DNA of 64,000 nucleotides from an uncultured Clostridia bacterium (GTDB lineage Bacteria; Bacillota; Clostridia; TANB77; CAG-508): assembly GCA_934141605.1 (NCBI GenBank), contig CAKPCL010000001.1, positions 90,730 through 154,729 on the forward strand, written 5' to 3'. The translations under genes were made by a program, and so were the position numbers. The notes under the pieces were generated by a model. It ran no database searches. It had not been told where the DNA came from and saw only the letters and a program-made list of their open reading frames with translations. Positions 1 through 64,000 of this stretch are shown here, in pieces; within the stretch, counting starts at the first letter, position 1; each line of letters begins with the position of its first letter.

Positions 1-325
1 ATCTTTTAAATAATATGTATATATAGTATGGAGAATATCCCATTGCGTATAATGTTGATATTATGCTTCCTGAGCTTGTTCCTCCTATTACATCTATTTT
101 TATATTGTTTTCTTCTAGTGCTTTTAGTACGCCTGCATGTGCTATTCCTCTTATTCCTCCACCTGATAATGCTAATCCTAATTTCAATTTACTCACCTCA
201 TGTAAAGTATTTACTATTTTTTATGAATTTAAACCTGTTTTGGTTACTATTGATTAGCGGGATTAAGGGGCCATCACATCAAATTTTGTTTGATATGATA
301 GCCCCTTGATTTTTCTTATTAGTTT

Positions 326-2050
326 TTATTTTGTATAATATATTTCTCCATTTCCATATATTACTTGATAATATTGTCCTATAAATGTTGGTTCATTATT
401 GTTTAATTTATATGTTGGCTCTACTATGATTTTTCCTTCATTGTCTATAATTCCCCATTTATCATTTTGTTTAATTCCGGCAAAACCATATTTATTTATT
501 TCTGTAACTTTATCATATTTAAAGTCAATTATTTTTGTTCCTGATATATCTACAAATCCCCATTTGTTGTTTTGTTGTTTTGCAAATATTTTATTGTTTG
601 TATATACTTGTGTATTTTCTACTTCTTTTCCGTCTATTAGTATATATTTAGTTTCTTCGTCATTATATATTTTTAAATAGTTTTTGTTATTTTCAATTGT
701 AGCATCTTTTAATTCTGCTATTTTTTCCATTTTTGCTGAATATATTTCTGTCATTTTTGTTGAGTTATTTACGGCTTGCATCATTTGTGTATCTTCTATT
801 TTTTGAATTGAATTGTAGTTAAATTCAATTTTTGTTGTTTCTTCATTGTCTATAATTCCTAGTTTTCCATTTGTATTACATGCTATAAAGTAGTCTCCAT
901 ATAGGTGTTGGATATATGTATATTCTTTTTGTGTTATTTTTTCTTCATTTTTATAAATGCTGTATATTGTTTTTTCGTTTGCTGTTTCTATATGAATTTT
1001 GTAGTCTGTGTTGTTAACATCTATTATGGCTGTATTTTCGCTTATGTCTGTTTCTTGTCCGTTTTGGTCAAATACTTTTACTGTTTCATCATTTGTTTTT
1101 GCATATATATAGTTTCCTGTTATGTCTATTTGTTTATATTCTATTGGTACAATAATTTTTCCACTTATTGAAATTACGCCATATTTTTTTCCTTTTGTTG
1201 CTGTTATCGTGTTATTGCTTTCATTATAAATTAATGATTGATATTCATTGTCTATTATTTTTTTGTCATTTTTTAATAGTCCATATTTTCCATTTTCTGC
1301 ACATATTAAGTAACTGTCTTCACTGTTTATTCCTGTTATTCTATATAAATCATTGTATTTTACTTCTATTATTTCTTTTCCTTCTAGATTTACATATCCG
1401 TATCTATATCCTTCTTCTGTTGTTTCGCTTACTATATATGCTGATTTTTTATATCCTGTGCCTTCTTCGTAAAATTTATCTGCTTCTATTTTGTCATATT
1501 GAATTTTTACTAGTGTTGTTCCTTTGATGTTTATTACTCCGTATTTATTGTCTTTTTTTACTAGTAGTTCTCCTTCTTTTGTTTGTAGTGTGTCTATTTC
1601 ATCATATATTGCATTTGTTAATTTTTTTCCGTTTATGTCTATTATTCCATATTTTCCGTTTTGGCTATATTTTAATGTGCTTTTTTCGTACATTAAATCA
1701 CTATATACATTTTTTAGTCTTAATGGTTCTATGTTTTCGTATTGTGTATATATTTCTTCATTTTTTGAGTTTATGGTTTTTGTGCTGTTTTCTTCATAGC
1801 ATATAAATACATCTTTTTCTGGGTTTGGTATTTTTATGTCTTTATATTTTGCTTCTATTATTTTGTTTCCTTTTGTATCTATTACTCCATATTTTCCGTT
1901 TTCTTTTAGTACAAAGTATTTGTATTCTGATATTGTCTCTATTTCATATTTTCTGTTTTCTTTCTGGATTTTTTGTGTTGTGAAATATGCTGCTCCTGCT
2001 ATTATAATAATGCTCAATATTGATATAATTATTATATTTTTCTTTTTCAT
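326..2050 (-). CDS. WG-repeat (KWG-type) surface protein with N-terminal signal anchor
   Basis: 574 aa with more than 12 tandem ~35-40 aa repeats of the type GKYG(V/I)ID.KG..I.(E)PKYD.I; hydrophobic N-terminus MKKKNIIIISILSIIIIAG. Confidence 0.6.
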   Translation of the reverse strand: MKKKNIIIISILSIIIIAGAAYFTTQKIQKENRKYEIETISEYKYFVLKENGKYGVIDTKGNKIIEAKYKDIKIPNPEKDVFICYEENSTKTINSKNEEIYTQYENIEPLRLKNVYSDLMYEKSTLKYSQNGKYGIIDINGKKLTNAIYDEIDTLQTKEGELLVKKDNKYGVINIKGTTLVKIQYDKIEADKFYEEGTGYKKSAYIVSETTEEGYRYGYVNLEGKEIIEVKYNDLYRITGINSEDSYLICAENGKYGLLKNDKKIIDNEYQSLIYNESNNTITATKGKKYGVISISGKIIVPIEYKQIDITGNYIYAKTNDETVKVFDQNGQETDISENTAIIDVNNTDYKIHIETANEKTIYSIYKNEEKITQKEYTYIQHLYGDYFIACNTNGKLGIIDNEETTKIEFNYNSIQKIEDTQMMQAVNNSTKMTEIYSAKMEKIAELKDATIENNKNYLKIYNDEETKYILIDGKEVENTQVYTNNKIFAKQQNNKWGFVDISGTKIIDFKYDKVTEINKYGFAGIKQNDKWGIIDNEGKIIVEPTYKLNNNEPTFIGQYYQVIYGNGEIYYTK

Positions 2051-2169
2051 AGTTCTTCTCCTTGGTTTTTTTCATATTTTATAATATTTTATCATATTTT
2101 ATATGGTTTATGCAACTATAATTTCGACACAAAATAAATTTAAATTTAAAAAGGCTACAATAATAAAAT

Positions 2170-2302
2170 GTTGATATATTAATATTTTGAAACAAAAGTC
2201 CCGATGGCAGACCCTAGCTATGTTTTTAAGATGTCGTCCAAATCTTTGATTTGGTGTCGACAGCTATATGCAAAGCTCGTAAGAAATATTAATATATGAA
2301 CA
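2170..2302. repeat. Hairpin element copy a: 19-bp terminal inverted repeats TGTTGATATATTAATATTT with a ~95-bp GC-richer inner segment
   Basis: Left arm 2170-2189 tgttgatatattaatatttt, right arm 2284-2302 (one mismatch); arms match copy c at 28850-28939. Confidence 0.5.
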
Positions 2303-2347
2303 TTTATAGCAACTAATTTAAGTTTTTACTGTACTGAACTGTAACTG

Positions 2348-2390
2348 AAAAAGACATGTAATATATTTGAATTTATATTGCATGTCTTTT
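2348..2390 (-). terminator. Rho-independent terminator downstream of the sortase gene
   Basis: aaaagacatg...catgtctttt perfect 10-bp stem followed by a T-run on the minus strand. Confidence 0.5.
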
Positions 2391-2398
2391 GAGGTATT

Positions 2399-3070
2399 TT
2401 AAGTGCCATTATTTAGTTTTTCTATTCCTTGTATGCATCTTCTGTATTTTGGTTCATTTTCAACGCATGTTATTAGCGTTATTTTATTTTCTTTTGTGTT
2501 TTCTAAATCTTCCCAATCTGTATCTTTTATTATTTTGTTTTTAATAACTACATATGTTTTTTCAAAGTCATTATATTTATAAATGATTTCGTCTCCTTCT
2601 TGTAGTTCTTTAATTTTTGCAAAATAGTTTACTGCATATCCTCTATTATGTGCTGCCAGCCCTACATTTCCACTTTTTTTAGAGGTCTCTTCAAAATGAC
2701 CTACATATTTTTCCATTACTTCTTGTTCTGTGCCTTCAGATATGCTTGCTTCTAAAGATATTTTTGGTATTTTTATTGTCCAGTTTTTTTCTTTTGTTTG
2801 TATGTTGGAATAACTTTCTTCCTTTTTTGAATTTTCATTTTCTATATCTGTTTGATTATTTTGATTTTTGTTTTCTTCTTTTGTGTTTTGATTGATATTG
2901 TTTGAGCTTAATTCAACTAGTACTATATTTTTCTTGAATATATTAGAGAAAAGGTTAGCCTCTACTGTTTTAATTAAAGGTTGTATATTTAAATTTGTAA
3001 AAAAAATGTATATTAGTATTGTTATTATTAGGCTTATAATATCAACATATCTTTTGGTATAGCTAATCAT
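2399..3070 (-). CDS. Sortase family transpeptidase
   Basis: N-terminal signal anchor; catalytic-region motifs LAAHNRGY and TLITC; 223 aa. Confidence 0.75.
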   Translation of the reverse strand: MISYTKRYVDIISLIITILIYIFFTNLNIQPLIKTVEANLFSNIFKKNIVLVELSSNNINQNTKEENKNQNNQTDIENENSKKEESYSNIQTKEKNWTIKIPKISLEASISEGTEQEVMEKYVGHFEETSKKSGNVGLAAHNRGYAVNYFAKIKELQEGDEIIYKYNDFEKTYVVIKNKIIKDTDWEDLENTKENKITLITCVENEPKYRRCIQGIEKLNNGT

Positions 3071-3410
3071 TCATTATAATTCACCTGCCTTTTTGTTTAA
3101 TTGTAATTTGGATTTTGTTTTTTCGAAAAAACTTTTTTAGATTAAAAAACACTTTCGTGTATTTGATTTAAAATCTATAACTATGTTAACATGTTTTTTG
3201 GATTTTGTAAAGAACTTTTCATCGCAATTTTCGGCATTTTTCGACAGTTCTCTAAAAGTACAGATTTTAGTTGCTTTATTTCTGTACTTTTGGTTCTATT
3301 ATTTGTTATTTTTTAGTTTTTCTATTTCTTTTTTTGATAATTCTGTTATTTCCATTATTTGTTCTATTGTAAATTTCTTTTCTAACATTTTTTGAGCAAT
3401 TTTTATTTTA

Positions 3411-4262
3411 TTATTCTTTTCTCCGTTCTACTTTTCCGTACTTCTCTTCCGCTTTTGTATTCCGCTTTTCTTCACCAATTTTCAAAGCTTCTTCTTTCGC
3501 ATCATATATCATACTATTAACATCTGACTCCCACAAATCCCTCATGTCTTCTAAATATTGGGCTTCTTTACTGGCTGTGAAATATTTTATTTCTACTTCT
3601 GCTTCTTTTATTATATTATTTTTTGTCTTTGCCATTTCTATTTCCCCCTTATCCGTATCGTCTATTACAGCTAGCCATTGATTTAGTTTATTATCCATGT
3701 CTCGCTTCTTTTCTCTAAATTTTGGTAGCTGTATATAGTATTCTTTTACGATACTATTTACTTGATAATCCCTATGGTTATTTAAGACTTTTACAGTATC
3801 TAATATGTATTCATCAAAGCCAAATAAATTATAGTCTAATATGTAAATTGCTACTACTTCTTTTGCGTCTTGATACTGTTCTCCTCTTGAAAAGTTTCTT
3901 GATATTGTTTTTGCTTCATAAATGTCGTTTCTTTGTTCTAGATTTTTTCTGTCTTTTACTTGCATTTCTACATTTACTATCATGCCATCATTTAAAGTGG
4001 CTTGTATGTCTAATCTTCCGCCTTTTTCTCTTGTGCTTAATTGTTCTAAATTTACTTCTTCTTTTATTTCTATTTTCGTTATTTCTATTTTTAATATCGA
4101 ATTTAAGAAGTCTATTAAATATTTTTCGTTCCCTTTTCTGCTAAAAAATGCTTTGAATATTATATCATTTTTTAGATTTAATTTTTTTCTAATTCTTGCA
4201 TTTGGTATTTTTTGTGTCATTGTTGCCTCCTTTATTATAACAAGTACTTTTACAAAATTCAA
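3411..4262 (-). CDS. Rpn-family recombination-promoting nuclease / PD-(D/E)XK transposase-like protein
   Basis: 283 aa; N-terminal IFKAFFSRKGNEKYLIDFLNSIL and overall architecture typical of the TIGR01784/Rpn family; paralogous to 27105-27740 and 53495-54313. Confidence 0.65.
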   Translation of the reverse strand: MNFVKVLVIIKEATMTQKIPNARIRKKLNLKNDIIFKAFFSRKGNEKYLIDFLNSILKIEITKIEIKEEVNLEQLSTREKGGRLDIQATLNDGMIVNVEMQVKDRKNLEQRNDIYEAKTISRNFSRGEQYQDAKEVVAIYILDYNLFGFDEYILDTVKVLNNHRDYQVNSIVKEYYIQLPKFREKKRDMDNKLNQWLAVIDDTDKGEIEMAKTKNNIIKEAEVEIKYFTASKEAQYLEDMRDLWESDVNSMIYDAKEEALKIGEEKRNTKAEEKYGKVERRKE

Positions 4263-4456
4263 GCTTTTGTTATAACTTTTTAATAAATATTTTCTATTTA
4301 GTTAATATGTGCGTATTTTTCTTTTGCATACTAAATAGACCTGTACCTCCTTTCTTTTTTTATTTTTTGTTTTTTGGGTTTTGTTTTGATTTTAATTTTG
4401 ATTTCAAATTTTGAAATAATTAAATTTGATTTAAAATTTTTGAATTTTAAAATTTA

Positions 4457-4510
4457 AGCCACTTATATGGACTAAATAGAATATTCTATTTATATCACAT
4501 TAAGTGGCTA
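4457..4510 (-). promoter_or_regulatory. Conserved hairpin/palindrome upstream of the Rpn gene (putative promoter and operator)
   Basis: 9-bp stem agccactta/taagtggct enclosing the 18-bp perfect palindrome aaatagaatattctattt; on the minus strand TTTACA-17-TATAAA overlaps it; near-identical copy at 54655-54708. Confidence 0.5.
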
Positions 4511-4590
4511 TTGTAAATATTTTTTGAGTAATTTTATGTAGATTTTATCGCAAAAAACAACATTTTTTGACAAAGCTATAGAGTTCAGCT

Positions 4591-5700
4591 CTACAAGTAT
4601 AAAATTGGCCTAAAGCCTAGGCTATTGTAGTTAACAAAATTGCTGTAGTTATAGCGAATGCTAGTGTAATTGCTGGCGCTGTTGAAAGAGCCTCCACGAT
4701 AGACACAAGGATGATCAGAACGGTTTGAAGTTTCTGTTGTAAATTCATATACATTACTTGCCATGTCATATATATTACATTTTACATCTACTGTTGTTCC
4801 TGTAGAAGAAAAAGATGAACTTACTGGAGTTTGTCTTGAATATTTTGTATTTGTACAATTTTGTATAAATAATATTGCTGTATCCCATGCATAGCTATTT
4901 ATTAAATCACTTGTAAATGGATTTGTATTATCATACATATTTTGCGCTTGTGTTGCTGCATTTGGTTGTGTTATGTTATTCCATACTGTATCCGTTTTTA
5001 CTTCTGTTAATTTTCCACTTGTTGCATTTTTTCTTGCTTCATATCTTCCTATATAGTATCCTCCATTTGTTGCCACACTTGTTTTAAAATCTGTTATACT
5101 TTTGGCTATAGTATTTCCTTTACTTGCAGTTTCGCTAAAATATGTGTCAACAACTTTTTCACCTTGTGCTGTTTCATTTCCACTTTCATCAAATGTATAT
5201 CTATCTAGATTTATAGTTGTTGTTGAGCCATCTGCTTTTGTTATTGTTCCTACTGGTACCCATACAAACTGGCTTCCATTTGTTGCTGTTGCTTTTCCTT
5301 CTAAATCTACTGTTGCATCTTCTACTACTATTCCTTTATCTACTGTTGTTGCATTGCTTGTTGTAGCATCTGATACTATTTTAAATCCTGCTGGTACTGT
5401 AAAAAGATTTCCCTTCGTATCTTTCAATACTGTATTTTTTGTTTTGCTTAAGACTGTATTAATTTTATCACTTGTTAATTCTTCTGCAATGTATCTATTT
5501 ATTTCTTGTTCATATGTTCCTAATATTGTTGCTTGATTTTGCGTTGCTTCTTTACTTTTCTGTTTTGCTTTTTGTGCTTGTGAAAATAAGCCTTGATTTG
5601 TCAAGGTTTGTATTGATATTCCGGCTAATATTAGCAATAAAATTACAGTTATTACTAAAGCTACTAATGTAATTCCTCTTCTTTCGTTTATCTTTTTCAT
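4591..5700 (-). CDS. Prepilin-like-leader surface protein with C-terminal FGE-sulfatase (SUMF1-like) domain
   Basis: N-terminus MKKINERRG|ITLVALVITVILLLILAG (class III/prepilin-like but lacking Glu+5); C-terminal motifs YDMASNVYEF, RGGSF and GFRP resemble the FGE-sulfatase hallmarks GNVWEW/RGGSW/GFR; RBS aggagg. Confidence 0.6.
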   Translation of the reverse strand: MKKINERRGITLVALVITVILLLILAGISIQTLTNQGLFSQAQKAKQKSKEATQNQATILGTYEQEINRYIAEELTSDKINTVLSKTKNTVLKDTKGNLFTVPAGFKIVSDATTSNATTVDKGIVVEDATVDLEGKATATNGSQFVWVPVGTITKADGSTTTINLDRYTFDESGNETAQGEKVVDTYFSETASKGNTIAKSITDFKTSVATNGGYYIGRYEARKNATSGKLTEVKTDTVWNNITQPNAATQAQNMYDNTNPFTSDLINSYAWDTAILFIQNCTNTKYSRQTPVSSSFSSTGTTVDVKCNIYDMASNVYEFTTETSNRSDHPCVYRGGSFNSASNYTSIRYNYSNFVNYNSLGFRPILYL

Positions 5701-5848
5701 TTTTTCCTCCTACTTATGTCATTTTTATTATATTTTAACTTAGATTTTTTTATTTTTGTTCTTTTAAAACACATTGTTTTAAATTATTAAATAAAAAATA
5801 TTTTATTTTATAATTTTTTTGTTAGCATGCGTTAAGGAGAATTTTTGT

Positions 5849-6064
5849 ATGAAAACAAGAATTAAAGATTTAAGAGAAGATAAAGATTTAACCCAAAAAG
5901 AAGTAAGCCAATATTTAAACATATCCCAAGTAGCATATTCTTACTACGAAATAAATAAAAGAAGTATGCCATTAGAAATTCTTTCTAAATTGGCAGACTT
6001 CTATAATACAAGCACTGATTACATATTATATAGAACAAATGAAATAAAACCTTATAAAAAGTAA
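5849..6064 (+). CDS. XRE-family HTH transcriptional regulator
   Basis: 72 aa; helix-turn-helix LTQKEVSQYLNISQVAYSYYE; RBS aaggaga; divergent from the pilin-like gene; paralogous to 53202-53423. Confidence 0.7.
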   Translation: MKTRIKDLREDKDLTQKEVSQYLNISQVAYSYYEINKRSMPLEILSKLADFYNTSTDYILYRTNEIKPYKK

Positions 6065-6069
6065 AGAAA

Positions 6070-6167
6070 TGTCCAAATGGGACGGTTCTTTTTGGACATC
6101 GGTTCCAAATGGTCAAAATGTCCAAATAGAACCGTCCCATTTGGACAGAACCGTCTCTATTGGACAT
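6070..6167. repeat. Cluster of 29-bp GC-rich palindromic repeats (REP-like), units in both orientations
   Basis: TGTCCAAAtgggacggttctTTTTGGACA at 6070-6098, the inverted unit at 6119-6147 and a partial unit after it; lies between convergent gene ends; same unit at 43851-43919. Confidence 0.7.
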
Positions 6168-7668
6168 TAAGTTCAAAATAAAATTCAACGCCGTCTTCTT
6201 TATTGATAACTCCATATTTATTTCCGTAATTGTTCATTATAGCTTTGACAAATGCCAGTCCAATTCCGGTTCCTCCGTCTTCTCTATTTCTGGATTCATC
6301 TACTTTGTAAAATCTATTCCAAATACGGTTTAAATCTTCTTCTTTTATGTTGTCTCCGGTATTAAATACTTTTACACAAACTTTATTTGTATAAGAGTTT
6401 ACCTCATTTTTGATTCTTATTATTTTTTCTCCGTTTGGAGTTGGTTTTACATTTTTGATTGCATTTGTAATATAGTTTGTTATTACCTGTTCAATGTAAA
6501 AATCATCAGCAAATACATTAACATCTTCTGTGTTTTCCCATTCGACTTTAATGTTGTTTTCTTCTAACATAACTTGTGATTTTCTAATGACTTCTTTTTC
6601 AACTTCTACAATGTTGAATTCTTTGTCGTTAAATTCTCTTTTTCCATATTCTAATTTCATTAGTTCTAATAGCTGTTTTACAAGTCGGTCCATTTTATTA
6701 GTTTCGTCTAAGATTACTTCTGCATAGAACTTTTTGCTCTCTTCGTCAGAATTTACATTTTCAAGTAGTCCCTCACTGTATCCTTGTATTAATGCAATTG
6801 GCGTTTTTAATTCATGTGATACATCTGATATAAATGTTTTTCTCATTTCATCTATTTTTGATTTTTCTTCAATGTCTCTTTCTAGTTCTATATTTGAACT
6901 TCTTAGTTGTTTTATAGTTGTTTCTAGTTTTTCTGACATTGTATTTATACTTTTTCCTAAGTCATTTATTTCGTCTTTGGCGTCTGTTGTCTTGTACTTT
7001 TGACTAAAGTCTAGATTTGACATTTTTTTAGCAATAGTGTTTAGTTCTAGTATTGGTTCAGTGAATTTTCTTGATACTATTGATACCATTATTGCTGAAA
7101 TTAATATTGTAAATCCGGCCATTAACCATAAAAATCTATTGGATATTTTTACGCTGTCTTGTATAGATGTTACTGGTATTCTTATGTATAAAAAGTATCC
7201 GTTGTCTAATACTCCTGAAAGCATTATGTATGACATACCGTTTTTTATGTCTCTTTGTTTTTTTATAGAAAACTTGTCGTTTGATTCTAATTCTTTTCCT
7301 GTGGTCATATCTAATTTGTTCATTATATCGTTTATAGTTCCTATTGTTGATGAAAAGTTTTTATTTGTAGTATATATATTTATTCCATTATTATCTTTAA
7401 TTAAAATGTCAAAGTTGTTTCTTATTGCTATTTTTTCTAATTCTGTTGATATATCATTTTCTATACTTATATTTTTGTAGTGATTGTTTATTGTTTCATA
7501 TACAGATTTAAGTGTTTTTTCTTTACTGTATAGATAGAAATTTTCTAAAGCAAAATTATTTACAATTATTAAAAATACTATTATTAATAAAATTGTAAGG
7601 CTTAGTGTTAAAAATAGTTTTACTTTTACTGATGAAAATGCTTCTTTTATTTCTTTATTTAATTTCAA
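6157..7668 (-). CDS. Sensor histidine kinase
   Basis: TM segments, HisKA motif SHELKTPIALIQGY, HATPase_c motifs (GGTGIGL). Confidence 0.85.
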   Translation of the reverse strand: MKLNKEIKEAFSSVKVKLFLTLSLTILLIIVFLIIVNNFALENFYLYSKEKTLKSVYETINNHYKNISIENDISTELEKIAIRNNFDILIKDNNGINIYTTNKNFSSTIGTINDIMNKLDMTTGKELESNDKFSIKKQRDIKNGMSYIMLSGVLDNGYFLYIRIPVTSIQDSVKISNRFLWLMAGFTILISAIMVSIVSRKFTEPILELNTIAKKMSNLDFSQKYKTTDAKDEINDLGKSINTMSEKLETTIKQLRSSNIELERDIEEKSKIDEMRKTFISDVSHELKTPIALIQGYSEGLLENVNSDEESKKFYAEVILDETNKMDRLVKQLLELMKLEYGKREFNDKEFNIVEVEKEVIRKSQVMLEENNIKVEWENTEDVNVFADDFYIEQVITNYITNAIKNVKPTPNGEKIIRIKNEVNSYTNKVCVKVFNTGDNIKEEDLNRIWNRFYKVDESRNREDGGTGIGLAFVKAIMNNYGNKYGVINKEDGVEFYFELNVQ

Positions 7669-8329
7669 ATTTGTATCCTACCCCTCTAATTGTTTTTATA
7701 TATTTTCCTTTTTTACCCAGTTTATGTCTTATTTTTTTTATATGACTGTCTATTGTTCTTGAATCTCCATAGTAATCATAGTTCCATACATTGTTTAGTA
7801 TTTTGTCTCTTGAAAGTGCTATGTTTTCGTTTTCTACTAAATATACTAATAGTTCATATTCTCTTAGGCTTAATTCTAACATTTTTCCGTCAACAGTAAC
7901 TGTTCTTCCTTCTTTGTCAATTTCTATTCCGTCATAGTCTTTTATTTCCTTTTTATCTCCTTGTGTCCTTTTTAATATTGCTTCTACTCTTGCTACTAAT
8001 ATTTTAGGACTAAATGGCTTTGATATATATTCATCTACTCCTAATTCAAATCCAAATAATTCGTCTTGTTCTTCTCCTCTTGCTGTAAGCATTATTATAG
8101 GGACTTTTGATGTTTGTCTTATTTGCCTTAATACAGACCAGCCGTCTAACTTTGGCATCATTACATCTAGTAATATTAGGCTTATTTTTTCTGAGTTTTC
8201 TTCAAATACTTGTAAGGCTTTTTCTCCATCTCCTGCTTCTAATATGTTATAACCTTTTGCTACTAAAAAGTCTTTTATTATTTTTCTCATCCTTGATTCA
8301 TCATCTACAACTAAAATATAATTATTCAT
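7655..8329 (-). CDS. OmpR-family response regulator
   Basis: REC domain (VVDDE, LDVMMP, K) plus winged-helix DNA-binding domain; overlaps the downstream kinase by 14 nt. Confidence 0.85.
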   Translation of the reverse strand: MNNYILVVDDESRMRKIIKDFLVAKGYNILEAGDGEKALQVFEENSEKISLILLDVMMPKLDGWSVLRQIRQTSKVPIIMLTARGEEQDELFGFELGVDEYISKPFSPKILVARVEAILKRTQGDKKEIKDYDGIEIDKEGRTVTVDGKMLELSLREYELLVYLVENENIALSRDKILNNVWNYDYYGDSRTIDSHIKKIRHKLGKKGKYIKTIRGVGYKFEIK

Positions 8330-8525
8330 TGATATTCCTTTCCTTTCTTTAGGTATAAGTTTATATTAATATATTTTTGTGTCTTGCATGTGAACAATTG
8401 TTGATTTTATTTTACTATATAAATTTGTTTTAATCAATATTTTTTCTTTACATAATTCAAAAAACATGATATTATATTGTAGTAACTATAAACATTGTTT
8501 TATTTTACGGTACAGGAGGGTATAT

Positions 8526-8771
8526 ATGCTAAAAAACATTATTGGATTGATATTTTTTATAGGTGGTTTTGCAATATTATTGCATGTATTCAAACAGAAA
8601 ACAAAGAAGATGGACGAAAAAATGGATGAAGCTTTACTACAGGACGATAAGTCTTTCTCTCAGAAATTTGATTCTTTCATTTTAACTTTTTTAATGTTGT
8701 TTACTGTAGATGCACTGGCAATAATACATTTTGGTGTAAAAATTATTTATAACTTATTTTTATTAAAATGA
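8526..8771 (+). CDS. Small membrane protein (hypothetical)
   Basis: ATG at 8526 preceded by RBS acaggaggg; two hydrophobic segments; no recognisable domain. Confidence 0.35.
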   Translation: MLKNIIGLIFFIGGFAILLHVFKQKTKKMDEKMDEALLQDDKSFSQKFDSFILTFLMLFTVDALAIIHFGVKIIYNLFLLK

Positions 8772-8782
8772 TGATATCCTCA

Positions 8783-8812
8783 AAAAAAGAGTCGTTCTGA
8801 CTCTTTTAATTT
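8783..8812. terminator. Bidirectional rho-independent terminator
   Basis: aaaagagtc gttc tgactctttt between convergent genes. Confidence 0.45.
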
Positions 8813-9879
8813 TTTACAAATACTGTTTTTGTATCATATGCCAATTCTACATTTTCTTCTTTTAATATTTGTAATATTTTGAAATTTATTTTTTCTTTTT
8901 CTTCCAAAAAGCTTGCATAATCTATTGAATTTGTATAACTGCATACTAATAAGTTAATTCCGTTGTCTGTTATATTATCAAATCTTACTATTATCGTTTC
9001 ATCTATTACATCATCATGTTGTTTTAACATGTCTTTAATTCTTTGTTGTACTCTTTCTACTTTTTCTAGTGGTGTGTCTAGTTCTAGACATAGGTTAACT
9101 TTGTTTCTTCTTTTTTCCATTCTGCTCCAGTTTATTACTGAATCATTGGCAATAACTGCATTTGGAATATTAACAACTGAATTTTCAAAAGTTCTTACTC
9201 TTGTGCTTCTAAATGTAATATCTTCGACTGTTCCTTCATATTTTTCAACTTCTATCCAGTCTCCTACTACAAATGGTTTGTCTAAAAATATTACTAATCC
9301 ACCAAATAAATTTTTAGCTGTATCTTGTGCTGCAAGAGTAATTACAACACTTCCTACTCCTAGTCCTGCTACTAGTCCATTTAAGTTAAATCCTAATTCT
9401 GTTATAGCTATAAATCCAGCTATTATGTATATTATAACTCTTATTGCTTTTAGTATAAATTTGAACATTGAATCTTCTACTTCTGGATTCATTCTTTCTT
9501 TTAGTTTATTTATGCTTTTGTTGTTGGTTGTTAGGCTGTTTGCTATTCCATTTGCTGCTAATATTATTATTGATATTTTAAATAGTTCATCTGTTTTGTT
9601 GTTTAACCATGTGTTTATTTTTAGTGGTTGTCTAACTAATAATATTGCTAAATAAAGTCCTAATATAACATAAAATATCTTTAATGGTTTATAAAATGAA
9701 TTATTTCTTATTTCTTTTTTGTTTTTAGTTCTTGGTCTAAATATTTTTACTGTCATATATGCAAGGCTTTTGCTTAAACATCTAAATAAAATATATATTA
9801 GTATTGCTATTACTATATCTATTATTTGGCTCGTTTGAATTGATTTTATTGATTCTATAAAATTCTTTATGTTTTCCAT
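8806..9879 (-). CDS. Mechanosensitive ion channel MscS family
   Basis: TM helices and the conserved MscS beta-domain FVVGDWIEVEKYEGTVEDITFRSTRVRTFENSVVNIPN. Confidence 0.8.
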   Translation of the reverse strand: MENIKNFIESIKSIQTSQIIDIVIAILIYILFRCLSKSLAYMTVKIFRPRTKNKKEIRNNSFYKPLKIFYVILGLYLAILLVRQPLKINTWLNNKTDELFKISIIILAANGIANSLTTNNKSINKLKERMNPEVEDSMFKFILKAIRVIIYIIAGFIAITELGFNLNGLVAGLGVGSVVITLAAQDTAKNLFGGLVIFLDKPFVVGDWIEVEKYEGTVEDITFRSTRVRTFENSVVNIPNAVIANDSVINWSRMEKRRNKVNLCLELDTPLEKVERVQQRIKDMLKQHDDVIDETIIVRFDNITDNGINLLVCSYTNSIDYASFLEEKEKINFKILQILKEENVELAYDTKTVFVKN

Positions 9880-9949
9880 TTTTCCTCCTATGTGAATTTT
9901 TTATAAAAAGATGATAAATATTAATATATCATCTTTTTGTAAAAATTTA

Positions 9950-11053
9950 TTATCCCATATAATCTCTTAATTTTTTAGATCTAGATGGATGTCTTAATTT
10001 TCTTAATGCTTTTGCTTCTATTTGTCTTATTCTTTCACGAGTTACATTAAATTCTTTTCCTACTTCTTCAAGTGTTCTAGATTTTCCGTCTTCTAGTCCA
10101 AATCTTAATTTTAATACTTTAGCTTCTCTAGGTGTTAATGTGTTCATAACTTCTTCCAATTGTTCTTTTAATAAAGTATATGATGCTGCATCATGTGGTG
10201 CTGGGCTATCTTCGTCTTGAATAAAGTCTCCCAGGTGGCTATCTTCTTCTTCTCCAATAGGTGTTTCTAAAGATACTGGGTCTTGTGCTATTTTTTGTAT
10301 TTCTACTACTTTTTCAACAGGGATTTCCATTTCTTTTGCTATTTCTTCTGGGCTTGGTTCTCTTCCTAATTGTTGTAGTAAGTTTCTTGATGTTCTTATT
10401 AATTTGTTTATTGTTTCTACCATGTGAACTGGAATTCTTATTGTTCTTGCTTGGTCTGCTATTGCTCTTGTTATTGCTTGTCTAATCCACCATGTTGCAT
10501 AAGTACTGAATTTAAATCCTTTTGTATAATCAAATTTTTCTACTGCTTTTATTAGTCCCATGTTTCCTTCTTGTATTAGGTCTAAAAATAACATACCTCT
10601 TCCAACATATTTTTTGGCAATGCTTACAACAAGTCTTAAGTTTGATTCGGCTAATTTTTGTTTTGCTTCTTCGTCCCCTTCTAGTATTCTTTGTGCTAGG
10701 TCAAGCTCTTCATCAAATGTTAAAAGTGGTATTTTTCCTATTTCTCTTAAATACATTCTTACAGGGTCGTCAACGCTGATTCCTTCAAAGCTTGTGTCTG
10801 TTATTTCATCTAATTTTAAGTTTTCTACTTCTTTTAAGTCTTCAATGTCTGGCTCTTCATCAAAATCATCTGGTAATAAGTCTATTCCGCCTTTTTCAAA
10901 TTCATCAAATACTTCGTCCATTTTTTCTGGATTTACATCGTTTAATTTTGTTGCTAAATCTCCATATGTCATTTTTCCTTTTTGTTTTGCTTCTTCTATT
11001 ATCTCGTTTATTTTGTTTGTTTCTTCCATATTCTCTTCTTTTTTCTTCGCCAT
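9950..11053 (-). CDS. sigA: RNA polymerase sigma factor SigA/RpoD
   Basis: Sigma-70 regions 1.2-4: [34 protein letters not shown]; directly downstream of dnaG. Confidence 0.95.
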
Positions 11054-11107
11054 AATATTTACATTCCTTCCTTAACTTTTATAATTTAATAAACATTTAG
11101 CTTGACC

Positions 11108-12889
11108 TTATTTTATGCTTGCTAGCCTAATAATTATATTACTTAATTCTTTTTCTAATTCCTTTTTTTGATTTTCATCAGTTGTTTGATCTATTAATTC
11201 TAAAATTTCAAATTTTCTATTGTTTAGCTTTTCTTTTTGATATGTTTGTATTATATCGTCTATTGCTTTTTCTAAATCTTCAATTTCGTAGTCGTCAGCC
11301 ATTATCATTGTTATTTGGTTTTGTTCTTCTTGGTCTAACTCATCTATTATTCCGTTTATATTACTATTTCCTTTTTCGAATTCTTCATACAATTTTTTTA
11401 CTATATTTATATTTACTTCATCTTGAAAGTCTTCTGGTTTTATGTTTTGTTTTATAATGTCAAATACTGATAAGTCTCCAGTTAATAAAATAGAAATTAT
11501 TGTGTTTTCTCTTCTTTTTATTGCTTGTGATATTTCTTTTTTAGGTGTTTTGTTGTGTGTTATTACTGGTTTTGATTTTTCTAATATTTTTTCGTTTCCT
11601 GAATTTTTATATGTTAGTTTATTTACTTCTGCGTATATTGCTTCTTTAGAAATATCATATTCTTTTGCTATTTTTTCTATATAAACTTCTCTTTCTATTG
11701 AATTGTCTACTTTTGAAATTAATTTTGCAATTTCATTTAAAAATTTTATTTTGTCATTAGTGTTTTCTAGATTTAATTCTTTTCTTAATATTTTTACTTT
11801 GAATTCAACTACTGAAAGTGCTTTGTCTATTGCATTTTGGAAGCGTATATTTCCATATTTTAATATATATTCATCTGGGTCTTTTGCTCCTTCTAGTTGT
11901 ATTATTCTTAAGTCACATCCCATGTTTTGCAAGATGTCTATTGCTCTTAGCTTTGCTTTTATTCCAGCATCATCTGAATCAAAGCTTAATATTATATGTT
12001 CAGCGTTTTTTCTAAGTAACCACCCTTGTTGTTCTGTTAATGCTGTTCCTAATGGTGCAACAACATTTGTTATTCCTCTTTGGTGTAGTGATATTACATC
12101 CATATATCCTTCTACAATTAATAGACTTTTCGTATCTCCTTTTTTTGCGATATTTAGTCCAAATAAATGTCTTCCCTTGCTGTATACTATGTTTTCTGGT
12201 GAGTTTATATATTTAGGTTTTGAGTCGTCTAATACTCTTCCTCCAAATGCTATAACTCTTCCCCTTGCATCACATATTGGGAACATTAATCTATTTCTGT
12301 ATCTGTCTATATATTGTCCTCTGTCATTTTTGTTTACTAATCCAGATTCTAGTATTTCTTGTTCTTGGAAGCCTTGCTTTTTTAGTTCCTGATATAGTTC
12401 ATCAAATTTTCCTGAGAATCCTATTCTAAATGATTTTAGTGTTTCATTGCTTAATTGTCTCTTTTTTACATATTCTTGTGCCATTTTGGCTTGTGGTTTG
12501 TATAAATTTTGATGGTAGTATTCTGCTGTAAATTCATTTACTTTATATACTTTTGCTTTTAATTCTTCTTTTAATGTATCTCCATTGTTTTCTAAGGTTG
12601 GTAATTGAATATTCGCTCTTTCTGCTAACATTTGTATTGTTTCTATAAAATTTAGTCCTTCTATTTTTGATACAAATGTTATTACATTTCCTCCAACTCC
12701 ACAGCCAAAGCAGTGAAATATTTGTTTATCTGGTGAAACAGAAAAAGAAGGTGATTTTTCATTATGAAATGGACATAGTCCAAAGAAATTTCTTCCGCTT
12801 CTTTTTAGGTGCACATATTGTGATATTACATCTACTATATCATTTGTTTGTCTTACTTCGTTTATAATTTCTTCACTATATCTTGCCAT
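11108..12889 (-). CDS. dnaG: DNA primase
   Basis: CHC2 zinc finger CPFHNEKSPSFSVSPDKQIFHCFGCG, TOPRIM domain, dnaG-sigA operon order. Confidence 0.95.
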   Translation of the reverse strand: MARYSEEIINEVRQTNDIVDVISQYVHLKRSGRNFFGLCPFHNEKSPSFSVSPDKQIFHCFGCGVGGNVITFVSKIEGLNFIETIQMLAERANIQLPTLENNGDTLKEELKAKVYKVNEFTAEYYHQNLYKPQAKMAQEYVKKRQLSNETLKSFRIGFSGKFDELYQELKKQGFQEQEILESGLVNKNDRGQYIDRYRNRLMFPICDARGRVIAFGGRVLDDSKPKYINSPENIVYSKGRHLFGLNIAKKGDTKSLLIVEGYMDVISLHQRGITNVVAPLGTALTEQQGWLLRKNAEHIILSFDSDDAGIKAKLRAIDILQNMGCDLRIIQLEGAKDPDEYILKYGNIRFQNAIDKALSVVEFKVKILRKELNLENTNDKIKFLNEIAKLISKVDNSIEREVYIEKIAKEYDISKEAIYAEVNKLTYKNSGNEKILEKSKPVITHNKTPKKEISQAIKRRENTIISILLTGDLSVFDIIKQNIKPEDFQDEVNINIVKKLYEEFEKGNSNINGIIDELDQEEQNQITMIMADDYEIEDLEKAIDDIIQTYQKEKLNNRKFEILELIDQTTDENQKKELEKELSNIIIRLASIK

Positions 12890-12988
12890 TTTTCCTCTCT
12901 TTCTTTCAAATAAACATGTTTATATATAATATTCGACCTATTTTACATAAATCCTTCTTTGTTTTTGAAAAAAATATCCAAATTGCCG

Positions 12989-13080
12989 TAAATGTTAAGA
13001 GATTAATATTTTTGGTCAAAAACATATCTGGGGTCTACCATTGGGTCTTTGACTTTCAAATATTAATCTCTTAACATTTA
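12989..13080. repeat. Hairpin element copy b: 23-bp perfect inverted repeat with a 46-nt conserved loop
   Basis: taaatgttaagagattaatattt ... aaatattaatctcttaacattta; the loop, containing aaaacatatctggggtctaccattgggtctttg, is ~75% identical to the loop of copy c. Confidence 0.6.
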
Positions 13081-13112
13081 CGGTAATTGGCTTTTATTTT
13101 TTATTAACTTTT

Positions 13113-15713
13113 TTATTTTCCATAATAACTGTCTAACATTATTTGTTTAATTTCTTCAACTAGTGGAACTCTTGGATTTGCTGTTGTACATTGGTCTTCA
13201 AATGCTCTGTCTGCAAGCACATCAATTTTTGCCAAGAATTCTTTTTCGTCAATTCCTGCATCTTTAAAAGATTTTGGAATATTTAAGTTTTCATTTAATT
13301 GTTTTATTTTTTCTACCAAGCTATTTACGCCCTCTTCTATTGTATCTGCTTTTAATCCTAATTTTTTAGCTAGATGACTGTATTTTTCGTCTGCTATATA
13401 ATATTCATATTTAGGAAATGATACAAATTTACTTGGCTTACTTCCATTATATTTTACTACATATGGTAATAATATTGCATTTATTCTACCATGTGGTAAA
13501 TGGAATTCTGCACCTATTTTGTGTGCTATTGAGTGACTAACTCCTAAAAATGCGTTTGTAAATGCCATACCTGCAATTGTACTTGCATTGTGCATTTTTT
13601 CTCTTGCTAGTTTGTCACTTCCATCATTATATGCTTTTTCTAGATAATTCATTACTAATTCAACTGCTTTTTCTGCTAATCCGTCTGTATAGTCTGATGC
13701 CATATTTGATACATATGCTTCTAATGCGTGTGTTAGGACATCCATCCCAGTGTCTGCTGTTACTGATTTTGGAAGGCTCATTACTAAGTCTGGATCTACT
13801 ATTGCAACATCCGGTGTTAATTCATAATCAGCAAGTGGATATTTTCTATCTTTTTCTTTGTCTGTTATTACTGCAAATGATGTTACTTCTGAACCTGTTC
13901 CTGAGGTTGTTGGTATTGCTACCATTTTTGCCTTTTCTCCTAATTTAGGAAATTTGTAAGTACGCTTTCTAATGTCCATAAATTTTAGTTTTAATCCTTC
14001 AATATCTGCTTCTGGGTGTTCATAAAATAACCACATTCCTTTTGCTGCGTCCATAGGACTTCCTCCTCCTATTGCTATTATTACATCTGGCTTGAAGTTA
14101 TTCATTTGTTCAACACCTTTTTTTATTGTATCAAATGATGGGTCTGGTTCTACATCACTGAATATTTCTGAGTGTACATATTGTTGTCTATTTCTTAAGT
14201 GATATAGGACTTTATCTACATATCCTAATTTGACCATTCCTTGGTCTGTTACTATAAATGCCCTTTCTATATCTGGCATTTTTTCCAAATAGGCTATTGA
14301 GCCTGCTTCAAAATATATTTTTTCTGGAACTTTAAACCATTGCATATTAACTCTCCTTTTCGCAACTCTTTTTATATTTATTAAGTTTACTGATGACACA
14401 TTTGCTGTTGTTGAATTTTTTCCAAATGAGCCACATCCTAATGTAAGTGATGGCATATTTGTGTTATAAATGTCTCCTATTGCTCCATGTGTTGATGGTG
14501 AGTTTACTATTATTCTTCCTGCTTTTAAAGTTTCTGAAAATTTTAAAATTGTATCTTGATTTTCACTGTGAATTGCTGCTGAGTGTCCAAGGCCACCAAA
14601 TTCTAGAAGTTTTTCTGCTTTTGAAATTCCTTCTTCTTCATTTTCAACAATGTAATATGTTAAAACTGGGCTTAATTTTTCTTTTGAAAATGGATATTCT
14701 CTACCAATTCCTTCTTCATATACAACTATTACTTTTGTGTCTACTGGTACTTCAAATCCCGCTTCTTTTGCAATTGTATATGGTGATTGACCTGGCATGT
14801 GTGATTTTAGTTTGTATCCATATTCTTCTGTATATTCAAACATTGAATTTTGTAATTTTTGTTTTTCTTCTGGATTTACAAAGTAACATCCTGCTTCTCT
14901 CATTAATTCTTCAAATTCTTGATATATGTCTTTATCCACTAAAACTGCTTGTTCTGACGCACATATCATTCCATTGTCAAATGATTTTGATAGTACCAAA
15001 TCATTTACTGATGTTTTTAATTTTGCAGTTTTGTCTATATAACATGGTACATTTCCTGGCCCTACTCCTAGTGCTGGTTTTCCGCATGAGTATGCTGAAC
15101 GTACCATTCCTGTTCCACCTGTTGCTAATATTAGGTTTACATCTGGGTGGTTCATTAATAACCTTGTTGCTGTTATTGATGGTTCTTCTATCCATAATAT
15201 GCAGTTTTCTGGTGCTCCTGCTTGAACTGCCGCATCTCTTAAAATTCTTGCCGCTTCTGAACTGCATTTTTGTGCAGATGGATGGAATCCAAATATTATT
15301 ACATTTCTAGTTTTTGCAGATATTATTGATTTGAACATTGTTGTTGATGTTGGGTTTGTTACTGGTGTTACCCCTGCAATTATTCCCACTGGTTCTGCTA
15401 TTTCTAGATATCCTTCTTCGTCATTTTCGTTTATTACTCCAACAGTTTTTTCATTTTTGATACTGTGGTATATATATTCTGTTGCAAACATATTCTTTGT
15501 TATTTTGTCTTCATATATTCCTCTGCCTGTTTCTTCTACTGCCATTTTTGCTAGTTCCATATGATGCTCTAGTCCTGCCATTGACATTGCTTTTACAATG
15601 TTATTTACTTGTTCTTGGTCTAGTTTTAAGTATTCTTCTGATGCTTTTTTTGCTTTTGCAACTAATTCGTCTATCATCTTTTGTATTTTTTCTTCTTCTA
15701 AATTTTCTGCCAT
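13113..15713 (-). CDS. adhE: Bifunctional acetaldehyde-CoA/alcohol dehydrogenase
   Basis: 866 aa with an N-terminal aldehyde dehydrogenase domain and a C-terminal Fe-ADH domain (GGGSPMDAAK). Confidence 0.95.
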   Translation of the reverse strand: MAENLEEEKIQKMIDELVAKAKKASEEYLKLDQEQVNNIVKAMSMAGLEHHMELAKMAVEETGRGIYEDKITKNMFATEYIYHSIKNEKTVGVINENDEEGYLEIAEPVGIIAGVTPVTNPTSTTMFKSIISAKTRNVIIFGFHPSAQKCSSEAARILRDAAVQAGAPENCILWIEEPSITATRLLMNHPDVNLILATGGTGMVRSAYSCGKPALGVGPGNVPCYIDKTAKLKTSVNDLVLSKSFDNGMICASEQAVLVDKDIYQEFEELMREAGCYFVNPEEKQKLQNSMFEYTEEYGYKLKSHMPGQSPYTIAKEAGFEVPVDTKVIVVYEEGIGREYPFSKEKLSPVLTYYIVENEEEGISKAEKLLEFGGLGHSAAIHSENQDTILKFSETLKAGRIIVNSPSTHGAIGDIYNTNMPSLTLGCGSFGKNSTTANVSSVNLINIKRVAKRRVNMQWFKVPEKIYFEAGSIAYLEKMPDIERAFIVTDQGMVKLGYVDKVLYHLRNRQQYVHSEIFSDVEPDPSFDTIKKGVEQMNNFKPDVIIAIGGGSPMDAAKGMWLFYEHPEADIEGLKLKFMDIRKRTYKFPKLGEKAKMVAIPTTSGTGSEVTSFAVITDKEKDRKYPLADYELTPDVAIVDPDLVMSLPKSVTADTGMDVLTHALEAYVSNMASDYTDGLAEKAVELVMNYLEKAYNDGSDKLAREKMHNASTIAGMAFTNAFLGVSHSIAHKIGAEFHLPHGRINAILLPYVVKYNGSKPSKFVSFPKYEYYIADEKYSHLAKKLGLKADTIEEGVNSLVEKIKQLNENLNIPKSFKDAGIDEKEFLAKIDVLADRAFEDQCTTANPRVPLVEEIKQIMLDSYYGK

Positions 15714-15857
15714 AAGACTTCCTCCTTGGTATTATTTTATCCTATTTTATTATATATTATTAGAAGAATTTGTCAACTTATTTTTTAAAAATAAAGAGTC
15801 CCTTTTTGTATAAAAAAATATTGTTAAAGTAAAAAATTTACTAAAACAATATTTTAT

Positions 15858-16823
15858 CTAATTATACAAGTATTTTTGTGGGTTTACATGTATACCATTT
15901 ATTCTTATTTCTAAGTGTAAATGAGGTCCTGTTGAATTTCCTGTATTACCAACAGTTGCTATTACATCTCCTGCTTTTACTTCTTGGCCTACTGTTACAT
16001 ACATTTTATTAGTGTGAGCATACCATGTTTCTACACCATTTCCGTGGTCTACTTTTATAAGATTTCCGTATGAACCACTATATGATGCAAATGTAACTGT
16101 TCCGTTTGCTACAACTTTTATTGGTGTTCCTATTGATGCTGCTATATCTAATCCTGTATGTGCTGATGATCTTATACTACTTATTGAGCCATATCTTGAA
16201 GAAATTGTTCCTGTTATAGGCAATGTAGCAATTTTTATTCCATTTATATTAGATATTGGTTCTGTTGTATCTATATCTAATTTTTCTATTATATTTTTTT
16301 CTGCTACTTCTAAACTTTGTGTACTAATTTCTTCTACATCTGTTGTTGTTTTTTCATTAATAGTAAGTATTTGTTCTTCATCAGATAATTCTTTTATATC
16401 ATTTACTATTTGTTCTGCTGTTTCTAAGTTGTCAACTTTTTCTATAGTTTCTCCATTTGATGCTATTTCATAATATTTATATGTTATTTCTAAGTCTTTT
16501 TGTAGAGCTATTATTATTTCGCTCTCATTGCTTTCTTTTGTTTTTTCTACTAATTTTAACTCATATTCTGGTGTTGTTGATAATTCAACTTTTTCTATAT
16601 TTCCACTTTGATAATTTTCTACATTGTTTGCAATTATTTCGCTAAATGCTTTTTTATCTTCTATATATCCTACTTCTTCTCCAGAAAGTTTGACTTCATA
16701 CATTGGTTTATATTTAATTAATACTATCGCGATTATAAAACCAAAAGCTATTAAAGTTATGTTAAAAAATTTTATTATTTCTTTCGTATAATATTTTAGT
16801 TTTCTTTTACTAATAAAATCCAC
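15858..16823 (-). CDS. M23 family metallopeptidase, membrane anchored
   Basis: C-terminal LytM motifs HTGLDIA and GNTGNSTGPHLHLEI; N-terminal TM. Confidence 0.8.
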   Translation of the reverse strand: MDFISKRKLKYYTKEIIKFFNITLIAFGFIIAIVLIKYKPMYEVKLSGEEVGYIEDKKAFSEIIANNVENYQSGNIEKVELSTTPEYELKLVEKTKESNESEIIIALQKDLEITYKYYEIASNGETIEKVDNLETAEQIVNDIKELSDEEQILTINEKTTTDVEEISTQSLEVAEKNIIEKLDIDTTEPISNINGIKIATLPITGTISSRYGSISSIRSSAHTGLDIAASIGTPIKVVANGTVTFASYSGSYGNLIKVDHGNGVETWYAHTNKMYVTVGQEVKAGDVIATVGNTGNSTGPHLHLEIRINGIHVNPQKYLYN

Positions 16824-17146
16824 TCTCCTTCTTTATTTTTAAACGCGACTAATCTTTATTATACTATATATTTTGTACTTTTTCAAATTATGTATTCATT
16901 ATTTTGGCTGTTTTCCTATTTTTTCTAGTTTTTTACCTTTATTTTTTTAAATTTGTTGTCTTTTTTCTCGTTTTTACTCTCTTTTATTCTTTTTTTCTTT
17001 GTTTTATGTCATATAATAATTATATTCTTGTTTAATTTTGTTATTTTTGTGTACTTTTAACTTATTAGTATATTTTCATTTTTTGGTTACTTCAAAACTT
17101 ATAAGTTAAATGATATATTCTTATAAAAGATAGGAAGGTGATAAAG

Positions 17147-17485
17147 ATGGCTATAGATTATAGCGTTATAGGTTCTAGAATAAAACAAGCAAGACTTGCA
17201 AAAAATATGACTCAAGAAGATTTAGCAGATAAAATTGATATTTCTGTTGCTTTTTTGAGTAGAGTTGAGAGAGGTAATTCTCATATTAATTTAAAAAGAT
17301 TAAATCAATTATGTGGATTATTAGATGTTTCAGAAGGGTATTTATTAAATGGTGCTTCAAGTAGTTCTGAAAATTATTTAGATAAAGAATTTACAGATTT
17401 AATTAAAAGTGTTTCTCCAGAGAAACAAAAATTAATATATAATGTGGCAAAAGCCATTGCTGAAACAGATATGGACGAAGAGTAA
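17147..17485 (+). CDS. XRE-family HTH transcriptional regulator
   Basis: MTQEDLADKIDISVAFLSRVERG HTH motif; RBS ggaaggtg. Confidence 0.7.
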   Translation: MAIDYSVIGSRIKQARLAKNMTQEDLADKIDISVAFLSRVERGNSHINLKRLNQLCGLLDVSEGYLLNGASSSSENYLDKEFTDLIKSVSPEKQKLIYNVAKAIAETDMDEE

Positions 17486-17487
17486 TT

Positions 17488-17510
17488 AAAAAAAGCTGAT
17501 TTTCAGCTTT
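17488..17510. terminator. Bidirectional terminator
   Basis: aaaaagctgattttcagcttttt hairpin between convergent genes. Confidence 0.5.
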
Positions 17511-17512
17511 TT

Positions 17513-18193
17513 TTAATTTATTGTTGTGCTTGTTGGTCCTGTTCCAACAACATTTTCTTGTAATGATCTCCATGTATTGCAGCCGATTATTCCGTCTGCA
17601 GTTAGTCCTCTTGATTTTTGATAATTAATTACTGCACTTTGGGTTGCTGCTCCAAATATTCCATCTAGTCCATTTGTTCTAAATCCTAATGTGTTTAAAT
17701 CGTCTTGTGCTATTAAAACATAATTGCTTAAGCTACCTCTTTTTAGTTGTGGGAATCCTCCTGTTGAACATGCTGGTTTTCCAAATCTTTTGTCAAAATG
17801 TACCCATGTTGGTGTTTGTGAAATTGGTTCTACATAGTACCATACTCCTGAATTTTTTGCTGAATTCCATAGTCTTGTTCTTTGTGCTGAAGTTAATGTT
17901 TGCCCAACATCAAATGCTACTCCTGCATAATGTTGACTTTGGTTTCCATGTCCTCCTTCATATGGTCTTTTAAATGCAAATCCTACTGGTATTGGTGCTC
18001 CATAGATATATCTTTGACTGTTCCAACTTTGCATTGTCCTTTTTGTTGTCCACAAAATGTTGCTTTTACTAGAGCCTCTGAATTCTCGTACTCTTAATGT
18101 ACCATTTGTGTTATATGGCATTGGCTCTGATTCGCCTCTATAATATGTTTCCATTCTATCTGTGTCATTATTAAAAACTAATATTTTGGCCAA
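17513..18193 (-). CDS. Peptidase M15-family cell-wall hydrolase with C-terminal peptidoglycan-binding domain (endolysin-like)
   Basis: H..G.A.D motif (QHYAGVAFD) and WVHFD zinc-ligand motif of the M15/VanY family; C-terminal PG_binding_1-like LGFRTNGLDGIFGAATQSAVINYQKSRGLTADGIIG; amino-acid composition (G/R/Q/T/W-rich) unlike its neighbours. Confidence 0.6.
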   Translation of the reverse strand: MAKILVFNNDTDRMETYYRGESEPMPYNTNGTLRVREFRGSSKSNILWTTKRTMQSWNSQRYIYGAPIPVGFAFKRPYEGGHGNQSQHYAGVAFDVGQTLTSAQRTRLWNSAKNSGVWYYVEPISQTPTWVHFDKRFGKPACSTGGFPQLKRGSLSNYVLIAQDDLNTLGFRTNGLDGIFGAATQSAVINYQKSRGLTADGIIGCNTWRSLQENVVGTGPTSTTIN

Positions 18194-18255
18194 AGTAAAA
18201 CCTCCTCATACTTTTTTTATATTGTATGAAAAGGTTAATTTTTTTGTTAATTATT

Positions 18256-19029
18256 TTATTTAACTTCTCTACACTTTACTATTATTCTTTCTTTACTATC
18301 ATCTGTACATGTAATTAATGTAACTTCTTTTTTACCTCCTGTTAGCTGTGTTGTATCATTTCTGTTATTAGGCTCTACACTATGTATATCATATACCTCA
18401 TATGTAATAGTTCTTTTGGTTAAATCAGTTAATTTTACAATATCCCCGACTTCTAAAGTTGGTACTTTACTAAAAAATTTAGAATTTCTATAATTATGTC
18501 CTGCAATGCAGAAGTTTCCTATTTCGTTCGGATCATATCCATGAAATTTAATTGGTGATATTTTTAATAATTCTTCCGTTTCTTTTACACTTCCAGTTTC
18601 TCCTTGCAATACTGAATATGTAAGATTTATTTTTGGAATTTCTATTTTTGCAATAATTTTATATCTATATCCGCTTGATGATGTATATACTTCAGCTTTT
18701 TCGTTCATGCTAGCTACGGTTAAAGCTTCGCTTTCTTTTTCTTGTTCTTTATTATTATTTTCCTCTGTTTCGTCTAATATTACTAAAAGTATGTCATCTT
18801 CTAGTATTGTAGGGTCTTTTTCAGTAGATGTTAAAGTTTGATTTATCTTTTTTAGTATTTGTTTTGATGTTTGTTCCCCTTTATTTCTGTCATATTCTGC
18901 ATAGACATATAAAGAAGCTAGGACAATAACCAAAAAAATAGATATGATAAAATTAAATTTGTAAACTTTCTTTTTTTGTTTTAATTCTGGTGTTACATAT
19001 AATTTTTCGGTAACTAAAATTTGATTCAT
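18256..19029 (-). CDS. Sortase family transpeptidase
   Basis: Signal anchor, CIAGHNYRN and TLITC motifs; paralogue of 2399-3070. Confidence 0.75.
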   Translation of the reverse strand: MNQILVTEKLYVTPELKQKKKVYKFNFIISIFLVIVLASLYVYAEYDRNKGEQTSKQILKKINQTLTSTEKDPTILEDDILLVILDETEENNNKEQEKESEALTVASMNEKAEVYTSSSGYRYKIIAKIEIPKINLTYSVLQGETGSVKETEELLKISPIKFHGYDPNEIGNFCIAGHNYRNSKFFSKVPTLEVGDIVKLTDLTKRTITYEVYDIHSVEPNNRNDTTQLTGGKKEVTLITCTDDSKERIIVKCREVK

Positions 19030-19092
19030 TCTAACCTCCTTATTTATATTCCTTTTTATTATAGCATATTTTGTTTTTATTTTTAATACTTT

Positions 19093-19947
19093 TTATAAAT
19101 TATCTGAGATTTTTTCAAACTGTTGCAATGTTAATTCCTCTGGTCTTATATTTTCATTTATTTCTAAAGAATTTAAAATTTCTATCCCTTTTTGTTTGTT
19201 GTTAAATATTTTATTATTTGTTAATGAATTTAGTAGTGTTTTTCTTTTTTGAGTAAAGGCATATTTTATTATTTTAAACATTTTTTCTTTGTCTTTTGGT
19301 TTAACTACTGGTTCTTTTCTTATATTTAACTTTATAACTTTTGATGTTACTTCTGGTTCTGGTATAAATGAATTATTTGGTACTTCCATTATTCCTTCTG
19401 ATGTTGCATAATAATACACTGTATATGTTATGGCTCCAGTATTTTTTTGTCCTGGAATTGCAATTAGCCTGTCTGCTACTTCTTTTTGTATCATTACTGT
19501 GATACTTTCTAAATCTAATTTTTCTTCTAATAATTTCATTATTATTGGTGTTGTTATGTAATATGGTAAATTGGCAACTATTTTTGCATTTTTTATTTTT
19601 GTATTTTCTTTTTCTGTTTTAATTATATTTTTTAAGTCTACTTTCAGTACATCTTCATTTATAATTTCGAAATTGTTATACAATGAAAATCTGTCTTCTA
19701 ATATTTTTAACATTTTTGTGTCTAGCTCTATACATATTACTTTTCCTGCTTTTTCTAACAAATATTTTGTAAGTGTTCCTAGTCCTGGTCCTATTTCTAT
19801 TACTAAGTCTTCTTTTGTTATTTCACTGCAATCTACTATTTTTTCTACTACTTCTTGGCTTATTAGGAAATTTTGTCCTAGGCTTTTATTTGCTTTTATG
19901 TTGTATTTTTTCATTATGAATTTTGTTTCTTCTAAAATATTTTCCAT
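19093..19947 (-). CDS. rsmA: 16S rRNA (adenine1518-N6/adenine1519-N6)-dimethyltransferase RsmA/KsgA
   Basis: LGQNFL, EIGPGLGTLT SAM-binding motifs; the likely true start is at 19947 (RBS aaggagcc), and the longer ORF to 20055 looks like a spurious N-terminal extension. Confidence 0.9.
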   Translation of the reverse strand: MENILEETKFIMKKYNIKANKSLGQNFLISQEVVEKIVDCSEITKEDLVIEIGPGLGTLTKYLLEKAGKVICIELDTKMLKILEDRFSLYNNFEIINEDVLKVDLKNIIKTEKENTKIKNAKIVANLPYYITTPIIMKLLEEKLDLESITVMIQKEVADRLIAIPGQKNTGAITYTVYYYATSEGIMEVPNNSFIPEPEVTSKVIKLNIRKEPVVKPKDKEKMFKIIKYAFTQKRKTLLNSLTNNKIFNNKQKGIEILNSLEINENIRPEELTLQQFEKISDNL

Positions 19948-20030
19948 TTTTGGCTCCTTATGATTTTTTACATTTTTTATTATAACAATTTTTTCTTTGA
20001 TGTTCAAGTAAAGTTTTATTATAATTATTT

Positions 20031-21296
20031 TTATTCTATTGTATCTATATTCCATGTAATTGGTGCGTTTTCATCTATTTCAGTAATTTCATTTTTATTT
20101 TGTGTTATTGTTTTTCCATTAGTTAAATCAATATTATATTCTCCGATATTTCTTGTTACACCATTATATTCATTTATCTCAAACACTTTAATCTCTAAGT
20201 TGGTTACTTTTTCATTTTGAGCTATTGCAATGTATTCTTCTGTATCATATTTGTAAAATCCATCATATTCTATTCCTTCTTCATCGTCTATTTCTTTAAT
20301 TGTCCCATCTTTATAATAGTATACATATTTAGTTATTAAGTCATATTCAGATATTTGATTTCCATTTTGATCATAAATTTCATATTTTAAGTTACCAATA
20401 TAATCATTTTCTGATAATGTTATAAGATTTTTAGATGTTACATCATCTAATGTTCTTCTTATTTTTATCAATGTTTGCATAGGAGATTCAATAATTTTTT
20501 CTATATTTGCTGTTAATCTTCCATAATTTATTGCAACATTATTTAAATTATATGTAATTGTATTTTCTAATGTCTTTGTTTTAGATAGTTCAATATCAAA
20601 TTTTCCATTAAAATTAATTAATTGTTCTCCAACCATTATTCTTACATCATCTAGAGTTATTGTGAATTTTTCCTTGTTACCTATTTCAGCATCTGATAGG
20701 AACCATAATTGGTATACTGTATAGTTCTTATTTTCAATATTTGTTATTATTTGTGAATCTGTTGCTCCTCTTAACCAATATTTATTGCCATCTATGATTA
20801 AATTATAATTGGCTCCTGCTAGTCTTGGTTCTTCGATTCCATATTCATTTACTAATTCATCATTAAATGAGACATATTGCAACCCAATAGTTTCTTCAGC
20901 TAGTTTGCTTTGTTCATCACTTAATGTAACATCAAATTGTAAAATTACAAATCCATCATCACATACTTTTGATGTTAATTCTATAGTATTGCCTTTATAT
21001 TCTATTTTTTGATTTTCTTGTTCTTGATATTCTTTAATATTCTGTGAAAATTCTATGCCTGTATCTCCTAATTTTAAGTTTCCAGTTACCCCAGCATACA
21101 CTAATCCTCCACTTAGTAATAATCCTAAAATACCAACAATACTTGTTATTGTCTTTTTTACTTTACTTTTTCTAACATATTTCTTATTTTCTTTCGCATT
21201 AATTTCAGATTGTCGATTATTCATTGTTTCTATAAGTTTATTTTTAAATTCTTTACTAGTTTCAATTTTAGATATAGTATTTTTATAATTATTCAT
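20031..21296 (-). CDS. Putative anti-sigma factor (cytoplasmic N-terminus, one TM, large extracytoplasmic domain)
   Basis: Overlaps the upstream ECF sigma gene by 8 nt; TM segment ITSIVGILGLLLSGGLVYAG after ~50 aa. Confidence 0.5.
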   Translation of the reverse strand: MNNYKNTISKIETSKEFKNKLIETMNNRQSEINAKENKKYVRKSKVKKTITSIVGILGLLLSGGLVYAGVTGNLKLGDTGIEFSQNIKEYQEQENQKIEYKGNTIELTSKVCDDGFVILQFDVTLSDEQSKLAEETIGLQYVSFNDELVNEYGIEEPRLAGANYNLIIDGNKYWLRGATDSQIITNIENKNYTVYQLWFLSDAEIGNKEKFTITLDDVRIMVGEQLINFNGKFDIELSKTKTLENTITYNLNNVAINYGRLTANIEKIIESPMQTLIKIRRTLDDVTSKNLITLSENDYIGNLKYEIYDQNGNQISEYDLITKYVYYYKDGTIKEIDDEEGIEYDGFYKYDTEEYIAIAQNEKVTNLEIKVFEINEYNGVTRNIGEYNIDLTNGKTITQNKNEITEIDENAPITWNIDTIE

Positions 21297-21762
21297 ATAT
21301 TTTATCCTCCCCTAATATATCTTTTAATTTTTTCTTTGCTCTTGTTAAAGCAGAACTTACTGTATTTATGTTCATATTTAAAATTTCAGCAATTTCTTTT
21401 ATTTTATATCCATGATAAAAATACATGTATACAATGTCCCTATAAACTGGTGGTTTTAGTTTTTTTATTTCTTCAAAAACTCCAATATCTTCATCTTTCA
21501 TAATGTTTTGATTTTCTTCTAATTCGCCAGTCTTTTTATTCCAGAAACTTTTATTATAATCATTACTTAAATTTGATGTTACTCTAATAAGCCATGCTTT
21601 TAAATGTTCATCATTTTGGATTTTTTCTTTATTATCTATTAGTTTAATAAATACTTCTTGTGTAATATCCTCTGCGTCTGACATATTAAATGTCTTTTGA
21701 TATGCTATTTGTAACACCATATTTGAGTATTTTTTTACTACTTCTTCTATTGAAATGTTCAT
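21289..21762 (-). CDS. ECF-type RNA polymerase sigma-70 factor
   Basis: Sigma region 2 (EVFIKLIDN...AWLIRVTSN) and region 4 (YRDIVYMYFYHGYKIKEIAEILNMNINTVSSALTRAKKKL); ATG at 21762 with RBS aaagggg. Confidence 0.8.
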   Translation of the reverse strand: MNISIEEVVKKYSNMVLQIAYQKTFNMSDAEDITQEVFIKLIDNKEKIQNDEHLKAWLIRVTSNLSNDYNKSFWNKKTGELEENQNIMKDEDIGVFEEIKKLKPPVYRDIVYMYFYHGYKIKEIAEILNMNINTVSSALTRAKKKLKDILGEDKIYE

Positions 21763-21962
21763 ATGTTTTCCCCTTTTCAATTTATATTTTATAATTAATG
21801 TGCATCTAATTTTAATTATACAATATTTTAAAAGTTTTTGAAAGTATTAAATGGTTTTATATATTTTTATTTTTAGACCTTTCATCTTATATACGATTCA
21901 ATGTTCTATTTTCGTGCATAAATTTTAAATTTTTTAAAATTTATTTATTCTAATCTGTTTTT

Positions 21963-22322
21963 TTACATTATTTGCTTTATATGATTAACATTAAATTTTC
22001 CATTTTTAATTAAAACTTCAACAACATCAAACCTAATAAAATTATCTAGCATTTTATTTTTATATAAAAAATATTTTGCAGTTCTATACATATGTTTTTG
22101 TTTTATCATATTAACTGCTTCAGAGGGTTGTCCAAAATCTAAACTACTTCTTGTTTTTACTTCAATAAAAACAATTTCTTTCTTGTCTTTTGCTATAATA
22201 TCTATTTCTCCTTGTTTGCAGTAAAAGTTTCTTTTTAAAATTTTGTAATTATGTTTTTCTAAATGCTCTACTGCTATTTGTTCTCCTATATTTCCTAGTT
22301 CTTTTTTTATATGTATTTTCAT
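21963..22322 (-). CDS. YraN/UPF0102 family endonuclease
   Basis: GEQIAVEHLEKHNYKILKRNFYCKQGEIDIIAKD...FIEVKTR. Confidence 0.8.
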   Translation of the reverse strand: MKIHIKKELGNIGEQIAVEHLEKHNYKILKRNFYCKQGEIDIIAKDKKEIVFIEVKTRSSLDFGQPSEAVNMIKQKHMYRTAKYFLYKNKMLDNFIRFDVVEVLIKNGKFNVNHIKQIM

Positions 22323-23185
22323 TTTTTCCTATAATTGTTTCCCGGAAGTGATACAATCTTGTCTTGTAATTCAAGTAGCATTAATTTATAGCTTACTTCA
22401 TTTATGCTTAAATTTAATTTTTTTGCTATTTCATTTATATGAATAATCTTTTCGTAATCTAGGCAATTGTAAATTTTTTGGAATTCTTCACCAACTAAAA
22501 CTTCTTTTTTGATTTTTTTAATACTTTTTTTCTTTAATTTTAATTCGGGATATTTTTTTATAATGTCTTCGACTTCTGTTACTAGAAAAGCTCCTTCTTT
22601 TATTAATTTGTTTGGAGTTATGCCTTTAGTGCTTTCTAAACTAGATGGAATACAAAATACATTTTTCCCTTGTTTTTTTGTTATTTTAGCTGTTACGCTT
22701 GTACCACTTCTGTATCCTCCTTCTATTACTAAAGTTCCTATTGCAAGTCCACTCACAATTCTATTTCTTTCTAAAAATTTTTGTGAACTTGCTCTTTCGT
22801 TTTCTTCATATTCTGTTACAAGTAATCCATTGTTTTTTAATATACCTTTCCACAATTTTTCGTTTTCTTGTGGATAAATGTTTTTTAGTCCACTTGGCAA
22901 TACGGCTATTGTTTTTCCTGTGCCTTCTATGCTTCCAATATGTGCGAAGCTATCTACTCCTATTGCCAAACCACTTATTACTGTTAGTCCATATAGGCTT
23001 AATTCTTTTGCGAACTTTTTTGCATTTTTCTTGCCATATTCTGTACATATTCTTGAACCAATTACTGCTATTCCGGGTTCATTTATCAATTCTATATTTC
23101 CTTCTAAATACAGTTGTTTTGGTGGATTTTCTGTATTTTTTAAATTTTCTGGATAGTTTTTGTCTTCTAATGTTATTTTTATCAA
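22319..23185 (-). CDS. dprA: DNA-processing protein DprA (Smf)
   Basis: Rossmann-like DprA core AVIGSRICTEYGKKNA...GLAIGVDSFAH; overlaps its neighbours by 4 nt. Confidence 0.9.
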   Translation of the reverse strand: MIKITLEDKNYPENLKNTENPPKQLYLEGNIELINEPGIAVIGSRICTEYGKKNAKKFAKELSLYGLTVISGLAIGVDSFAHIGSIEGTGKTIAVLPSGLKNIYPQENEKLWKGILKNNGLLVTEYEENERASSQKFLERNRIVSGLAIGTLVIEGGYRSGTSVTAKITKKQGKNVFCIPSSLESTKGITPNKLIKEGAFLVTEVEDIIKKYPELKLKKKSIKKIKKEVLVGEEFQKIYNCLDYEKIIHINEIAKKLNLSINEVSYKLMLLELQDKIVSLPGNNYRKK

Positions 23186-24720
23186 AATTTATCACCATAT
23201 TTTCTATCTAAACTTCTATATTGGATTGCTTCCAATAAATGCTGTTTTTCTATATTGTTTTTTTCTTCCAAATCTGCTATTGTTCTAGCAACTTTCAAAA
23301 TTCTTGAATAGGCTCTCGCACTTAATCCTAATTTGTTAAATGCTAATTCTAATATTTGTTTACATTCATGATTTAAAACACAATATTTTTCTAACATTTG
23401 TGTTGTTAATTCAGAATTTGAATATATTTTTTCGTTTCTGTATCTTAAAAATTGTATTCTTCTAGCTTTATTTACTCTTTCTTTTATTTTTTTTGAGCTT
23501 TCTTCTGTATTTTGAGAGTCTAGTTTTTTATATTTTACTGGCTTAACTTCTACATGCAAGTCAATTCTATCTAATAAAGGTCCACTAATTCTATTTAGGT
23601 ATTTTTCTATTGCTGTTTTGGAACAGCTGCATTCTTTTTCCGTGCTTCCATAATATCCACATGGACATGGGTTCATACTTGCAATTAGCATGAAGTTTGA
23701 TGGATATATTACTTTTGAATATAATCTTGATATGCTGATATTTCTGTCTTCTAATGGTCCTCTTAAAACTTCTAATGTACTTTTATTAAATTCTGGTATC
23801 TCATCTAAAAATAGTACTCCATTATGTGCTAAACTTATTTCTCCTGGTCTTGGTATTTTTCCGCCTCCTATCATTGATGTTAAAGATATTGTATGATGTG
23901 GGTTTCTAAATGGTCTTTTTGTTGCTATTCCTATATCATTGTCTAATATTCCTGATATACTATGTATTTTGGTTACTTCCAGTGCTTCTTCAAATGTTAA
24001 ATCTGGTAATATAGTTGGCATCCTTTGTGCAAGCATAGTCTTTCCTGCCCCTGGTGGGCCAATTAGTATACAGTTATGTCCTCCTGCTGCTGCAATTTCT
24101 AATGCTCTTTTTACATTTTCTTGTCCTTTTACTTCACTAAAATCTTTTTCATTTTTCCCCTCTCTATTAAATTCTTTTAATATATTTATTCTTATAGGCT
24201 TTATTTCAATTTTTTTATTTAGGTAATCTACTACTTCTTTTAAGTTTTTTACTCCTATTATTTCTATATTTTTTATAACAGCTGCTTCTCTTTCATTAGA
24301 TTTAGGTAAAATTACCCTTTTTATTCCTAAGTTCATTGCTTCTATACACATTGGTAGGACACCATTTATTCGGTTTACTTTGCCGTCTAATGATAATTCG
24401 CCTATAAATATTGTATTTTCCAAATTATCTATTTCTATTTCTTTTAGTGCTTGTAAAATTCCTACAGCAATTGGTAAATCATAGCTCGTTCCTTCTTTTC
24501 TTGTACTTGCTGGTGCTAAATTTATTATAATTTTTCTGCTAGGAAATTCTATTTTTGAATTCTTTATGGCTGTTTTTATTCTTTCTTTTGATTCTTTTAC
24601 ACTTGTGTCTGGAAGTCCTACTATTTCAATATTAGGTATTCCTCCAGATATGTCAGTTTGGACTTCAACTAAATTTCCGTCTATTCCGTTTAAAGATATA
24701 GTTTTAATATTTGATGTCAT
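23182..24720 (-). CDS. yifB: YifB/ComM family Mg-chelatase-like AAA+ ATPase
   Basis: N-terminal Lon-like domain, Walker A GPPGAGKT, C-terminal ChlI-like region. Confidence 0.9.
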   Translation of the reverse strand: MTSNIKTISLNGIDGNLVEVQTDISGGIPNIEIVGLPDTSVKESKERIKTAIKNSKIEFPSRKIIINLAPASTRKEGTSYDLPIAVGILQALKEIEIDNLENTIFIGELSLDGKVNRINGVLPMCIEAMNLGIKRVILPKSNEREAAVIKNIEIIGVKNLKEVVDYLNKKIEIKPIRINILKEFNREGKNEKDFSEVKGQENVKRALEIAAAGGHNCILIGPPGAGKTMLAQRMPTILPDLTFEEALEVTKIHSISGILDNDIGIATKRPFRNPHHTISLTSMIGGGKIPRPGEISLAHNGVLFLDEIPEFNKSTLEVLRGPLEDRNISISRLYSKVIYPSNFMLIASMNPCPCGYYGSTEKECSCSKTAIEKYLNRISGPLLDRIDLHVEVKPVKYKKLDSQNTEESSKKIKERVNKARRIQFLRYRNEKIYSNSELTTQMLEKYCVLNHECKQILELAFNKLGLSARAYSRILKVARTIADLEEKNNIEKQHLLEAIQYRSLDRKYGDKF

Positions 24721-24797
24721 TTTTTCTCCTTTCTAGGTTTGTGAAAAATTTTTTTATTTACTAAAATTTATTGATTTTTAAGTTTCTTTAATATAAA

Positions 24798-27074
24798 ATG
24801 TTAATATATAAATTGTTTAACAAAAGAGTGGTGAAAATATTGAAAGATATAAAAAGTGATAAAGTTATAGACATAAATAAAAATTTAAAAGATAGAGTTG
24901 GTGTAAATGTTAAAAAATTGAAATTGATTTTTTTAGTAGTAATTTTAATTTTTGCCTTACTATTAGGAAGACTTGGATATCTTCAATTTATAAAAGGTAG
25001 TTATCTAAAAGAATTGGCATATAATCAACAATCTATAAATCAAATTATTAGTCCTAAGAGAGGGATTATATATGATGCAAATGGCACTATACTTGCTACA
25101 AGTGCTTCTGTTGATACTATAACTATTAATCCTTCTAAAATAAAAGATTCAAAAAATACTAGTGATGAAAGGACTAAAGAAGTAAAAGAAAAACTTGCGA
25201 AAGCCTTTTCAGAAATATTTGAATTAGATTATGAAGAAACTTTGGAAAAAGTTAATAGTACTTCTCAAGTTGAAACTATTGTTAAAAAAGTAGAGCAAGA
25301 TAAAGTTGATAAATTGAAAGCTTGGCTAAAGGAAAATAACATTTCAGTTGGAATAAATATTGATGAAGATACGAAAAGATATTATCCTTATGACACGGTA
25401 TTATCTCAAGTAATTGGTGCTTGCGGTAGTGATAATCAAGGTTTAGCTGGTATTGAATTTGAATGGAATTCAACCTTAGCTGGTACTCCTGGTAAAATTA
25501 TAAGTTCAAAAAGTGCTAGTCAAGAAGAAATTCCAAATGCTGAAGAAACTTATATCCCTGCAGAAAATGGAAGCGACTTAACTTTGACTATTGACTTAAA
25601 AATTCAAAATATTGTTGAAAAATATTTAAAACAAGCTGTAGACAATAACAATGTAGAAAATGGTGGAAATTGTATTGTAATGAATCCAAAAACTGGTGAT
25701 ATTTTGGCAATGGCTACATATCCAAATTATGATTTGAATAATCCTTTTACACCAAATGAATATGTTGCTAAAATCTATGATTCTTTAGATTCTTCTGGTA
25801 AAGTTGATGCTATTTATAAAATGTGGTCTAACAAATCTGTTAGTGAACTATATGAACCTGGTTCCGTATTTAAACTAATTACTGCTTCTGTTGCCTTAGA
25901 AGAAAACATTACAGGAACATCTGTTGAAAATGATTTCTTCTGTCCTGGATATGAAATAGTTAATGGTACAAGAATTAATTGTTGGAAAACTGACGGTTCT
26001 CATGGTTACCAAACTTTAACACAAGCATTACAAAAATCTTGCAACCCTGCCCTTATACAATTAGGAAGTAGAATTGGTACATCAACATTATATAAATATT
26101 ATAAAGCTTTTGGATTTTTTGATAGAACCGGTGTAGATTTACCTGGTGAAGCTCAATCTTCTTTCTGGGATGAAAGTGATGTAAATGCTGTTGAAAGAGC
26201 TACAATGTCTTTTGGTCAAAGGTTTAGTATTACTCCTTTACAAATGATTACTGCTATATCTGCAATAGCAAATGATGGTGTATTAATGAAACCAAGAATT
26301 GTAAAATCTATTACTAATACAGAAACTGGAGCTGTAACTACAATTGAACCTGAACAGGTTAGACAAGTTCTTTCTTCTGAAACAGCTTCAAAAGTTAAAT
26401 CTATGATGCAAGCTGTTGTAGAAGGTGGTACTGGTAATAAAGGAGCTGTAACTGGATATACTGTTGGAGGAAAAACAGGTACCTCTGAGCCAGTAGAGGG
26501 TAAAGAAGAAAATGGATATGTTGCTACTTATGTTGCTATTTCTCCTGTTGAAGATACCAAAGTTGTATTATTACTAAACTTATATAAGCCTCCTGTAAGT
26601 AACCACCAAGGTGGTACTTTGGCTGGTCCTGTGGTTTCTCAAATGTTATCTGAAATTTTACCTTGTTTAGGAGTTCCTTCAGAAGAGGAATCAACAGATG
26701 ATGATGATTTAATTACTGTTCCTGAAATTAGAAATAAAACAATTACAGAAGCCGAAAAAATTCTTAAAGAAAAAGGATTTACTTCTAAAATTACTACTTC
26801 TAATGATAAAAATAGTACTCTTGTTGTTGACCAAGTTCCAAAGCCTGGCGTATCACTTTCTCAAGGTTCTATAATAATGCTATATGACCAAGATACAAGA
26901 ACTTCAACTACTGTTCCTGACCTTACAGGAAAAAGTAAATATCAAGCAACACAAGAGTTGAAAAACGCTAACTTAAATATCAGTATTGATGGTTCTGGTG
27001 TTGTTGTATCTCAAGATCCTCCAAAGGGTTCTAATGTTGATGCTGGTACAGTTGTAAAAGTAACTTTTAAATAA
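24798..27074 (+). CDS. Class B penicillin-binding protein with two PASTA domains (SpoVD/PBP2B-like)
   Basis: SVFK (SxxK), SCN (SxN) and KTGTS (KTG) motifs; two C-terminal PASTA repeats; start codon uncertain. Confidence 0.9.
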   Translation: MLIYKLFNKRVVKILKDIKSDKVIDINKNLKDRVGVNVKKLKLIFLVVILIFALLLGRLGYLQFIKGSYLKELAYNQQSINQIISPKRGIIYDANGTILATSASVDTITINPSKIKDSKNTSDERTKEVKEKLAKAFSEIFELDYEETLEKVNSTSQVETIVKKVEQDKVDKLKAWLKENNISVGINIDEDTKRYYPYDTVLSQVIGACGSDNQGLAGIEFEWNSTLAGTPGKIISSKSASQEEIPNAEETYIPAENGSDLTLTIDLKIQNIVEKYLKQAVDNNNVENGGNCIVMNPKTGDILAMATYPNYDLNNPFTPNEYVAKIYDSLDSSGKVDAIYKMWSNKSVSELYEPGSVFKLITASVALEENITGTSVENDFFCPGYEIVNGTRINCWKTDGSHGYQTLTQALQKSCNPALIQLGSRIGTSTLYKYYKAFGFFDRTGVDLPGEAQSSFWDESDVNAVERATMSFGQRFSITPLQMITAISAIANDGVLMKPRIVKSITNTETGAVTTIEPEQVRQVLSSETASKVKSMMQAVVEGGTGNKGAVTGYTVGGKTGTSEPVEGKEENGYVATYVAISPVEDTKVVLLLNLYKPPVSNHQGGTLAGPVVSQMLSEILPCLGVPSEEESTDDDDLITVPEIRNKTITEAEKILKEKGFTSKITTSNDKNSTLVVDQVPKPGVSLSQGSIIMLYDQDTRTSTTVPDLTGKSKYQATQELKNANLNISIDGSGVVVSQDPPKGSNVDAGTVVKVTFK

Positions 27075-27084
27075 TATTTTGGTA

Positions 27085-27104
27085 TTAAGAGGGATTTTTC
27101 CCTC
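27085..27104. terminator. Bidirectional terminator
   Basis: aagagggatttttccctctt hairpin between the PBP and Rpn genes. Confidence 0.5.
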
Positions 27105-27740
27105 TTATTCCATTTTTTCTTCAATCCAATATTTCTCAGCTAAATTATCTAATAATTTTATATATGGATTTTTGTTTTTTATTTTTTCTAATGTTTCATT
27201 TTCACAACCTTTTAAATATGATATCCACTCCTCTTTAGGAGTTAAGTTGTCTGAATTTTTAGGTTTGAATTTTAGTAGTTCTATTGTATACATTTCTAGT
27301 TCTTCTAGTCTAACATTTCCTTCGTTTGTTTTTATTTTTATTATTTTATCATAGTCTTTTGATGAAAAATAATTAAAGTCTATAAAGTTAATTGTTATTG
27401 TTTTTGCAAATTCTCTTTTGTCTTTGTATTCTAACTGATTTAAATGTATTTGTGCATAGTATATTAACATTTTTGTTTGCACATATATTCCGTCAATAAA
27501 TTGTATCCCTACATTTATTTCTTCATTTTCGTCTGTTTTTATTCTAACATCTGCAATCCCAAAATTTTCTTCTTTTGGAAGGTATTGTGATTTTTCTTTA
27601 AGATATGGGTTTAATGAAATATTTTCTATTGTGATATTTAGAATTGATTCTATAAGATTTTTTAGAATACTTAAACAATCCTTATTATTTAGTATTTTTC
27701 TAAGGACATAGTTACTATTTGAAATGAATTTTTTATTCAT
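27105..27740 (-). CDS. Rpn-family / PD-(D/E)XK nuclease-family transposase-like protein (short paralogue)
   Basis: 211 aa; similar in architecture to 3411-4262 and 53495-54313 (conserved D...E.K core around GIADVRIKTDENEEINVGIQF). Confidence 0.5.
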   Translation of the reverse strand: MNKKFISNSNYVLRKILNNKDCLSILKNLIESILNITIENISLNPYLKEKSQYLPKEENFGIADVRIKTDENEEINVGIQFIDGIYVQTKMLIYYAQIHLNQLEYKDKREFAKTITINFIDFNYFSSKDYDKIIKIKTNEGNVRLEELEMYTIELLKFKPKNSDNLTPKEEWISYLKGCENETLEKIKNKNPYIKLLDNLAEKYWIEEKME

Positions 27741-27917
27741 TTTTTATAATTTCACCTCCATAATTTTTTTACATTTCTTTTGTATGGATTTTTAATTAGA
27801 TCTAATTATAAAATTATTTAAACTTGATTTTAAAAATTTTTTTGAATTAAAATTAGATAGATTATAACTACTTATTTTTATCCTGTCAATAATTTTTGCG
27901 TTTTTTTTCAAAAAATC

Positions 27918-27955
27918 GACCGCAAAATTCGACATTTTAATTTTGCGGTCTTTTT
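27918..27955 (-). terminator. Rho-independent terminator (bidirectional)
   Basis: 12-bp perfect stem gaccgcaaaatt/aattttgcggtc with T-runs on both sides. Confidence 0.6.
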
Positions 27956-27958
27956 AAT

Positions 27959-28711
27959 TTATTTTTTTGTTGCTATATAATATCCTACTCCTCTTTTTGT
28001 AATTAATATTTTAGGAGCTGATGTATCTTTTTCTATTTTTTCTCTTATTCTTCTTACTGTAACATCTACTGTTCTTATATCTCCATAATATTCGTACCCC
28101 CACACTTGTTCAAGTAGTGTTTCTCTAGTAATGACTTGTCCTGGTTGTGTTGCTAGAAATTTTAATACTTCAAATTCTCTTAGTGTTAGGTCTATGATTT
28201 CTCCTCTTACTTTTACTTCAAATCTGTCTAAGTCTAATTCCAAATCATTTACTTTTACTATGCTTTCATTTTTATCTTCTTCCTCATGTATGTTACTATT
28301 TGTAGTTTCTTTTGGTATATTTGACATTTCATTTTTTCTTAAATTTGCTTTTACTCTTGCCATTAGTTCTCTTACACTAAATGGTTTTGTTATATAGTCA
28401 TCTGCACCTAATTCAAGTCCTACTATTTTATCTATTTCAGCATCTTTGGCTGTTAGCATTAGTATTGGTATGTTTAAGTAATTTTTTACTCTTTTGCATA
28501 CTGATAGACCATCTAGTTTTGGCAGCATTATGTCTAATAGCATTAGGTCTGGTTTTTGTTCTAATGCTATGTTTACTGCTGTTATACCGTCTGTTGCTTC
28601 TAGTGTTTCATATCCTTCTTTTTTTAAATTATATACTAGCACATCTATGATTGATTGTTCATCATCTACTACTAATACTTTTTTTACTTCTTTTTCTAAA
28701 TTTTCTTCCAC
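27959..28711 (-). CDS. OmpR/WalR(YycF)-like response regulator, no adjacent kinase
   Basis: REC domain; C-terminal VWGYEYYGDIRTVDVTVRRIREKIE matches the WalR wing; ~35-aa acidic insert in the linker. Confidence 0.8.
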   Translation of the reverse strand: MEENLEKEVKKVLVVDDEQSIIDVLVYNLKKEGYETLEATDGITAVNIALEQKPDLMLLDIMLPKLDGLSVCKRVKNYLNIPILMLTAKDAEIDKIVGLELGADDYITKPFSVRELMARVKANLRKNEMSNIPKETTNSNIHEEEDKNESIVKVNDLELDLDRFEVKVRGEIIDLTLREFEVLKFLATQPGQVITRETLLEQVWGYEYYGDIRTVDVTVRRIREKIEKDTSAPKILITKRGVGYYIATKK

Positions 28712-28849
28712 AAAAATTCCGCCTTTCTATAGCTTTATTTTTATATAAGTAATTTATATCACAATTTTGGTGATTATACAAGTTTTTTTTGTATTTTATA
28801 TTATTTTTTGGGTAATAAGGTGACCGTTTAGTTATAAATTAAATTTTTT

Positions 28850-28939
28850 AAGTGTTGATATATTAATATTTTTTACAGAAAACATATCTAGAGTCTCCCT
28901 TATGGTCTTTTGTTGCAAAATATTAATATATCAACACTT
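28850..28939. repeat. Hairpin element copy c: 23-bp perfect inverted repeat with conserved loop
   Basis: aagtgttgatatattaatatttt ... aaaatattaatatatcaacactt; loop acagaaaacatatctagagtctcccttatggtcttttg. Confidence 0.6.
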
Positions 28940-28972
28940 AAAATACTATTGTAGTAAAACTGCAATTATTAA

Positions 28973-29001
28973 TTGACATAATTACATTTTAGTGGTATAA
29001 T
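28973..29001 (+). promoter_or_regulatory. Consensus sigma-A promoter TTGACA-17-TATAAT
   Basis: ttgacataattacattttagtggtataat read directly, followed by the perfect RBS aaggagg and ATG at 29050. Confidence 0.6.
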
Positions 29002-29049
29002 TTATTTTATTCTGCATATAATATACAAAAAAATTAAGGAGGTTACCAA

Positions 29050-29472
29050 ATGAGTAATGATGCAGCATTAGTTTTACCCCGGGAAATTAATCCAAGTAAA
29101 ATTGAGTCTTTTCAGAATTTAGGCTTCACTTTTAACTTAAAAAGTAAGGACTTGTACTGTGTACGACTGCCAAAAGGTTGGTCTACCACATCATCAACAA
29201 TTCTCGATGAGAAAAGGAGAAAAAGAGCTTTTTCTTCTAATGAAAAAGTAGAATTGTTACATAGATACGATATCTCTTACAAAAGAGTTGCTAATGATAG
29301 GTTTAGTCCTATATTAGTGTATGTATCTGATTCTGATGGAGAAATAGTACAAACTATGGGATTGTGCGGAACATACAATTCTGAAGAATTTAAGCAACTT
29401 GTTGAAAATGGTTACAAATACCTAAATGAAAATTTCCCAAATTGGAAAAGTCCCTATGCTTATTGGGACTAA
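29050..29472 (+). CDS. Hypothetical protein, compositionally atypical (GC-richer)
   Basis: 140 aa, no recognisable motif; strong promoter and RBS; a shared bidirectional terminator cctgtggca/tgccataggg follows. Confidence 0.5.
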   Translation: MSNDAALVLPREINPSKIESFQNLGFTFNLKSKDLYCVRLPKGWSTTSSTILDEKRRKRAFSSNEKVELLHRYDISYKRVANDRFSPILVYVSDSDGEIVQTMGLCGTYNSEEFKQLVENGYKYLNENFPNWKSPYAYWD

Positions 29473-29505
29473 CCTCAAAAAACCCTGTGGCATTGCCATA
29501 GGGTT

Positions 29506-32500
29506 TTACATTTTTATTTCTATATTATAAATTCCATTATCTTGTAATTTTATAGAATTTTCAACTTTCTCACCATTTAGTGTTACTTCTTCTACTCCTG
29601 AATTTTTATTATTTGGATTTTTAACAGTAATATTATAAAAAGCATTTTTCCATTTATATTTAATATTATATTCTTTCCAGTCTTTTGGGATACATGGTTC
29701 TATACTCATGGTTTGGTTTCTTATTTTTAGTCCTAAAATGAATTCAATTCCTGCTTTATAGTACCAACTTGCTGAGCCTGTATACCATGTCCAACCGCCT
29801 CGTCCTGCTAAGTTTCCTGCTCCGTAAATATCAGCTGGTATAACATATGGTTCAACTTTGTATTTGTTACTTGCTTCTTTTGTTCTTGAGTGTTCAATTG
29901 GATTTATCATCCTATATGCTTCTGTTGCTTTGTCTCCAAATCCTAGCATGGCTTCTGCTATTATTACCCAACAGCTGGCATGTGTGTATTGACCACCATT
30001 TTCTCTAACACCCGGCAAATATGACTTAATATATCCCGGTTCTAATTTTCCTCTTTCAAACGGAGGATCTAATAATTTTATTATTCCATTTTCTTTATCT
30101 ATTAAATGATTTTCAAGACTCTCCATTGATATATACTTTTTATCATTATCTCCTGCATTTGATATAATACTCCAGCTTTGTGCTATACTATCTATCCTAC
30201 ACTCATCATTAACCATACTTCCAAGCACATTGCCATTGTCCATAAAAGCTCTTTTAAACCATCTTCCGTCCCAACCATTTGTATTTAATGCTTTCTTTAG
30301 TTGTTGCATTATTAGCTCATATCTTTTTATTTGTTCTTCAAAATTTGAAACTTCATAATTTTCATTTGATATAATCCATTTATTTTGCTCTATAATAGTT
30401 TTCATTATATCTATAAATCTATTTAATACATTATATAGGAAAAATCCAAGCCATACACTTTCTCCAATTCCTTTAGATCCAACTTTGCTGAAGCCGTCGT
30501 TCCAATCTCCACTTCCTATTTTAGGAAGCCCATTTTTTCCAAAGTTTAAACTTCTTTCTATTGCCTTTATACAATGTTCAAATATAGTTCCTTCTTCTTT
30601 CGTAAATTCAAATTTATCATACCTTTCATCTTCATTTTCTTTTAAAGTTTCTCCTATTAAATACGGAGTTTTTTCTTCTAATATTGAATAATCCCCTGTA
30701 AATTCAATATATTCACAAGTCACATATACAAGCCATAATAAGTCGTCTGAGAATTTTGTCCTTATTCCTCTTCCTGTTTCTTCATGCCACCAATGTTCAA
30801 CATCTCCTTCTATAAATTGATGTTTGCTGTGTTTTATAATTTGATGTTTTAAGAAGTCTGGATTTATATATTTTAGTGCTATTGTGTCTTGCAATTGGTC
30901 TCTGAAGCCATATGCTCCTCCAGATTGATAATATCCTGTTTTTGCTAAAAGCCTACTTTGTATTGTTTGGTATATATCCCACCCATTTAAAATAATGTTC
31001 ATTGATTCTAGTGGTGTATATATTTGTAATTTTCCTAATAAATTTTTCCAGTAATTTTTAACATTTTCTAGTTCTTGTCTACAATTTTGGATTTTACTGT
31101 ACTTATATGCCATATTTTTACTGTCAATTGTTGTTTCTTCTGCTCCTAGCATGAAGGTTATCTCTTTTTCTGATAAACTTTCAAGCTCAACTTCAATTTC
31201 ATAAGCTACACAGGCCTTTTTTCCTATGCTATTTTCATTATTTAAATTTGTTTTCCTTAACGCATCTGGGTTCGATAAGTTTCCGTTTCCTAAAAAGAAT
31301 TTTTTATCTCCTGTATAACTTATTATTTTTTCACTATTTGATACATAAATAATGTCATCACTGAATTCACTATTGTATAAATTTTGAACGCAAATTATAT
31401 TGTTGTTTTTGTCATGTGTTAGGTTTATATAGCCGTCTGATTTTAGTTCATTTTCGCCTAAAACTGGTTTCATGTAATATATTATTTTTAGTTTTTTTCT
31501 GGTTAAGCTCATATTTTTTAGTTTTAGAATTCCTATTTTTATGCTATCTTCTTTTGGTACAAATACTTCTAATTCTTGTTCTATATCATCACTTTTGTGA
31601 ATATATTTTATATATCCAAATCCGTAAATGACATTATAATTTTTGTCATCTGGCATAGGGTTTAGTCCAAGTGACCAAGCCTTTTTTGTCTCTAAATCTT
31701 TTAAATATATTATTTCTGATGGTATATCATATGTTGCTTCATTTTCCCATGAGCTTATTCTATTTAATCTACAATTTTTATACCATGTATATCCACCCAT
31801 ATTTTCTGTCATAAGCGTTCCAAATTTTTCGTTTGCCATAATATGTGACCAAACTGTTGGAAGCCTGTTCTCTGCGTTAGTTTTTATTAAATATTCTTTT
31901 CCGTCTTCTGAAAATGCTCCATATTCATTGTAATATTTAAGTTTTTCAGTATTTTGTAAAATGTCTATATTGTCAGTATTTTCAGCTTCTATTGTTATAT
32001 TTTCTATTTCATTTTCAACATTTTTGTATTTTTCTAAATATTCTTCTTCTATTTCTTTAATAGAATTTTCTAATCCTCCTTTGCTACTGTCTATGGTTAC
32101 TTTCGCTACAAATTCTAATAGTTCTAAATCTTCTTTACTTATTTCATTTCTTGAAAGTTCAAAAATTCCTCCTCTTATGTTTTTTAAATATGCCATTTGA
32201 CTATTTAAAATCATTCCTTCTATTTCTTCTCTTGTATAATTTTCATAACTGTGTTTTTCTTCGTCTATAATTACAAGTTCTACTTCAAAGTTTTTAGTTC
32301 TTATAAATTCATAAGCTTTTAATATTTCTTTTACAACATATGCTTCATTAACATTTTTTACTTTAACTAAAATTATTGGTATATCTCCTGAAATTCCATA
32401 TTTCCATAGTTCACTTTGTGAATATTTTCTTTTTGGTAATTTATCTAAATTTGTCTTTTTATTAGGATTGCTAAATATAATGTATGATAGTATTTTTTGA

Positions 32501-32769
32501 TAGTTTCTTATTTGAGTTCCTTTTATTCTTAAATATCTACTTTGTGCTTCATTTTTTGCTTTTGATAGTTCAAATGCTTTTTGTATATTTTCTTCTATCT
32601 TATATTTTTTGATATTTTCTATTACTTTTTCTTTATTTTCTCCCACTGAAATAATTAAATTGATTGTTGCTTTTTGATTTGCTTTTATTTTCATTGTTCT
32701 TTTTAGTGCTAATATTGGTTCTGTGACTAATCCTATTTTTTTAGAAAATGGACTAGAGTTTTTTACCAT
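29506..32769 (-). CDS. Cyclic beta-1,2-glucan synthase homologue, C-terminal part (GH94 glycoside phosphorylase-like domain)
   Basis: 1087 aa; resembles the GH94 (cellobiose-phosphorylase-like) region of ChvB/NdvB (YQSGGAYGFRDQLQD); probably one gene with 32753-37645, split by a frameshift. Confidence 0.6.
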   Translation of the reverse strand: MVKNSSPFSKKIGLVTEPILALKRTMKIKANQKATINLIISVGENKEKVIENIKKYKIEENIQKAFELSKAKNEAQSRYLRIKGTQIRNYQKILSYIIFSNPNKKTNLDKLPKRKYSQSELWKYGISGDIPIILVKVKNVNEAYVVKEILKAYEFIRTKNFEVELVIIDEEKHSYENYTREEIEGMILNSQMAYLKNIRGGIFELSRNEISKEDLELLEFVAKVTIDSSKGGLENSIKEIEEEYLEKYKNVENEIENITIEAENTDNIDILQNTEKLKYYNEYGAFSEDGKEYLIKTNAENRLPTVWSHIMANEKFGTLMTENMGGYTWYKNCRLNRISSWENEATYDIPSEIIYLKDLETKKAWSLGLNPMPDDKNYNVIYGFGYIKYIHKSDDIEQELEVFVPKEDSIKIGILKLKNMSLTRKKLKIIYYMKPVLGENELKSDGYINLTHDKNNNIICVQNLYNSEFSDDIIYVSNSEKIISYTGDKKFFLGNGNLSNPDALRKTNLNNENSIGKKACVAYEIEVELESLSEKEITFMLGAEETTIDSKNMAYKYSKIQNCRQELENVKNYWKNLLGKLQIYTPLESMNIILNGWDIYQTIQSRLLAKTGYYQSGGAYGFRDQLQDTIALKYINPDFLKHQIIKHSKHQFIEGDVEHWWHEETGRGIRTKFSDDLLWLVYVTCEYIEFTGDYSILEEKTPYLIGETLKENEDERYDKFEFTKEEGTIFEHCIKAIERSLNFGKNGLPKIGSGDWNDGFSKVGSKGIGESVWLGFFLYNVLNRFIDIMKTIIEQNKWIISNENYEVSNFEEQIKRYELIMQQLKKALNTNGWDGRWFKRAFMDNGNVLGSMVNDECRIDSIAQSWSIISNAGDNDKKYISMESLENHLIDKENGIIKLLDPPFERGKLEPGYIKSYLPGVRENGGQYTHASCWVIIAEAMLGFGDKATEAYRMINPIEHSRTKEASNKYKVEPYVIPADIYGAGNLAGRGGWTWYTGSASWYYKAGIEFILGLKIRNQTMSIEPCIPKDWKEYNIKYKWKNAFYNITVKNPNNKNSGVEEVTLNGEKVENSIKLQDNGIYNIEIKM

Positions 32770-35700
32770 TTGTGGTATTTGAATATTTCCTCTTCCGAAT
32801 AAACTTTTCTTTGTCTATTTCGTACTCTAAATCCCCAATTACTTCATCATATGTGGATAAATTTGCACACATATAAATTTCTTCTTGTTCTCCTCTTTTT
32901 TTCCTTTTGACAACTATGCTATTTGTTTCGTGTTCAAAGTCAAAAGTTAAAAATAAGTCATTAAAAGCTGGGTGAGCATAGTCTTGTTCTTTTTGTGAAA
33001 GTACTGGTTCAAAATATGATGTTATTTCTAGTATTTCGTCTTCATTTCCTGTATTTTCTAGTGTAACTTGTCTTATTTCAACAGGTTCATCTGGTGCTAT
33101 TATAGTTTCTATTTTTGTTTTTATATTGTCATTTACTATTTCTTGTTCAATTTTATCTGGCATAAAACTTATTTGATATTTATTATTTGATTTATAATTC
33201 GTGCTCCATATTTTTTTAGATTTGATATTTTTTATATTAAAAAATATTCCTTGTGGGTAGTCTTCTGTTCCTTTAAATCTGTTAATGAATTTGTTTTTAT
33301 ATATGCTTACTCCTTCGCCTTTTTGGTTCATTGCTATAAGGTAATTTTCGTTACTAATTACATTTCCTCTAATTAATCTTTCATCAATTTTCTTGTAGGT
33401 GTCTTTTATATAATCTTCATAATCTATATATTTTAATTTTTGTACTTTTTCTTTATTTTCTTTTGTAATTATTGCAGTTTCTGGCATTCGTTCTTGTAAT
33501 AGTATTTTTATTGCATTAATTTTTGGGTTTTGCATAAATCTTTTTTGTAATATATTATTGTTAAATAAATTATTTATTGATAATAGTATAAGTCCTTGAT
33601 GATGTGCCATATAAGTTTTTACTACTGCTGATTGTTTTCCTTTTTCTAATCTTTCTGGTGTAAAATCTATTGATTCATAAAAACCATATTTTCCATACAT
33701 CCCATATTCTTCGAGTCTTTTTAAATTTTTATATACTTCCCTTGGGTAATCTGTTATTGCTAAAACACTTCCATATGGCGCTACTACCATTTCGTCAGCT
33801 AGTCCTCTTTTTAGTCCAAGCCATGGAATTCCAAAGGCTTTATATTGATAATTTGAGTGTAAATCTTTTAGATTAAATGCCGCTTCTGATATTCCCCATG
33901 GTATTTGTAATTTTTTTGCATATTCCATTTGACTCATAATCATAAATTTGCAAGATTCGTCTAATAGGCTTCCTTTATATTTTGGAATATTTATGTTTGG
34001 CATTAAATATTCAAATGAAGTCCCAGACCATGACACTAACCCTTTATATTTTCCAAGTGTTGTAAGTGTTCTGCTTAAAGAATTCCAATGTTTTACTGGT
34101 ACATCTTTTTTTGCAATAGCTATTAGGCTGGCTTGTCTTGCTTCAGATGCAAGTAAATCATAATATGAATTTGTTAGTTTATTGTCTTCTATATTAAACC
34201 CAATTGAGAATATTTGTTGTTCTTTTAAATATAATTGTGAAAAATCAGTATTATCAATTATTTTATCTACAATTTCTATAATATGATTTTCATTTGATGC
34301 TTTTTCTTCTAGCCATATTTTTGTAACATATAGATATCCTACAAAATTACCGCTGTCAACTGTCGATATATATCTTGGAATTAATGGTTCTTTTGTTTCT
34401 GTATTATACCAATTGTATAAATGGCCATTCCATTTTTGGAGATTATCTATTGTATAAATTATATTTTCTAATATTTCTAGGGTCTTTTCTAAACTAATAT
34501 ATCCTAAATCATTTGCTGAAATAACTGCCAACATTGATAATCCAATATTTGTAGATGATGTTCTTTTTACTATTTTGTTTTTTCTATCTTCCTGATAATT
34601 ATCTGGTATTAAATAATTATTTTCTTGATTTAAATATTTGCTAAAGAAGTTCCATGTTTTTCTGCCTATTTCTAAGATATATTCTTTTTCATTTTGTGTT
34701 AATTTTTCTATTGCCTTTTTTTCTTCATTTTCTTTGCTTATATAGCACATTATTGCAGGTGTAATTAGCCATAGCAATCCTAAAAATATTGCTATGATGC
34801 TTTTATATTGTACATAAATTATTACTGATAATACTCCAGCAATAACATTTATAAACATATTTTTATAATATGACATTAAATCGGTTTTTCCTAGTCTTTC
34901 AGCTTCCTCTGAGGTTGTCCACTCTAAAAGATTTTTATGTGTAACTAGTAATCTATATATTGTCTTTCCTATTGCTTTTAAAGCCGAATATGCTTTATAT
35001 GGCATACAACCAAGTGATATTATTGCTCTTAAAAATATTCCTTTTAATCCAGATATTTGCGGTGTAAATGTTTTTTGCTTTTCCTCTCCTTCTTTTTTTG
35101 CTATTATATAATTAAATATTTCTAATATATATGGTGTTAGTTCTATTAATATTAGTAATGCGTCAATTCCTAATATATTGATTTTAAAGGTAATTCTTAG
35201 TATATTTAAATATATTAATGAAGCTAATATTGATATTTCAAATAAACTTCTTCTTAGATTATCAAATATTTTATATTTTGATAGTAAATTAAGTTCACTT
35301 TTGTGTCCTAACCAGCGTATTATTTGCCAATCTCCTCTAATCCATCTTGATAATCTGTTCATAAAGCTAGTGTATTTTGTAGGATATCCGTCCATTAGCA
35401 TTACATCTGATACTAGTCCACATCTTAAATAACAGCCTTCTAATAAATCGTGGCTTAATACTGTGTTTTCAGGTATTCTATCTTTTAGGACTTTGGAAAA
35501 TACTTTTAAGTCATATATTCCTTTTCCTGTAAAAATTCCTTCTTTGAAATTGTCTTGGTATATATCGGAAATTGCATTTGTGTAGCTATCTATTCCTCCT
35601 GCTCCTGCAAATATTTTTGTAAATAAAGTTTTATAGCTTATATCAAGGTTAACTCCAACTCGTGGTTGCATTATTCCATAACCTTCTACTACTATGTTTT

Positions 35701-37645
35701 TTTGTTCATCTAGTACGGGTTTATTTAGAATATGTGCCATGGCTCCTATTAGTTCTTGTGCAGAGTTTAAAATTAAGTCGGTGTCTGAATCTAATGTTAT
35801 TATATATTTAATATTTTGTAATGTTTTTATTGTTTCTTCTTTTTCTATATGTTCTTGAAGGGTATTTATTTTAAATGGATTTTTTTGTTGTAAAACATAT
35901 TCATTAAATTGATTTAATAGTCCTCTTTTTCTTTCCCAGCCTAGATAGCTATTTTCTTTTTCGTTCCATTTTCTTTCTCTGTATATAAAGCTAAAAATAG
36001 GGAAATTGTCATTTGGGTATTTTTTATTTAATTCATCTACTTGTTTTATTGCTTCTTGTATTACTTCTTCATCAAATGTTTCTTCTTTTAGATTGCTTTG
36101 TGAACAATCTCCTAATAATGTAAAATATAGATTTTCTGATTTATTTGCTAAATAATATGTTTCTAAATTTTTCATCATTTCTTGTACTTTTTCTTTATTT
36201 TTTATAATTGTTGGTATGACTACTATTGTAGAATTTTCTTTATCAATTCCGTTTGAGAAGTCTATTTTGGGTATTATTTTAGGTTTTACAATTTTGTTTA
36301 AAATATATTGTATTACTTTTATTACTACTTCGCTTGATGGTACTAAAAATAAAATAAAGCTTAATATTGAGATTTCTATTTTTTGTATTTTTAGGTTTAA
36401 AAAGTAACTTAAAATTATTGATATTAATATGCTCAAGGTACTTACTGCTAATATATATATTTTAGTTTTATTTTGTTCTGTTTCTTCTCTTCTTGTTGTG
36501 TATTCTAGTTTTGCATATAGTTCATTTATTCCTTTGTCTATTAGATAATATCCTATGTGTGATTTTTTATTTTTGCCTTCTTTGTTTAAATTTTCTTCTG
36601 CTAATTCTAGCATTTTTCTAGCTATATATATTTCTGATATTTTTGTTTTTTTACTTATTTCTTTTATTTTTCCTCTATAATAGTCTTTGGTTTTGTAGTC
36701 CATTTTGCTATATACTTCTGCTGGGTCTTTTTTTAGAATTTCTTCTACTCCATTTATTTTTTCAAATACTTCTAAAAAGTTTATTCTTTGTATTTCTTTA
36801 ATGCTTGTTATACTGTTTCCAATTAGTACTTTATTTACAGCTATTTCAAAATGTTCTTTTTTTATTACATCAGATACTGTCGTTCCTAATTTTTCTACTA
36901 CTTCTTCTAGAATATTTAAGTAGGCATTTGCTTTTTTTCCATATCTTTTTAAAATGTATGACATATATTCTATAAAAGGGTATTTCATGTCTTGAAATGC
37001 GTTTTTTTCTATCTTTTTTTGGTTATTTTTGTATATTATTTGGTTTTTGTCTTTTCCTTCTATTATTTTTTCTGTAATGCTTTCTGCTCTATATTTTTGT
37101 ACTTGGCTACTATATATTTTGTTACAGCACTCTGTTATATTTTCTATTATTGCAATTTGCAAAAATATTCCTATGTTCCATATTTCGTCCATGCTTAATG
37201 TTTTTTTGTTTTGGTAACTTTCTAGATAATCGCTTAAGTTGGCTTTTTCTATTTTGTTGTCTGAATATGCTACAATTTCAGATGCTAATACATATATTCT
37301 TGCAAATCCTTTGTATTCTCCATTTGCTATTCCTACAAAATTTATATATTTTTTTAATGGTAGTTCTTTTTGAATTTGTTTTACTGTTTCTTCTATTATA
37401 TAGAAATTGTCTAATAGCCACTCTCCTGCCGGGTGTATGTTTATTCCTAATTTTAAGTGTTCATTTAATATGTTGTATGTTTCTTTTATTGTTTTGAAGT
37501 TTTCTATTAGTCCTGGTATTGGGTATGTGTCTTTTTCTGTTTTTGATGTTGTGTTATGACTTGATGCTATTTTTTCTAGGTGTTTTTCTAGTTGTGCTTT
37601 TTCTAGCATTGTTCCTGTTATTTTTAGTTTTTTATTTGTTTTCAA
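32753..37645 (-). CDS. Cyclic beta-1,2-glucan synthase homologue, N-terminal part (GT84 glycosyltransferase plus TM region)
   Basis: 1630 aa; GT84 motifs ITLDSDTDL, GIMQPR, GKGIYD, SHDLLEG, RWIRGDWQ; multiple TM helices; TTG start with AGGAG RBS; overlaps the next ORF by 17 nt in a different frame. Confidence 0.6.
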   Translation of the reverse strand: MKTNKKLKITGTMLEKAQLEKHLEKIASSHNTTSKTEKDTYPIPGLIENFKTIKETYNILNEHLKLGINIHPAGEWLLDNFYIIEETVKQIQKELPLKKYINFVGIANGEYKGFARIYVLASEIVAYSDNKIEKANLSDYLESYQNKKTLSMDEIWNIGIFLQIAIIENITECCNKIYSSQVQKYRAESITEKIIEGKDKNQIIYKNNQKKIEKNAFQDMKYPFIEYMSYILKRYGKKANAYLNILEEVVEKLGTTVSDVIKKEHFEIAVNKVLIGNSITSIKEIQRINFLEVFEKINGVEEILKKDPAEVYSKMDYKTKDYYRGKIKEISKKTKISEIYIARKMLELAEENLNKEGKNKKSHIGYYLIDKGINELYAKLEYTTRREETEQNKTKIYILAVSTLSILISIILSYFLNLKIQKIEISILSFILFLVPSSEVVIKVIQYILNKIVKPKIIPKIDFSNGIDKENSTIVVIPTIIKNKEKVQEMMKNLETYYLANKSENLYFTLLGDCSQSNLKEETFDEEVIQEAIKQVDELNKKYPNDNFPIFSFIYRERKWNEKENSYLGWERKRGLLNQFNEYVLQQKNPFKINTLQEHIEKEETIKTLQNIKYIITLDSDTDLILNSAQELIGAMAHILNKPVLDEQKNIVVEGYGIMQPRVGVNLDISYKTLFTKIFAGAGGIDSYTNAISDIYQDNFKEGIFTGKGIYDLKVFSKVLKDRIPENTVLSHDLLEGCYLRCGLVSDVMLMDGYPTKYTSFMNRLSRWIRGDWQIIRWLGHKSELNLLSKYKIFDNLRRSLFEISILASLIYLNILRITFKINILGIDALLILIELTPYILEIFNYIIAKKEGEEKQKTFTPQISGLKGIFLRAIISLGCMPYKAYSALKAIGKTIYRLLVTHKNLLEWTTSEEAERLGKTDLMSYYKNMFINVIAGVLSVIIYVQYKSIIAIFLGLLWLITPAIMCYISKENEEKKAIEKLTQNEKEYILEIGRKTWNFFSKYLNQENNYLIPDNYQEDRKNKIVKRTSSTNIGLSMLAVISANDLGYISLEKTLEILENIIYTIDNLQKWNGHLYNWYNTETKEPLIPRYISTVDSGNFVGYLYVTKIWLEEKASNENHIIEIVDKIIDNTDFSQLYLKEQQIFSIGFNIEDNKLTNSYYDLLASEARQASLIAIAKKDVPVKHWNSLSRTLTTLGKYKGLVSWSGTSFEYLMPNINIPKYKGSLLDESCKFMIMSQMEYAKKLQIPWGISEAAFNLKDLHSNYQYKAFGIPWLGLKRGLADEMVVAPYGSVLAITDYPREVYKNLKRLEEYGMYGKYGFYESIDFTPERLEKGKQSAVVKTYMAHHQGLILLSINNLFNNNILQKRFMQNPKINAIKILLQERMPETAIITKENKEKVQKLKYIDYEDYIKDTYKKIDERLIRGNVISNENYLIAMNQKGEGVSIYKNKFINRFKGTEDYPQGIFFNIKNIKSKKIWSTNYKSNNKYQISFMPDKIEQEIVNDNIKTKIETIIAPDEPVEIRQVTLENTGNEDEILEITSYFEPVLSQKEQDYAHPAFNDLFLTFDFEHETNSIVVKRKKRGEQEEIYMCANLSTYDEVIGDLEYEIDKEKFIRKRKYSNTTNGKKL

Positions 37646-37646
37646 A

Positions 37647-37703
37647 AAATTTCCACTCCTTGCAAACTTTTTGTTTTTATTGTTTGCTAAAGAGTGGAAA
37701 TTT
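37647..37703 (-). terminator. Hairpin (12-bp perfect stem) downstream of the small membrane-protein gene, overlapping the RBS of the glucan synthase
   Basis: aaatttccactc ... gagtggaaattt followed by a T-run on the minus strand. Confidence 0.4.
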
Positions 37704-37736
37704 ATTCATTTTTTAAAATTTTTAAAGAGGTCACAA

Positions 37737-37931
37737 TTAGTGGCCTCTTTTTTTGTTGAAGTTTTCTTTTAGATAGTTGTAAGCTCTTTGGGTAAGAGCC
37801 GTTCCCATTGCAGTAAATAATACTGTAAACCAAAGTTGGTCATGTTTGACAATTGCAAGAATTATCATTAATATGCCAAATACCATTAATCCTACTCCAA
37901 CCATTAAAGTTTCCATCTTGTCTTTTCTCAT
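37737..37931 (-). CDS. Small membrane protein (64 aa)
   Basis: One or two TM helices; strong RBS aaaaggag; preceded by a near-consensus promoter. Confidence 0.5.
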   Translation of the reverse strand: MRKDKMETLMVGVGLMVFGILMIILAIVKHDQLWFTVLFTAMGTALTQRAYNYLKENFNKKRGH

Positions 37932-37951
37932 AATTGTCTTCTCCTTTTATA

Positions 37952-38019
37952 TTGGCTATAATCTAGCCAGTTAATGTAGTAATTACTTATATTATAGCAC
38001 ATTTAAGTAAAAAATGCAA
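37952..38019 (-). promoter_or_regulatory. Promoter (TTGCAT-17-TATAAT) plus palindromic operator TTGGCTAtaatcTAGCCAg, copy 1
   Basis: -35 at 38014-38019 and -10 at 37991-37996 (minus strand); palindrome 37952-37970 in the 5'UTR; 38-bp block identical to copy 2. Confidence 0.55.
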
Positions 38020-38061
38020 AATCTTCATAATATTATTATATAGTTATGAAAAAAGCTCGTA

Positions 38062-38325
38062 TCAACGAGCTTTTTCGGAAAGTCTTTTTTTGTATAAGTA
38101 TAGGCTTTCGTTCATTGTGTCATCAAGCAGGATTACTCCAGCAACCATGCCTATGATTCCACCGGTTTCTTTCAGCAACCATATCCAGTAGATTTCACTG
38201 AGTTCAAATAGTGAATTTTTAAAAAGCAGAAATGAATTTATGATTACCACTACTGCTACAATGCACCGGATTATACGGCTGAATTGCCATCTCTTTAAAA
38301 GTTTTTTTCTTTCTGTCTTTATCAT
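38062..38325 (-). CDS. Small membrane protein (87 aa)
   Basis: Two TM helices; same promoter/operator module as its neighbour. Confidence 0.5.
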   Translation of the reverse strand: MIKTERKKLLKRWQFSRIIRCIVAVVVIINSFLLFKNSLFELSEIYWIWLLKETGGIIGMVAGVILLDDTMNESLYLYKKRLSEKAR

Positions 38326-38347
38326 ATTGTTTTTCTCCTTTTCTTTT

Positions 38348-38415
38348 TTGGCTATAACTAGCCAATTTTTATTAGTAGCTACTTATATTATAGCACATTT
38401 AAGTAAAAAATGCAA
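38348..38415 (-). promoter_or_regulatory. Promoter plus palindromic operator TTGGCTAtaacTAGCCAA, copy 2
   Basis: Perfect 7-bp half-sites 38348-38365; -10 at 38387-38392 and -35 at 38410-38415 on the minus strand. Confidence 0.55.
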
Positions 38416-38502
38416 AAATTTGAAAATAATGCTATATAATATTGATATCCAAAAACAAATATAGTAAAATACATATATAATATAAACGAAAGAGAGATAC
38501 TA

Positions 38503-39609
38503 ATGAAATATACAAATGATTTTGAAACTTTGGGATTACCAGAAAATTTTAAATTTGGAATAGAATTAGAAGCCAACAATGTAAAAACAACTGGGGAAAA
38601 TGGTTTATATACAGGAAAAAGTGCAGAATTTATAAATCAGAAAAATTGGCACATGGCTACAATAAGTGAAGAAGAACTTGTCCTTCAAGGAGGAGCTGAA
38701 TTAGTTTCCCCTATATTAAGAGATACACCAAGTGATTGGGAAAGTATTTCTTCTATTTGTGAACATATGAAAAAATTTCCTGGTAATAAAGGAGATAAGG
38801 TTATTGCAGATAGTAAATGTGGTCTACATATACATTTTGATGCAGATTGTTTGGCTAAAAATCCTGACAAAATGAGAAATTTTCTAAAATTGTATGCTGA
38901 ATCTGAAGAATTATTATATAAAATGTGTAATGATAAAAATGACCCAATAAGAAAATATGCCATAAATAAGAGTTCTAAAGGCTTGGCTATTATTTCTTCA
39001 ATATTGTTAAACGGAGTGGCTGCTCCTACTGGCAAAAAGATATTGAAACAAATTGAAAATGGTACTTTAAAAGTTTCATATAAAAAATTTGGAAAATTAA
39101 AAATGCTTATAGGTGAGCATAAATTAGACGCGCGTCGCTATTCAGGTCTTAATTTAACTAATATTGGTAATAGCAAAAAGAATACAATTGAATTTAGAAT
39201 GGCAAATGGAACATTAAATCCTGAAGTTATAAAGCAAAATGTATTTTTATATTCATCTTTAATAAATACTGCTATTAATATTACTGAAAAACCAGAACTA
39301 TACAAAGATAAATTATCAGAATTTTATAAAACAGATGTTAGTGAAAAAGAAAAAGCTGAAAATTTTCTAAATCTTATTATGGAAAATCCAGATGATAGAA
39401 AAATTTATATGGATAGATGGGACTCAGTAAAAGATGCTCCTGTTTTTCAAGAAAATTATAAAAAAGGTTTTGCAAAGAATAGATTTAACAGGGAACAATT
39501 TAAGAAAATAGCAATGAGAACCCCTGCTGATGTAGTTCGTTCAACATATTCTTATATTAATGAAATGATTAAGACAAACTATAAAGGAGATGTTGGTTAT
39601 GCTAGATGA
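38503..39609 (+). CDS. Putative amidoligase / GCS2-like carboxylate-amine ligase (glutamine-synthetase superfamily)
   Basis: N-terminal FGIELEAN (G.E.E strand), CGLHIHFD (H.H motif), EFRMANGT; 368 aa; fits the PF12224-type putative amidoligases. Confidence 0.5.
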   Translation: MKYTNDFETLGLPENFKFGIELEANNVKTTGENGLYTGKSAEFINQKNWHMATISEEELVLQGGAELVSPILRDTPSDWESISSICEHMKKFPGNKGDKVIADSKCGLHIHFDADCLAKNPDKMRNFLKLYAESEELLYKMCNDKNDPIRKYAINKSSKGLAIISSILLNGVAAPTGKKILKQIENGTLKVSYKKFGKLKMLIGEHKLDARRYSGLNLTNIGNSKKNTIEFRMANGTLNPEVIKQNVFLYSSLINTAINITEKPELYKDKLSEFYKTDVSEKEKAENFLNLIMENPDDRKIYMDRWDSVKDAPVFQENYKKGFAKNRFNREQFKKIAMRTPADVVRSTYSYINEMIKTNYKGDVGYAR

Positions 39610-40045
39610 AATATATAAAAATTCCTTTAAAGAGGTTTATGATATTTTAGAAAATACTGAAGATGAATTAGTATCAAAGATTCCAACTAAGTTTATGAAT
39701 TTTTTAAAAGAAAATATGAATCCTAACTATAAAACTAATATTAACAAAGATGAAGAACTAGATAAACAACATTTGTTAAAAGAGACAGAAGCTATTTTAT
39801 CTTTAATTTATAGAAGCTATTGGGCAACAGAAGAAGAGAAAAAAGAATTTTCTCAAAAAGATAAACAGGAGCTTATCGAAAAAGAAGAAAAGCGTAAAGA
39901 ACAGTATCCAGTTAATGATATTTATGAAGTTTTTGCTAAAAGAAAAAATATAAATAACATTACTGTTGATAATAATTTAATGGTAATAAAAAAGGAGAGT
40001 TTTATTAAAAGGATTTTCAATAAAATTTTAAGTATCTTTAGGTAA
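39599..40045 (+). CDS. Hypothetical protein, translationally coupled to the ligase gene
   Basis: ATG at 39599 9 nt after RBS aaaggag, overlapping the ligase stop by 11 nt; 148 aa, charged and predicted helical. Confidence 0.45.
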   Translation: MLDEIYKNSFKEVYDILENTEDELVSKIPTKFMNFLKENMNPNYKTNINKDEELDKQHLLKETEAILSLIYRSYWATEEEKKEFSQKDKQELIEKEEKRKEQYPVNDIYEVFAKRKNINNITVDNNLMVIKKESFIKRIFNKILSIFR

Positions 40046-40152
40046 AAATATGTTAAAAATTTTTAACATATTTTTTTGTCATTTTTCGACTTTTTTCATA
40101 TTATAGTATTAAGTAAGTGACTTACTTATAAAAAAGAAAGGAAGTAGTTTTT

Positions 40153-40593
40153 ATGGAAATGGAAGAAAAGAAACCAGGTTGTCCAATATTAGATATTGAT
40201 GGTCTTGTATCAGGTGGAAAACAATTTGATTTAGACATTACTTTACCAGAAGATAACAGAGATGTTATATATGGAGTTATTAAAGATTGCTTTAAAGAGC
40301 CTATATGTGATGCTGTTGTTAAATTAACTGAAATTGCTTATGATTGTGGCAAAGAAGTTAGAAAACCTATCGGCCATACTTTTACAGATAAAGAAGGGGA
40401 ATTTGTATTCGGTCCTCTTTGTCCTGACAGACATTATGCTATTCAAATTTGGGCAAATGCAACTAAGAAAATAAAAATATGTGCTAAATGTCATCATGAA
40501 GGAAAATGCTTAAAAGGTGAAAAAAATGATAAATGTGATTGCTTTATAGATGATAAAAAGCCTTGTCATAAAGAAGAAAATTGTGATTGTTAA
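40153..40593 (+). CDS. Cys/His-rich protein with carboxypeptidase-regulatory-like (prealbumin/transthyretin-fold) domain
   Basis: VIYGVIKD...AVVKL...TDKEGEFVFGPL...YAIQIW pattern of a CarboxypepD_reg/Cna-B-like beta-sandwich; the C-terminal 50 aa contain 9 Cys and 3 His (KICAKCHHEGKC...KCDCF...PCHKEENCDC). Confidence 0.5.
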   Translation: MEMEEKKPGCPILDIDGLVSGGKQFDLDITLPEDNRDVIYGVIKDCFKEPICDAVVKLTEIAYDCGKEVRKPIGHTFTDKEGEFVFGPLCPDRHYAIQIWANATKKIKICAKCHHEGKCLKGEKNDKCDCFIDDKKPCHKEENCDC

Positions 40594-40636
40594 TTACATT
40601 ATTATGTAAAAACCTTAAGAAGTTGATAAAAAGATA

Positions 40637-40682
40637 AATCTCTTTTTATCAACTTCTTTTTAAATTATTCCTAATTTTTTTA
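40637..40682 (+). terminator. Strong rho-independent terminator
   Basis: 17-bp perfect stem aagaagttgataaaaag / ctttttatcaacttctt with an 8-nt loop and T-run. Confidence 0.75.
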
Positions 40683-40805
40683 CGAATTGTTTTCCTTTTT
40701 TAATCATTTTATTTTTATTCATCATGTTTGTGTCATTATACATCATTATTAATCCTGTTGTAATTAGTCCGCCTACTAATAATCCTTTTGCAAATTTCAT
40801 ATTTA

Positions 40806-41216
40806 TCAATCCTTTCTATATTGCCTTAGTTCTTTTTTATTTTGTCCTTTTTTTGTCTTTTTATTCTGTTTTATAATGGTATATATTTCATGTATGGCAA
40901 TTATTGCTAGAAAAATTCCAAAATATTTTCTTAATTCGTTTACATTTGTATGAACTGATAAATTTGCTCCTATTATTGCTCCTAATATTCCAAATATTGA
41001 TATTATTGTTGCTAATTTTAGGTCTATATTTTTATTTTTTAGGTTTACTATTATTGCCACAATTGAAGTTGGTATAAAAAATATTAAATTTGTTGCTTGT
41101 GCTATATGTTGCTCTAGTCCACTCATAAATGTTAGTAAAAATATTAATATTGTTCCTCCTCCCATTCCTGTTCCACTTACAATTCCAGAAATAAGTCCTA
41201 TAATAATTTCTTTCAT
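40806..41216 (-). CDS. TauE/SafE (DUF81) family half-size membrane transporter protein
   Basis: GLISGIVSGTGMGGGTILI motif and 4 TM helices. Confidence 0.6.
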   Translation of the reverse strand: MKEIIIGLISGIVSGTGMGGGTILIFLLTFMSGLEQHIAQATNLIFFIPTSIVAIIVNLKNKNIDLKLATIISIFGILGAIIGANLSVHTNVNELRKYFGIFLAIIAIHEIYTIIKQNKKTKKGQNKKELRQYRKD

Positions 41217-41239
41217 TTATTTTCCAACTTTCAAATCTA

Positions 41240-41437
41240 TTATTTCATTAATTTTTTAAATATTTCTTCTGCAATATTAGTTATACATTTATCACATTTT
41301 ATCATTTGGTTTATTATTAATTTTCTTAAGTTTTCATTTTCTATATTGTCAGCTAAATCCAAAAATTTTTGCAACTCAAATAAGTATTCTTTGTTTTCAT
41401 TTTTCCATTTATTTTTTTCGATTAAATTTTTATCCAT
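41240..41437 (-). CDS. Small hypothetical protein between the two TauE halves
   Basis: 65 aa with a CDKC pair; weak RBS; no motif. Confidence 0.3.
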   Translation of the reverse strand: MDKNLIEKNKWKNENKEYLFELQKFLDLADNIENENLRKLIINQMIKCDKCITNIAEEIFKKLMK

Positions 41438-41537
41438 TTCTACCTTCTTTCTTTTTTTTTTATATAATATGATATTTTTTTACTTTTTTTTACTTTTTTT
41501 CACAAAAGTGCACTTTTATTATATGAATCACATATTA

Positions 41538-41898
41538 TTATTTAAGTATCATTCTTAGTGATATATAAATTAAGAATATTGTAAATAATATTTTTAGTAT
41601 TTTTTCTGGTAATTTTTTTAAGAGTTTTGCGCCTATATATCCGCCAATAGCTCCGCCTATACCGCAGAGTATTGATACTTTCCAATTTATAAAATTTCCC
41701 TTATAGTAGAAGAAACTGCTTGTTAATACCATTGGCAATATGCAAAATATAGATGTTCCTCTTGCTTTTTGTGAGTCTAAATTTAATAAGTACATAAATG
41801 CTGGAACTAATATAAGTCCTCCTCCTGTAGAAAAAAATCCGACTTATAAATCCAGCTGATAATCCTATTATTATTTGTTTAATATATTTTTTTAACAT
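41538..41898 (-). pseudogene. TauE/SafE family half-size protein interrupted by a +1 frameshift
   Basis: Start MLKKYIKQIIIGLSAGFIS then a frame change; the alternative frame continues GFFSTGGGLILVPAFMYLL... to the stop at 41538; the shift maps next to the A7 tract at 41831-41837. Confidence 0.5.
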
Positions 41899-41943
41899 AA
41901 AAAAACCTACTCTTTTATAGTAGGTTTTCCATTTTTTTTTATT

Positions 41944-43188
41944 TTATTCTGTTATATTTTCATCTTTTATATAATATTTCGTGTTTAACATTTTATCTGG
42001 TAAATATTGTTGTTCTACCCAATGTCCTGGGAAATCATGTGGATATAGGTATCCTTCGTTGTATCCTAAATTTTTCATTTCTTCTATTGGAGCATTTCTT
42101 ATGTGCATTGGTATTGTTCCTGTGTCTTTATTTTGTACATCTTCTAATGCTTTATTTATTGCTAAATAACTTGCATTTGATTTTTTAGAAGTTGCTACAT
42201 ATATTGCGGCTTCTGAAAGTATTATTCTTGCTTCTGGCATCCCTACTATGTGTACAGCTTGCATTGCTGCATTTGCTACTACTAATGCGTTTGGATTTGC
42301 CATCCCTACATCTTCTGAAGCACATATTACAATTCTTCTTGCTAAAAACATAGGGTCTTCGCCACCATTTATGGCTCTTGCTAAATAAAATACTGTTGCG
42401 TCTGGGTCTGAGCCTCTCATGGATTTTATAAATGCACTTATATTGTCATAATGAGTGTCACCTTTTTTGTCAAATATTGCTTTTCTACTTTGAACGCAAT
42501 TTTTTATAACCTCATCTGTTATATGTATAAATCCATCACTTTCCATATTTGTTGTAAGTACTGCTATTTCTAATCCATTTAAAGCAGTTCTTACATCTCC
42601 ATTTGATATAGCTGCTAATTTTTTTAGTGTTTCGTCTTCAATTTTTATGCTATATTGTTTTAATCCATCTTCTCTTGTTAATGAGTTTTTTAAAATAGTG
42701 TATATATTTTCTTCTGTTAATGGTTCTAATTTTATAACCATTGACCTTGATATTAAAGCTTTGTTTACTTCAAAATATGGGTTTTCAGTTGTTGCGCCAA
42801 TTAAAATTATGAGTCCATTTTCAACAAATGGAAGTAATGCGTCTTGTTGTAATTTATTAAATCTATGTATTTCGTCTATAAATAATATGCTTTTCCCTGC
42901 AGGGTTTATCATATAGTTTTTTGTTTCTTCTATAACTTTTTTTATGTCTGATACTCCTGCTGTTACTGCATTTATTTTATAGAATTTATATTTTGTTGTT
43001 TCACTTATTACTTTTGCTAGTGATGTTTTTCCGCAACCAGGTGGTCCAAATAATATTATGCTTGACAATCTATCTGCTTTTATTGTTCTGTATAATATTT
43101 TATCTTTTCCTAATACATGTTCTTGTCCTACATATTCTTCTAGTGTTTTTGGTCTCATTCTGTATGCTAGTGGTTCGTTATTGTTCAT
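41944..43188 (-). CDS. rarA: Replication-associated recombination protein A (RarA/MgsA AAA+ ATPase)
   Basis: RPKTLEEYVGQEHVLG, Walker A GPPGCGKTSLA, ILFIDEIHRFNK, and the C-terminal MgsA helical domain. Confidence 0.9.
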   Translation of the reverse strand: MNNNEPLAYRMRPKTLEEYVGQEHVLGKDKILYRTIKADRLSSIILFGPPGCGKTSLAKVISETTKYKFYKINAVTAGVSDIKKVIEETKNYMINPAGKSILFIDEIHRFNKLQQDALLPFVENGLIILIGATTENPYFEVNKALISRSMVIKLEPLTEENIYTILKNSLTREDGLKQYSIKIEDETLKKLAAISNGDVRTALNGLEIAVLTTNMESDGFIHITDEVIKNCVQSRKAIFDKKGDTHYDNISAFIKSMRGSDPDATVFYLARAINGGEDPMFLARRIVICASEDVGMANPNALVVANAAMQAVHIVGMPEARIILSEAAIYVATSKKSNASYLAINKALEDVQNKDTGTIPMHIRNAPIEEMKNLGYNEGYLYPHDFPGHWVEQQYLPDKMLNTKYYIKDENITE

Positions 43189-43205
43189 AGTCTCTCCTCT
43201 AATCT

Positions 43206-43835
43206 TTATTTTCCAAGTATTGTTAAACCTTTTCTTATTAATTCTTCAGTTGACATATTTTCTTTTGCGATTTTGTCAAATGCCTTTTCTATTTCTTTCT
43301 TGTTATATCCTAATACTTGAAGTGCTGCCATGGCTTCGTCTATTTTTTCTTCATTTTCTATTTTTTCTTCTAATTTTGTTTTTACTTCGCTTAGTCCTTT
43401 TGAAGCTTTTGTTAGTTCTTGAATTTGTTGTTCTTTTTTCATTTTATCTTTTAGTTCTAGAATTATTCTTTGTGCTGATTTTGCTCCTATTCCTGGTATT
43501 TGTGTTAACATTTTTACATCTTCTGATATTATTGCTAATGCAAATTCAGTTGGTTCACATACATCAAGCATTGTTATTGCTGTTTTCGCTCCTATTCCAC
43601 TTACTGATATTAGTAATTCGAACATTCTTAATTCTTCTAAACTGTTAAAACCATATATACTTATGTCATCTTCTCTTACTTTATAGTAGGTGTGAACTTT
43701 TACTGTATCTCCTATATTTCCTAATTTTTCAATTCCTGAATCTGACATAAATACTTTGTATCCTAGTCCTCCGACATCTATTACTATATATCCTGTCATT
43801 TTCATTTCTAGTGTTCCTTTTATATATGCTAGCAT
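43206..43835 (-). CDS. ruvA: Holliday junction DNA helicase subunit RuvA
   Basis: MLAYIKGTL...YIVIDVGGLGYKV; two HhH motifs GIGAKTA and PGIGAKSAQRI. Confidence 0.9.
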   Translation of the reverse strand: MLAYIKGTLEMKMTGYIVIDVGGLGYKVFMSDSGIEKLGNIGDTVKVHTYYKVREDDISIYGFNSLEELRMFELLISVSGIGAKTAITMLDVCEPTEFALAIISEDVKMLTQIPGIGAKSAQRIILELKDKMKKEQQIQELTKASKGLSEVKTKLEEKIENEEKIDEAMAALQVLGYNKKEIEKAFDKIAKENMSTEELIRKGLTILGK

Positions 43836-43850
43836 ATTCTTCTCCTTTCA

Positions 43851-43919
43851 TGTCCAAATGTCCAAATGGGACGGTTCTATTTGGACAAAATGTCCAAACG
43901 GGACGGTTCTTTTTGGACA
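43851..43919. repeat. Cluster of 29-bp GC-rich palindromic repeats (two tandem units plus a partial one)
   Basis: tgtccaaatgggacggttctatttggaca (43859-43887) and tgtccaaacgggacggttctttttggaca (43891-43919); same family as 6070-6167. Confidence 0.7.
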
Positions 43920-44474
43920 TTATATATCATAAAAATAAGTTGCTTCTAGGTCTGCTTCGTGCATTAATAGTGCTAATGGATATTTTTTATATGCAGCTCC
44001 TATTGTGTTGTATAATTCTTTTGGTTCTGTGTATCCCATGTGCCAACGAATTGAATATTTTTCTTCTGATGTTAGTTTCATGTATTCTGTTATCATCATT
44101 ACTGATTTTTCTCCATGTCCATATGGTATTGTGTCGTCTATTGTATAATATGGTACTTTTTCCCATACTCCTAGTGCATTTTTTGCATTTCTGTAATCTA
44201 TTTTATAAAAGTTTGCTTTGCATAAGTCGTGTAGTAGTGGTACTATTATTAATGTTTCCGGGTTGATTTCTAGTGGTTCTATGTTTGTTTCTACTTTGTG
44301 TTTTAGTATTTCATATACTTTCATGCTGTGTTCTACTAGTCCTCCTTCGTGATCTCCATGAAATCTTGTGCTTGCTGGTGCTTTGAAGAAGTCTGTTTTT
44401 TCTATGAATTCTATTAGTTCTTCTATTCCTTCTCTTTTAACTTGTTTTAATAATTCTAAAAATTGTTCTTTCAT
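43920..44474 (-). CDS. HD-domain phosphohydrolase
   Basis: H...HD metal-binding pattern (FHGDHEGGLVEHS, LLHDLCK); 184 aa. Confidence 0.5.
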   Translation of the reverse strand: MKEQFLELLKQVKREGIEELIEFIEKTDFFKAPASTRFHGDHEGGLVEHSMKVYEILKHKVETNIEPLEINPETLIIVPLLHDLCKANFYKIDYRNAKNALGVWEKVPYYTIDDTIPYGHGEKSVMMITEYMKLTSEEKYSIRWHMGYTEPKELYNTIGAAYKKYPLALLMHEADLEATYFYDI

Positions 44475-44622
44475 TTTTTCACCTTTTCTTTCTTTTTTCT
44501 TTGGTTATTATATAAATTTTATGGTGAAAAGTCAATACTTGTTTTACAAATTTTTGTTTGTATTGTTTTTCTTTTATATTCATTGTATAATATACTCAAT
44601 TACAAATGAAAGGTATTAAATT

Positions 44623-45309
44623 ATGAAATTTATAAAAAAGCTAATCTTTTCAATTATTTTGATTATAATAGTTGCTCTTTCAATTATATTTTTAATAGGT
44701 CATTCTTATTATTCAAAAGCATTAAAAGAAAAACCATTACTTACACGAGGCAGTGAAATCACGAGCAAAGAAAACTTTGTAAAATTTGAAGATATGTCCT
44801 CTTATTATAGAAATGCTGTAATAAGTGTTGAAGATCATAGATTTTATGACCATGGCCCTGTAGATTTTATTGCAATTGCTAGAGCGTTTTTTACAAATAT
44901 TAAAAGTGGAAAGCTTCAAGAAGGTGGAAGTACAATAACTCAGCAACTTGCAAAAAATCTTGTTTTTTCTCAAGAGCAATCTTGGGTTAGAAAAGTTGGG
45001 GAGGTTTTCGCTGCTTATGATTTAGAAAAAAATTATACTAAAAAAGAAATTTTTGAATTATATGTAAATACTGCTTATTTTGGTGATGGTTATTATGGAA
45101 TTTATGATGCAAGCTATGGTTATTATAATAAAGCTCCAAAAGATTTAAATTTAGATGAGTCTTCTATGCTTGCAGGTGTACCAAATGCTCCTTCTGTTTA
45201 TGCTCCAACAGTTAATCCTACTTTGGCCAAAAAGCGTCAATATCATGTTTTAAATACAATGCTTGAATATGGCTATATTACTAAGGAAGAAGCTTTATCA
45301 ATTAAATAA
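44623..45309 (+). CDS. Monofunctional peptidoglycan glycosyltransferase (GT51)
   Basis: N-terminal TM; GT51 motifs EDHRFYDHGPVD, GGSTITQQLAKN, and the RKV..LE region. Confidence 0.85.
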   Translation: MKFIKKLIFSIILIIIVALSIIFLIGHSYYSKALKEKPLLTRGSEITSKENFVKFEDMSSYYRNAVISVEDHRFYDHGPVDFIAIARAFFTNIKSGKLQEGGSTITQQLAKNLVFSQEQSWVRKVGEVFAAYDLEKNYTKKEIFELYVNTAYFGDGYYGIYDASYGYYNKAPKDLNLDESSMLAGVPNAPSVYAPTVNPTLAKKRQYHVLNTMLEYGYITKEEALSIK

Positions 45310-45381
45310 TATTTTAAGGTTACTACTTTATTTGTGGTAACTTTTTTTAATCTTCATATATATTATTATGGAGGTTTTTTA

Positions 45382-46179
45382 ATGAAGATATTGTTTATTA
45401 AAAAAAATAACTTTTTTTATTTATTTTTTATTGTTTTTATTATTTCATTAATAGCTACATTTGTCTATTTTTTGAACCGTTCACCTTCTTTTGCTTTGGG
45501 ATTAAATAAAACTTTCTTTTTGGATATTGATACAACGGTTTCACTTAATGATATTGGTAAATGTGATGAAAAAAAGGCTTATCTTACATTTGATGATGGT
45601 CCTACTGCTAAAGCTACTGGCAAAATTTTGGATATCCTAAAAGAAGAAGATGTTAAGGCTACTTTTTTTGTTGTAGGAAAACATGTAAAAGAAAATCCTG
45701 AATTAGTTAAGAGAGAATATGATGAAGGGCATTATATTGCTAATCATGGATATAATCATAATAATAAATTACTTTATAAAGATATGGAAAGTTTTAGAGA
45801 TGAAATTGTTTCAACAGATTTGGAGATTTCAAAAGCTATTGGAATTAATAATTATTGTTCACATATTTTTAGATTTCCAAATGGTTATATGTCGCACATA
45901 TATACCAGTCAAAAGAAAAATGCTCTTTCTGTTTTGCATGATATGGATTATGTGTATGTTGATTGGAATTGCCTTAATCGAGATTCGGAAAGAAAATATA
46001 CTAATTCTCAATTGCTTGAAAACTTGAAGAAAACAGCTAAAAATAAAGGAACTTTAATTATATTAATGCACGATACAGCTGATGTTAATAAAACATATAA
46101 TGTCTTAAAGGATTCTATTTCTTATTTAAAGTCTCAAGGATATGAGTTTAGAAACTTTTATGATTTTGTGAACCATTAG
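45382..46179 (+). CDS. Polysaccharide deacetylase (NodB-homology, CE4) family protein
   Basis: TFDDGP, FFVVGKHV, HGYNH motifs; signal anchor; ATG at 45382 with RBS ggagg. Confidence 0.85.
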   Translation: MKILFIKKNNFFYLFFIVFIISLIATFVYFLNRSPSFALGLNKTFFLDIDTTVSLNDIGKCDEKKAYLTFDDGPTAKATGKILDILKEEDVKATFFVVGKHVKENPELVKREYDEGHYIANHGYNHNNKLLYKDMESFRDEIVSTDLEISKAIGINNYCSHIFRFPNGYMSHIYTSQKKNALSVLHDMDYVYVDWNCLNRDSERKYTNSQLLENLKKTAKNKGTLIILMHDTADVNKTYNVLKDSISYLKSQGYEFRNFYDFVNH

Positions 46180-46320
46180 TTTGTTGTCTTCTTTTGTATT
46201 ATTTGCTATTGTTTTTTTGTCCTATTCCAATTGGTTAATTATTTTTTATTTTTATAACTTTGGTAATTATTATGGAACGCATGAGTTATAGTTCTATAAT
46301 AATTGGTGTAGGAGGTTTCT

Positions 46321-46695
46321 ATGAATTTCAATATAGAAAAGTTTAGTTATAGGTTAACTGTTTTATTAGATGAGAATAATATGACACAAACTCAATTGGC
46401 TGAAAAAGTCGGTACTTCAAATGTGACAATTTGTAGATATTTAACTTGTGAGCGTTTGCCTCGACTTGATGTTGTAACAAAAATTGCCTCTGTGTTTAAT
46501 GTTTCTTTAGATTATTTACTTGGTTTATCAGATGATAAAAATGTCCAACTTTCTGAGGAAAATTCGGATTTAGATATTGCAATATCAATAAGTAAATTGT
46601 ATTCCTTAGATGAAAATTCTCATTTATCTAAATCTCAAATTGAATTAATTAAAAAATTATTATTGGCTAATAAAGATTTTATTCTTTCAGCTTAG
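46321..46695 (+). CDS. XRE-family HTH transcriptional regulator
   Basis: MTQTQLAEKVGTSNVTICRYLTCERLP HTH motif. Confidence 0.7.
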   Translation: MNFNIEKFSYRLTVLLDENNMTQTQLAEKVGTSNVTICRYLTCERLPRLDVVTKIASVFNVSLDYLLGLSDDKNVQLSEENSDLDIAISISKLYSLDENSHLSKSQIELIKKLLLANKDFILSA

Positions 46696-46759
46696 AAATA
46701 ATAAAAGAGTTTAATACAAAAATTTTTTATGTTTTTATGTATTAAACTCTTATATTTTT

Positions 46760-47011
46760 TTATTTTTTTTCTTGGATTTTTTCTAGTGCTTTTGCTAATT
46801 GGTCTGGACATGATGTTCCTTTGTATCCACATTGAATTCCTTTTAGTCTTTTTATTGCTTCTTGTATATTCATCCCTTCTATTAATCTTGATACTCCTAC
46901 TGTATTTCCTGCACAGCCTCCTTGTATTATTACTTTTTTTATTGTGTCTCCTTCTACTTCTATTATCATTTCTTGTGAGCATACACCTTGTGGTTCATAT
47001 CTATATTCCAT
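46760..47011 (-). CDS. TSCPD-domain protein (TIGR03905-like)
   Basis: EGDTIKKVIIQGGCAGNTVGVSRL...CGYKGTSCPDQLA; start at the internal ATG 47011 with RBS gaaaagg. Confidence 0.55.
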   Translation of the reverse strand: MEYRYEPQGVCSQEMIIEVEGDTIKKVIIQGGCAGNTVGVSRLIEGMNIQEAIKRLKGIQCGYKGTSCPDQLAKALEKIQEKK

Positions 47012-47070
47012 TTTTATCTCTTCCTTTTCGACATTTTTTGATAAATTTATAAGACATTTTTGCACTGTCC

Positions 47071-48813
47071 CTACTGTCTCACTTCAATGTGGACATCTTT
47101 TAACTGTTGTTCAGAAACTACTGATGGAGCTCTCATAAGTAAGTCTCTTGCTCTTTTATTTTTAGGGAAGGCTATTACTTCTCTTATATTTTGTGAGTCT
47201 TCTATTAGCATTACCATTCTGTCTACTCCAGGTGCAGCACCTGCATGTGGTGGTGTACCATATTGGAACGCATTGTATAATGCTCCAAATCTATTTTTAA
47301 CATCATCTTCTTGATATCCTGCAATTTCAAATGCTTTTACCATTATCTCTGGATTATGGTTTCTTACTGCTCCTGATGCCATTTCATATCCATTACATAC
47401 TAAGTCATATTGATATGCTAATATGTCTAATGGGTCTTTTGTTTCTAATGCTTCCATTCCGCCTTGTGGCATTGAAAATGGGTTGTGGTTAAAGTCTATT
47501 GTTCCTTCATCTGATAGTTCATACATTGGGAAGTCTACTATGTAGCAGAATCTGTATACATCTTTTTCTAGTAAGTCTAATCTTTTTCCTAATTCAATTC
47601 TAATTAAACCTGCTATTTTTTGTGCTGTTTTGAATTCATCTGCTATAAAGAATACACTTGAGTTTTTAGTCAATCCGAATTCATTTATTAATTGTTCTTT
47701 TATGTCGTCTGTAATGAATTTTGCTATTCCTCCTGTAATTTCTCCTGATGTTTCATATTTTGTCCAAGCTAGTCCTTTTGCTCCCACTTCGTCTGATGTT
47801 GCATATTCTGTCATTTTGTCAAAGAATTTTCTTCCTTGTTCTGCTCCATTTGGAACGATTATTGCTTTTATTGTTTTTCCTTCAAATGCTTTAAAGTCTG
47901 AGTTTTCAAAGCATTTTGTTACATCTTGTATTATTAATGGGTTTCTTAAGTCTGGTTTGTCAATTCCGTATTTTTCCATTGCTTCTCTGTATGGAATTTT
48001 TATAAATGGTCCTTCGTCAACTTTCCATGTTGTGAATTTTTTGAAAGTATATGGTACAACTTCTTCTATTACTTTGAATACATCTTCTTGTGTTGCAAAA
48101 CTCATTTCAAAGTCTAGTTGGTAAAATTCTCCTGGTGCTCTGTCAGCTCTAGGGTCTTCATCTCTGAAGCATGGTGCTATTTGAAAGTATTTATCAAATC
48201 CAGATACCATTAATAATTGTTTAAATTGTTGTGGTGCTTGTGGTAATGCGTAAAATTCTCCCGGATTTAGTCTGCTTGGTACTAAGTAATCTCTTGCACC
48301 TTCTGGTGATGAGTTTGCAAGTATTGGTGTTTGAATTTCTGCAAATCCTAATTCGTCCATTTTGTCTCTTAATGTTTTTAATATTTTTGAACGAAGTAAG
48401 ATGTTTTTATGTAATTTTTCGTTTCTTAAATCTAAAAATCTATATTCTAATCTTAAATCTTCTCTTACTTCTTGGTCTGTGTTTATTTCAAATGGAAGTA
48501 CATTTTTGCATTTTCCTAATACTTCTATTTCGTCTGCTATTACTTCTATTTCTCCTGTTGGAATTTTTGTATTTTTGTTACTTCTTTCCACAATTTTTCC
48601 TGAAATGTGGATACAGCTTTCTGTTGTTAGGTCTTTTGCTTGTTTTTGCAATTCTTCATCATTTATAACAATTTGTGTAATTCCAAATTGGTCTCTTAAG
48701 TCTATAAATGTCATTGCTCCTAAATCTCTTATTTTTTGAACCCACCCTGCTAGTTCTACTTCTTCATTTACATTTGATATGTTTAATTCTCCACATGTTT
48801 TTGTTCTATACAT
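47071..48813 (-). CDS. aspS: Aspartate--tRNA ligase
   Basis: Class II aaRS motifs (FRDEDPRADR, GGMEALE, PPHAG.A.G.DR) plus anticodon-binding OB fold; ATG at 48813 with RBS ggagg. Confidence 0.95.
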   Translation of the reverse strand: MYRTKTCGELNISNVNEEVELAGWVQKIRDLGAMTFIDLRDQFGITQIVINDEELQKQAKDLTTESCIHISGKIVERSNKNTKIPTGEIEVIADEIEVLGKCKNVLPFEINTDQEVREDLRLEYRFLDLRNEKLHKNILLRSKILKTLRDKMDELGFAEIQTPILANSSPEGARDYLVPSRLNPGEFYALPQAPQQFKQLLMVSGFDKYFQIAPCFRDEDPRADRAPGEFYQLDFEMSFATQEDVFKVIEEVVPYTFKKFTTWKVDEGPFIKIPYREAMEKYGIDKPDLRNPLIIQDVTKCFENSDFKAFEGKTIKAIIVPNGAEQGRKFFDKMTEYATSDEVGAKGLAWTKYETSGEITGGIAKFITDDIKEQLINEFGLTKNSSVFFIADEFKTAQKIAGLIRIELGKRLDLLEKDVYRFCYIVDFPMYELSDEGTIDFNHNPFSMPQGGMEALETKDPLDILAYQYDLVCNGYEMASGAVRNHNPEIMVKAFEIAGYQEDDVKNRFGALYNAFQYGTPPHAGAAPGVDRMVMLIEDSQNIREVIAFPKNKRARDLLMRAPSVVSEQQLKDVHIEVRQ

Positions 48814-48952
48814 CGTTTTTCCTCCAAAATTTTCATTTGCTTTATATTTTAGCACATTTTTTTATATTTTACAATTATTCATTGAAGTTATTTATTTTTT
48901 ATGTTAAAATTTTTATAGTTATTATTAAAATTTAGAATTAGGAGTTATTATT

Positions 48953-49930
48953 ATGGCTAAAGAAGTTTTTGATTTTTATGATAAAACAAGCTTAAAATCT
49001 TATAATTTGGATAGAAATATGCAATATCAATTAAATATTTTGGGGAGTTTAGATATTTTTACTAGAAAACACTCTGAAAATGTTGCAAGTATCGTTTGTA
49101 GAATTTGTCAATATTTGCATTGTTCAAAAAATTTTACAGAATACTGCACTATTTGTGCATATTTACATGATATTGGAAAACAGTTTATACCTGCTAGCAT
49201 TTTGCAAAAGCAATCTGCTTTAACTCAGGAAGAATTTGAAATTATGAAAACTCATACTACTATAGGGTATAAAATCTGTATGGACGATGAAAAGTTAAGG
49301 CCTTATTCTGCTGGTCCTATTTATCACCATGAGGCTTTAAATGGTTCTGGTTATCCTAATGGCTTAACTAAAGATGAAATTCCTTATGAAGGTCAGATAA
49401 TTAGAGTTGCAGATGAATATGATGCTCTTGTTAGTAAAAGACAATATAAATCTCACATTGGTATTGTTGATACTCTTAATATTTTAATAGATGAAACTAA
49501 GCCTATTAAAAATTCTGATGTTATGAAAATTTTAGTGGAAGAGTCTAAGCCTGATAATAGTTCTTCTGGAAGTGTTAAAATTCCTTCTCTAGGTAAAAAT
49601 AATCCTATAATTGTTAAGGCTTTAATAAAAGTTATTATTGATGATACTGAATATGAAATTTCTTGTATTATGGATTATTTGAAAGACTTAAAATCAGAAA
49701 TAAAAAGGCTTGAGGAAATTAAAAAGTATGATAGTAAGAGGCTTTCTTCTAAAACTGAGGCTAAACAGAATTATTATTTGGAAGGTATGAAATGTTTGCT
49801 TACTGGTCAAGAGACTATTGAAAATTATAATGAAGTTTTAACTTCTTATAAGACTATTTTTAAAAATAAGTCTGAACAAATTGATAAATTGTTTGAGGAG
49901 ATAAAAACAATTAAAAAGCTAAAAGTTTAA
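48953..49930 (+). CDS. HD-GYP domain protein (putative c-di-GMP phosphodiesterase) with a C-terminal coiled-coil region
   Basis: YLHDIGK and HHEALNGSGYPNGL (HD...GYP) motifs. Confidence 0.65.
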   Translation: MAKEVFDFYDKTSLKSYNLDRNMQYQLNILGSLDIFTRKHSENVASIVCRICQYLHCSKNFTEYCTICAYLHDIGKQFIPASILQKQSALTQEEFEIMKTHTTIGYKICMDDEKLRPYSAGPIYHHEALNGSGYPNGLTKDEIPYEGQIIRVADEYDALVSKRQYKSHIGIVDTLNILIDETKPIKNSDVMKILVEESKPDNSSSGSVKIPSLGKNNPIIVKALIKVIIDDTEYEISCIMDYLKDLKSEIKRLEEIKKYDSKRLSSKTEAKQNYYLEGMKCLLTGQETIENYNEVLTSYKTIFKNKSEQIDKLFEEIKTIKKLKV

Positions 49931-49937
49931 ATAAATT

Positions 49938-49968
49938 AAAGAGGGGTTTTTCTTAAAATCCCTCTTTT
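49938..49968. terminator. Bidirectional terminator
   Basis: aagagggg tttttcttaaaa tccctctt hairpin between convergent genes. Confidence 0.45.
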
Positions 49969-49970
49969 GC

Positions 49971-50330
49971 TTATTCTTCTAATCCAAAACTTACCCCTAG
50001 TGCATTATTTATTTTGCTTATTATATTTTCATCTTCTATGTGTCCTATTTTTTCTTTTAATCTACTTTTGTCTATTGTTCTAATTTGTTCTGCTAATACT
50101 ACAGAATTATTTTTTAGACCGCATTTTTCTGAGTCTATTTCTATGTGTGTTGGTAGCTTTGTTTTATTTGTTTGTGATGTTATAGCAGCTGCAATTACAG
50201 TTGGGCTGTATTTATTTCCCATATCATTTTGTATTATTAAAACTGGTCTTATTCCTCCTTGTTCTGATCCTATAACTGGGCTTAAATCTGCATAAAACAT
50301 ATCTCCTCTTTTTATTATCATATTCTTCAC
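49971..50330 (-). CDS. mazF: Type II toxin-antitoxin system PemK/MazF-family endoribonuclease toxin
   Basis: [47 protein letters not shown] is EndoA/MazF-like; no antitoxin ORF upstream. Confidence 0.8.
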
Positions 50331-50385
50331 TCCTAATGTTAGTATGTGTCAATCATATATTTTTTTATATTAGTTTGAAGATAAA

Positions 50386-51036
50386 TTATATGTTTATCTC
50401 ATTATATATTATGTAGATTATTATATTTTGGTTAGTGTCTTTTATTTCCATTTTGGTTGGTTTTCCTGTTTCTTTTGATATATATAGTGTTTTATATTTT
50501 TGATAATTGTTTTCTGATTTAGCTGTTGTTTCCATAATTATTTGGTTGTTTTCTTCTTTAAATTTTGAATTTGGATTGTTTTTGTAGTTTTCTATAAAGC
50601 TTTTTAGGTCTAGGTTGTTTTCTGTTATTTCTGAATAGTTTTCTATTATTTTTGTTAAGCTTAATTTTGAGTTTTCTATTTTTAGGTTTATTCCTTCTTT
50701 TATTATTTTTACTCCCTGTATATTGCTTGGTTCTATTACTTCTTGTTCGTTTTTGCTATTTTCTATGTATGCTTGTTTTATTTTATATTTGTTGCTGTTT
50801 TTGTTGCTTTTTACTTCTACGCTTATTTCTGTTTCGTATGAACTAATATTTAAAATATAGTTTATGATTTCTTGACTAGTACTATTGTTTCCAATTTTAA
50901 AATTTTTAGCCGTTTTATTGTTATTTTTTATAAAAAATATTACTGTTATTATTGCTATTATTATTAATATTGTTATTATTATTGTTTTTTTATTGTTTTT
51001 TTCTTTTGTTTTTGGGTGATAGTGTTTTTTTTGCAT
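50386..51036 (-). CDS. Membrane-anchored hypothetical protein
   Basis: N-terminal Lys-rich segment then TM (TIIITILIIIAIITVIFFI); N/K-rich extracytoplasmic domain. Confidence 0.4.
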   Translation of the reverse strand: MQKKHYHPKTKEKNNKKTIIITILIIIAIITVIFFIKNNNKTAKNFKIGNNSTSQEIINYILNISSYETEISVEVKSNKNSNKYKIKQAYIENSKNEQEVIEPSNIQGVKIIKEGINLKIENSKLSLTKIIENYSEITENNLDLKSFIENYKNNPNSKFKEENNQIIMETTAKSENNYQKYKTLYISKETGKPTKMEIKDTNQNIIIYIIYNEINI

Positions 51037-51135
51037 AATTAAAAGCCTCCTAAAAATTATTATTTATTATAATTTTTATTCAGCTTTTTGTTAATTATTA
51101 TATTTTTTTGTTATTCTAGTACTGTCACATTTGTC

Positions 51136-53097
51136 TCATTTAATTTTGTATCTTTGATTGTCTAGCTTATAATTTAATTCTATTTCTTCTTTGCTTAATA
51201 GCCTGTCATATATCCTTACTGATTTTATTTTTCCTCCAAAATAGCAATGGGCATCTGGCCATACATCTCCACCTACATAATAAGTTTCCCTATCTCTTCC
51301 TAAAGAGAATATATTTGCTTTCCAACCGCTTTCTTCCGCAGTATCTTCATTTATATAGGTATTTCCACCATCTACATATATATAATTTTTAGTCAAATCA
51401 CTTCCAAATGATATTGAATTTAATTGATTCAAATAAATTTTATTTTGAGGTATATTATATATTTTATTACCAAAATATACTGAATTGCATCTTGATGTAC
51501 CATCATTTATTTCTGATGCCCACAATAGATATGGTGGTGATGTTTTGTTTACTTGATGTCCTCCCAAGTCCAATATATTTCCATATTGTGATTTAGTGGT
51601 TTCTGAAATAATCTCAATTGTTGCACTGTGATTGTTTCCAATTCCATTAAATAATGGATTTGTTGTTGTCATATAATCATCTACACCATCAAATATTATT
51701 CCGTCGCTTATCCAACCACTGTCAGAATTATAATTAAAATTGTATAATGGCATATCATTTCCATTTCCACTTATATCTTTCCAAGTTGATGTTGTATTGC
51801 TATGTCCATTTCCTGTATTATTTATTCCGTCATAATGCACAACTAGTCCTTCTTGTATATATCCCGGATATGCGTTCACAGCATTTGTTATTATAACATT
51901 TCCTGCATTATCTTCTGCTTTCATTTTTATATTATAAGTTTGTGCATATGTTAAATTGTCAAATATGTAAAAATTGCTATTGTTCGTTACCCATGTTGTA
52001 CCATTATCTTTACTGAAATAATATTGTTTAATCTCACTTTTTTCATATTTTTCAGTAGCCTCTTTGTCAGTTGTTTTTCCAGTTACTTTTAAACTTGTTA
52101 TAGTATTAGTTTCAACTGTTGGTGTAAAGTCTTTTGGAGCTAGTTTATCTATGTTTGTTACATTGCCTGTGGCTGAACCGCCATAATTTTTTCCGTCGTA
52201 TAATGATACATAAATTTTTCCGTTCTCCGTAAAAACTTGACTTGCTGTGTCTTCCCAGTTCTTACCGTCTTTACTTGTTTGTAATTTATATCCTGTTATA
52301 TCTGTATTTAGTGTTGCTGTTACTGTTACAGCCTTATTTGTCCATGTTTCTTTATTAATCTCTGTTCCATCGACTGTATATGTAAATATTATATCTCCTT
52401 CTTCTATGCTTGGTACACTTCCAACTATTATATCTTTTGTTACTTCCGCTGTTTGCTTATTTTCTGCTATTGCTTCTACTTTTATACTATATGTTTTATT
52501 TTGTTTTAATCCTGTGTATGTATATGTTTCTTCTGTTGTTGTTTCTTTTTCTGTATACTTTTCTTCATTTTCTGCTTTTATATAGTATTTTATTTTTCCG
52601 CCTTGATTTCTCCATGTTTTTACTTGTACTGTTATTGAGTTTGTTGTTGATGTTGCATTTACTATTTTTATTATTGGTGGAAATTTTCCTTGTTCTCCTA
52701 TAAATTCTATCCCTTTTAGTGAAACCTTATATACATCTTTGTCTACTATTACATAAAAATATATTTCTATTTCTTCTCCGTCTTCCTCTGTACTTGTTTC
52801 TTCTACTGTTACTTCTTTTCCTATTTCTTTTAGCTCACCTATATTTTTATTTACATCTTCTCTTGTTGCTTTTATTATTTTTTCTGCACTTCCTGTTGAA
52901 TTTAGCATTTGTTGTGTTAATAGCTTTAAGTTTAGATATTCTGAAACTTGTGCTCTTTTATTTTCTAGTTCTGCTCTTTTGGCACTTTCAAATATTCCTG
53001 TTCCTGTCATTGCTTGTATTGATATTCCTGCCAGTATTAGCATTAATATTATTGTTATTACTAGTGCTACTAATGTTATACCTTTACTTTGTTTCAT
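51136..53097 (-). CDS. Prepilin-like-leader surface protein with FN3/Ig-like and C-terminal LamG (concanavalin-like) domains
   Basis: MKQSKG|ITLVALVITIILMLILAG leader (ATG 53097, RBS aaaggagg); middle FN3-like TYSIKVEAIAENK; C-terminal LamG signature SVRIYDRLLSKEEIELNY. Confidence 0.6.
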   Translation of the reverse strand: MKQSKGITLVALVITIILMLILAGISIQAMTGTGIFESAKRAELENKRAQVSEYLNLKLLTQQMLNSTGSAEKIIKATREDVNKNIGELKEIGKEVTVEETSTEEDGEEIEIYFYVIVDKDVYKVSLKGIEFIGEQGKFPPIIKIVNATSTTNSITVQVKTWRNQGGKIKYYIKAENEEKYTEKETTTEETYTYTGLKQNKTYSIKVEAIAENKQTAEVTKDIIVGSVPSIEEGDIIFTYTVDGTEINKETWTNKAVTVTATLNTDITGYKLQTSKDGKNWEDTASQVFTENGKIYVSLYDGKNYGGSATGNVTNIDKLAPKDFTPTVETNTITSLKVTGKTTDKEATEKYEKSEIKQYYFSKDNGTTWVTNNSNFYIFDNLTYAQTYNIKMKAEDNAGNVIITNAVNAYPGYIQEGLVVHYDGINNTGNGHSNTTSTWKDISGNGNDMPLYNFNYNSDSGWISDGIIFDGVDDYMTTTNPLFNGIGNNHSATIEIISETTKSQYGNILDLGGHQVNKTSPPYLLWASEINDGTSRCNSVYFGNKIYNIPQNKIYLNQLNSISFGSDLTKNYIYVDGGNTYINEDTAEESGWKANIFSLGRDRETYYVGGDVWPDAHCYFGGKIKSVRIYDRLLSKEEIELNYKLDNQRYKIK

Positions 53098-53132
53098 CTT
53101 TTGTGGTCCTCCTTTTATAATATCTATATCAA

Positions 53133-53168
53133 TTTTACACGCGTTGCGTGTAAAAGTCAATACGCGTA
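53133..53168. promoter_or_regulatory. GC-rich perfect palindrome (putative operator) between the pilin-like gene and its divergent XRE regulator
   Basis: ttttacacgcgttgcgtgtaaaa (10-bp arms) at 53133-53155 plus a second tacgcgta at 53161-53168, in an otherwise AT-rich intergenic region. Confidence 0.5.
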
Positions 53169-53201
53169 ATAAGAATATTCTATAATTTATATGGTGATTA
53201 T

Positions 53202-53423
53202 ATGAAACTAAGAATTAGAGATTTAAGAGAAGATAAAGATTTAACGCAAGCAAAACTTGCTGAATTATTAGGTTGTACTCAACAGACTTATTCTAGATAT
53301 GAGTCTGGTGAAATAACTATTGATATATATAATTTAGCAAAATTGGCAGAATTTTATGGAACTTCTTGTGATTATTTATTAGGAATAACTGATATTTCTA
53401 AGCCTTATAAAAAAACAAGCTAG
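53202..53423 (+). CDS. XRE-family HTH transcriptional regulator
   Basis: ~50% identical to 5849-6064 (MKLRIRDLREDKDLTQ...DYLLGITDISKPYKK). Confidence 0.7.
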   Translation: MKLRIRDLREDKDLTQAKLAELLGCTQQTYSRYESGEITIDIYNLAKLAEFYGTSCDYLLGITDISKPYKKTS

Positions 53424-53494
53424 AATATTTGAATTTTTATCATTTTTAATACTCTAGCTTTAAATTACTTTTTAAATATATTTTATATGTGCTT

Positions 53495-54313
53495 CTATTT
53501 AATTTTGTTATATTTTTCTATTTCTTCTTTACTGGCTCCTGTTATTCTTGATATTAAATCTATTGGTAATTTTTCTTTTAGCATATTTTTTATATGCTCA
53601 GTTCTAATTTGAAGCCTACCTGTATTAATATCTTTAATTTTTTCCTCTCTTATCATATCAAATACTGCTAACATATCACCTTCACCTCCTACATCTATGC
53701 TTTTTAAAATTTCTTTTGCCTTCTTCTCACCAACTATATTTAATGCTAAAACACTTGTTGCTTTATTTAAAAATTTTCTTTCTTCTTTAGTATATACTGT
53801 TGCATTTTTATTTATTTCAATATAAATTCTATTTAAAGTTTCACATAGCTTTTCTTCCGTTTTTGATTTTTCTATTAACATTATTTTACTTATTATTGAT
53901 TTTTCTTCTAACAACTCACTATCACTTATTTCATTAATGTCCAAAATGTTATATCTTGATAATTCTTGACCTTTATAGTTTCTCCATTTATGCTGTATGC
54001 TTCTTAAATCAAGTTTTGCGTTCCACTTTTCTTTTCCTGTATATAAGACTATTGGAATTACTAATGAATATTCATGCCATTTGCCTATATATTTGTTATC
54101 ATTTTCCACACTTTCTATTAAATTTAGCTCATATTTTAATATTCTATATGGCATTGAATAATCTATTTTTGTTTGATGCTCAATAAGAAAAAATACATTT
54201 TCATTTTTCATTTTATATACTACATCTGATTCTGAGTTTTTTAATTCTTCAGATATATAACTACTATTATATTTTTCAATTTCATTTTCTGTTATTTTTT
54301 CATTATCTTTCAA
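53495..54313 (-). CDS. Rpn-family recombination-promoting nuclease / PD-(D/E)XK transposase-like protein
   Basis: 272 aa; VFFLIEHQTKIDYSMPYRILKYELNLIES is typical of the family; paralogue of 3411-4262. Confidence 0.65.
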   Translation of the reverse strand: MKDNEKITENEIEKYNSSYISEELKNSESDVVYKMKNENVFFLIEHQTKIDYSMPYRILKYELNLIESVENDNKYIGKWHEYSLVIPIVLYTGKEKWNAKLDLRSIQHKWRNYKGQELSRYNILDINEISDSELLEEKSIISKIMLIEKSKTEEKLCETLNRIYIEINKNATVYTKEERKFLNKATSVLALNIVGEKKAKEILKSIDVGGEGDMLAVFDMIREEKIKDINTGRLQIRTEHIKNMLKEKLPIDLISRITGASKEEIEKYNKIK

Positions 54314-54654
54314 AACTCTATTTATTATTTTTACTGCATCTTTTTTCTTGTCTAGTGCTTTTCTACATATTTTGTCGTGTGGATTTTTTACTTCTAATAA
54401 TTGGTATTCTGCTTCATTATCGCTTAAATAATCTTGTTTATGTTTTTCATATTTTTCTTTATATAAGTTATATTCTTTAGTTGTAAATATTTCTATAATA
54501 GTTCCATCTCCTTTATTATAATATTTTTTGTTTTTATTGTCAATATTTATTTAACAGTTAATATAGTTTTTTTATCCCTCCCTTGCTTTGTCTTTTTAAT
54601 TTCTTGGGTTTTCTTTAGATTTAATTTTTGAATAAAATTTTATTGATTATAAAA

Positions 54655-54708
54655 AGCAACTTATGTGCTAAATAGAATATTCTATTTATATCACATATAG
54701 TTGCTATT
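54655..54708 (-). promoter_or_regulatory. Conserved hairpin/palindrome upstream of the Rpn gene, copy B
   Basis: Stem agcaact/agttgct (a compensated C-G to A-T change relative to copy A) enclosing the identical aaatagaatattctattt palindrome. Confidence 0.5.
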
Positions 54709-54793
54709 GTAAATAATTTTTTAACAATTTTATGTAGATTTCATCGCAAAATTCGACAAAAAAATGAGACAGTTTTGCACTGTCCCAAATCTC

Positions 54794-55786
54794 TCAATCT
54801 TTTATAATGCAAATTATTACATTATTTCCTTTTTCATTATATAAACAATAATCATAACTATATCCAGTTTTATCAAGGGAAGTTCTTTTTTTAACTGTTA
54901 TGCCAACTCCTGTATAATAATTTTTATTAATAGTATCATTTTGAATTACTTTTTCTACCATGTTTATTTTTTTACCTAGACATTTTATATCACAAATTAT
55001 AGTTCTATTTGATTCATATATACATATTCTGATTAAATCATTAACTGCATTATTGCAATTTTCAATAAATTCATTTAATCTATTTTTATCATTTGAAACA
55101 ACTTGGTTTTTATCATTTATAACAAAACAGTTATCAGAAATTGCTTTTTCTATATTATAATCATTTGTTATATTATCTATACTTTTATATTTATTTGTTG
55201 TATCTACATCATTAGGTAAATTTATAATTTCTATTTGTTCTCTATATAATTCTTTTGAAATCTTTGTTGAGATTACAGTATCATTTTCACTCCATACATC
55301 TTTTTTATTGAGTTCTACACATAATTTCTGATTTTCTATATAAATATTAGAAATGTATAGACCAGTTGTATTATAATTTTCACCCGCTAATATAATCATA
55401 AAATAATTATTGAAATCTTCTCTTTTCATATCAACTAAATTATCCCATACTTTTTTAGCATTTTCATATTCTTCATATGAATTTATCTTTTTATAATATA
55501 TACCATTATTCAATATCATATTTTGGTTATAATCATATCCCGGATTTTTATTAAAATTAGTTGATGTACTTTTTTGAATCAAATTATATGTTGTAATTCC
55601 TGCATATACAATTCCTGCAGTAGTAACTAATGAAATTAAAAATGCAATAAATGATTTTACAGCCAATATGTATTTTGAATTTTGATATATTTTCTTATAG
55701 AAAAAGCTATCGGTATTTTTTCTATTATTTGAATATTTTTCATATTTATTCCATACTTTATTTATAAAATCTTTTTCTTCTAACAT
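54794..55786 (-). CDS. Putative anti-sigma factor (single TM, extracytoplasmic domain)
   Basis: Overlaps the upstream ECF sigma gene by 7 nt; TM LAVKSFIAFLISLVTTAGIVYAGI. Confidence 0.5.
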   Translation of the reverse strand: MLEEKDFINKVWNKYEKYSNNRKNTDSFFYKKIYQNSKYILAVKSFIAFLISLVTTAGIVYAGITTYNLIQKSTSTNFNKNPGYDYNQNMILNNGIYYKKINSYEEYENAKKVWDNLVDMKREDFNNYFMIILAGENYNTTGLYISNIYIENQKLCVELNKKDVWSENDTVISTKISKELYREQIEIINLPNDVDTTNKYKSIDNITNDYNIEKAISDNCFVINDKNQVVSNDKNRLNEFIENCNNAVNDLIRICIYESNRTIICDIKCLGKKINMVEKVIQNDTINKNYYTGVGITVKKRTSLDKTGYSYDYCLYNEKGNNVIICIIKD

Positions 55787-56358
55787 AAGTAATTCTCCTT
55801 TCTTAATAGTTTTTTTAACGATTTTCTTGCTCTGTATATTAACATTTTTGTTTGAGGCATGGTTTTGTTTAAAATCTTACTAATTTCTTTATATTTAAAC
55901 TCCTGAAAATCAGCTAAATAAATAGCAATTTGATATTCGTTTTTTAATTTTTTTATATTATTATATAATGATTTATATTCTTCCTTTTTTATTACATTAT
56001 CATCTATGTTATTTTCATTATGTTCAATGTCTAAATCTACTATATATGATTCATCAAACATTACCTTTTTGTTTTGCTTTTTTAAATAGTTTATTGATCT
56101 ACTTTTGGCTATTGTATATAAATATGTTTTTAATGTATATTTAAAGTCATATTCTTTTTTATTTATAAGCATATATAAAAAAGTATCTTGTGCTAAGTCT
56201 TCTGAAACCTCGATGTTCTTAACATATTTCATTATAAATGCTATTAATGGTTTTCTATATCTTTTTATTATTAAATTAAAAGCTTCTTTGTTTCCACTTA
56301 GAAAGTCTTTATATAGTTCGATATCTGTTTTACTATCTAATATTGAATTTTCTAACAT
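55780..56358 (-). CDS. ECF-type sigma-70 family factor
   Basis: Region 2 (EDLAQDTFLYML) and region 4 (YQIAIYLADFQEFKYKEISKILNKTMPQTKMLIYRARKSLKKLL). Confidence 0.75.
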   Translation of the reverse strand: MLENSILDSKTDIELYKDFLSGNKEAFNLIIKRYRKPLIAFIMKYVKNIEVSEDLAQDTFLYMLINKKEYDFKYTLKTYLYTIAKSRSINYLKKQNKKVMFDESYIVDLDIEHNENNIDDNVIKKEEYKSLYNNIKKLKNEYQIAIYLADFQEFKYKEISKILNKTMPQTKMLIYRARKSLKKLLRKENYLC

Positions 56359-56537
56359 TTTTTCCTCCTTATTCTCTTATATGTAATTATATCATATACT
56401 TCTACCTTATAATAAATAATCTAATAAAGATTAATTATTATATGTATCTTTTATTATAAATACAAATTAAAATTAAAAAAGTAACATATAAAAATATTTT
56501 ATATATTACTTTTCTATAAAAATGTTATTTTAATTTT

Positions 56538-57512
56538 TTATTTGTTGTTAAAGAATTCATTTACTTCTTTTATTAGTTCATCTTTATTTTCAATTTTATT
56601 AATTTCATTTCTAAACTCACTAGAATTGGGCATATTTTTTGTGTACCAAGCAATATGCTTTCTCATTTCTCTGATTGCGGTTATTTCTTCTTTTTCTTGT
56701 AACTCTAGCTCTATATGTTTTTTTATTACTCTTAATTTTTCTTCATTAGATATTTCTGGTAATTTTTCTCCTGTTTCTAAAAAATATTTTATTTTTTCAA
56801 AAATCCATGGATTTCCAAATACTCCTCTTCCTATCATTATACCGTCAACACCTGTATATTCAAACATCTTTAGAGCTGATTCTTCATCAACTATATCTCC
56901 ATTTCCTATTACAGGAATTTTTACATTTTCTTTTACCTTTTTAATTATATCTAAGTCTACTTTTCCTGAATACATTTCAGATCTAGTTCTTCCATGAATA
57001 GTTATGGCTGATATTCCTGCATTTTCTGCCATTTGTGCAAATTCAACAGCAACTATGTTGTTGCTATCCCACCCTTTTCGTATTTTTAAAGTTACTGTTT
57101 TTTTTGAATTTTTAACTACGGATTTTATTACATTTTCTGCTTTTTTTATGTCTAATAGTAATTTACTGCCATCTCCATTTTTTACTACTTTAGGAGCTGG
57201 ACAGCCCATATTTATATCAACTATATCAGCTAGTTCACTTATGTATTTTGCTGCATAACCCATGGTTTCTTCATCACTACCAAATATTTGCATGCTTATA
57301 GGTCTTTGTTCTCCTTGGGTGTTCATTAGTAATTTTGTTTTTGTATCGTTATAATAAATTGCTTTACTGCTTACCATTTCTGTGCATACAAGCCCAGGTC
57401 CAAATTCTTTGCATATTTTACGCAATGCTAAGTCTGTTACTCCTGCCATTGGTGCTAATATTAAGTTGTTTTCTAGTTCTACATTTCCTATATTTATTTT
57501 TTTTAAATACAT
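56538..57512 (-). CDS. dusB: tRNA-dihydrouridine synthase DusB
   Basis: LAPMAGVTDLALRKICKEFG, INMGCPAPKV, catalytic Cys in the TIM barrel. Confidence 0.9.
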   Translation of the reverse strand: MYLKKINIGNVELENNLILAPMAGVTDLALRKICKEFGPGLVCTEMVSSKAIYYNDTKTKLLMNTQGEQRPISMQIFGSDEETMGYAAKYISELADIVDINMGCPAPKVVKNGDGSKLLLDIKKAENVIKSVVKNSKKTVTLKIRKGWDSNNIVAVEFAQMAENAGISAITIHGRTRSEMYSGKVDLDIIKKVKENVKIPVIGNGDIVDEESALKMFEYTGVDGIMIGRGVFGNPWIFEKIKYFLETGEKLPEISNEEKLRVIKKHIELELQEKEEITAIREMRKHIAWYTKNMPNSSEFRNEINKIENKDELIKEVNEFFNNK

Positions 57513-57687
57513 ACTTCCTCCAATGAATTTGGATTATTTTACAAATATTGTTTTTTGTCTTTTGCTACTTATGTTTAACAATATTCCTATTAACATGTAA
57601 CTTGTTATTAATGAGCTTCCTCCATAGCTTACAAATAATAGTGGAACTCCTGTAATTGGTAATAGTCCCATTACCATGCCTATATTT

Positions 57688-58641
57688 TCAGCCATGTGAA
57701 ATAAAAATATTCCCGCTATTCCAGAAGCTATTAGTGATCCTATATTGTCTTTTGCGGTTTTTGCTATATACAGTGCTTTTGTTACTAAAAAGGTATATAG
57801 AACTATAATTGTACCGCCCTACAATAAATCCCATTTCTTCTCCTATGACTGAGTATATAAAGTCTGTTGTTTTAGGGTATAAATATCCTAATTGTGTTTG
57901 ATTTCCTTTTAATAAGCCCATCCCTGTTAATCTGCCTGCTCCTATTGCTAATTTTGATTGTATTATATTATATCCGCTTCCGCGTGGGTCTGATTCAGGG
58001 TTTAAAAATATGTCTATTCTTTTTTTGGCGTGTTCAGGTAGTATAAAGTTGTATAGTATTGGTATTGATATGCAAATTATTATTAATGCTCCTATTATAT
58101 ATTTTTTATCTATTCCTGATGTGAATAACATTATTGCTAATGCTATACAGAAGGCCATTGCTGTTCCATAGTCTGGTTGTTTTATTATTAATAATAATGG
58201 CAAGGCTAATACAGCAAATATTATTAACAGTCTGGTTGGTCTATTTATATCTTCTGCATATCTTTCTTGAATTTTTGATATTACAAATGTTAAAAACAAT
58301 ATTACTGCAATTTTTGCAAATTCTGATGGTTGGAACGAAAAAGCTCCTATATTAAACCAACTTGTTGCTCCATTTACTGGTTTAGTAAATAATACTGCTA
58401 TTAACAATATAATAAATATACCATAAAAAATTGGTGATAGTTTTACCAATATTTCATAATTTATTAGCATTACTATTACCATCATTACTATACTTACCAC
58501 AAACCATATTATTTGCTTTTTAAATTCATCATATTCTGTTTCTGCTGTGGCTGAAAATAGTGCAATTAATCCTATAATTGTAAGGATAATTGCAACTATT
58601 AATAGTCCCCACTCCATGTTTTTTAATTCTCTTTTTCTCAT
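57688..58641 (-). CDS. rodA: FtsW/RodA/SpoVE (SEDS) family protein, C-terminus lost through an apparent +1 frameshift (authentic reading frame continues to ~57543)
   Basis: SEDS motifs; after GEEMGFIVG the frame produces junk (RYNYSSIY...), while the alternative frame reads GGTIIVLYTFLVTKALYIAKTAKDNIGSLIASGIAGIFLFHMAENIGMVMGLLPITGVPLLFVSYGGSSL to the stop at 57543. Confidence 0.8.
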   Translation of the reverse strand: MRKRELKNMEWGLLIVAIILTIIGLIALFSATAETEYDEFKKQIIWFVVSIVMMVIVMLINYEILVKLSPIFYGIFIILLIAVLFTKPVNGATSWFNIGAFSFQPSEFAKIAVILFLTFVISKIQERYAEDINRPTRLLIIFAVLALPLLLIIKQPDYGTAMAFCIALAIMLFTSGIDKKYIIGALIIICISIPILYNFILPEHAKKRIDIFLNPESDPRGSGYNIIQSKLAIGAGRLTGMGLLKGNQTQLGYLYPKTTDFIYSVIGEEMGFIVGRYNYSSIYLFSNKSTVYSKNRKRQYRITNSFWNSGNIFISHG

Positions 58642-58661
58642 TAAATCACTCTTTTTCTTTT

Positions 58662-59216
58662 TTATTTTTCTGATTTAATTTCTGCTTTTTCTTGATTTTC
58701 TTGTTTTTCTTTGTCTTCTACTTTTTCTATTATTTCTTCTATTATTGCTTGTACTTTTTCTTGTGCTTCTTCATCTTTGTTTTGGTCATTGTTTTCTTCT
58801 TTTTCTGTTGCTTTTTCTTCTTGTTTTTTCTCTTCTGTTTCTTCTGTTTTTTCTGTGTTTTTAGTTTCTTCTTGTTTTGTTTCTATTTCTTTTTTGCCTA
58901 TTTTTCTTGCGTCATTTTTTATATTTAGAATAGGAATATTTGCATATAAAGCTGGAGCACCATTTGTTCCGTCTTCGTTTTCTTTATTTGTTAGTCTTAC
59001 ATCTATTTCTTTTTCGTCTACTTCTATATATTTTTTTATTACATCTATTATTTCTTGTTTCATTAATTCTAAAAAGTCTGCTGATACATTTGCTCTGTCT
59101 TGCATTAATACTAAATGTAGTCTTTCTTTTGCAGCGTCTTTTGAATTTTCTTGTGTTTGTTTTTTGTCTTCTTTTTTTCCTATATTTTTAAAGAATTGTA
59201 TTATATTTTCAAACAT
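58662..59216 (-). CDS. minE: Cell division topological specificity factor MinE with a long charged C-terminal extension
   Basis: N-terminal ~90 aa MinE-like (SKDAAKERLHLVLMQDR); C-terminal ~90 aa E/K-rich low-complexity tail. Confidence 0.75.
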   Translation of the reverse strand: MFENIIQFFKNIGKKEDKKQTQENSKDAAKERLHLVLMQDRANVSADFLELMKQEIIDVIKKYIEVDEKEIDVRLTNKENEDGTNGAPALYANIPILNIKNDARKIGKKEIETKQEETKNTEKTEETEEKKQEEKATEKEENNDQNKDEEAQEKVQAIIEEIIEKVEDKEKQENQEKAEIKSEK

Positions 59217-59246
59217 TATTCCTACTCCTTCACTTGTTAATTGCTA

Positions 59247-60038
59247 TTATTTTTTAAATAATTTTTTAATTTTTGCCCAAAAGCCTTTTTCTCTACCAGG
59301 TATTGTTACTTCGATTTTTTCGCCTAGCACTCTTTTTGCTATTTCTATGTATGCTTTTCCAGATGGTGCTTTTTTGTTTTGTATTACTGGTTCTCCTTTA
59401 TTGGTTTGTGTTATTATATATTCGTCGTCTGGTACAACTCCTATTAGGTCTATTGATAATAGGTCTACTATGTCATCGACATCCATCATTTCACCTTTTC
59501 TAACCATGTTAGGTCTTATTCTGTTTATTACTAGTTCTGGATTTTTTATTTCTGATGATTCTAATAGTCCTATTATTCTATCGGCATCTCTTATTGCTGA
59601 TATTTCAGCAGTTGTTACTACTATTGCTCGGTCTGCTCCTGCAATAGCATTTTTAAATCCTTGTTCTATTCCTGCTGGGCAGTCTATAAGTATATAGTCA
59701 AATTCTTCTTTTAATTTATTTGTTAATTCTTTCATTTGTTCTTCATTTACAGCGCTTTTATCTCTTGTTTGTGCAGCTGGTAGTAAATATAATTCTTTAA
59801 ATCTTTTGTCTTTTATTAGTGCTTGTCTTAATTTACATTTTTCTTCAACAACATCTACTATGTCGTATACTATTCTATTTTCTAGTCCCATTACGACATC
59901 TAAATTTCTTAATCCTATATCTGTGTCTACTAAACATACTTTTTTTCCTTCTACTGCTAAACTTGAACCTAAATTTGCTGTTGTTGTTGTTTTTCCTACT
60001 CCGCCTTTTCCTGATGTTATAACTATTACTTCTCCCAT
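59247..60038 (-). CDS. minD: Septum site-determining ATPase MinD
   Basis: Deviant Walker A GKGGVGKTT; ATG at 60038 with RBS aaggagg. Confidence 0.95.
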   Translation of the reverse strand: MGEVIVITSGKGGVGKTTTTANLGSSLAVEGKKVCLVDTDIGLRNLDVVMGLENRIVYDIVDVVEEKCKLRQALIKDKRFKELYLLPAAQTRDKSAVNEEQMKELTNKLKEEFDYILIDCPAGIEQGFKNAIAGADRAIVVTTAEISAIRDADRIIGLLESSEIKNPELVINRIRPNMVRKGEMMDVDDIVDLLSIDLIGVVPDDEYIITQTNKGEPVIQNKKAPSGKAYIEIAKRVLGEKIEVTIPGREKGFWAKIKKLFKK

Positions 60039-60223
60039 AATTTTCCTCCTTAGGATTTTAAAAAACACTCATTTTTTATGTATATATAATACAACGAAAA
60101 GGGTTAAAAGTCAATTATTTTTACAGGAATATTTCAAAAATATTACAATTTTTTTACAAGTTTTATTGTTGTGTTTTTGATTTTAAAAAAGAATTAAGCT
60201 TTTACTTAATTCTTTTTGTTTTT

Positions 60224-62113
60224 CTAGTATAGTGCTGTACGGAAACCTAAATAGGAATCTGTCTGTTTATAATTAAAATTAGCACGAAATGACATTGTAT
60301 TATAATTATAGTAATGGTATAGACTGCCTCCTCTGGTTGAAGTTGGTGCTGTTATAGAAGAACTTTTTTCTAATGTCCACTCAAATTCATTTCCTGCCAA
60401 ATCATATATATTTAGTTTATTTGTTTGTTCTGATGCTCCGGTCGTTAATAGTTGTTGATAATTTCCATCATTTGATGTTTTTGAAGATATTACATAATTA
60501 GTTGTATCTATATTGTATTCTGTCCATTTTGTTGTGCTTCTTGGATTTGTATTATATTTTCCTCTAACTAAAGTTAAACTATTATTTCTATAATTTCCCC
60601 AACCTGTGCAACTTGATTTTATCTCTTTTTTTGTTAAATCTGAATTCTTTTCTAAGAATTTGCATGTTAAGTCCCATTGTATCCCAAATAACAAACTACT
60701 TGTCTTGTTTGTACCTGTATCAATTTCACTTGATAGCTTTTGTGCTTGACTACATGTAACATAATTATATGGTATTTGATTAACTTTACTTACTGCTGTT
60801 CCTGTTGTTCCGCTACTGCTTGTCCTTGTTGTGTTACTTGCTGTTGATGTGGCATCTCCTATTTCATATCTTGATATCCAAAATCCACAATTTGTATATA
60901 TGCTACTTAACATTGTTTTGTATGTCGTTTGATATTCATTATATGTCAATCCACACCCGTTATTTAATTTTTTTTGTGTCTCAGTTAATCCTGTTGTGCT
61001 TGCTGTTACTAAAGTACTACCATCAATAGCATACCATTCATCATTCCAATCGCACCCTTGCCCTTCCTTTCCTTCTCTATAATCTGTTGCATATGATATT
61101 AAATCAGCTTTTATATTATCATAATCATCTGCCTTTGTTGCTCTTACAAATACTGTTTTTGGTACTTCAACCCATACCCATTCATTATCATTTTTATCTT
61201 TTACAACAAGTCCATTCTCTATAATATTCATTGTAGGAGACATACTTACGCTAAAACCTTCTGGAATTGTTACTGTATCACCTTTTACATCTTTGTATTC
61301 AGTTTCTTTTGTATATGCTTCAGACCACTTTTCTTCATCAATTACTACATATTGAACTTTTCCTTCTGAATTTTTAAAATATCCTTTGTATGTGTTTACA
61401 CTTTTCAAAAATTCATATTCTTTTTGGCTATTATTTAAAGTAATTCCTGTTGGTATTTGTGTTATTTGTTCTGTCTGTTCTATCCATATATATTGATTTG
61501 TGTTATTTACATTTATTTTTTCATCTTGTGTATTTGATATTACTATAGTTCCATTAGTTTTTCCTATGTAATAATAACCATCTGGTATTAAAATTCCTTC
61601 AATATATCTTAAATCTATGGTAGTTTCGTCTGGTTCTGTATAATCTGTATAATATGTTTCAGTAGAAGTGTCATTTTGAATTTCTATTCCTTTTACATAG
61701 AATATATTATGGCTATTTTCATTGATTATATATAAATCTGTATAGTCATTAGCATTTTCTTTGTCTTTTTTTACTTTTTCATAGTCTTTTCCATAGTTTA
61801 ATGTGATTCCTTTCATTGCTTCTAAATCAATTACATAAAAATCACCCGTGTCATTTTTGCTACTTAATACTTCTGATATTGAATCTATATTTGTATATTT
61901 TATTTCTGCTGGTAATTTGCCATACTCATTATAATATGTTGATATTTTATCTCTTAATAATTCTAAGTCATTGTAAAAGTTTGTTAGTTTGTTAATGTTT
62001 AGACTACTTTGTGTATTATTAATCATTATGCCTGTTAATATTAATAATGTTATAACTGTTATTACTAATGCTGTCATCGTTATTCCTTTTTCTTGTCTTA
62101 ATTTAAACTTCAT
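60224..62113 (-). CDS. Prepilin-like-leader surface protein with C-terminal FGE-sulfatase (SUMF1-like) domain
   Basis: MKFKLRQEKG|ITMTALVITVITLLILTG leader (ATG 62113, RBS aaggaga); C-terminal YDLAGNEFEWT, RGGSL, GFRTALY motifs. Confidence 0.6.
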   Translation of the reverse strand: MKFKLRQEKGITMTALVITVITLLILTGIMINNTQSSLNINKLTNFYNDLELLRDKISTYYNEYGKLPAEIKYTNIDSISEVLSSKNDTGDFYVIDLEAMKGITLNYGKDYEKVKKDKENANDYTDLYIINENSHNIFYVKGIEIQNDTSTETYYTDYTEPDETTIDLRYIEGILIPDGYYYIGKTNGTIVISNTQDEKINVNNTNQYIWIEQTEQITQIPTGITLNNSQKEYEFLKSVNTYKGYFKNSEGKVQYVVIDEEKWSEAYTKETEYKDVKGDTVTIPEGFSVSMSPTMNIIENGLVVKDKNDNEWVWVEVPKTVFVRATKADDYDNIKADLISYATDYREGKEGQGCDWNDEWYAIDGSTLVTASTTGLTETQKKLNNGCGLTYNEYQTTYKTMLSSIYTNCGFWISRYEIGDATSTASNTTRTSSSGTTGTAVSKVNQIPYNYVTCSQAQKLSSEIDTGTNKTSSLLFGIQWDLTCKFLEKNSDLTKKEIKSSCTGWGNYRNNSLTLVRGKYNTNPRSTTKWTEYNIDTTNYVISSKTSNDGNYQQLLTTGASEQTNKLNIYDLAGNEFEWTLEKSSSITAPTSTRGGSLYHYYNYNTMSFRANFNYKQTDSYLGFRTALY

Positions 62114-62172
62114 CTTTTGATTCTCCTTTCGCTCCACTTGTTTTGTCGTATAATGCTAAATATAGTTTACTA

Positions 62173-62829
62173 TTAATTTATGTTATTTTCAAGTATTTTT
62201 TTGTAAATATCTTCTCTCTTTTTATATATTATGTCTTCTTTTAATACTAAATAGCATAAAAACATGTCTATTAAGAAAATTGAGATATTATGTATATATA
62301 ATATTAATATGCTTGATATTCCTGTTATTATTATTACCATTATTTTTGATATAATGTTTGTATATTTTTCTGATTTTCTTTTTCCGTAGATAATATGTAA
62401 TATTCCTTTTAAAATTCTTCCTCCGTCAAGCGGATAAATTGGTACTAAATTGAATATCATAATTAAAAAATTTGTGTAAATTATTAACATACTTTTTATA
62501 AAGTCTATTTTTAATTTACTTGCAATTAAAATTATTATAAAATTGGTGATTGGTCCTGCAGTTGCGACTATTATTTTTTTTATTTCTAAAAGATTTCCTT
62601 TGTGAATTTTTTTATTATATTCTTTAACATTTATTTTAAATGATATTGATAATCCAAATGGCATTATTTCTATTTTTTCTGGTTTCATTCCCATTAACAA
62701 TCCTGCTAATAAATGGCCTAGTTCATGTATTATGGCAAAAAGCATTATCATTGCGTATAATTCAATTTGCTTTGTAAAATAAAACAAAATTAAAAAAATG
62801 AATATTTTTAAATCTATTCTGAATCTCAT
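62173..62829 (-). CDS. M50 family site-2 protease (SpoIVFB-like, no CBS domain)
   Basis: HELGH zinc motif in a TM helix, LDGG motif, 5-6 TM segments. Confidence 0.8.
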   Translation of the reverse strand: MRFRIDLKIFIFLILFYFTKQIELYAMIMLFAIIHELGHLLAGLLMGMKPEKIEIMPFGLSISFKINVKEYNKKIHKGNLLEIKKIIVATAGPITNFIIILIASKLKIDFIKSMLIIYTNFLIMIFNLVPIYPLDGGRILKGILHIIYGKRKSEKYTNIISKIMVIIITGISSILILYIHNISIFLIDMFLCYLVLKEDIIYKKREDIYKKILENNIN

Positions 62830-62877
62830 ATTTGTTTTCCTTTTTTGTATTTAGGTTTTGTGGACACCTATAAACAT

Positions 62878-63861
62878 TTATAATTCTAGTATTTTTTCAG
62901 GGTCTATTTTTCTTTCTGAAATTCTTATTTCGAAGTGTAAGTGTGGTCCTGTGGAGTTTCCTGTCGAGCCTACTTCTGCTATTTCTTGTCCTTGTGTTAT
63001 TTGGTCTCCTTGTCGTACATATAAATTGTTACAATGTGCATAAATAATGCTTACTTCTCCTGTTTGTATTTTTAAGTGTTTTCCATAGTCGCCTTCTTCT
63101 GAGGCTAAAACTACTTCTCCTCCTGTAGCTGCTAATATTTTAGTACCCATATTTGTTGCTATGTCTACTCCTGTATGATTTTTTGGTACTGTGCTTGTTG
63201 TTGGTTCTCTTTGTCCAAATCTTGAGCTTATTGTTCCTTCTACTGGTTTTATGAAGGTTGTAGTTGCTTTAATATTTGCTATATCCTGTTCCTCTTGCGT
63301 TAGTTGTGGTTCTTCTTCGTTTTTTTCTTCATTTTTTTCTTTGTTTGTATCTTCAACTTGGCTTGTATTTTCTATTATATTTTCTTCCGCTCCTCCTATT
63401 GCGTTCTGATTAGCATTGTCTTCAGTAGTATTTTCCTCAGCTGTATTTCCTTCAACTGTGTTTTCTTCGGTGACATTTTCTTCGGTAGTGGTGTTAACTA
63501 CATTTTCAAAAATTCCTTCATTTTGCGTTTTCATTTGTTGAATTCCTTGTTCTATATTTTGTTTTATATCTTCATATATTTGTATAAAATTCATGTCATA
63601 CGATAATATTTCATCTGTTTTTTTTAGAAAATCCTCTGAAAATATGTAATTGTTATTTTGAATTGTATATATAACAATATAAATTAACAAACTAACTATT
63701 ATTTGCTTTATCATTTTTTTCAACAATTTTATATCTTTTTTATTATCGTTGCTCACTGTTACTGTTGCTGTTCTTTGCCCTGTTCTTTCTTGTCTCCTTG
63801 AGTATATTTCTTCCGCTCTTCTTATTTTTTCTTCTACTGACATTGTCCTTTCCATTTTCAC
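62878..63861 (-). CDS. Membrane-anchored M23 (LytM) family peptidase (SpoIVFA/SpoIIQ-like position upstream of the M50 gene)
   Basis: HTGVDIA and GSTGNSTGPHLHFEI motifs; N-terminal cytoplasmic segment plus TM; E/N/T-rich linker. Confidence 0.8.
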   Translation of the reverse strand: MKMERTMSVEEKIRRAEEIYSRRQERTGQRTATVTVSNDNKKDIKLLKKMIKQIIVSLLIYIVIYTIQNNNYIFSEDFLKKTDEILSYDMNFIQIYEDIKQNIEQGIQQMKTQNEGIFENVVNTTTEENVTEENTVEGNTAEENTTEDNANQNAIGGAEENIIENTSQVEDTNKEKNEEKNEEEPQLTQEEQDIANIKATTTFIKPVEGTISSRFGQREPTTSTVPKNHTGVDIATNMGTKILAATGGEVVLASEEGDYGKHLKIQTGEVSIIYAHCNNLYVRQGDQITQGQEIAEVGSTGNSTGPHLHFEIRISERKIDPEKILEL

Positions 63862-64000
63862 ACCTCTTTGTTTCTGTTGTTTTTTCTTTATAAACTATAT
63901 GAGGCTTGTTTTTATTTTATGAATTTAAAAAATTGTCAAAAGGTAATACCTATTGACAATTTAAAATATTAACATTATTGCTTGTATTATGCTTATTGCT

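Follow-up and report, generated by a model that had tools for sequence, protein, structure and literature searches.

Introduction

Diversity-generating retroelements (DGRs) are known to allow bacteria to alter their binding specificity. The largest class of DGR targets consists of FGE-sulfatase proteins with a C-terminal CLec variable region, among which there are remote targets and tandem-domain proteins, and targets lying more than 100 kb from the reverse transcriptase (RT) have been documented (PMC5758913). Cellular DGR targets mostly combine an N-terminal membrane segment with binding domains (PMC8144416), FGE-type C-lectin domains behind such a segment being the commonest cellular class (PMC5758913; PMC8144416). 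It should be noted that DGR surveys which need an RT beside the target state that remote targets escape them (PMC8144416). A second group of described proteins are the modular type IV pilins, a widespread kind of pilin furnished with ConA-like, FN3 or further modules (PMC9934059; PMC8179133), for which a location at the filament tip has been proposed when the subunit is bulky or lacks Glu5.

The gene p1 belongs with these known kinds of system, as a variant in which a probable DGR target head is joined to a pilin-like anchor. It was analysed together with two further genes, p2 and p3, of the same window (the whole stretch of 64,000 nucleotides that was studied). The host would be an uncultured, low-GC, spore-forming gut Clostridium, and p1 probably is a surface binding protein of this organism, made up of a pilin-like anchor, a lectin-fold head and a binding face rewritten by a DGR.

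With TvpA from Treponema denticola (2Y3C; category b in PMC5758913) p1 shares a predicted FGE-type C-lectin fold devoid of the FGE catalytic residues, and with TvpA and the FGE-CLec1 class of DGR targets a variable region that lies within the last ~45 residues and stops just before GFR. Codons derived from AAC/AAT and the residue repertoire that goes with them are also common to this class and to the p1 family, as are paralogous targets scattered far from an RT and, in some members, tandem FGE domains. However, TvpA is a spirochaete lipoprotein whereas p1 has a pilin-like N-terminus of the class III type, neither an RT nor an Avd gene or template repeat was found for the p1 family, a cassette adjoining none of the ~25 loci examined, and only one half of the Pfam model, the C-terminal one, is recognisable in the family.

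The N-terminus has its counterparts elsewhere. PilB and PilC from S. sanguinis (PMC8179133; PMC9934059) are composed, as here, of a class III-type N-terminus, a short linker and a binding module, and the LamG/ConA-like (PF13385) and FN3 modules that are among the commonest in modular type IV pilins are those found in p2. PilB and PilC have kept Glu5, contain a globular pilin moiety, have their genes within the pil operon and match IPR012902, whereas p1, p2 and p3 have Ala5, do not reach the N_methyl threshold and have scattered genes, and p1 and p2 contain no globular pilin domain. A degenerate, Glu5-less class III signal that is missed by standard tools, as is the one described here, is known from the K subunit (GspK/PilK) and from S. 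sanguinis PilA; these are, however, single genes in pilus/T2SS operons, whereas in the present case Ala5 is fixed across at least 1,000 clusters. The type V pili of Bacteroides (bioRxiv 10.1101/2024.11.15.621889) embody a comparable idea, namely DGR-diversified, pilus-associated adhesins in gut bacteria, but in diderms, with another pilus type and other protein families, and with the DGR cassettes identified. Finally PorK/GldK, the best match in sequence to the p1 head among solved structures (E = 9e-6), are likewise non-catalytic but are structural components of the T9SS ring of Bacteroidota, are not hypervariable and are absent from Firmicutes.

Three Genes with a Common N-terminal Module

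The preliminary description of this DNA had reported three paralogues, and all three open reading frames are indeed present on the minus strand with a common leader (Table 1), each opening with ATG behind a good ribosome-binding site. The leader motif occurs in the window in exactly three copies, those of p1, p2 and p3 (six-frame motif scan). In pairwise BLASTP the first 49 residues of p1 and p2 are 57% identical (E = 9e-15) with no similarity beyond them, whereas p1 and p3 have in common the leader (E = 1e-7), a beta-subdomain (residues 87–221 of p1 and 268–417 of p3, E = 3e-8) and a C-terminal motif block (E = 2e-9). p2 and p3 put other heads on the same N-terminal module as p1. That p2 carries FN3 and LamG domains was already seen in the preliminary description and stands, with scores that are just below the Pfam cut-offs for the three window proteins (fn3, 24.1 versus 25 bits; Laminin_G_3, 26.9 versus 27.6 bits). 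The HTH genes upstream of p1 and of p2 are paralogous to each other.

Table 1. Features of the p1, p2 and p3 genes and their neighbours, in window coordinates
Feature	Position	Strand	Gene and remarks
p1 coding sequence	4591..5700	minus	p1; 369 aa + stop; ORF with ribosome-binding site; pilin-like leader, polar helix, FGE/C-lectin-type head, hypervariable C-terminus
Short basic leader MKKINERRG ending in Gly(−1)	5674..5700	minus	p1; conserved among the 150 best cluster representatives
Hydrophobic 21-residue tract ITLVALVITVILLLILAGISI, alpha-1N-like, Ala at +5	5611..5673	minus	p1; in-register pilin alignment
Polar helix, aa 38–68, from membrane segment to head	5497..5589	minus	p1; helix in AF2 model, pLDDT ~65
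Predicted divergent, non-catalytic FGE-sulfatase/C-type-lectin-fold domain, aa 87–369	4594..5442	minus	p1; homologous to p3 268–629
DGR-type variable region, aa 318–361, NV[Y]EFTTET to just before GFRP	4618..4749	minus	p1; codon and residue bias
XRE-type HTH gene	5849..6064	plus	divergent, directly upstream of p1; ORF; HTH_3 family
p2	51136..53097	minus	653 aa; leader and helix as in p1, followed by FN3-like repeats and LamG/ConA-like domain
XRE-type HTH gene	53202..53423	plus	divergent from p2
p3	60224..62113	minus	629 aa; complete pilin-like module (aa 1–~165), then FGE-like domain (aa 268–629)
Pilin-like module of p3	61619..62113	minus	p3; leader, continuous 52-residue helix (aa 13–64), then beta strands

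A database search returned at least 6,569 relatives of p1, all of them unnamed and from uncultured Clostridia. The combination is therefore not rare, contrary to the earlier view that such a fusion is unusual in Gram-positive bacteria. Genes of the p1 family, and those with the leader, are scattered singly among housekeeping genes. An origin from a phage or prophage was rejected, since neither DNA nor protein searches of IMG/VR viral contigs and GenBank phages found relatives of p1.

The Pilin-like N-terminus

Comparison of sequence profiles shows that the N-terminus of p1 is homologous to helix alpha-1 of type IV pilins. The three N-termini read MKKINERRG/ITLVALVITVILLLILAGISI in p1, MKQSKG/ITLVALVITIILMLILAGISI in p2 and MKFKLRQEKG/ITMTALVITVITLLILTGIMI in p3, the slash standing after Gly(−1), and all three have Ala at +5. 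Of the 150 best cluster representatives, 100% have Gly(−1) and 79% have K/R(−2), the median length of the leader is 9 residues, and position +5 is occupied by Ala (96%), Ser (2%) or Thr (1%) and by Glu in 0%. The first 30 mature residues are almost invariant in these 150 best matches although the remainder of the proteins is unrelated: Gly(−1), I+1, T+2, L+3, A+5, T+9, G+18 and others are nearly the same in more than 150 clusters that have nothing else in common. A profile of the 45-residue leader matched 1,012 representative clusters with E ≤ 1e-10, a number that rises to 25,495 when the threshold is relaxed to E ≤ 1e-3, always at the N-terminus. The proteins behind this leader have diverse lectin or adhesin domains, and F5/8-C, Big_2, FN3, ricin-B, LRR, DUF285, Flg_new and others occur in them. 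The polar helix carries a motif, T-x-x-G-(L/I)-F-x-x-A, that is conserved throughout the superfamily. The signal KG/ITLVALVITIIILLILAG occurs on thousands of scattered genes, and a full-text literature search found the leader peptide in no published paper.

In profile alignments the p1 tract and the KG/FTLIELLIVVAIIGILAAIAI segment of pilins with solved structures fall in the same register. When used to search the PDB, the N-terminal profile of the p1 family matched 9egp (E = 1.9e-3), and that of the p3-type module matched the same structure, the PilA-N pilin from Geobacter, over 64 residues (E = 8.6e-6) as well as 7tgg (E = 6e-4). The pilins aligned in register are Geobacter PilA-N, PilA, MshA and PilE1. 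In addition, 47 of the 55 p1 orthologues match N_methyl at E ≤ 0.01. The earlier reading of a prepilin-like N-terminus without Glu5 is thus upheld, by the basic leader, Gly(−1) and Ala at +5 in all three proteins and by the matches to pilin profiles. On inspection of the sequence, a Sec signal peptide cut by signal peptidase I is unlikely, since the tract measures 21 residues and is not followed by an A-x-A site.

The AF2 model of the p3 module (mean pLDDT 81.8) shows a 52-residue helix followed by beta strands; pilins and pseudopilins are found among its Foldseek matches in the PDB, all of which are insignificant. Homologues of the p3 module are mostly stand-alone proteins of 130–340 residues.

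Anchor or Filament Subunit

As a first step p1 would use a variant class III (prepilin-type) signal, composed of a short basic leader up to Gly, a 21-residue helix and Ala in place of Glu5, for insertion with the leader inside and, according to the predicted topology, everything else outside. The polar helix of ~30 residues is predicted to serve as stalk. Whether a prepilin peptidase cuts p1 after Gly9 we regard as an even question, and that the mature protein caps a type IV-type filament rather than staying anchored in the membrane seems rather doubtful.

There are two other ways to look at the N-terminus. The first is that of a plain, uncleaved signal-anchor, p1 being a type II membrane protein whose head is shown at the membrane or wall with neither peptidase nor filament involved; we consider this a credible alternative, though on the whole it does not convince. 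The basic N-terminus and the 21-residue hydrophobic helix would fit, and for most cellular DGR targets the descriptions mention simply a transmembrane domain at the N-terminus (PMC8144416). Pilin models stay below threshold: N_methyl (PF07963) gives 12.2–13.2 bits with p1 and p2 (cut-off 21.2) and no match with p3, the p1 orthologues attain 19.9 bits, still under the cut-off, and the NCBIfam pilin models reach only E ≥ 0.06 with the window proteins. Also in favour is that no pilus genes were seen. The preliminary description had noted their absence from the window, and indeed none are annotated there or within ~10 kb on either side, the families T2SSE, T2SSF and Peptidase_A24 included; in ~650 kb of related DNA there is neither a canonical GFTLxE pilin nor a T2SSE Walker motif. 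However, a generic anchor demands hydrophobicity and not near-invariant residues in more than 150 otherwise unrelated clusters, and the significant similarity to pilin alpha-1 takes in, with the profile of the p3-type module, also the amphipathic half of that helix. Moreover, the leaders of p1 and p2 differ in their 24 codons by 8 synonymous and 3 non-synonymous changes, and this synonymous divergence points to selection on the peptide itself.

The second, already raised in the preliminary description, is that p1 is a modular minor type IV pilin, which would be cleaved after Gly9 and, because it lacks Glu5, be loaded first and come to lie at the tip of a type IV pilus or a Com-type pseudopilus, with its lectin-fold head on display. 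We hold this to be possible but somewhat unlikely. It draws on the homology of the N-terminus to pilins, on the 30 residues conserved in sequence, which is far more than a plain membrane anchor requires, and on the pilin-like helix and sheet of the p3 model. Furthermore, pilins without Glu5, namely the K subunit GspK and PilA of S. sanguinis, form filament caps (PMC9934059; PMC8179133), and p2 mirrors S. sanguinis PilC, in which a pilin moiety is combined with Ig-like and lectin modules. On the other hand, PilB/C/D genes were found neither in the window with ~20 kb of flanking DNA nor beside any of ~25 distinct homologue loci, the genes are single and dispersed between housekeeping genes, a globular pilin domain is lacking from p1 and p2, and several paralogues per genome would vie for one tip. 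Since Glu5 is absent from all of the 150 best leaders, there is also no major pilin in sight. Diversification of the head by a DGR is compatible with a minor pilin.

More far-reaching, and improbable in our estimate, is the proposal that in uncultured low-GC gut Clostridia a lineage-wide Glu5-less class III signal (KG/ITLVALVITIIILLILAG) loads interchangeable lectin or adhesin heads, some of them rewritten by a remote DGR, onto the tips of type IV-type filaments. If true, a monoderm would have adhesins at the tips of its type IV pili that are diversified by a DGR.

The Putative DGR-type Variable Region

Returning to the reading of p1 as a surface binding protein with a DGR-rewritten face, the last ~45 residues bear the signature of a DGR variable region. 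This hypervariable region is the key feature of p1 and had been missed by the earlier reading. In p1, 17 of the 42 codons of the region are NNC (40%) as compared with 17 of 319 (5%) elsewhere (p = 3e-9), NNY codons account for 86% versus 33%, and K, E, Q, M and W together occur once in 42 positions as against 19% elsewhere. NNC is enriched 8–10 times in variable regions within a genome of 27% GC, and the same enrichment is found in the family members L017 (p = 7e-15), L010a (p = 9e-18), L001, L006 and L014. The control p2 shows no such codon signature (NNC 12% versus 7%), nor does p3 (12% versus 8%, p = 0.37). In a sliding scan for NNC over the whole window the signal was dominated by antisense frames.

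The pattern between orthologues is of the same kind. 115 orthologues of p1 have 70 distinct C-terminal segments with the consensus NxxEWTTETxxxSxxPCVxRGGxxxxxxxxTSxRxxxxxxxxxxxxGFRPLL, in which 23 hypervariable columns are set among invariant scaffold positions; at these columns K/E/Q/M/W make up 1.6% of the residues as compared with 28.2% at equally variable columns of the body. In 67 of 214 orthologue pairs the bodies are at least 97% identical and the variable regions less than 75%. A relative, L035, carries the domain twice in tandem. Between its variable regions there are 18/17/1 differences at codon positions 1/2/3, and every invariant codon is identical at synonymous sites, whereas the body differs 19/17/22 times (Fisher p = 1.1e-4).

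As a model, the ligand-binding face would be formed by these last ~45 residues, about 23 positions of which are predicted to be rewritten. An error-prone RT would copy a template repeat in which AAC/AAT codons abound, with errors at adenines only, and the cDNA would take the place of the variable region, giving NNC/NNT codons and residues without K, E, Q, M and W. [quoted passage not shown] A scan for a template repeat allowing mismatches at adenines only found none in the window and the loci of 22 variable-region genes, and phage and viral collections likewise yielded no cognate template repeat, RT or Avd gene. The template-repeat and RT scans covered ~650 kb; loci fetched later were re-scanned with the L035 variable regions only, for which there was likewise no template repeat. 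The RT motif of the DGR type (GxxxSQ...YxDD) was absent from the window and the fetched loci (~650 kb), and the RVT family from the annotated context of every locus examined. Since neither RT nor template repeat was found, p1 would be either a DGR target remote from its RT or the relict of a DGR that was active in the past. No IMH element was identified at the 3' end of the p1 variable region; a short stem-loop, GCCTAGGCTTTAGGC, is located there at 4608–4622 but is not shared by the L017 orthologue.

The same negative findings would be expected if the hypervariability had arisen without a retroelement, by ordinary diversifying selection or by recombination among paralogues, and two further observations point in this direction. 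Near-identical strains of two lineages have kept the same variable region: P0001, the only p1 orthologue of 99% identity, has five substitutions in the body and none in the variable region, and the P0100 type, with nine strain variants, has a single variable region throughout. In addition, several family members (p3, L009, L012, L013, L016) are without the codon signature. We nevertheless think such an origin quite unlikely because ordinary divergence hits third positions most, as in a control gene with 16/22/35 differences by codon position, quite the opposite of the L035 variable regions, because NNC is enriched so strongly despite 27% GC, and because the residue set agrees with the possible products of adenine mutagenesis in AAC/AAT codons.

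The Head

At family level, profile searches assign residues 87–369 of p1 to a non-catalytic FGE-sulfatase/C-type-lectin fold, which would form the head. The FGE-like C-termini contain the motifs YDMASNVYEFT/YDLAGNEFEWT, RGGS and GFR. FGE-sulfatase (PF03781) is matched among the window proteins by p3 only, with 19.6 bits (cut-off 23.3), and not by p1; 34 of the 55 p1 orthologues, however, match at E ≤ 0.01 (best E = 1.5e-7), and several family members exceed the gathering score with 24.7–37.9 bits. All this is limited to the C-terminal ~100 positions of the model (about 150–252). The profile of the head domain matched in the PDB, besides PorK/GldK, TvpA (2y3c; E = 2.4e-3) and SUMF2 (E = 3.5e-3). 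That the C-terminal domains of p1 and p3 are divergent FGE-like domains, as proposed in the preliminary description, has thereby found the HMM support that had been called for, in the family though not in p1 alone. The AF2 model of p1 is poor (pLDDT 64.5, and below 50 over residues 314–362), and probably too uncertain for Foldseek, which had no match in the PDB at E ≤ 0.001. Both the low HMM scores of the domain and the uncertainty of AlphaFold in this part are probably due to the hypervariable region.

In human FGE (SUMF1) the two catalytic cysteines sit in the segment after RGGS. The corresponding segment reads RGGSFNSASNYTSIRY (with FNSASNYTSIRY) in p1 and RGGSLYHYYNYNTMSFR in p3, and neither contains a Cys pair. 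That p1 has enzymatic activity, be it as a formylglycine-generating enzyme (sulfatase maturase) or as some other member of the FGE family, as matches of its orthologues to PF03781 and of the profile to SUMF1/SUMF2 might suggest, is therefore rejected as extremely improbable: besides the missing Cys pair, just the C-terminal profile positions match, the would-be catalytic segment is exactly the hypervariable part, the head is predicted to be extracellular, and the best PDB relatives, PorK/GldK and TvpA, are non-enzymatic. A role in binding or adhesion, as put forward earlier, is a sensible reading.

Implications

If p1 is a DGR-diversified surface binding protein, a very large unannotated superfamily of uncultured gut Clostridia would be explained as surface binding proteins with one near-invariant pilin-like module, a sizeable subset of them having binding sites written by distant DGRs. 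Orphan DGR targets could then be found without their template repeat, by NNC/NNY enrichment, by lack of K/E/Q/M/W and by codon-position differences of the 18/17/1 type. The leader with its fixed Ala5 on thousands of modular proteins would either widen the idea of modular tip pilins or, alternatively, show that monoderms have turned the class III signal into a general anchor for surface display.

A minor point concerns p3, which lies upstream of minD. A function as substitute for MinC was considered and rejected, the protein being predicted to be nearly all extracellular with a cytoplasmic tail of 9 residues. Genes of the p3 type have a fixed position adjoining minD.

A Pilin-Like Leader With Alanine at Position +5

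The three leader-bearing genes of the preliminary description (p1, p2, and p3) are real: all are open reading frames with an ATG start behind a good Shine-Dalgarno sequence, and a six-frame scan of the window (27.3% GC) found no fourth copy of the leader. The proteins begin with MKKINERRG/ITLVALVITVILLLILAGISI (p1), MKQSKG/ITLVALVITIILMLILAGISI (p2), and MKFKLRQEKG/ITMTALVITVITLLILTGIMI (p3), the slash standing at the putative cleavage site. p1 and p2 resemble each other over the N-terminal ~50 residues only (57% identity, E = 9e-15). Common to p1 and p3 are the leader, a β-rich subdomain (p1 87–221, p3 268–417), and a C-terminal block with YDM.SNV.EFT, RGGS, and GFR, so that p1 87–369 is a single domain homologous to p3 268–629. 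Of the 24 leader codons, 8 differ synonymously and 3 non-synonymously between p1 and p2, which shows selection on the leader peptide itself and rules out recent gene conversion as the source of the likeness.

Pfam N_methyl and NCBIfam pilin models stay below threshold for p1, p2, and p3 taken singly. N_methyl is, however, matched at E ≤ 0.01 by 47 of 55 p1 orthologues, and the p1-family profile matches the Geobacter PilA-N pilin in register (E = 1.9e-3; KG/FTLIEL versus KG/ITLVAL). The profile of the p3-type N-terminal module matches this pilin over 64 residues (E = 8.6e-6), including the amphipathic half of helix α-1, and a second Geobacter pilin (E = 6e-4). A confident AlphaFold2 model of p3 1–200 (75 homologues, pLDDT 81.8) has an unbroken helix 13–64 (+3 to +54 if counted from the putative mature N-terminus) and then β strands.

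A 45-column profile of the three leaders, searched against 1.84 billion representatives, matched 25,495 representative clusters at E ≤ 1e-3, of which 1,012 also pass E ≤ 1e-10, always N-terminally. Among the best 150 matches (median leader 9 residues), Gly(−1) is found in 100%, I+1, T+2, L+3, A+5, L+6, T+9, and G+18 in 85–98%, and Glu at +5 in none, as had been noticed for the three window proteins. The remainder of these proteins is unrelated (mean column identity 7%), and the domains behind the leader are as varied as F5/8 type C, Big_2, FN3, ricin-B, LRR, DUF285, DUF6273, Flg_new, GLUG, and FGE-sulfatase. The leader is therefore an N-terminal module common to extracellular binding proteins. 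Judged from sequence, the profile matches show that it and the class III signal of type IV pilins are homologues, but in the leader position +5 is fixed as Ala. In ~650 kb of related DNA there are 24 distinct Ala5 leaders, and neither a canonical GFTLxE pilin nor a T2SSE Walker motif was found there.

A Predicted Lectin-Fold Head With a Hypervariable C-Terminus

The FGE-like C-terminal domain proposed from the sequence was borne out at the family level. PF03781 (FGE-sulfatase) is matched by 34 of 55 p1 orthologues (best E = 1.5e-7), several family members exceeding the gathering cut-off, always at model positions ~150–252; p3 scores 19.6 bits. A profile built from 16 diverse heads, searched against solved structures, matched PorK/GldK (E = 9e-6), the Treponema denticola variable protein TvpA (2y3c; E = 2.4e-3), SUMF2 (E = 3.5e-3), and FGEs (E = 0.06–0.2). 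These matches show the p1 head, by predicted fold, to belong to the FGE-sulfatase/C-type-lectin-fold family. True FGEs have their catalytic cysteines in the segment after RGGS; p1 has no Cys pair there, so its head should be non-catalytic. The AlphaFold model of p1 is mediocre (pLDDT 64.5; residues 314–362 below 50), and with it as query Foldseek found no structural relative.

What had been missed is that the last ~45 residues are hypervariable in the manner of diversity-generating retroelement (DGR) targets. In the 42 codons before GFRP of p1, compared with the rest of the gene, NNC codons number 17/42 versus 17/319 (Fisher p = 3e-9), NNY codons make up 86% versus 33%, GC content is 0.40 versus 0.31, and K/E/Q/M/W account for 1/42 residues versus 19%. 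The same signature is found in the orthologues or paralogues L017 (p = 7e-15), L010a (9e-18), L001, L006, L008, and L014, and is absent from p3 (p = 0.37), p2 (control), L009, L012, L013, and L016.

A 52-residue terminal segment is present in 115 p1-like proteins and occurs in 70 distinct versions, which conform to NxxEWTTETxxxSxxPCVxRGGxxxxxxxxTSxRxxxxxxxxxxxxGFRPLL. At the 23 hypervariable columns the residues in use are S, N, Y, D, G, I, F, T, R, V, L, H, A, and C, whereas K/E/Q/M/W amount to 1.6% there versus 28.2% in equally variable columns of the remaining protein. In 67 of 214 pairs with bodies at least 97% identical the segments are less than 75% identical; for example, P0182 and P0210 have 100% identical bodies and 69% identical segments. 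In the tandem-head protein P0128 (L035) the two segments differ 18/17/1 times at codon positions 1/2/3, every invariant codon being identical, synonymous sites included, whereas the counts are 19/17/22 for the two domain bodies (Fisher p = 1.1e-4) and 16/22/35 for a control gene. This pattern shows the features of the product expected of adenine-specific mutagenic retrohoming from an AAC/AAT-rich template repeat. Right at the 3′ boundary of the variable region, over the S-L-G-F-R codons, there is a short stem-loop, GCCTAGGCTTTAGGC, which is not conserved in the orthologue L017.

No template repeat or DGR-type reverse transcriptase turned up in the window or in any of the fetched loci, and the RVT family is annotated in no gene context examined. 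The signature is present all the same, so the cassette must lie at a distance or on another element, or have been lost. Viral and phage collections contain no member of the p1 family. The one orthologue 99% identical to p1 differs from it by five substitutions in the body and by none in the terminal segment, and a single segment is common to nine P0100-type strain variants; some family members, p3 among them, look decayed.

Proposed Topology and Relation to Known Systems

We propose that p1 would be inserted via its class III-type signal, the leader remaining inside, and may be cleaved after Gly9; the polar helix would then serve as a stalk, and the lectin-fold head would bind a ligand through its DGR-written surface. 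That p1 is instead an uncleaved anchor staying in the membrane is quite conceivable, though less likely than not; that it caps a type IV-type filament is slightly less probable still. T2SSE, T2SSF, and Peptidase_A24 families are annotated neither in the window, in agreement with the initial reading, nor within ~10 kb past each end. The competence-associated dprA and ComM-like Mg-chelatase genes might point to a Com-type pseudopilus encoded at another place in the genome, which could process pilin-like leaders. The leader-bearing proteins parallel modular pilins (PMC8179133) and the Glu5-less tip pilins GspK and Streptococcus sanguinis PilA, which likewise escape standard tools (PMC9934059), but unlike these, p1 and p2 lack a globular pilin moiety and no leader gene examined lies near pilus machinery. 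Some tandem-head proteins (P0121, P0127, P0128, P0142; L035, L036) have another N-terminus, e.g., MKFIEKLKKSEQGSVTIYVLSVTICVILILLSIF, also without Glu and reminiscent in sequence of TadE/pseudopilin-like leaders; the heads thus occur on anchors of more than one type.

FGE-sulfatase domains with a C-terminal CLec variable region form the largest class of DGR targets known; its type example is TvpA, and it includes genome-scattered remote targets and tandem FGE domains (PMC5758913). The p1 family resembles this class in its C-terminal variable region within an FGE-sulfatase-type head and, in some members, in tandem heads. Like most cellular DGR targets (PMC8144416), p1 combines an N-terminal membrane segment with a putative binding head. 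A G-type pilin domain has rarely been noted among DGR targets (PMC11661182). A full-text literature search retrieved no publication containing the leader peptide, and none of the top-ranked matches of further literature searches linked a DGR with a prepilin-type signal. FGE/CLec-class DGR targets and modular pilins are both known kinds. What appears undescribed is a class III-like leader with fixed Ala5 at the head of a superfamily that counts at least 1,000 clusters in uncultured gut Clostridia, the combination of this leader with DGR-written lectin heads, and the complete separation of these targets from any DGR cassette.

Genomic Surroundings

The window is part of a 181-kb ENA metagenome scaffold from a spore-forming Firmicute, with sigA, dnaG, adhE, ksgA, dprA, PBP, ruvA, aspS, dus, rodA, minE, and minD as annotated housekeeping neighbors. 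Relatives of p1 are restricted to MAGs labelled uncultured Clostridia or Clostridium and were, in all cases looked at, solitary genes amid housekeeping genes. The two sortase genes indicate that conventional sortase-based display is also present; p1, p2, and p3 have no LPXTG motif.

Coordinates of features in the window
Feature	Position	Strand	Description or basis
p1	4591–5700	minus	369 aa
p1 stem-loop	4608–4622	minus	
p2	51136–53097	minus	653 aa
p3	60224–62113	minus	629 aa
Slot genes around p3	59247–60068, 62173–62829, 62878–63861		annotation
Sortase genes (two)	2399–3070, 18256–19029	minus	annotation
WG_beta_rep protein gene	326–2050	minus	574 aa, adjoins first sortase; annotation
HTH gene (XRE-type), directly upstream of p1	5849–6064	plus	divergent, begins MKTRIKDLREDKDLTQ; ORF, paralogy
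HTH gene (XRE-type), directly upstream of p2	53202–53423	plus	divergent, begins MKLRIRDLREDKDLTQ; paralogy
p2 promoter-like site	53132–53160	minus	TTGACT-17-nt spacer-TAAAAT, 10/12 matches; motif match
Palindrome in spacer	53136–53152		
Rpn-like PDDEXK_2/Transposase_31 genes (three)	3411–4262, 27105–27740, 53495–54313	minus	annotation
Two very large adjoining genes	29506–37645	minus	1,630 and 1,087 aa; GH94 and glycoamylase domains
DprA and ComM-like Mg-chelatase genes, adjoining	22319–24720	minus	annotation

The slot of p3 has the conserved order Peptidase_M23, Peptidase_M50, pilin-like gene, MinD, MinE, RodA, Dus. It is the usual place of minC; no MinC family is annotated there in the window or in the loci compared (L021–L025, L032–L034). 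Four of four sampled homologues of the p3 N-terminal module (167, 190, 301, and 332 aa) occupy the same slot in other MAGs, and relative to them only p3 carries the FGE-like domain. In the relatives L024 and L032 YdcC directly follows Dus, whereas the window has the two separated by a sigma factor, a 330-aa gene, Transposase_31, the HTH gene, and p2; p2 thus sits in a variable insertion. Two of the three Rpn-like genes directly adjoin p1 and p2.

The HTH genes of p1 and p2 are paralogues of each other, which suggests two-gene cassettes of regulator and surface protein; at homologues elsewhere, e.g., L017, this neighbor is absent. The spacer of the p2 promoter-like site holds a perfect GC-rich palindrome, TACACGC-AAC-GCGTGTA, conspicuous at 27% GC and a likely operator for the adjoining HTH protein. 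The products of the two very large genes resemble, by their domains, cellobiose/chitobiose phosphorylases or cyclic β-1,2-glucan synthases.

Follow-up and report, generated by a model that had tools for sequence, protein, structure and literature searches.

Results

Two units at the locus

The window, by which we mean the whole 64,000-nucleotide stretch of DNA that was analysed, contains at this locus two unrelated units: a self-contained cassette, in which a gene for an amidoligase of the glutamine-synthetase (GS) superfamily is followed by a coupled gene that we call ORF2, and a conserved gene for a Cys-rich protein that is a chance neighbour of the cassette. Their features, with the evidence for each, are as follows.

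37713..40135, no strand: variable segment between conserved backbone flanks, with two minus-strand membrane ORFs and the amidoligase cassette (blastn against sister loci)
37737..38325, minus: two small predicted membrane ORFs, of 64 aa (37737-37931) and 87 aa (38062-38325) (ORF list)
38442..38470, plus: sigma-A-type cassette promoter, TTGATA, 17-nt spacer, TAAAAT, with the conserved box TAGTAAAAT (consensus scan)
38503..39609, plus: GS-fold carboxylate-amine ligase of the Amidoligase_2 family, 368 aa (PF12224 and phrog_2443)
39599..40045, plus: ORF2, 148-aa all-helical partner, translationally coupled, with a cationic amphipathic C-terminal helix (adjacency, AF2 model)
40044..40082, plus: perfect palindrome and T-run, an intrinsic-terminator-like hairpin ending the cassette (folding energy)
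40078..40105, plus: promoter of the Cys-rich gene, GTC, 16 nt, CATATTATA, mother-cell sigma (K/E)-like and also sigma-A-like, TTGTCA-17-TATTAT (shared upstream motif)
40110..40128, plus: 9+1+9 palindrome in the 5' UTR of the Cys-rich gene, a weak stem-loop (dG -5.7, z -0.6)
40153..40593, plus: Cys-rich protein, 146 aa, whose core of about 130 aa is conserved (putative transthyretin-like beta-sandwich and Cys/His cluster) and whose tail varies (over 1,840 homologues)
40617..40658, no strand: bidirectional terminator with an 18-bp stem, common to the Cys-rich gene and a convergent 46-49-aa ORF (palindrome and consensus scans)

The amidoligase

The 368-aa protein scores 65 bits (E=1.2e-17; gathering cutoff 22) with Pfam Amidoligase_2 (PF12224) and also matches phrog_2443, 'amidoligase enzyme' (E=7.5e-18); PF12224 is present in 120 of the 120 homologues listed. 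Seven residues are invariant in an alignment of 15 sequences, namely E21 and E23 (in FGIELEA), E66, H109 and H111 (in CGLHIHFD) and E230 and R232 (in EFRM). A reading of the DNA made without database searches, hereafter the sequence-only reading, had proposed a putative amidoligase of GS-type fold, and the Pfam score and the invariant motifs bear this out. Residues that bind metal, ATP and the carboxylate in GS-fold ligases are conserved in the protein, whose presumed reaction is the ATP-driven joining of a carboxylate to an amine or amino acid. FGIELEA and CGLHIHFD are invariant in close homologues and, used as seeds, fetched relatives at about 25% identity. Distant relatives align over residues 12-280 or so only; the C-terminal part, about residue 277 to residue 368, is an extension of some 90 aa that is specific to the clade (344 hits).

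NCBIfam gave only YbdK (TIGR02050), at E=0.035 and with 13.5 bits where the cutoff is 176; no relative of solved structure turned up when PDB sequences were searched with a profile, and Pfam gave no Pup_ligase match. No close relative was found in IMG/VR or among INPHARED phages, and PLSDB yielded nothing nearer than the distant amidoligases of C. perfringens tcp plasmids, which are about 30% identical. Distant Amidoligase_2 genes were found on prophages and conjugative plasmids.

A self-contained two-gene cassette

The TAGTAAAAT box of the cassette promoter recurs about 55-60 nt 5' of the amidoligase ATG in some 20 loci with differing flanks, and a variant, TGATATAAT, is found in about 10 further amidoligase loci. 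The amidoligase stop and the ORF2 start overlap by 11 nt (ATG at 39599, TGA at 39607-39609, with AAGGAG 9 nt upstream); this overlap, from which translational coupling of the 148-aa ORF had been proposed, is confirmed and is kept in most related amidoligase/ORF2 loci. Straight after the ORF2 stop comes a palindrome (40044-40075; dG -9.9 kcal/mol, z=-4.8) followed by T7. It is perfect, as the sequence-only reading had said, and is 32 nt long where that reading had given 28 bp. At the equivalent site 3' of ORF2, other amidoligase loci have ordinary hairpin and T-run terminators of unrelated sequence, so this palindrome does not behave like a conserved operator; it is the terminator of the cassette.

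Amidoligase and ORF2, both of them strongly conserved across species, are adjacent in 43 of 45 related species, and their identities co-vary across loci (Spearman 0.82). The two loci without ORF2 both have a truncated amidoligase, and no locus has an intact amidoligase without ORF2. Five loci have a disrupted amidoligase frame and an intact ORF2, four of them sharing an odd C insertion, at CCT-C-GG and AAA-C-GG sites, such that these four may not be pseudogenes. The pair occurs in about 25 different flanking contexts, and no Pfam family appears more than three times among 97 non-redundant neighbours, which are mostly housekeeping genes; we conclude from this that the pair has no third partner. 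No amidotransferase, GGCT or AIG2 gene was seen in the annotated contexts or recurred among the 97 flanking proteins, no integrase or transposase recurred among them, and no transporter or pathway gene among the neighbours was co-conserved with the cassette. No association with mobile elements was found, either in the flanking genes or in viral and plasmid collections: ORF2, like the amidoligase, has no close relative in IMG/VR or among INPHARED phages, and it has no match in PLSDB. Some of the difference in context across distant species may come from ordinary decay of synteny and not from mobility.

In three sister-species loci (L087-L089), blastn alignment runs at about 86% identity up to 37712 and resumes at 40136, and between these breakpoints the sister loci carry an unrelated gene of 275-281 aa. 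Relatives in which this locus lacks the cassette might have a copy at some other place in the genome. The possibility that the minus-strand 64- and 87-aa ORFs are what remains of the gene of 275-331 aa found at this place in relatives was rejected, there being no similarity; neither ORF had a tblastn match in any of the 45 related amidoligase loci. A minus-strand ORF of 64-65 aa is also called in contigs of the same species. Rfam found no credible family over 37600-40900, and PADLOC returned nothing for the three proteins.

ORF2 belongs to a very large family

With 25 close homologues the predicted structure of ORF2 was poor (pLDDT 61), and a deeper alignment gave an all-helical AF2 model at pLDDT 88.9. 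ORF2 falls in no Pfam or NCBIfam family, a fold search with the model gave no match, and neither sequence nor fold relates it to known antitoxins. Its family comprises 2,921 clusters at 50% identity (E<=1e-3). The C-terminal tail of ORF2 has a hydrophobic moment (muH) of 0.75, against 0.45 for shuffles, and a net charge of +5; across the family, 99% of members have an amphipathic C-terminal helix, and in 96% its net charge is at least +3. E12 is nearly invariant. The C-termini themselves vary (IFR, IFKK, ILKNKSQFF and others), with no conserved terminal residue of the Pup or ubiquitin type. A helix of this cationic amphipathic kind might alternatively bind nucleic acid or be membrane-toxic.

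In 80 metagenome loci, a biased sample because it was drawn with a single peptide pattern as seed, the ORF2-family gene usually lies directly 3' of a variable gene. The upstream partners include Amidoligase_2 proteins (369 and 529 aa), repeat proteins of which some have an HD domain, a DUF4116 protein, an AAA_5 ATPase and an HExxH protein, and in some loci the ORF2-family gene is instead upstream of a Transglut_core protein. Certain partners have no enzymatic domain (DUF4116 repeats, and proteins of 129 and 313 aa), repeat clients reach 1,350 aa, and in one fusion the ORF2 domain forms the C-terminal end of a 486-aa protein. Since members of the family have unrelated partner proteins in other genomes, a generic subunit for docking or regulation is a likelier role for ORF2 than that of a substrate of the ligase. 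We note that hhalign comparisons of client C-terminal tails for a common helix were not significant (E 0.03-0.8), that PADLOC gave only marginal matches for the other clients and that a phmmer search of PDB sequences with three of them was uninformative.

The Cys-rich gene is a backbone gene

The third gene had been placed by the sequence-only reading in one operon with the cassette, behind a promoter bracketed by two palindromes, with a Cys/His-rich tail on a beta-sandwich protein and a terminator to close the unit. Much of this anatomy is right. The promoter between the palindromes is present and the second palindrome is exact (9+1+9); the tail holds the 3 His reported, with 8 Cys instead of 9 (13 Cys in the whole protein), and the closing terminator is there, with a stem of 18 rather than 17 bp. 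The beta-sandwich is plausible by virtue of consistent profile matches, all of them below threshold: among 25 homologues a NOMO1-like profile was matched by 25 and CarboxypepD_reg by 20, the best score was 17.4 bits against a cutoff of 27, and a profile search of PDB sequences gave only a weak match to NOMO2 (E=0.075). What did not hold is the single operon, for the terminator-like hairpin after the ORF2 stop and the separate promoter of the third gene lie in between, and the dedicated palindromic operator, neither palindrome being conserved in sequence and only hairpin potential recurring at equivalent positions.

A G[T/A]C-N16-CATAnnATA motif is found in five of six distinct, otherwise unalignable, regions upstream of Cys-rich genes. 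It fits the description of sigma-K/E promoters as having AC or ATA at -35 and a CATA-type -10 (PMC3789822); in the window the -35 element reads TC where AC is canonical, and the promoter can also be read as sigma-A. At the position of the second palindrome, three other genomes have hairpins of different sequence, each weak by itself, so this palindrome does not behave like a conserved operator and is more likely an mRNA 5' hairpin. Homologues of the Cys-rich protein share a conserved core and have hypervariable tails rich in Cys, Lys and Asp; no homology to named coat proteins was detectable in Pfam or NCBIfam. Taken together, the mother-cell-sigma-like promoter, the 5'-UTR hairpin and the hypervariable tail suggest that the product is probably a spore coat or outer-layer protein.

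Five other lineages have the Cys-rich gene at the equivalent place, ahead of a 46-aa ORF, TauE, RarA and RuvA, and have no cassette there; the Cys-rich gene is thus a backbone gene and not a member of the cassette. SipL and YunB are encoded near the Cys-rich locus in one sister species. The three genes occur together only in the species-level lineage of the window, where their adjacency is confined to strains with 95-100% identical proteins, and the Cys-rich gene adjoins the amidoligase/ORF2 pair in 0 of the 45 loci from related species. These facts, and the five independent lineages in which the Cys-rich gene has no amidoligase pair nearby, argue that the three genes are not one system. They count directly against the proposal that a ligase, a Cys-rich-tailed substrate and a palindromic operator work together; co-conservation of the trio across genomes, on which the sequence-only reading had staked that proposal beforehand, is not found, in that homologues of the three genes do not co-occur.

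Discussion

How the locus may work

The reading that we favour, and hold tentatively, is a joint one, in which ORF2 is a generic docking or tethering partner within the cassette and the Cys-rich backbone gene probably encodes a spore-coat protein. The first unit (38442-40082), consisting of the sigma-A promoter, the Amidoligase_2 gene, the coupled gene for the 148-aa helical protein and the terminator, would be an accessory cassette. We infer that the conserved N-terminal helical domain of ORF2 docks onto the clade-specific C-terminal extension of the amidoligase, and that the cationic C-terminal helix of ORF2 may tether or regulate its client, with the inner side of the membrane as the likeliest place. 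In other genomes, proteins of the ORF2 family would serve unrelated clients in a like manner. The second unit (40078-40658), with its mother-cell-sigma-like promoter and 5' hairpin, would contribute to the spore coat or outer layer.

It is possible to go further and to regard the ORF2 family as a new, very large family of low-GC gut Clostridia that acts as a universal plug-in partner for unrelated enzymes (amidoligase, HD, HExxH, transglutaminase-like peptidases, AAA ATPase), either as a promiscuous antitoxin or immunity protein or as a membrane-tethering adaptor that reads a short C-terminal helix of the client. We consider this wider proposal doubtful as it stands. If it were true, the cassette would be the first case of a GS-fold amidoligase as a partner-controlled effector.

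Alternative explanations

An unlikely alternative is that the cassette is a toxin-antitoxin-like or conflict module in which the amidoligase is a harmful effector that attaches an amine to an essential cellular carboxylate and ORF2 is its neutraliser, from a promiscuous antitoxin-like family. A compact two-gene cassette with its own promoter, terminator and translational coupling, present or absent between backbones that are 86% identical, is what such a module would look like, as are the exchange of partners within the ORF2 family (HD proteins, peptidases, an AAA ATPase), the retention of ORF2 in the five loci with disrupted amidoligase when no intact amidoligase lacks ORF2, and the occurrence of distant Amidoligase_2 genes on prophages and conjugative plasmids. 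However, four of those five frames, with their common C insertion, may not be pseudogenes; PADLOC recognises neither protein and the other clients at best marginally, Pfam and NCBIfam place neither in a toxin, antitoxin or defence family, and close relatives are missing from IMG/VR, INPHARED phages and PLSDB plasmids. Moreover, integrases and transposases do not recur among the neighbours, which are housekeeping genes; the amidoligase and ORF2 are both well conserved from species to species, and strongly so; the clients include repeat proteins, as long as 1,350 aa, that are not enzymes; and a fusion of client and ORF2 is known.

We think it distinctly unlikely that ORF2 is instead the target of the enzyme. 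On that account the amidoligase would covalently modify a conserved carboxylate of ORF2, and its paralogues elsewhere would be targets of peptidases, transglutaminase-like enzymes and AAA proteins, in a manner resembling protein tagging or a type-VII toxin-antitoxin system, where a small membrane-active protein would be under the control of the enzyme. Strict pairing and coupling would be expected, E12 would offer a nearly invariant candidate carboxylate, several partners (Amidoligase_2, HExxH, Transglut_core, AAA_5) belong to classes that make or break amide bonds or unfold proteins, and the cationic amphipathic tail could be membrane-active. Against this, partners with no enzymatic domain, such as the DUF4116 repeats and the 129- and 313-aa proteins, cannot modify anything, the variable basic C-terminus offers no conserved terminal residue like that of Pup or ubiquitin, and the survival of intact ORF2 beside disrupted amidoligases would be unexpected if unmodified ORF2 were toxic.

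It is improbable that the enzyme is an ordinary small-molecule ligase, for example of the gamma-glutamyl-amine or glutamate-cysteine type, with ORF2 as a co-transcribed bystander. The GS-fold ligases of the YbdK/GCS2 group do use small molecules, and the constitutive promoter and housekeeping chromosomal contexts of the cassette would suit such a role; yet the YbdK match itself (E=0.035) scores far under its cutoff, no transporter or pathway gene is co-conserved, and the 11-nt overlap, the co-divergence and the strict pairing indicate that ORF2 is functionally tied to the enzyme. Finally, the idea that the amidoligase modifies the Cys-rich tail of the 146-aa protein, or that the trio handles metal, under palindromic operators has in its favour that the tail is real and that the genes are adjacent here and in conspecific strains, but it is very improbable given the absence of linkage in the 45 related loci, the five Cys-rich loci with no cassette nearby, the terminator and separate promoter between the units, a tail so variable in length and sequence that it would make a poor conserved substrate, and a Cys-rich family far larger than the amidoligase clade (1,840 against 344 hits).

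Significance

To our knowledge, a substrate has yet to be defined for any member of Amidoligase_2, a family widespread on chromosomes, on plasmids and in phages, and an obligate, tightly coupled partner offers a concrete handle on the biochemistry of the family. The ORF2 family is the new lead at this locus: ORF2 is one member of a very large family, so far unannotated, in Clostridia that are abundant in the human gut; the family apparently serves many unrelated clients and would, if this is confirmed, constitute a new adaptor or neutraliser module. A false lead is also removed, in that the Cys-rich protein is the product of an independent, broadly conserved gene that is probably spore-associated.

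Comparison with known systems

Amidoligase_2 genes typically neighbour a gene for an amidotransferase-like thiol peptidase or, in Firmicutes, for an AIG2/GGCT cyclotransferase. In prophages of C. clostridioforme, phrog_2443 adjoins a GGCT gene (PMC11318856). The amidoligase described here shares its ligase domain with this prophage family, by a significant match, and the function of that family is itself still only predicted. Unlike the prophage amidoligases, the cassette has no GGCT, AIG2 or amidotransferase neighbour, is chromosomal, has an enzyme with about 90 additional C-terminal residues and pairs it with an obligate partner from a new family. With YbdK/GCS2 (TIGR02050) the enzyme has in common the fold superfamily and the E-x-E, H-x-H and E-x-R motifs, at a score of only 13.5 bits against 176.

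Two further systems invite comparison with the pair. PafA/Dop-Pup combines a GS-fold ligase, a small helical or disordered tag and an AAA ATPase; here too a GS-superfamily ligase lies next to a small helical protein, and AAA ATPases are partners of ORF2 paralogues. ORF2 differs from Pup, however, in having a variable basic helix in place of a C-terminal Gly-Gly-Gln/Glu, the ligase has no Pup_ligase match, and no proteasome genes were seen. Panacea/PanA domains are highly promiscuous antitoxin domains that pair with many unrelated toxins. The ORF2 family resembles them in that one small-protein family is paired with many unrelated neighbours in two-gene units, and differs in that neither sequence nor fold links it to any known antitoxin, that its clients include large repeat proteins and that fusions occur.

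The Cys-rich protein, for its part, may be compared with CdeC and CdeM of C. difficile, which are Cys-rich spore coat or exosporium proteins of Clostridia. It differs from coat proteins of this type in its putative transthyretin-like beta-sandwich core and in having no Pfam or NCBIfam homology to them. It resembles them in being small and Cys-rich, with no signal peptide, a variable tail of low complexity and a promoter like those used by the mother-cell sigma factors.

The amidoligase and its coupled partner

The 368-aa protein is, judged by score and motifs, a member of PF12224 (Amidoligase_2; Pfam, 65 bits against a cutoff of 22, E=1.2e-17), and its PHROG match is phrog_2443, 'amidoligase enzyme'. 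The sequence-only reading had called this fold correctly and had quoted two motifs, FGIELEA and CGLHIHFD, both of which are present and, as search seeds, retrieve relatives of ~25% identity from Bacteroidota, Verrucomicrobiota and viral contigs. Seven residues (E21, E23, E66, H109, H111, E230 and R232) are invariant in 15 homologues, and the enzyme should be active as an ATP-dependent carboxylate-amine ligase. By profile it is neither a Pup ligase nor a member of YbdK. Distant amidoligases not accompanied by ORF2, the 148-aa helical protein encoded immediately downstream in the window, show no equivalent of residues ~277 to 368. The features considered here are as follows.

38442-38470, upstream of the amidoligase: sigma-A-type promoter (TTGATA, 17 nt, TAAAAT) within the box TAGTAAAAT
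38503-39609 (+): amidoligase, 368 aa (ORF call, PF12224 match)
39599-40045 (+): ORF2, 148 aa (ORF call)
40153-40593 (+): Cys-rich protein, 146 aa (ORF call)

The box TAGTAAAAT is conserved at an equal distance from the amidoligase ATG in ~20 loci whose flanks are unrelated, and the variant TGATATAAT is found in ~10 further loci. The 11-nt overlap proposed between the two genes is borne out: the ORF2 ATG is at 39599, with AAGGAG 9 nt upstream, and the amidoligase stop is at 39607-39609. An overlap of 11 nt is the most frequent arrangement among the loci. For a further in-frame ATG upstream, at 39590, the spacing to a ribosome-binding site is not usable, and ORF2 homologues begin at the second ATG. 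Downstream of the ORF2 stop, other loci carry hairpin-plus-T-run terminators of unrelated sequence; because the first palindrome of the window folds at -9.9 kcal/mol (z=-4.8), is followed by T7 and occupies the same position, it is best read as the terminator of the cassette rather than as an operator. It measures 32 nt, not 28 as first described.

We sampled one genome per GTDB species and obtained 45 close amidoligase relatives (47-76% identity), all from uncultured gut Clostridia. A tblastn search with all window proteins placed ORF2 directly 3' of the amidoligase in 43 of the 45 loci, the other two being 3'-truncated amidoligase remnants. Identities of the two proteins to those of the window co-vary across loci (Spearman 0.82), as expected of a unit inherited together. 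The pair sits in ~25 different flanking contexts, where the neighbours are housekeeping genes (gyrase, Hsp70, RNA polymerase, tRNA synthetases and others); in a non-redundant set of 97 flanking proteins, three occurrences is the most that any Pfam family reaches.

We also note that a single inserted C, which makes a rare CGG codon, breaks the amidoligase frame in four independent MAGs, at codons ~93-96 (window equivalent ~38780-38795; L037 ~2553-2570, L045 ~6269-6285, L038 ~6285-6295 and L042 ~2699-2710). Two have the context CCT-C-GG and the other two AAA-C-GG, and +1 reading gives back the full protein. Possible explanations are a hotspot at which pseudogenes arise repeatedly, an artefact of assembly, and programmed +1 frameshifting where a rare codon is decoded slowly. 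Separately, distant Amidoligase_2 proteins (~30% identity) are encoded on ~100 Clostridium plasmids, mostly of the tcp type; on pNetB-NE10 of C. perfringens (NC_019688.1; L259 5290-6696) the gene lies just after tcpH, beside dcm and a DUF4417 gene, and no ORF2-family neighbour was seen at that locus.

The Cys-rich gene lies outside the cassette

The downstream 146-aa protein had been proposed as the third member of one ligase/substrate/operator system. The tblastn search detected neither this protein nor the GH94, TauE, RarA or RuvA proteins near the pair in any of the 45 loci, and its family is much the larger (>1,840 matches against 344 for the amidoligase). Conversely, the window order of Cys-rich gene, convergent 46-57-aa ORF, TauE, RarA and RuvA is kept in four other lineages, all lacking the amidoligase pair; in a fifth the gene occupies another context, likewise without the pair. 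The left-hand neighbour of the Cys-rich gene differs between lineages. In the closest syntenic loci (L087-L089), blastn identity of ~86% runs up to 37712 and resumes at 40136, with an unrelated 275-281-aa gene in between. The three-gene order is found again solely in contigs encoding proteins 95-100% identical to those of the window; where ORF2 identity has dropped to 78%, the pair lies at another location. The trio thus fails the refuting test set with the proposal, co-occurrence among homologues, and the three-gene model, largely correct as it was in its observations at the sequence level, is not supported and appears highly improbable.

The Cys-rich gene is conserved, unrelated to the cassette and probably spore-associated. 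Its core of ~130 aa has invariant C10, C46, C90, C110, C113, C119, C128, H75 and H115 and a nearly invariant C130, and all 25 members tested gave consistent sub-threshold matches to transthyretin-like beta-sandwich families. The tail is hypervariable, repetitive and of low complexity (K/D/E/C/H), and its length ranges from ~10 to 120 residues between close relatives; in the window it has the three His originally reported and eight, not nine, Cys. [quoted passage not shown] The site in the window has TC at -35 and can also be read as TTGTCA-17-TATTAT. Since a sister species has SipL and YunB close to the locus, the organisms that carry it are likely spore formers. The protein may be located in the spore coat or outer layer.

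Both palindromes once taken for operators are present. The second (9+1+9) lies in the 5' UTR of the Cys-rich gene. Hairpins of differing sequence recur at this position in three other genomes, and all, that of the window included, are individually weak; the pattern suggests an mRNA 5' stem-loop and not an operator. The terminator closing the gene also exists, with a stem of 18 rather than 17 bp.

Several neighbouring features deserve mention. The 18-bp terminator is bidirectional and shared with a convergent, predicted membrane ORF of 46-49 aa (40660-40809, -) that accompanies the Cys-rich gene in every syntenic relative, with 59-91% identity among those compared. A TauE-family membrane protein is split over two ORFs (40806-41216 and 41538-41795, -) with a 65-aa ORF between them, and the two TauE ORFs occur in relatives as well. 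The RarA/MgsA gene 3' of the Cys-rich gene was predicted as two or three separate ORFs in two related lineages, L248 (5475-6754) and L250 (6208-7513), either pseudogenes or assembly frameshifts. A hairpin-like element at 37639-37708 (-), within the leader of the GH94-type gene (1,630 aa), scores 35 bits on an animal miRNA model in Rfam, below the gathering score of 86; it is an AT-rich stem-loop that almost certainly arose by chance.

ORF2 belongs to a large family with varied gene neighbours

ORF2 has no match in Pfam, NCBIfam, PHROG or PADLOC, and no credible Pfam domain was found among 124 family representatives. With clusters drawn at 50% identity, an exhaustive profile search retrieved 2,921 at E<=1e-3, of which 893 reach E<=1e-10; almost all are ~150 aa long. 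Across the family the protein ends in a cationic amphipathic helix of ~24 residues: its best hydrophobic moment averages 0.75, compared with 0.45 in shuffles, 99% of tails exceed their own shuffled mean, and net charge averages +5 (>=+3 in 96%).

In 80 loci from a metagenome scan seeded on one divergent subfamily, only ~12 had an amidoligase of the window type. In the remainder the gene directly 5' of the ORF2-family gene, in many cases overlapping it, is of a quite different kind. We refer to the products of these upstream genes as clients:

repeat proteins of 500-1,350 aa, some with an HD domain
a DUF4116 repeat protein
an AAA_5 ATPase
an HExxH protein
a 129-aa protein
a 529-aa Amidoligase_2 protein with N-terminal repeats

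At some loci the ORF2-family gene instead precedes a gene for a 568-aa amidoligase-like or a Transglut_core protein, and in one fusion (L218 1397-2857) the ORF2 domain forms the C-terminus of a 486-aa protein, after a helical region of ~340 aa. In other loci (L212 5001-8177) an ORF2-domain gene is first in an operon with genes for a 195-aa protein and for a transglutaminase-like protein of 714 aa. The most frequent alternative client is the unannotated 500-1,350-aa family (L166 798-4850, L168 2058-4400, L181 938-4885), which begins with repeats of ~30 residues, contains an HD domain in some members and ends in a conserved domain without a Pfam or PDB match.

We tentatively favour the possibility that ORF2 is a generic partner subunit, whose N-domain would dock onto a C-terminal extension of the client and which, through its basic amphipathic helix, would tether or control that client, probably at the membrane. 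At client C-termini a short helix with an acidic tail after it recurs, a resemblance not significant by hhalign. That the amidoligase and ORF2 form a toxin-antitoxin-like module seems unlikely to us. In its favour, the bicistron is autonomous, its presence differs between close backbones, and an intact amidoligase is never seen without ORF2, which is kept beside a disrupted amidoligase frame in five loci. Against it, both sequences are strongly conserved, a client-ORF2 fusion exists, defence databases give no matches, no association with mobile elements was found, and four of the disrupted frames are doubtful as real pseudogenes. It is improbable, too, that the enzyme acts on ORF2, which is unlikely to be a dedicated substrate because its family is found with ligases and an ATPase as well as with hydrolases and with repeat proteins that are not enzymes.

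Comparison with known systems

In Clostridium prophages, phrog_2443 adjoins a gamma-glutamyl cyclotransferase gene (PMC11318856). This is the canonical amidoligase neighbourhood, and the window cassette differs from it: no gamma-glutamyl cyclotransferase was seen beside the pair in annotated contexts or among the 97 flanking proteins. The cassette shows an uncharacterised amidoligase family in a new type of neighbourhood, coupled to a member of a large, unnamed family of helical proteins; most of the interest lies in this partner family. Panacea-type antitoxins pair promiscuously. The promiscuous pairing of ORF2 resembles theirs in its logic, without homology to them.

Follow-up and report, generated by a model that had tools for sequence, protein, structure and literature searches.

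The window analysed here is a stretch of 64,000 nucleotides from an uncultured Clostridia bacterium. It contains two loci, A and B, at each of which a pilin-like surface protein gene, a small XRE regulator gene and an Rpn-family nuclease gene are neighbours; the features of both loci are presented in Table 1. The original prediction described them as the same gene trio occurring twice. All six ORFs are present at the coordinates it gave, and its estimate of about 50% identity between the two XRE proteins agrees with our value (52% over 71 aa, E 9e-24), but the identity of the trio was overstated. The two pilins are alike over residues 1–50 only (57% identity), and pairwise similarity between Rpn_A and Rpn_B, which come from different Pfam families (PF12784 vs PF04754), is undetectable (best E 4.8). 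The Rpn gene is also found on opposite sides of the XRE–pilin pair at the two loci. Two other genes of the window were not reported before: a third gene with a pilin leader, which has no adjoining XRE or Rpn gene, and a third Rpn-like gene, which has no adjoining XRE or pilin gene.

Table 1. Features of loci A and B and comparator genes (window positions; a slash in a leader stands between its two parts)
Feature	Position	Strand	Description
Rpn C-terminal tail	3299..3427	-	conserved, ..IKIAQKMLEKKFTIEQIMEITELSKKEIEKLKNNK; out of frame with Rpn_A
Rpn_A	3411..4220	-	PF12784 PDDEXK_2 / TIGR01784; 269 aa from MTQKIPN; listed ORF 3411-4262
Rpn_A 5′ region	4221..4575	-	proximal promoter 4262-4234
Rpn_A 5′ hairpin/palindrome	4457-4509		core at 4473-4492
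Rpn_A 5′ promoter-like site	4517-4489		TTTACA-17-TGaTATAAA
Modular pilin A	4591..5700	-	369 aa; leader RG/ITLVALVITVILLLILAG
Candidate XRE_A operator	5763..5783	.	TTTAAAACA-cat-TGTTTTAAA
XRE_A	5849..6064	+	HTH_3; 71 aa from MKTRIKD; 52% identical to XRE_B
Third Rpn-like gene (comparator)	27105..27740	-	PF12784, 65.5 bits; between PBP and response-regulator genes
Modular pilin B	51136..53097	-	653 aa
Pilin B leader			class III-type KG/ITLVALVITIILMLILAG; Ala5
Pilin B domains			pilin-like N-terminal module (residues 1-137), three Fn3-like, C-terminal LamG/ConA-like
Predicted pilin B promoter	53132..53160	-	TTGACT-17-TAAAAT, 10/12 matches
Locus B operator-like palindrome	53133..53155	.	TTTTACACGC-gtt-GCGTGTAAAA, perfect 10-nt arms
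XRE_B	53202..53423	+	73 aa, HTH alone; HTH_3 64.6 bits
Rpn_B	53495..54499	-	PF04754 Transposase_31 / TIGR01784; listed ORF 53495-54313
Rpn_B 5′ region	54500..54765	-	proximal consensus promoter 54543-54515
Rpn_B 5′ hairpin/palindrome	54655-54705		51 nt; core TAAATAGAATATTCTATTTA at 54669-54688
Rpn_B 5′ promoter-like site	54713-54685		TTTACA-17-TGaTATAAA; overlapped by the 51-nt hairpin/palindrome
Rpn_B 5′ motif	54758-54740		TGTCGAATTTTGCGATGAA
Terminator of upstream anti-sigma gene	54765..54787	-	intrinsic; left edge of Rpn_B unit
Third modular pilin (comparator)	60224..62113	-	629 aa; leader KG/ITMTALVITVITLLILTG; FGE-sulfatase-like C-terminus

Concerning the pilins, pilin B truly starts at MKQSKG rather than at the TTG at 53160, and a homologue (P0001) has its start called at the same place. 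Its fn3 (E 5e-5) and Laminin_G_3 (E 6e-6) matches are both slightly below the Pfam cut-offs; residues 40–410 have a pLDDT above 85 in the AlphaFold model, and according to Foldseek the structure resembles tandem Fn3. For pilin A the Pfam profile search gave no FGE-sulfatase match of its own. Over 141 aa its sequence shares 33% identity with the C-terminus of the third modular pilin, which has a sub-threshold match to PF03781 FGE-sulfatase (19.6 bits, cut-off 23.3), and the passenger domain of pilin A appears to be distantly related to FGE-sulfatase. N_methyl (PF07963) is the best Pfam match of pilin B and a weak one for pilin A (16 and 14 bits), with alignments that begin at residue 1 or 7 and scores under the Pfam cut-off.

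The leaders of pilins A and B match those of short pilins in the type IV pilus operons of related genomes. These operons start with PilM/N and one to three short pilins of 142–172 aa (leader KG/ITLIALVITIIVLLILAG), followed by a prepilin peptidase (PF06750, 103.9 bits), two minor pilins and PilB/PilT/PilC. The short-pilin leaders equal the window leaders almost residue for residue, so pilins A and B are best described as modular pilins. Most pilin-leader genes are placed outside pil operons, and 8 of 80 pilin-leader loci sit 2–4 kb upstream of PilB/T/C. The proteins could instead be ordinary surface proteins with an uncleaved N-terminal signal anchor, the XRE then regulating an adhesin or enzyme gene. 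The leaders lack Glu5, the N_methyl matches are sub-threshold, the window itself has no pilus machinery genes, and Foldseek found no significant PDB match for the confidently modelled N-terminal module (pLDDT 85), so that the pilin fold is unconfirmed. We nevertheless regard this reading as unlikely: a near-identical leader is carried by pilins encoded between PilM/N and the prepilin peptidase, the predicted N-terminus is pilin-like (a helix of ~60 residues, then a small alpha/beta domain), and lectin-headed modular pilins are already well known (PMC9934059, PMC8179133).

[quoted passage not shown] Both kinds of protein begin with a class III-type signal, continue with a short pilin module and bear a grafted adhesive module, and such a bulky subunit should be located at the tip of the filament; the LamG head of pilin B, of the ConA-like lectin superfamily, parallels that of PilC. 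Unlike PilB and PilC, the window pilins are encoded outside any pil operon, lack Glu5 in their leaders (as do the presumptive major pilins of the clade), have an inserted stalk of three Fn3 domains, are each paired with their own divergent, predicted XRE repressor and have a head that is hypervariable between strains.

Each pilin gene has a dedicated divergent XRE regulator at both loci, in agreement with the original prediction. XRE_B has 642 homologues, many at 80–95% identity, and is a predicted repressor of pilin B and of its own gene. At locus B the operator-like palindrome occupies the spacer and the -10 region of the predicted pilin B promoter. The putative operator, TTTTACACG-N5-CGTGTAAAA, is found inside the pilin promoter at the XRE_B orthologue loci of two other species, where the half-sites TTTTACACG / CGTGTAAA are kept in the intergenic regions; conservation there covers the operator and XRE promoter, and the pilin side diverges. 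Orthologous loci also retain the -35 and -10 of the pilin B promoter, and the case for this promoter rests on that conservation, since in DNA this rich in AT promoter-like sites are not rarer than expected by chance. The candidate XRE_A operator has the same geometry (9–10 nt arms and a 3-nt spacer); its evidence is weak, as AT-rich palindromes are common here and it is a single palindrome with no orthologous loci for footprinting.

Based on their length of about 70 aa and the presence of HTH_3 only, the XRE proteins are similar to phage Cro/CI, restriction-modification C proteins and RstR repressors, as is the putative inverted-repeat operator over back-to-back promoters, which implies autoregulation. 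The best NCBIfam match of the XREs is the RstR family (50 bits, cut-off 80). The difference is in the partner, which here is a pilin/adhesin gene at a conserved chromosomal locus and not a phage, restriction-modification or toxin module; no sensor domain or antirepressor was identified.

Orthologues of XRE_B that are 83–84% identical are found in two other species with the same synteny as locus B: aspS-HD-PemK-YdcC-pilin-XRE-(NUDIX)-Dus-RodA-MinE-MinD, without Rpn. These loci (L115–L124) amount to apparent empty sites for Rpn, which argues against the earlier inclusion of Rpn in the module. In a further species (P0116) the XRE–pilin pair adjoins rpoBC, also without Rpn, and the pair is present in L015, L088 and L038 as well. 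About 5 of the 80 surveyed pilin-leader genes have an XRE of the same kind upstream, and XRE control would therefore be limited to a subset of such pilins. The same survey (966 kb) contained eight Rpn-like genes, one of which is adjacent to a pilin gene. Judged from these comparisons, the XRE–pilin pair is conserved across related gut Clostridia and Rpn is inserted beside it only in this lineage.

The original prediction also offered a small mobile module carrying its own regulator; such a cassette could be the pair alone or the pair with Rpn. The contexts do differ (histidine kinase/response regulator and sortase genes at locus A, aspS and Dus at locus B, rpoBC in the P0116 species), and the copies carry different passenger domains. 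Locus B, however, is syntenic in at least three species, no integrase or transposase adjoins either pair in the window, and in BLASTN the two loci have only coding 5′ ends and the Rpn 5′ region in common, with no other shared flanks. Phage and plasmid collections gave no relatives beyond a weak LamG-domain match. Such a cassette seems highly improbable to us.

The Rpn genes themselves required changes to their limits. The reading frame of Rpn_B continues upstream past the listed TTG (54313), and the extension encodes the N-terminal PHD motif; the gene probably starts at ATT at 54499, after the RBS AAAGGAG. Extended in this way, the protein covers positions 1 to 273 of the TIGR01784 Rpn profile (54.7 bits, cut-off 52.1). 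Rpn_A scores 89.7 bits, and its start agrees with the gene call in L105. Because of a frameshift Rpn_A lacks the conserved C-terminal tail, which is in frame in relatives of 299–301 aa and has been cut off in separate events in L107, by a frameshift, and in L113, by an in-frame stop.

The 5′ regions of Rpn_A and Rpn_B are homologous (82% over 131 bp), and the palindrome TAAATAGA-N4-TCTATTTA, unrelated to the XRE operators, lies upstream of both genes. Homologues of Rpn_A (L107–L114) bring the same ~370-bp 5′ region into a different genomic context. The closest ones (85–86% identical) are located between trxA (thioredoxin) and a PBP gene, which does not support the proposed Rpn–pilin linkage; homology of the unit runs from 4575 to 3285 in the window and from 4639 to 5924 in L107 (81.6%). 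As the nearest homologues occur elsewhere with the same 5′ region, each Rpn would be an independent single-gene unit. Close Rpn_A homologues are numerous and mostly on contigs of 1–4 kb, and four assembly breaks are seen, three inside Rpn_B and one just upstream of Rpn_A; both features fit the pattern of a multi-copy or polymorphic Rpn gene.

In published work, Rpn proteins are endonuclease toxins that lack specificity, have intragenic antitoxins and take part in phage defence (PMC10400941, PMC5350276), and their genes are gained and lost singly, without terminal repeats (PMC10400941). The window proteins resemble these Rpn (YhgA-like) nucleases with intragenic RpnS antitoxins (PMC5350276, PMC10400941) in their TIGR01784, PF04754 and PF12784 matches, in the D...D...E-x-Q catalytic signature (PHD, SDV and IEHQ in Rpn_B; NDI, LDI and VEMQ in Rpn_A), in a variable C-terminus with short Lys/Glu-rich repeats and in being multi-copy, patchy single-gene units without terminal repeats. 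They appear to differ in three respects: the tail is split from the nuclease ORF in three relatives by a frameshift or stop, one 5′ hairpin and promoter region is common to two Pfam families, and Rpn_B seems to start at ATT.

The XRE could also be thought of as a transcriptional controller or antitoxin-like partner of an Rpn defence nuclease, the pilin gene then being an uninvolved neighbour. XRE_B and Rpn_B point towards each other across 71 bp, a Transposase_31 Rpn in L043 is also convergent with an XRE-like gene, and the XREs match defence-system controller models in PADLOC (capH, control protein). Those matches are weak and to the generic HTH domain, however, and at locus A the pilin gene separates XRE from Rpn. 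XRE orthologues still have their pilin partner and operator where Rpn is absent, Rpn_A homologues exist without XRE, and the palindrome upstream of both Rpn genes is unlike the XRE operators. We give this arrangement very little credence.

The pilin genes are variable surface-protein genes, as the original prediction had proposed. The allele of one strain (L104) matches the window at 96.8% identity from within Rpn_B, across XRE_B and the intergenic region, up to pilin codon 226, after which the sequence is unrelated; compared in this way, it is a mosaic allele whose 3′ part has been replaced. A second gene (L002) has 1 kb of 5′ end in common with the pilin (92.7%). An identical XRE orthologue has a completely different partner gene in L115 and L116, and the pilin partner also differs between L120 and L123, which have the same XRE orthologue. 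Within their 5′ coding region, homologues in other species have a (CA)n tract, the length of which varies between samples. The conserved 5′ part, the variable 3′ part and the mosaic alleles between strains resemble Neisseria pilE/pilS, and the (CA)n tract resembles simple-sequence-repeat switches. In contrast to pilE/pilS gene conversion, the variation here was observed between strains; the window has no silent cassettes or repeat tracts, and no G4 or recombinase element was identified.

The original prediction took this variation to be driven by Rpn, with the trio acting as one system in which breaks made by the adjacent endonuclease lead to RecA-independent replacement of pilin head cassettes. 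Points in its favour are the mosaic alleles that break inside the gene, the second gene with the common 5′ end, a PDDEXK_2 gene after the pilin gene in L086, as at locus A, and the increase in RecA-independent recombination on Rpn overexpression in E. coli (PMC5350276). Adjacency within the window is also nominally non-random: in a post hoc test with random gene order, both XRE–pilin pairs would have one of the three Rpn genes as a neighbour with a probability of ~0.011. On the other side, the XRE–pilin loci of two other species are equally hypervariable without Rpn, and the cross-species comparison suggests that head replacement is as frequent at loci without a neighbouring Rpn. The families and positions of Rpn_A and Rpn_B differ, the one lacks its tail and the other a canonical start codon, the nearest Rpn_A homologues lie elsewhere in the genome, and there are no silent cassettes in the window. 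RpnA cuts DNA without sequence specificity, and toxin–antitoxin and phage-defence roles are favoured (PMC5350276, PMC10400941). We consider the single system highly improbable. From the strain and sample comparisons, the surface variation is real and nothing links it to Rpn.

We therefore consider it likely that the two loci combine two independent units side by side, a conserved XRE–pilin regulatory pair and self-contained Rpn genes. In the first unit, the gene for an HTH-only XRE of 71–73 aa is divergent from one for a modular type IV pilin, which would consist of a class III-type leader and pilin module, then a stalk that ends in an adhesive head; pilin B would have three Fn3 domains capped by a LamG lectin-like head, and pilin A an FGE-sulfatase-like head. 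The XRE dimer would bind the palindrome that fills the spacer of the pilin promoter and overlaps its -10, and that lies directly next to the -35 of the XRE's own, back-to-back promoter; given this placement, binding would repress the pilin gene and autoregulate XRE. We infer that the expressed prepilin would be processed by the prepilin peptidase of the clade and displayed, by analogy with PilB and PilC of S. sanguinis, as a glycan- or ligand-binding adhesin on the tip of a type IV filament, a position expected for a prepilin that is bulky and lacks Glu5. As the comparisons show, recombination swaps the part encoding the head at the 3′ end between strains, with the 5′ part, XRE and the operator remaining fixed. 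In the second unit, each Rpn would be a single-gene toxin or defence nuclease with its own ~370-bp 5′ region (a long hairpin/palindrome and promoters). The presence of Rpn beside both pairs may reflect a hot spot: the units would have been acquired in this lineage beside pilin loci, where gene content varies between species.

The window has a G+C content of 27% and belongs to an uncultured gut member of the Clostridia, whose closest named relatives are Clostridium sp. CAG:389, CAG:440 and CAG:575. It contains core chromosomal genes (rpoD, dnaG, adhE, ruvAB, aspS, minDE, rodA and PBP2), and a tRNA scan found nothing, so there is no tRNA integration site in it. The genes of the two loci and their comparators are listed in the table below. 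The original prediction described the same trio, of a pilin-like gene, an XRE regulator and an Rpn gene, as present twice. All six ORFs are present and the two XRE proteins share 52% identity, close to the 50% proposed, but the trios are not the same: pilin A and pilin B are similar only over their first 50 residues (57%), BLASTP detects no similarity between the two Rpn proteins, and the Rpn gene is located downstream of the pilin gene at locus A and beyond the XRE gene at locus B. The chance that both XRE–pilin pairs have an Rpn neighbour is about 0.011 in a gene-order permutation, which is a post hoc test. We consider it likely that the window holds an XRE-repressed, hypervariable orphan modular pilin locus, which happened to acquire Rpn defence/toxin neighbours in this lineage.

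Features of the two loci and their comparators in the window
Feature	Position	Strand	Description
Rpn_A	3411-4262	(-)	PF12784 protein
Pilin A	4591-5700	(-)	369 aa
XRE_A	5849-6064	(+)	71-aa HTH_3 protein
Pilin B	51136-53097	(-)	653 aa; true start MKQSKG, as called in a 94%-identical homologue
Operator-like palindrome	53133-53155		perfect 10-nt arms; in the pilin B–XRE_B intergenic region (53098-53201)
XRE_B	53202-53423	(+)	73-aa HTH_3 protein
Rpn_B (annotated extent)	53495-54313	(-)	PF04754 protein
Third leader-bearing gene	60224-62113	(-)	neither XRE nor Rpn beside it
Third PF12784 gene	27105-27740	(-)	neither pilin nor XRE beside it
Shared non-coding 5' blocks	4425-4555 and 54627-54751		hairpins 4457-4509 and 54655-54705
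Conserved Rpn C-terminal tail (..IAKKLL..ELTELT.EEI..)	3299-3427	(-)	out of frame with Rpn_A

The window has several other features. Two sortase genes are found (2399-3070 and 18256-19029), one of them directly downstream of the Rpn_A unit; since an LPXTG-type C-terminus is missing from the neighbouring pilin A, there is no apparent link between the two. At 49971-50330, a lone toxin gene of the PemK/MazF type, with no obvious adjoining antitoxin ORF, occupies the same position in L115-L124 (L numbers denote loci or contigs from other genomes or samples). The gene at 50386-51036 reaches only 59 bits on the NCBIfam GerS model (cut-off 175) and is called YdcC/LolA-like in relatives; GerS was rejected, and the match is no evidence of sporulation. 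Also, G+C-rich inverted repeats based on GTCCAAATGGGAC(GG) are found at 6064-6170 and 43852-43886, between convergent genes and upstream of ruvA, including an inverted repeat at 6070-6153 with 20-nt arms (TGTCCAAATGGGACGGTTCT / AGAACCGTCCCATTTGGACA); these repeats probably act as bidirectional terminators and form one family.

Concerning the N-terminal region, all three large proteins contain a short, positively charged leader whose last residue is Gly and, after it, some 21 hydrophobic residues (MKQSKG-ITLVALVITIILMLILAGISI in pilin B). The pattern, K/RG-ITLVALVIT(I/V)IL(M/L)LILAGISIQ, resembles a prepilin signal. PF07963 (N_methyl, IPR012902) aligns from residue 1 or 7 with 16 and 14 bits, under the cut-off of 21.2, and does not match the third pilin; a short operon pilin of L053 with the same leader scores 20.4 bits. 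Glu5 of the mature protein is absent in all three, which have Ala instead (I-T-L-V-A or I-T-M-T-A). Ala, not Glu, is also found at this position in the presumptive major pilins of the clade (L053 7661-10925; L041 8001-10642; L018 7989-10357), and an acidic residue (Asp) occupies it in a single minor pilin. Glu5 is likewise missing in known tip pilins, e.g. GspK and S. sanguinis PilA (PMC9934059).

Based on a scan of one genome per species, at least 429 genes bear this leader, several per genome. In 8 of the 80 leader loci that were fetched, the leader genes are immediately upstream of PilB/PilT/PilC. The operons of L053, L041 and L018 consist of a PilM/N-like gene, up to three short pilins (at least one; 142-172 aa, leader KG-ITLIALVITIIVLLILAG), an A24 prepilin peptidase, two minor pilins, PilB, PilT and PilC; the peptidase matches PF06750 with 103.9 bits and is followed by T2SSE and T2SSF. 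The association of leader, prepilin peptidase and PilB/T/C was observed in relatives (L018, L041, L053 and five more) and not in the window, which contains no pilus machinery genes. As the leader is shared with these pil operons, that of the window proteins is taken to be the pilin class III signal of the clade, for which the operons of the relatives are the decisive evidence. Since the pilins of the clade lack the near-universal Glu5 and fall just under the N_methyl threshold, standard pilin detectors miss them, and hundreds of such proteins are unannotated.

Looking at the architecture of pilin B, the AlphaFold model is confident for residues 40-410. It begins with a helical stretch some 60 residues long, continues with a small alpha/beta domain up to residue 137 and then has three Fn3-like domains; the tandem Fn3 part matches FnIII tandems in Foldseek (E 7e-10), as well as PF00041 and PF25059. 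The passenger-domain matches of these pilins are marginally below threshold: the C-terminus of pilin B is LamG/ConA-like (Laminin_G_3, E 6e-6, 26.8 bits, cut-off 27.6) and that of the third pilin is FGE-sulfatase-like (19.6 bits, cut-off 23.3), and the C-terminus of pilin A is 33% identical to the latter. A Foldseek search with the N-terminal module did not confirm the pilin fold (a long alpha1 helix on an antiparallel beta-sheet). More than 1,600 homologues have the N-terminal half in common and differ in their C-terminal domains. The window proteins fit the modular pilins (sensu Raynaud et al. 2021), in which a pilin module carries a domain foreign to pilus biology. S. sanguinis PilC, a modular pilin with a ConA-like lectin module (PMC9934059, PMC8179133), has an architecture like that of pilin B, with its LamG/ConA-like module on a pilin module. 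The prepilin would be cleaved by the prepilin peptidase, displayed at the tip of the filament and act as an adhesin.

The two XRE proteins score 64.6 and 51.5 bits on HTH_3 (Pfam cut-off 23). The half-sites of the candidate operator at locus B are TTTTACACG-N5-CGTGTAAAA. In an intergenic alignment of three species, TTTTACACG-N5-CGTGTAAA, the adjoining GTCAATAC and the -10 of the XRE gene are all conserved, whereas the pilin side diverges except for the RBS and the start codon. In the predicted promoter of pilin B (TTGACT-17-TAAAAT), the palindrome takes up the 17-nt spacer and reaches into the -10, so a bound XRE dimer should occlude RNA polymerase; the XRE dimer would thus repress the pilin gene from this predicted operator. 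At locus A, the palindrome TTTAAAACA-cat-TGTTTTAAA has the same geometry and is a weak candidate operator. XRE–pilin pairs are also found in L015, L088 and L038, as well as beside rpoBC in another widespread human-gut species, where a different operator-like repeat (TAACCT-N5-AGGTTA) is present twice. Such an XRE gene accompanies only about 5 of the 80 surveyed pilin-leader genes, and the pairing therefore marks a subset of the orphan modular pilins.

Homologues of XRE_B with 80-95% identity exist; they include P0281 (83%), which occurs on 181 contigs and is named from Clostridium sp. CAG:575, and P0329 (84%), P numbers denoting homologous proteins. The loci of both have the gene order of locus B: aspS, HD, PemK, YdcC-like, a pilin on the opposite strand, XRE, (NUDIX) Dus, RodA, MinE and MinD, and the divergent neighbour of the XRE gene bears the pilin leader. 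Neither orthologous locus contains an Rpn gene: in one species Dus comes directly after the XRE gene, in the other NUDIX lies between them, and in the lineage of the window this position holds Rpn_B and an ECF sigma/anti-sigma pair, so the gene content here varies between species. Judging by this gene order, the conserved unit is the XRE–pilin pair, and the Rpn gene is separate from it. The same synteny argues against the small mobile module that had been offered as an alternative. In some samples of the CAG:575-like species (L115 and L117), XRE and pilin are separated by an additional gene (2972-3901), whose 309-aa product has an ordinary membrane anchor at its N-terminus, whereas L116 has a single 497-aa pilin and no extra gene at that spot.

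Differences in the pilin gene can also be found within species. L104 comes from another sample and matches the window at 96.8% identity over a stretch that starts inside Rpn_B, includes XRE_B and the intergenic region and takes in the first 226 pilin codons; past codon 226 the two are unrelated, the L104 protein having a C-terminus of the Flg_new type and its gene another neighbour downstream. L002, whose sample also yielded a 99.9% copy of the window, has a pilin gene of which the first 1 kb (340 codons) is 92.7% identical to pilin B at the DNA level; this gene adjoins PilB/T/C genes (T2SSE, T2SSE and T2SSF at 2.3 kb). In the P0281 species, identical XRE proteins have a partner of 318 aa plus an extra gene in one sample and a partner of 497 aa in another, alike over only 46 residues; in the P0329 species, the partner has 419 aa in one sample and is truncated to 327 aa in another. 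The mosaic L104 allele, the differing partners of identical XREs and the conserved synteny and operator bear out the proposal of a variable surface-protein gene with its own regulator. The proposed Rpn-driven mechanism fares otherwise, as the P0281 and P0329 loci are Rpn-free and equally show differing pilin partners; there is surface variation at these loci, and Rpn is not implicated.

Another form of variation is seen in homologous pilin genes of another gut species, which contain a (CA)n tract between the RBS-proximal ATG and the leader (L010 6001-6045; proteins P0003, P0028 and P0068-P0074), downstream of the strong-RBS ATG and a conserved hairpin, GAAAGCCTTGAGGCT. The length of the tract varies between samples, with products of 701, 703, 705 and 710 aa in two reading frames, which resembles phase variation by a slipped-strand switch. 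In L002 this leader sequence recurs with only (CA)2, and the window contains neither simple-sequence repeats nor silent pilin cassettes. In the P0070 species, an integrase and an excisionase adjoin a CBASS system (SMODS, SAVED, E2) 2.3 kb downstream of the phase-variable pilin (L010 10427-14106).

Concerning the Rpn proteins, TIGR01784 (cut-off 52.1) gives 89.7 bits for Rpn_A, 54.7 bits for Rpn_B when an ATT-start extension is included, and just 37.6 bits for the third copy. On PF12784, Rpn_A and the third copy reach 137 and 65.5 bits, respectively; Rpn_B reaches 78 bits on PF04754. PADLOC has no model matching the Rpn proteins. The catalytic residues of RpnA are D11, D63, E82 and Q84, of the PD-(D/E)XK type (PMC5350276). 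Candidate motifs picked by eye from the translations are PHD..ESDVVYK..LIEHQ in Rpn_B, with PHD in the upstream extension only, and KNDIIFK..RLDIQ..VEMQ in Rpn_A. Rpn_A has many homologues of 80-91% identity, mostly on contigs of 1-4 kb; the two whose surroundings were inspected have trxB-trxA on one side and a PBP gene on the other, and neither pilin nor XRE genes in the vicinity. Their homology to the window extends from 4575 to 3285 (81.6% over 1,311 bp), so the Rpn_A unit comprises the ORF, some 370 bp on its 5' side and a conserved tail. Around the 80 pilin loci (966 kb) there are eight Rpn-like genes, one of which is adjacent to the pilin gene (L086) and three of which are 1.6-1.8 kb or two genes away (L043, L075, L065); there is no clear enrichment toward the centre. 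Contigs L001, L103 and L104, of three independent assemblies, end in Rpn_B (at 53841, 53693 and 53787 of the window, respectively) and L106 ends at 4361, in the element upstream of Rpn_A; these four contigs come from three samples, and their breaks suggest near-identical paralogues or strain polymorphism, in keeping with a multi-copy or polymorphic gene. Published Rpn genes are multi-copy and patchy, with single-gene gain and loss and no terminal repeats; their products are toxins with non-specific endonuclease activity, which have intragenic antitoxins and take part in defence against phages (PMC10400941, PMC5350276). The properties of the Rpn units seen here agree with this picture. We infer that both Rpn genes came to lie beside the XRE–pilin pairs because the boundaries of variable loci tolerate insertions.

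Before the listed TTG, the frame of Rpn_B stays open over another 62 codons (54314-54541, (-)), where it encodes the PHD motif and contains no ATG, GTG or TTG. Read from the ATT at 54499, which lies 8 nt after the GGAG of the RBS AAAGGAG, the protein spans the whole TIGR01784 profile and exceeds its cut-off; this ATT, or an ATA after the same RBS, are the only plausible start candidates. An out-of-frame ATG directly after the RBS opens a 4-codon ORF. A frameshift separates the conserved tail from the Rpn_A ORF in the window; in L107 (5780-5900) a different frameshift does so, and in L113 (~5770-5900) an in-frame stop. The tail is also predicted from sequence in these relatives: its coding sequence is intact in all three copies and fused in relatives of 299-301 aa, and no clear RBS for its separate translation is visible. 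The uncoupled tail, a putative antitoxin, recalls the concept of RpnS, a small intragenic antitoxin made from the variable C-terminal region. L107 has a tandem 12-nt (KKEG) repeat at the ORF–tail junction, reminiscent of the 4-aa repeats reported for RpnS. A programmed -1 frameshift (A_AAA_AAG, L107) was rejected, as a stop is found just upstream in the tail frame and the window copy has another lesion.

Despite their unalignable proteins, Rpn_A and Rpn_B have a 131-bp upstream block in common (82% identical, E 2e-32), which is also found with Rpn_A homologues of other species (L107-L114). It contains the promoter-like TTTACA-17-TGaTATAAA, overlapped by a hairpin/palindrome some 50 nt long, whose core TAAATAGA-N4-TCTATTTA is invariant and occurs only twice in the window; a U-rich tract follows, and both 5' regions have a proximal consensus promoter after the hairpin. 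The outer arms covary between copies; the folding energies of all four variants lie between -20.6 and -26.6 kcal/mol, and their z-scores between -5.5 and -7.9. No small ORF is conserved between the two 5' regions, and Rfam (gathering thresholds) found nothing in the window, so the element is not a known RNA family. The hairpin may be an operator for a common repressor or a terminator insulating the toxin gene from read-through. The LexA/SOS box of Firmicutes has the consensus GAAC-N4-GTTC, which the half-sites and spacing of the palindrome do not resemble, and this identity was rejected. A metagenome scan for the 20-nt palindrome core gave eight environmental contigs matching over 20-23 nt only, with no flank homology, which were deemed chance matches. 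On the (-) strand, the motif TGTCGAA(N0-13)TTGCGATRAA recurs just after terminators (3218-3246, 4544-4553, 27925-27934 and 54740-54758): upstream of Rpn_A and Rpn_B, in partial form (TGTCGAATTTTGCGGTCGA) upstream of the third Rpn gene, and downstream of Rpn_A, upstream of the sortase promoter; it is also found upstream of a pilin gene in L002 (5630-5655). As it lies on either side of the Rpn_A unit, it might mark an insertion junction.

If the adjacency were functional, local breaks by the Rpn nucleases would promote exchange of the pilin head, through homeologous recombination with paralogues having a near-identical 1-kb 5' segment, and a shared hairpin/operator would co-regulate the different Rpn paralogues. 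The pilin gene of L002 may be such a paralogue. We hold this reading to be very improbable, given that pilin partners differ just as much where Rpn is absent; if true, it would be a nuclease-assisted antigenic/adhesive variation system in uncultured gut Clostridia.

These results do away with a tempting but unsupported link between Rpn and surface variation. Two leads on Rpn biology are left, the variants with an uncoupled putative antitoxin tail and the 5' hairpin common to two Pfam families, both of which bear on how these toxins stay silent. In Clostridia of the human gut that are abundant but uncultured (CAG-type lineages), a hypervariable, lectin-tipped modular pilin would be guarded by a highly conserved mini-repressor with its operator. 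This module plausibly determines how individual strains adhere to glycans of the host or the diet, and is a plausible target of immune or phage selection.
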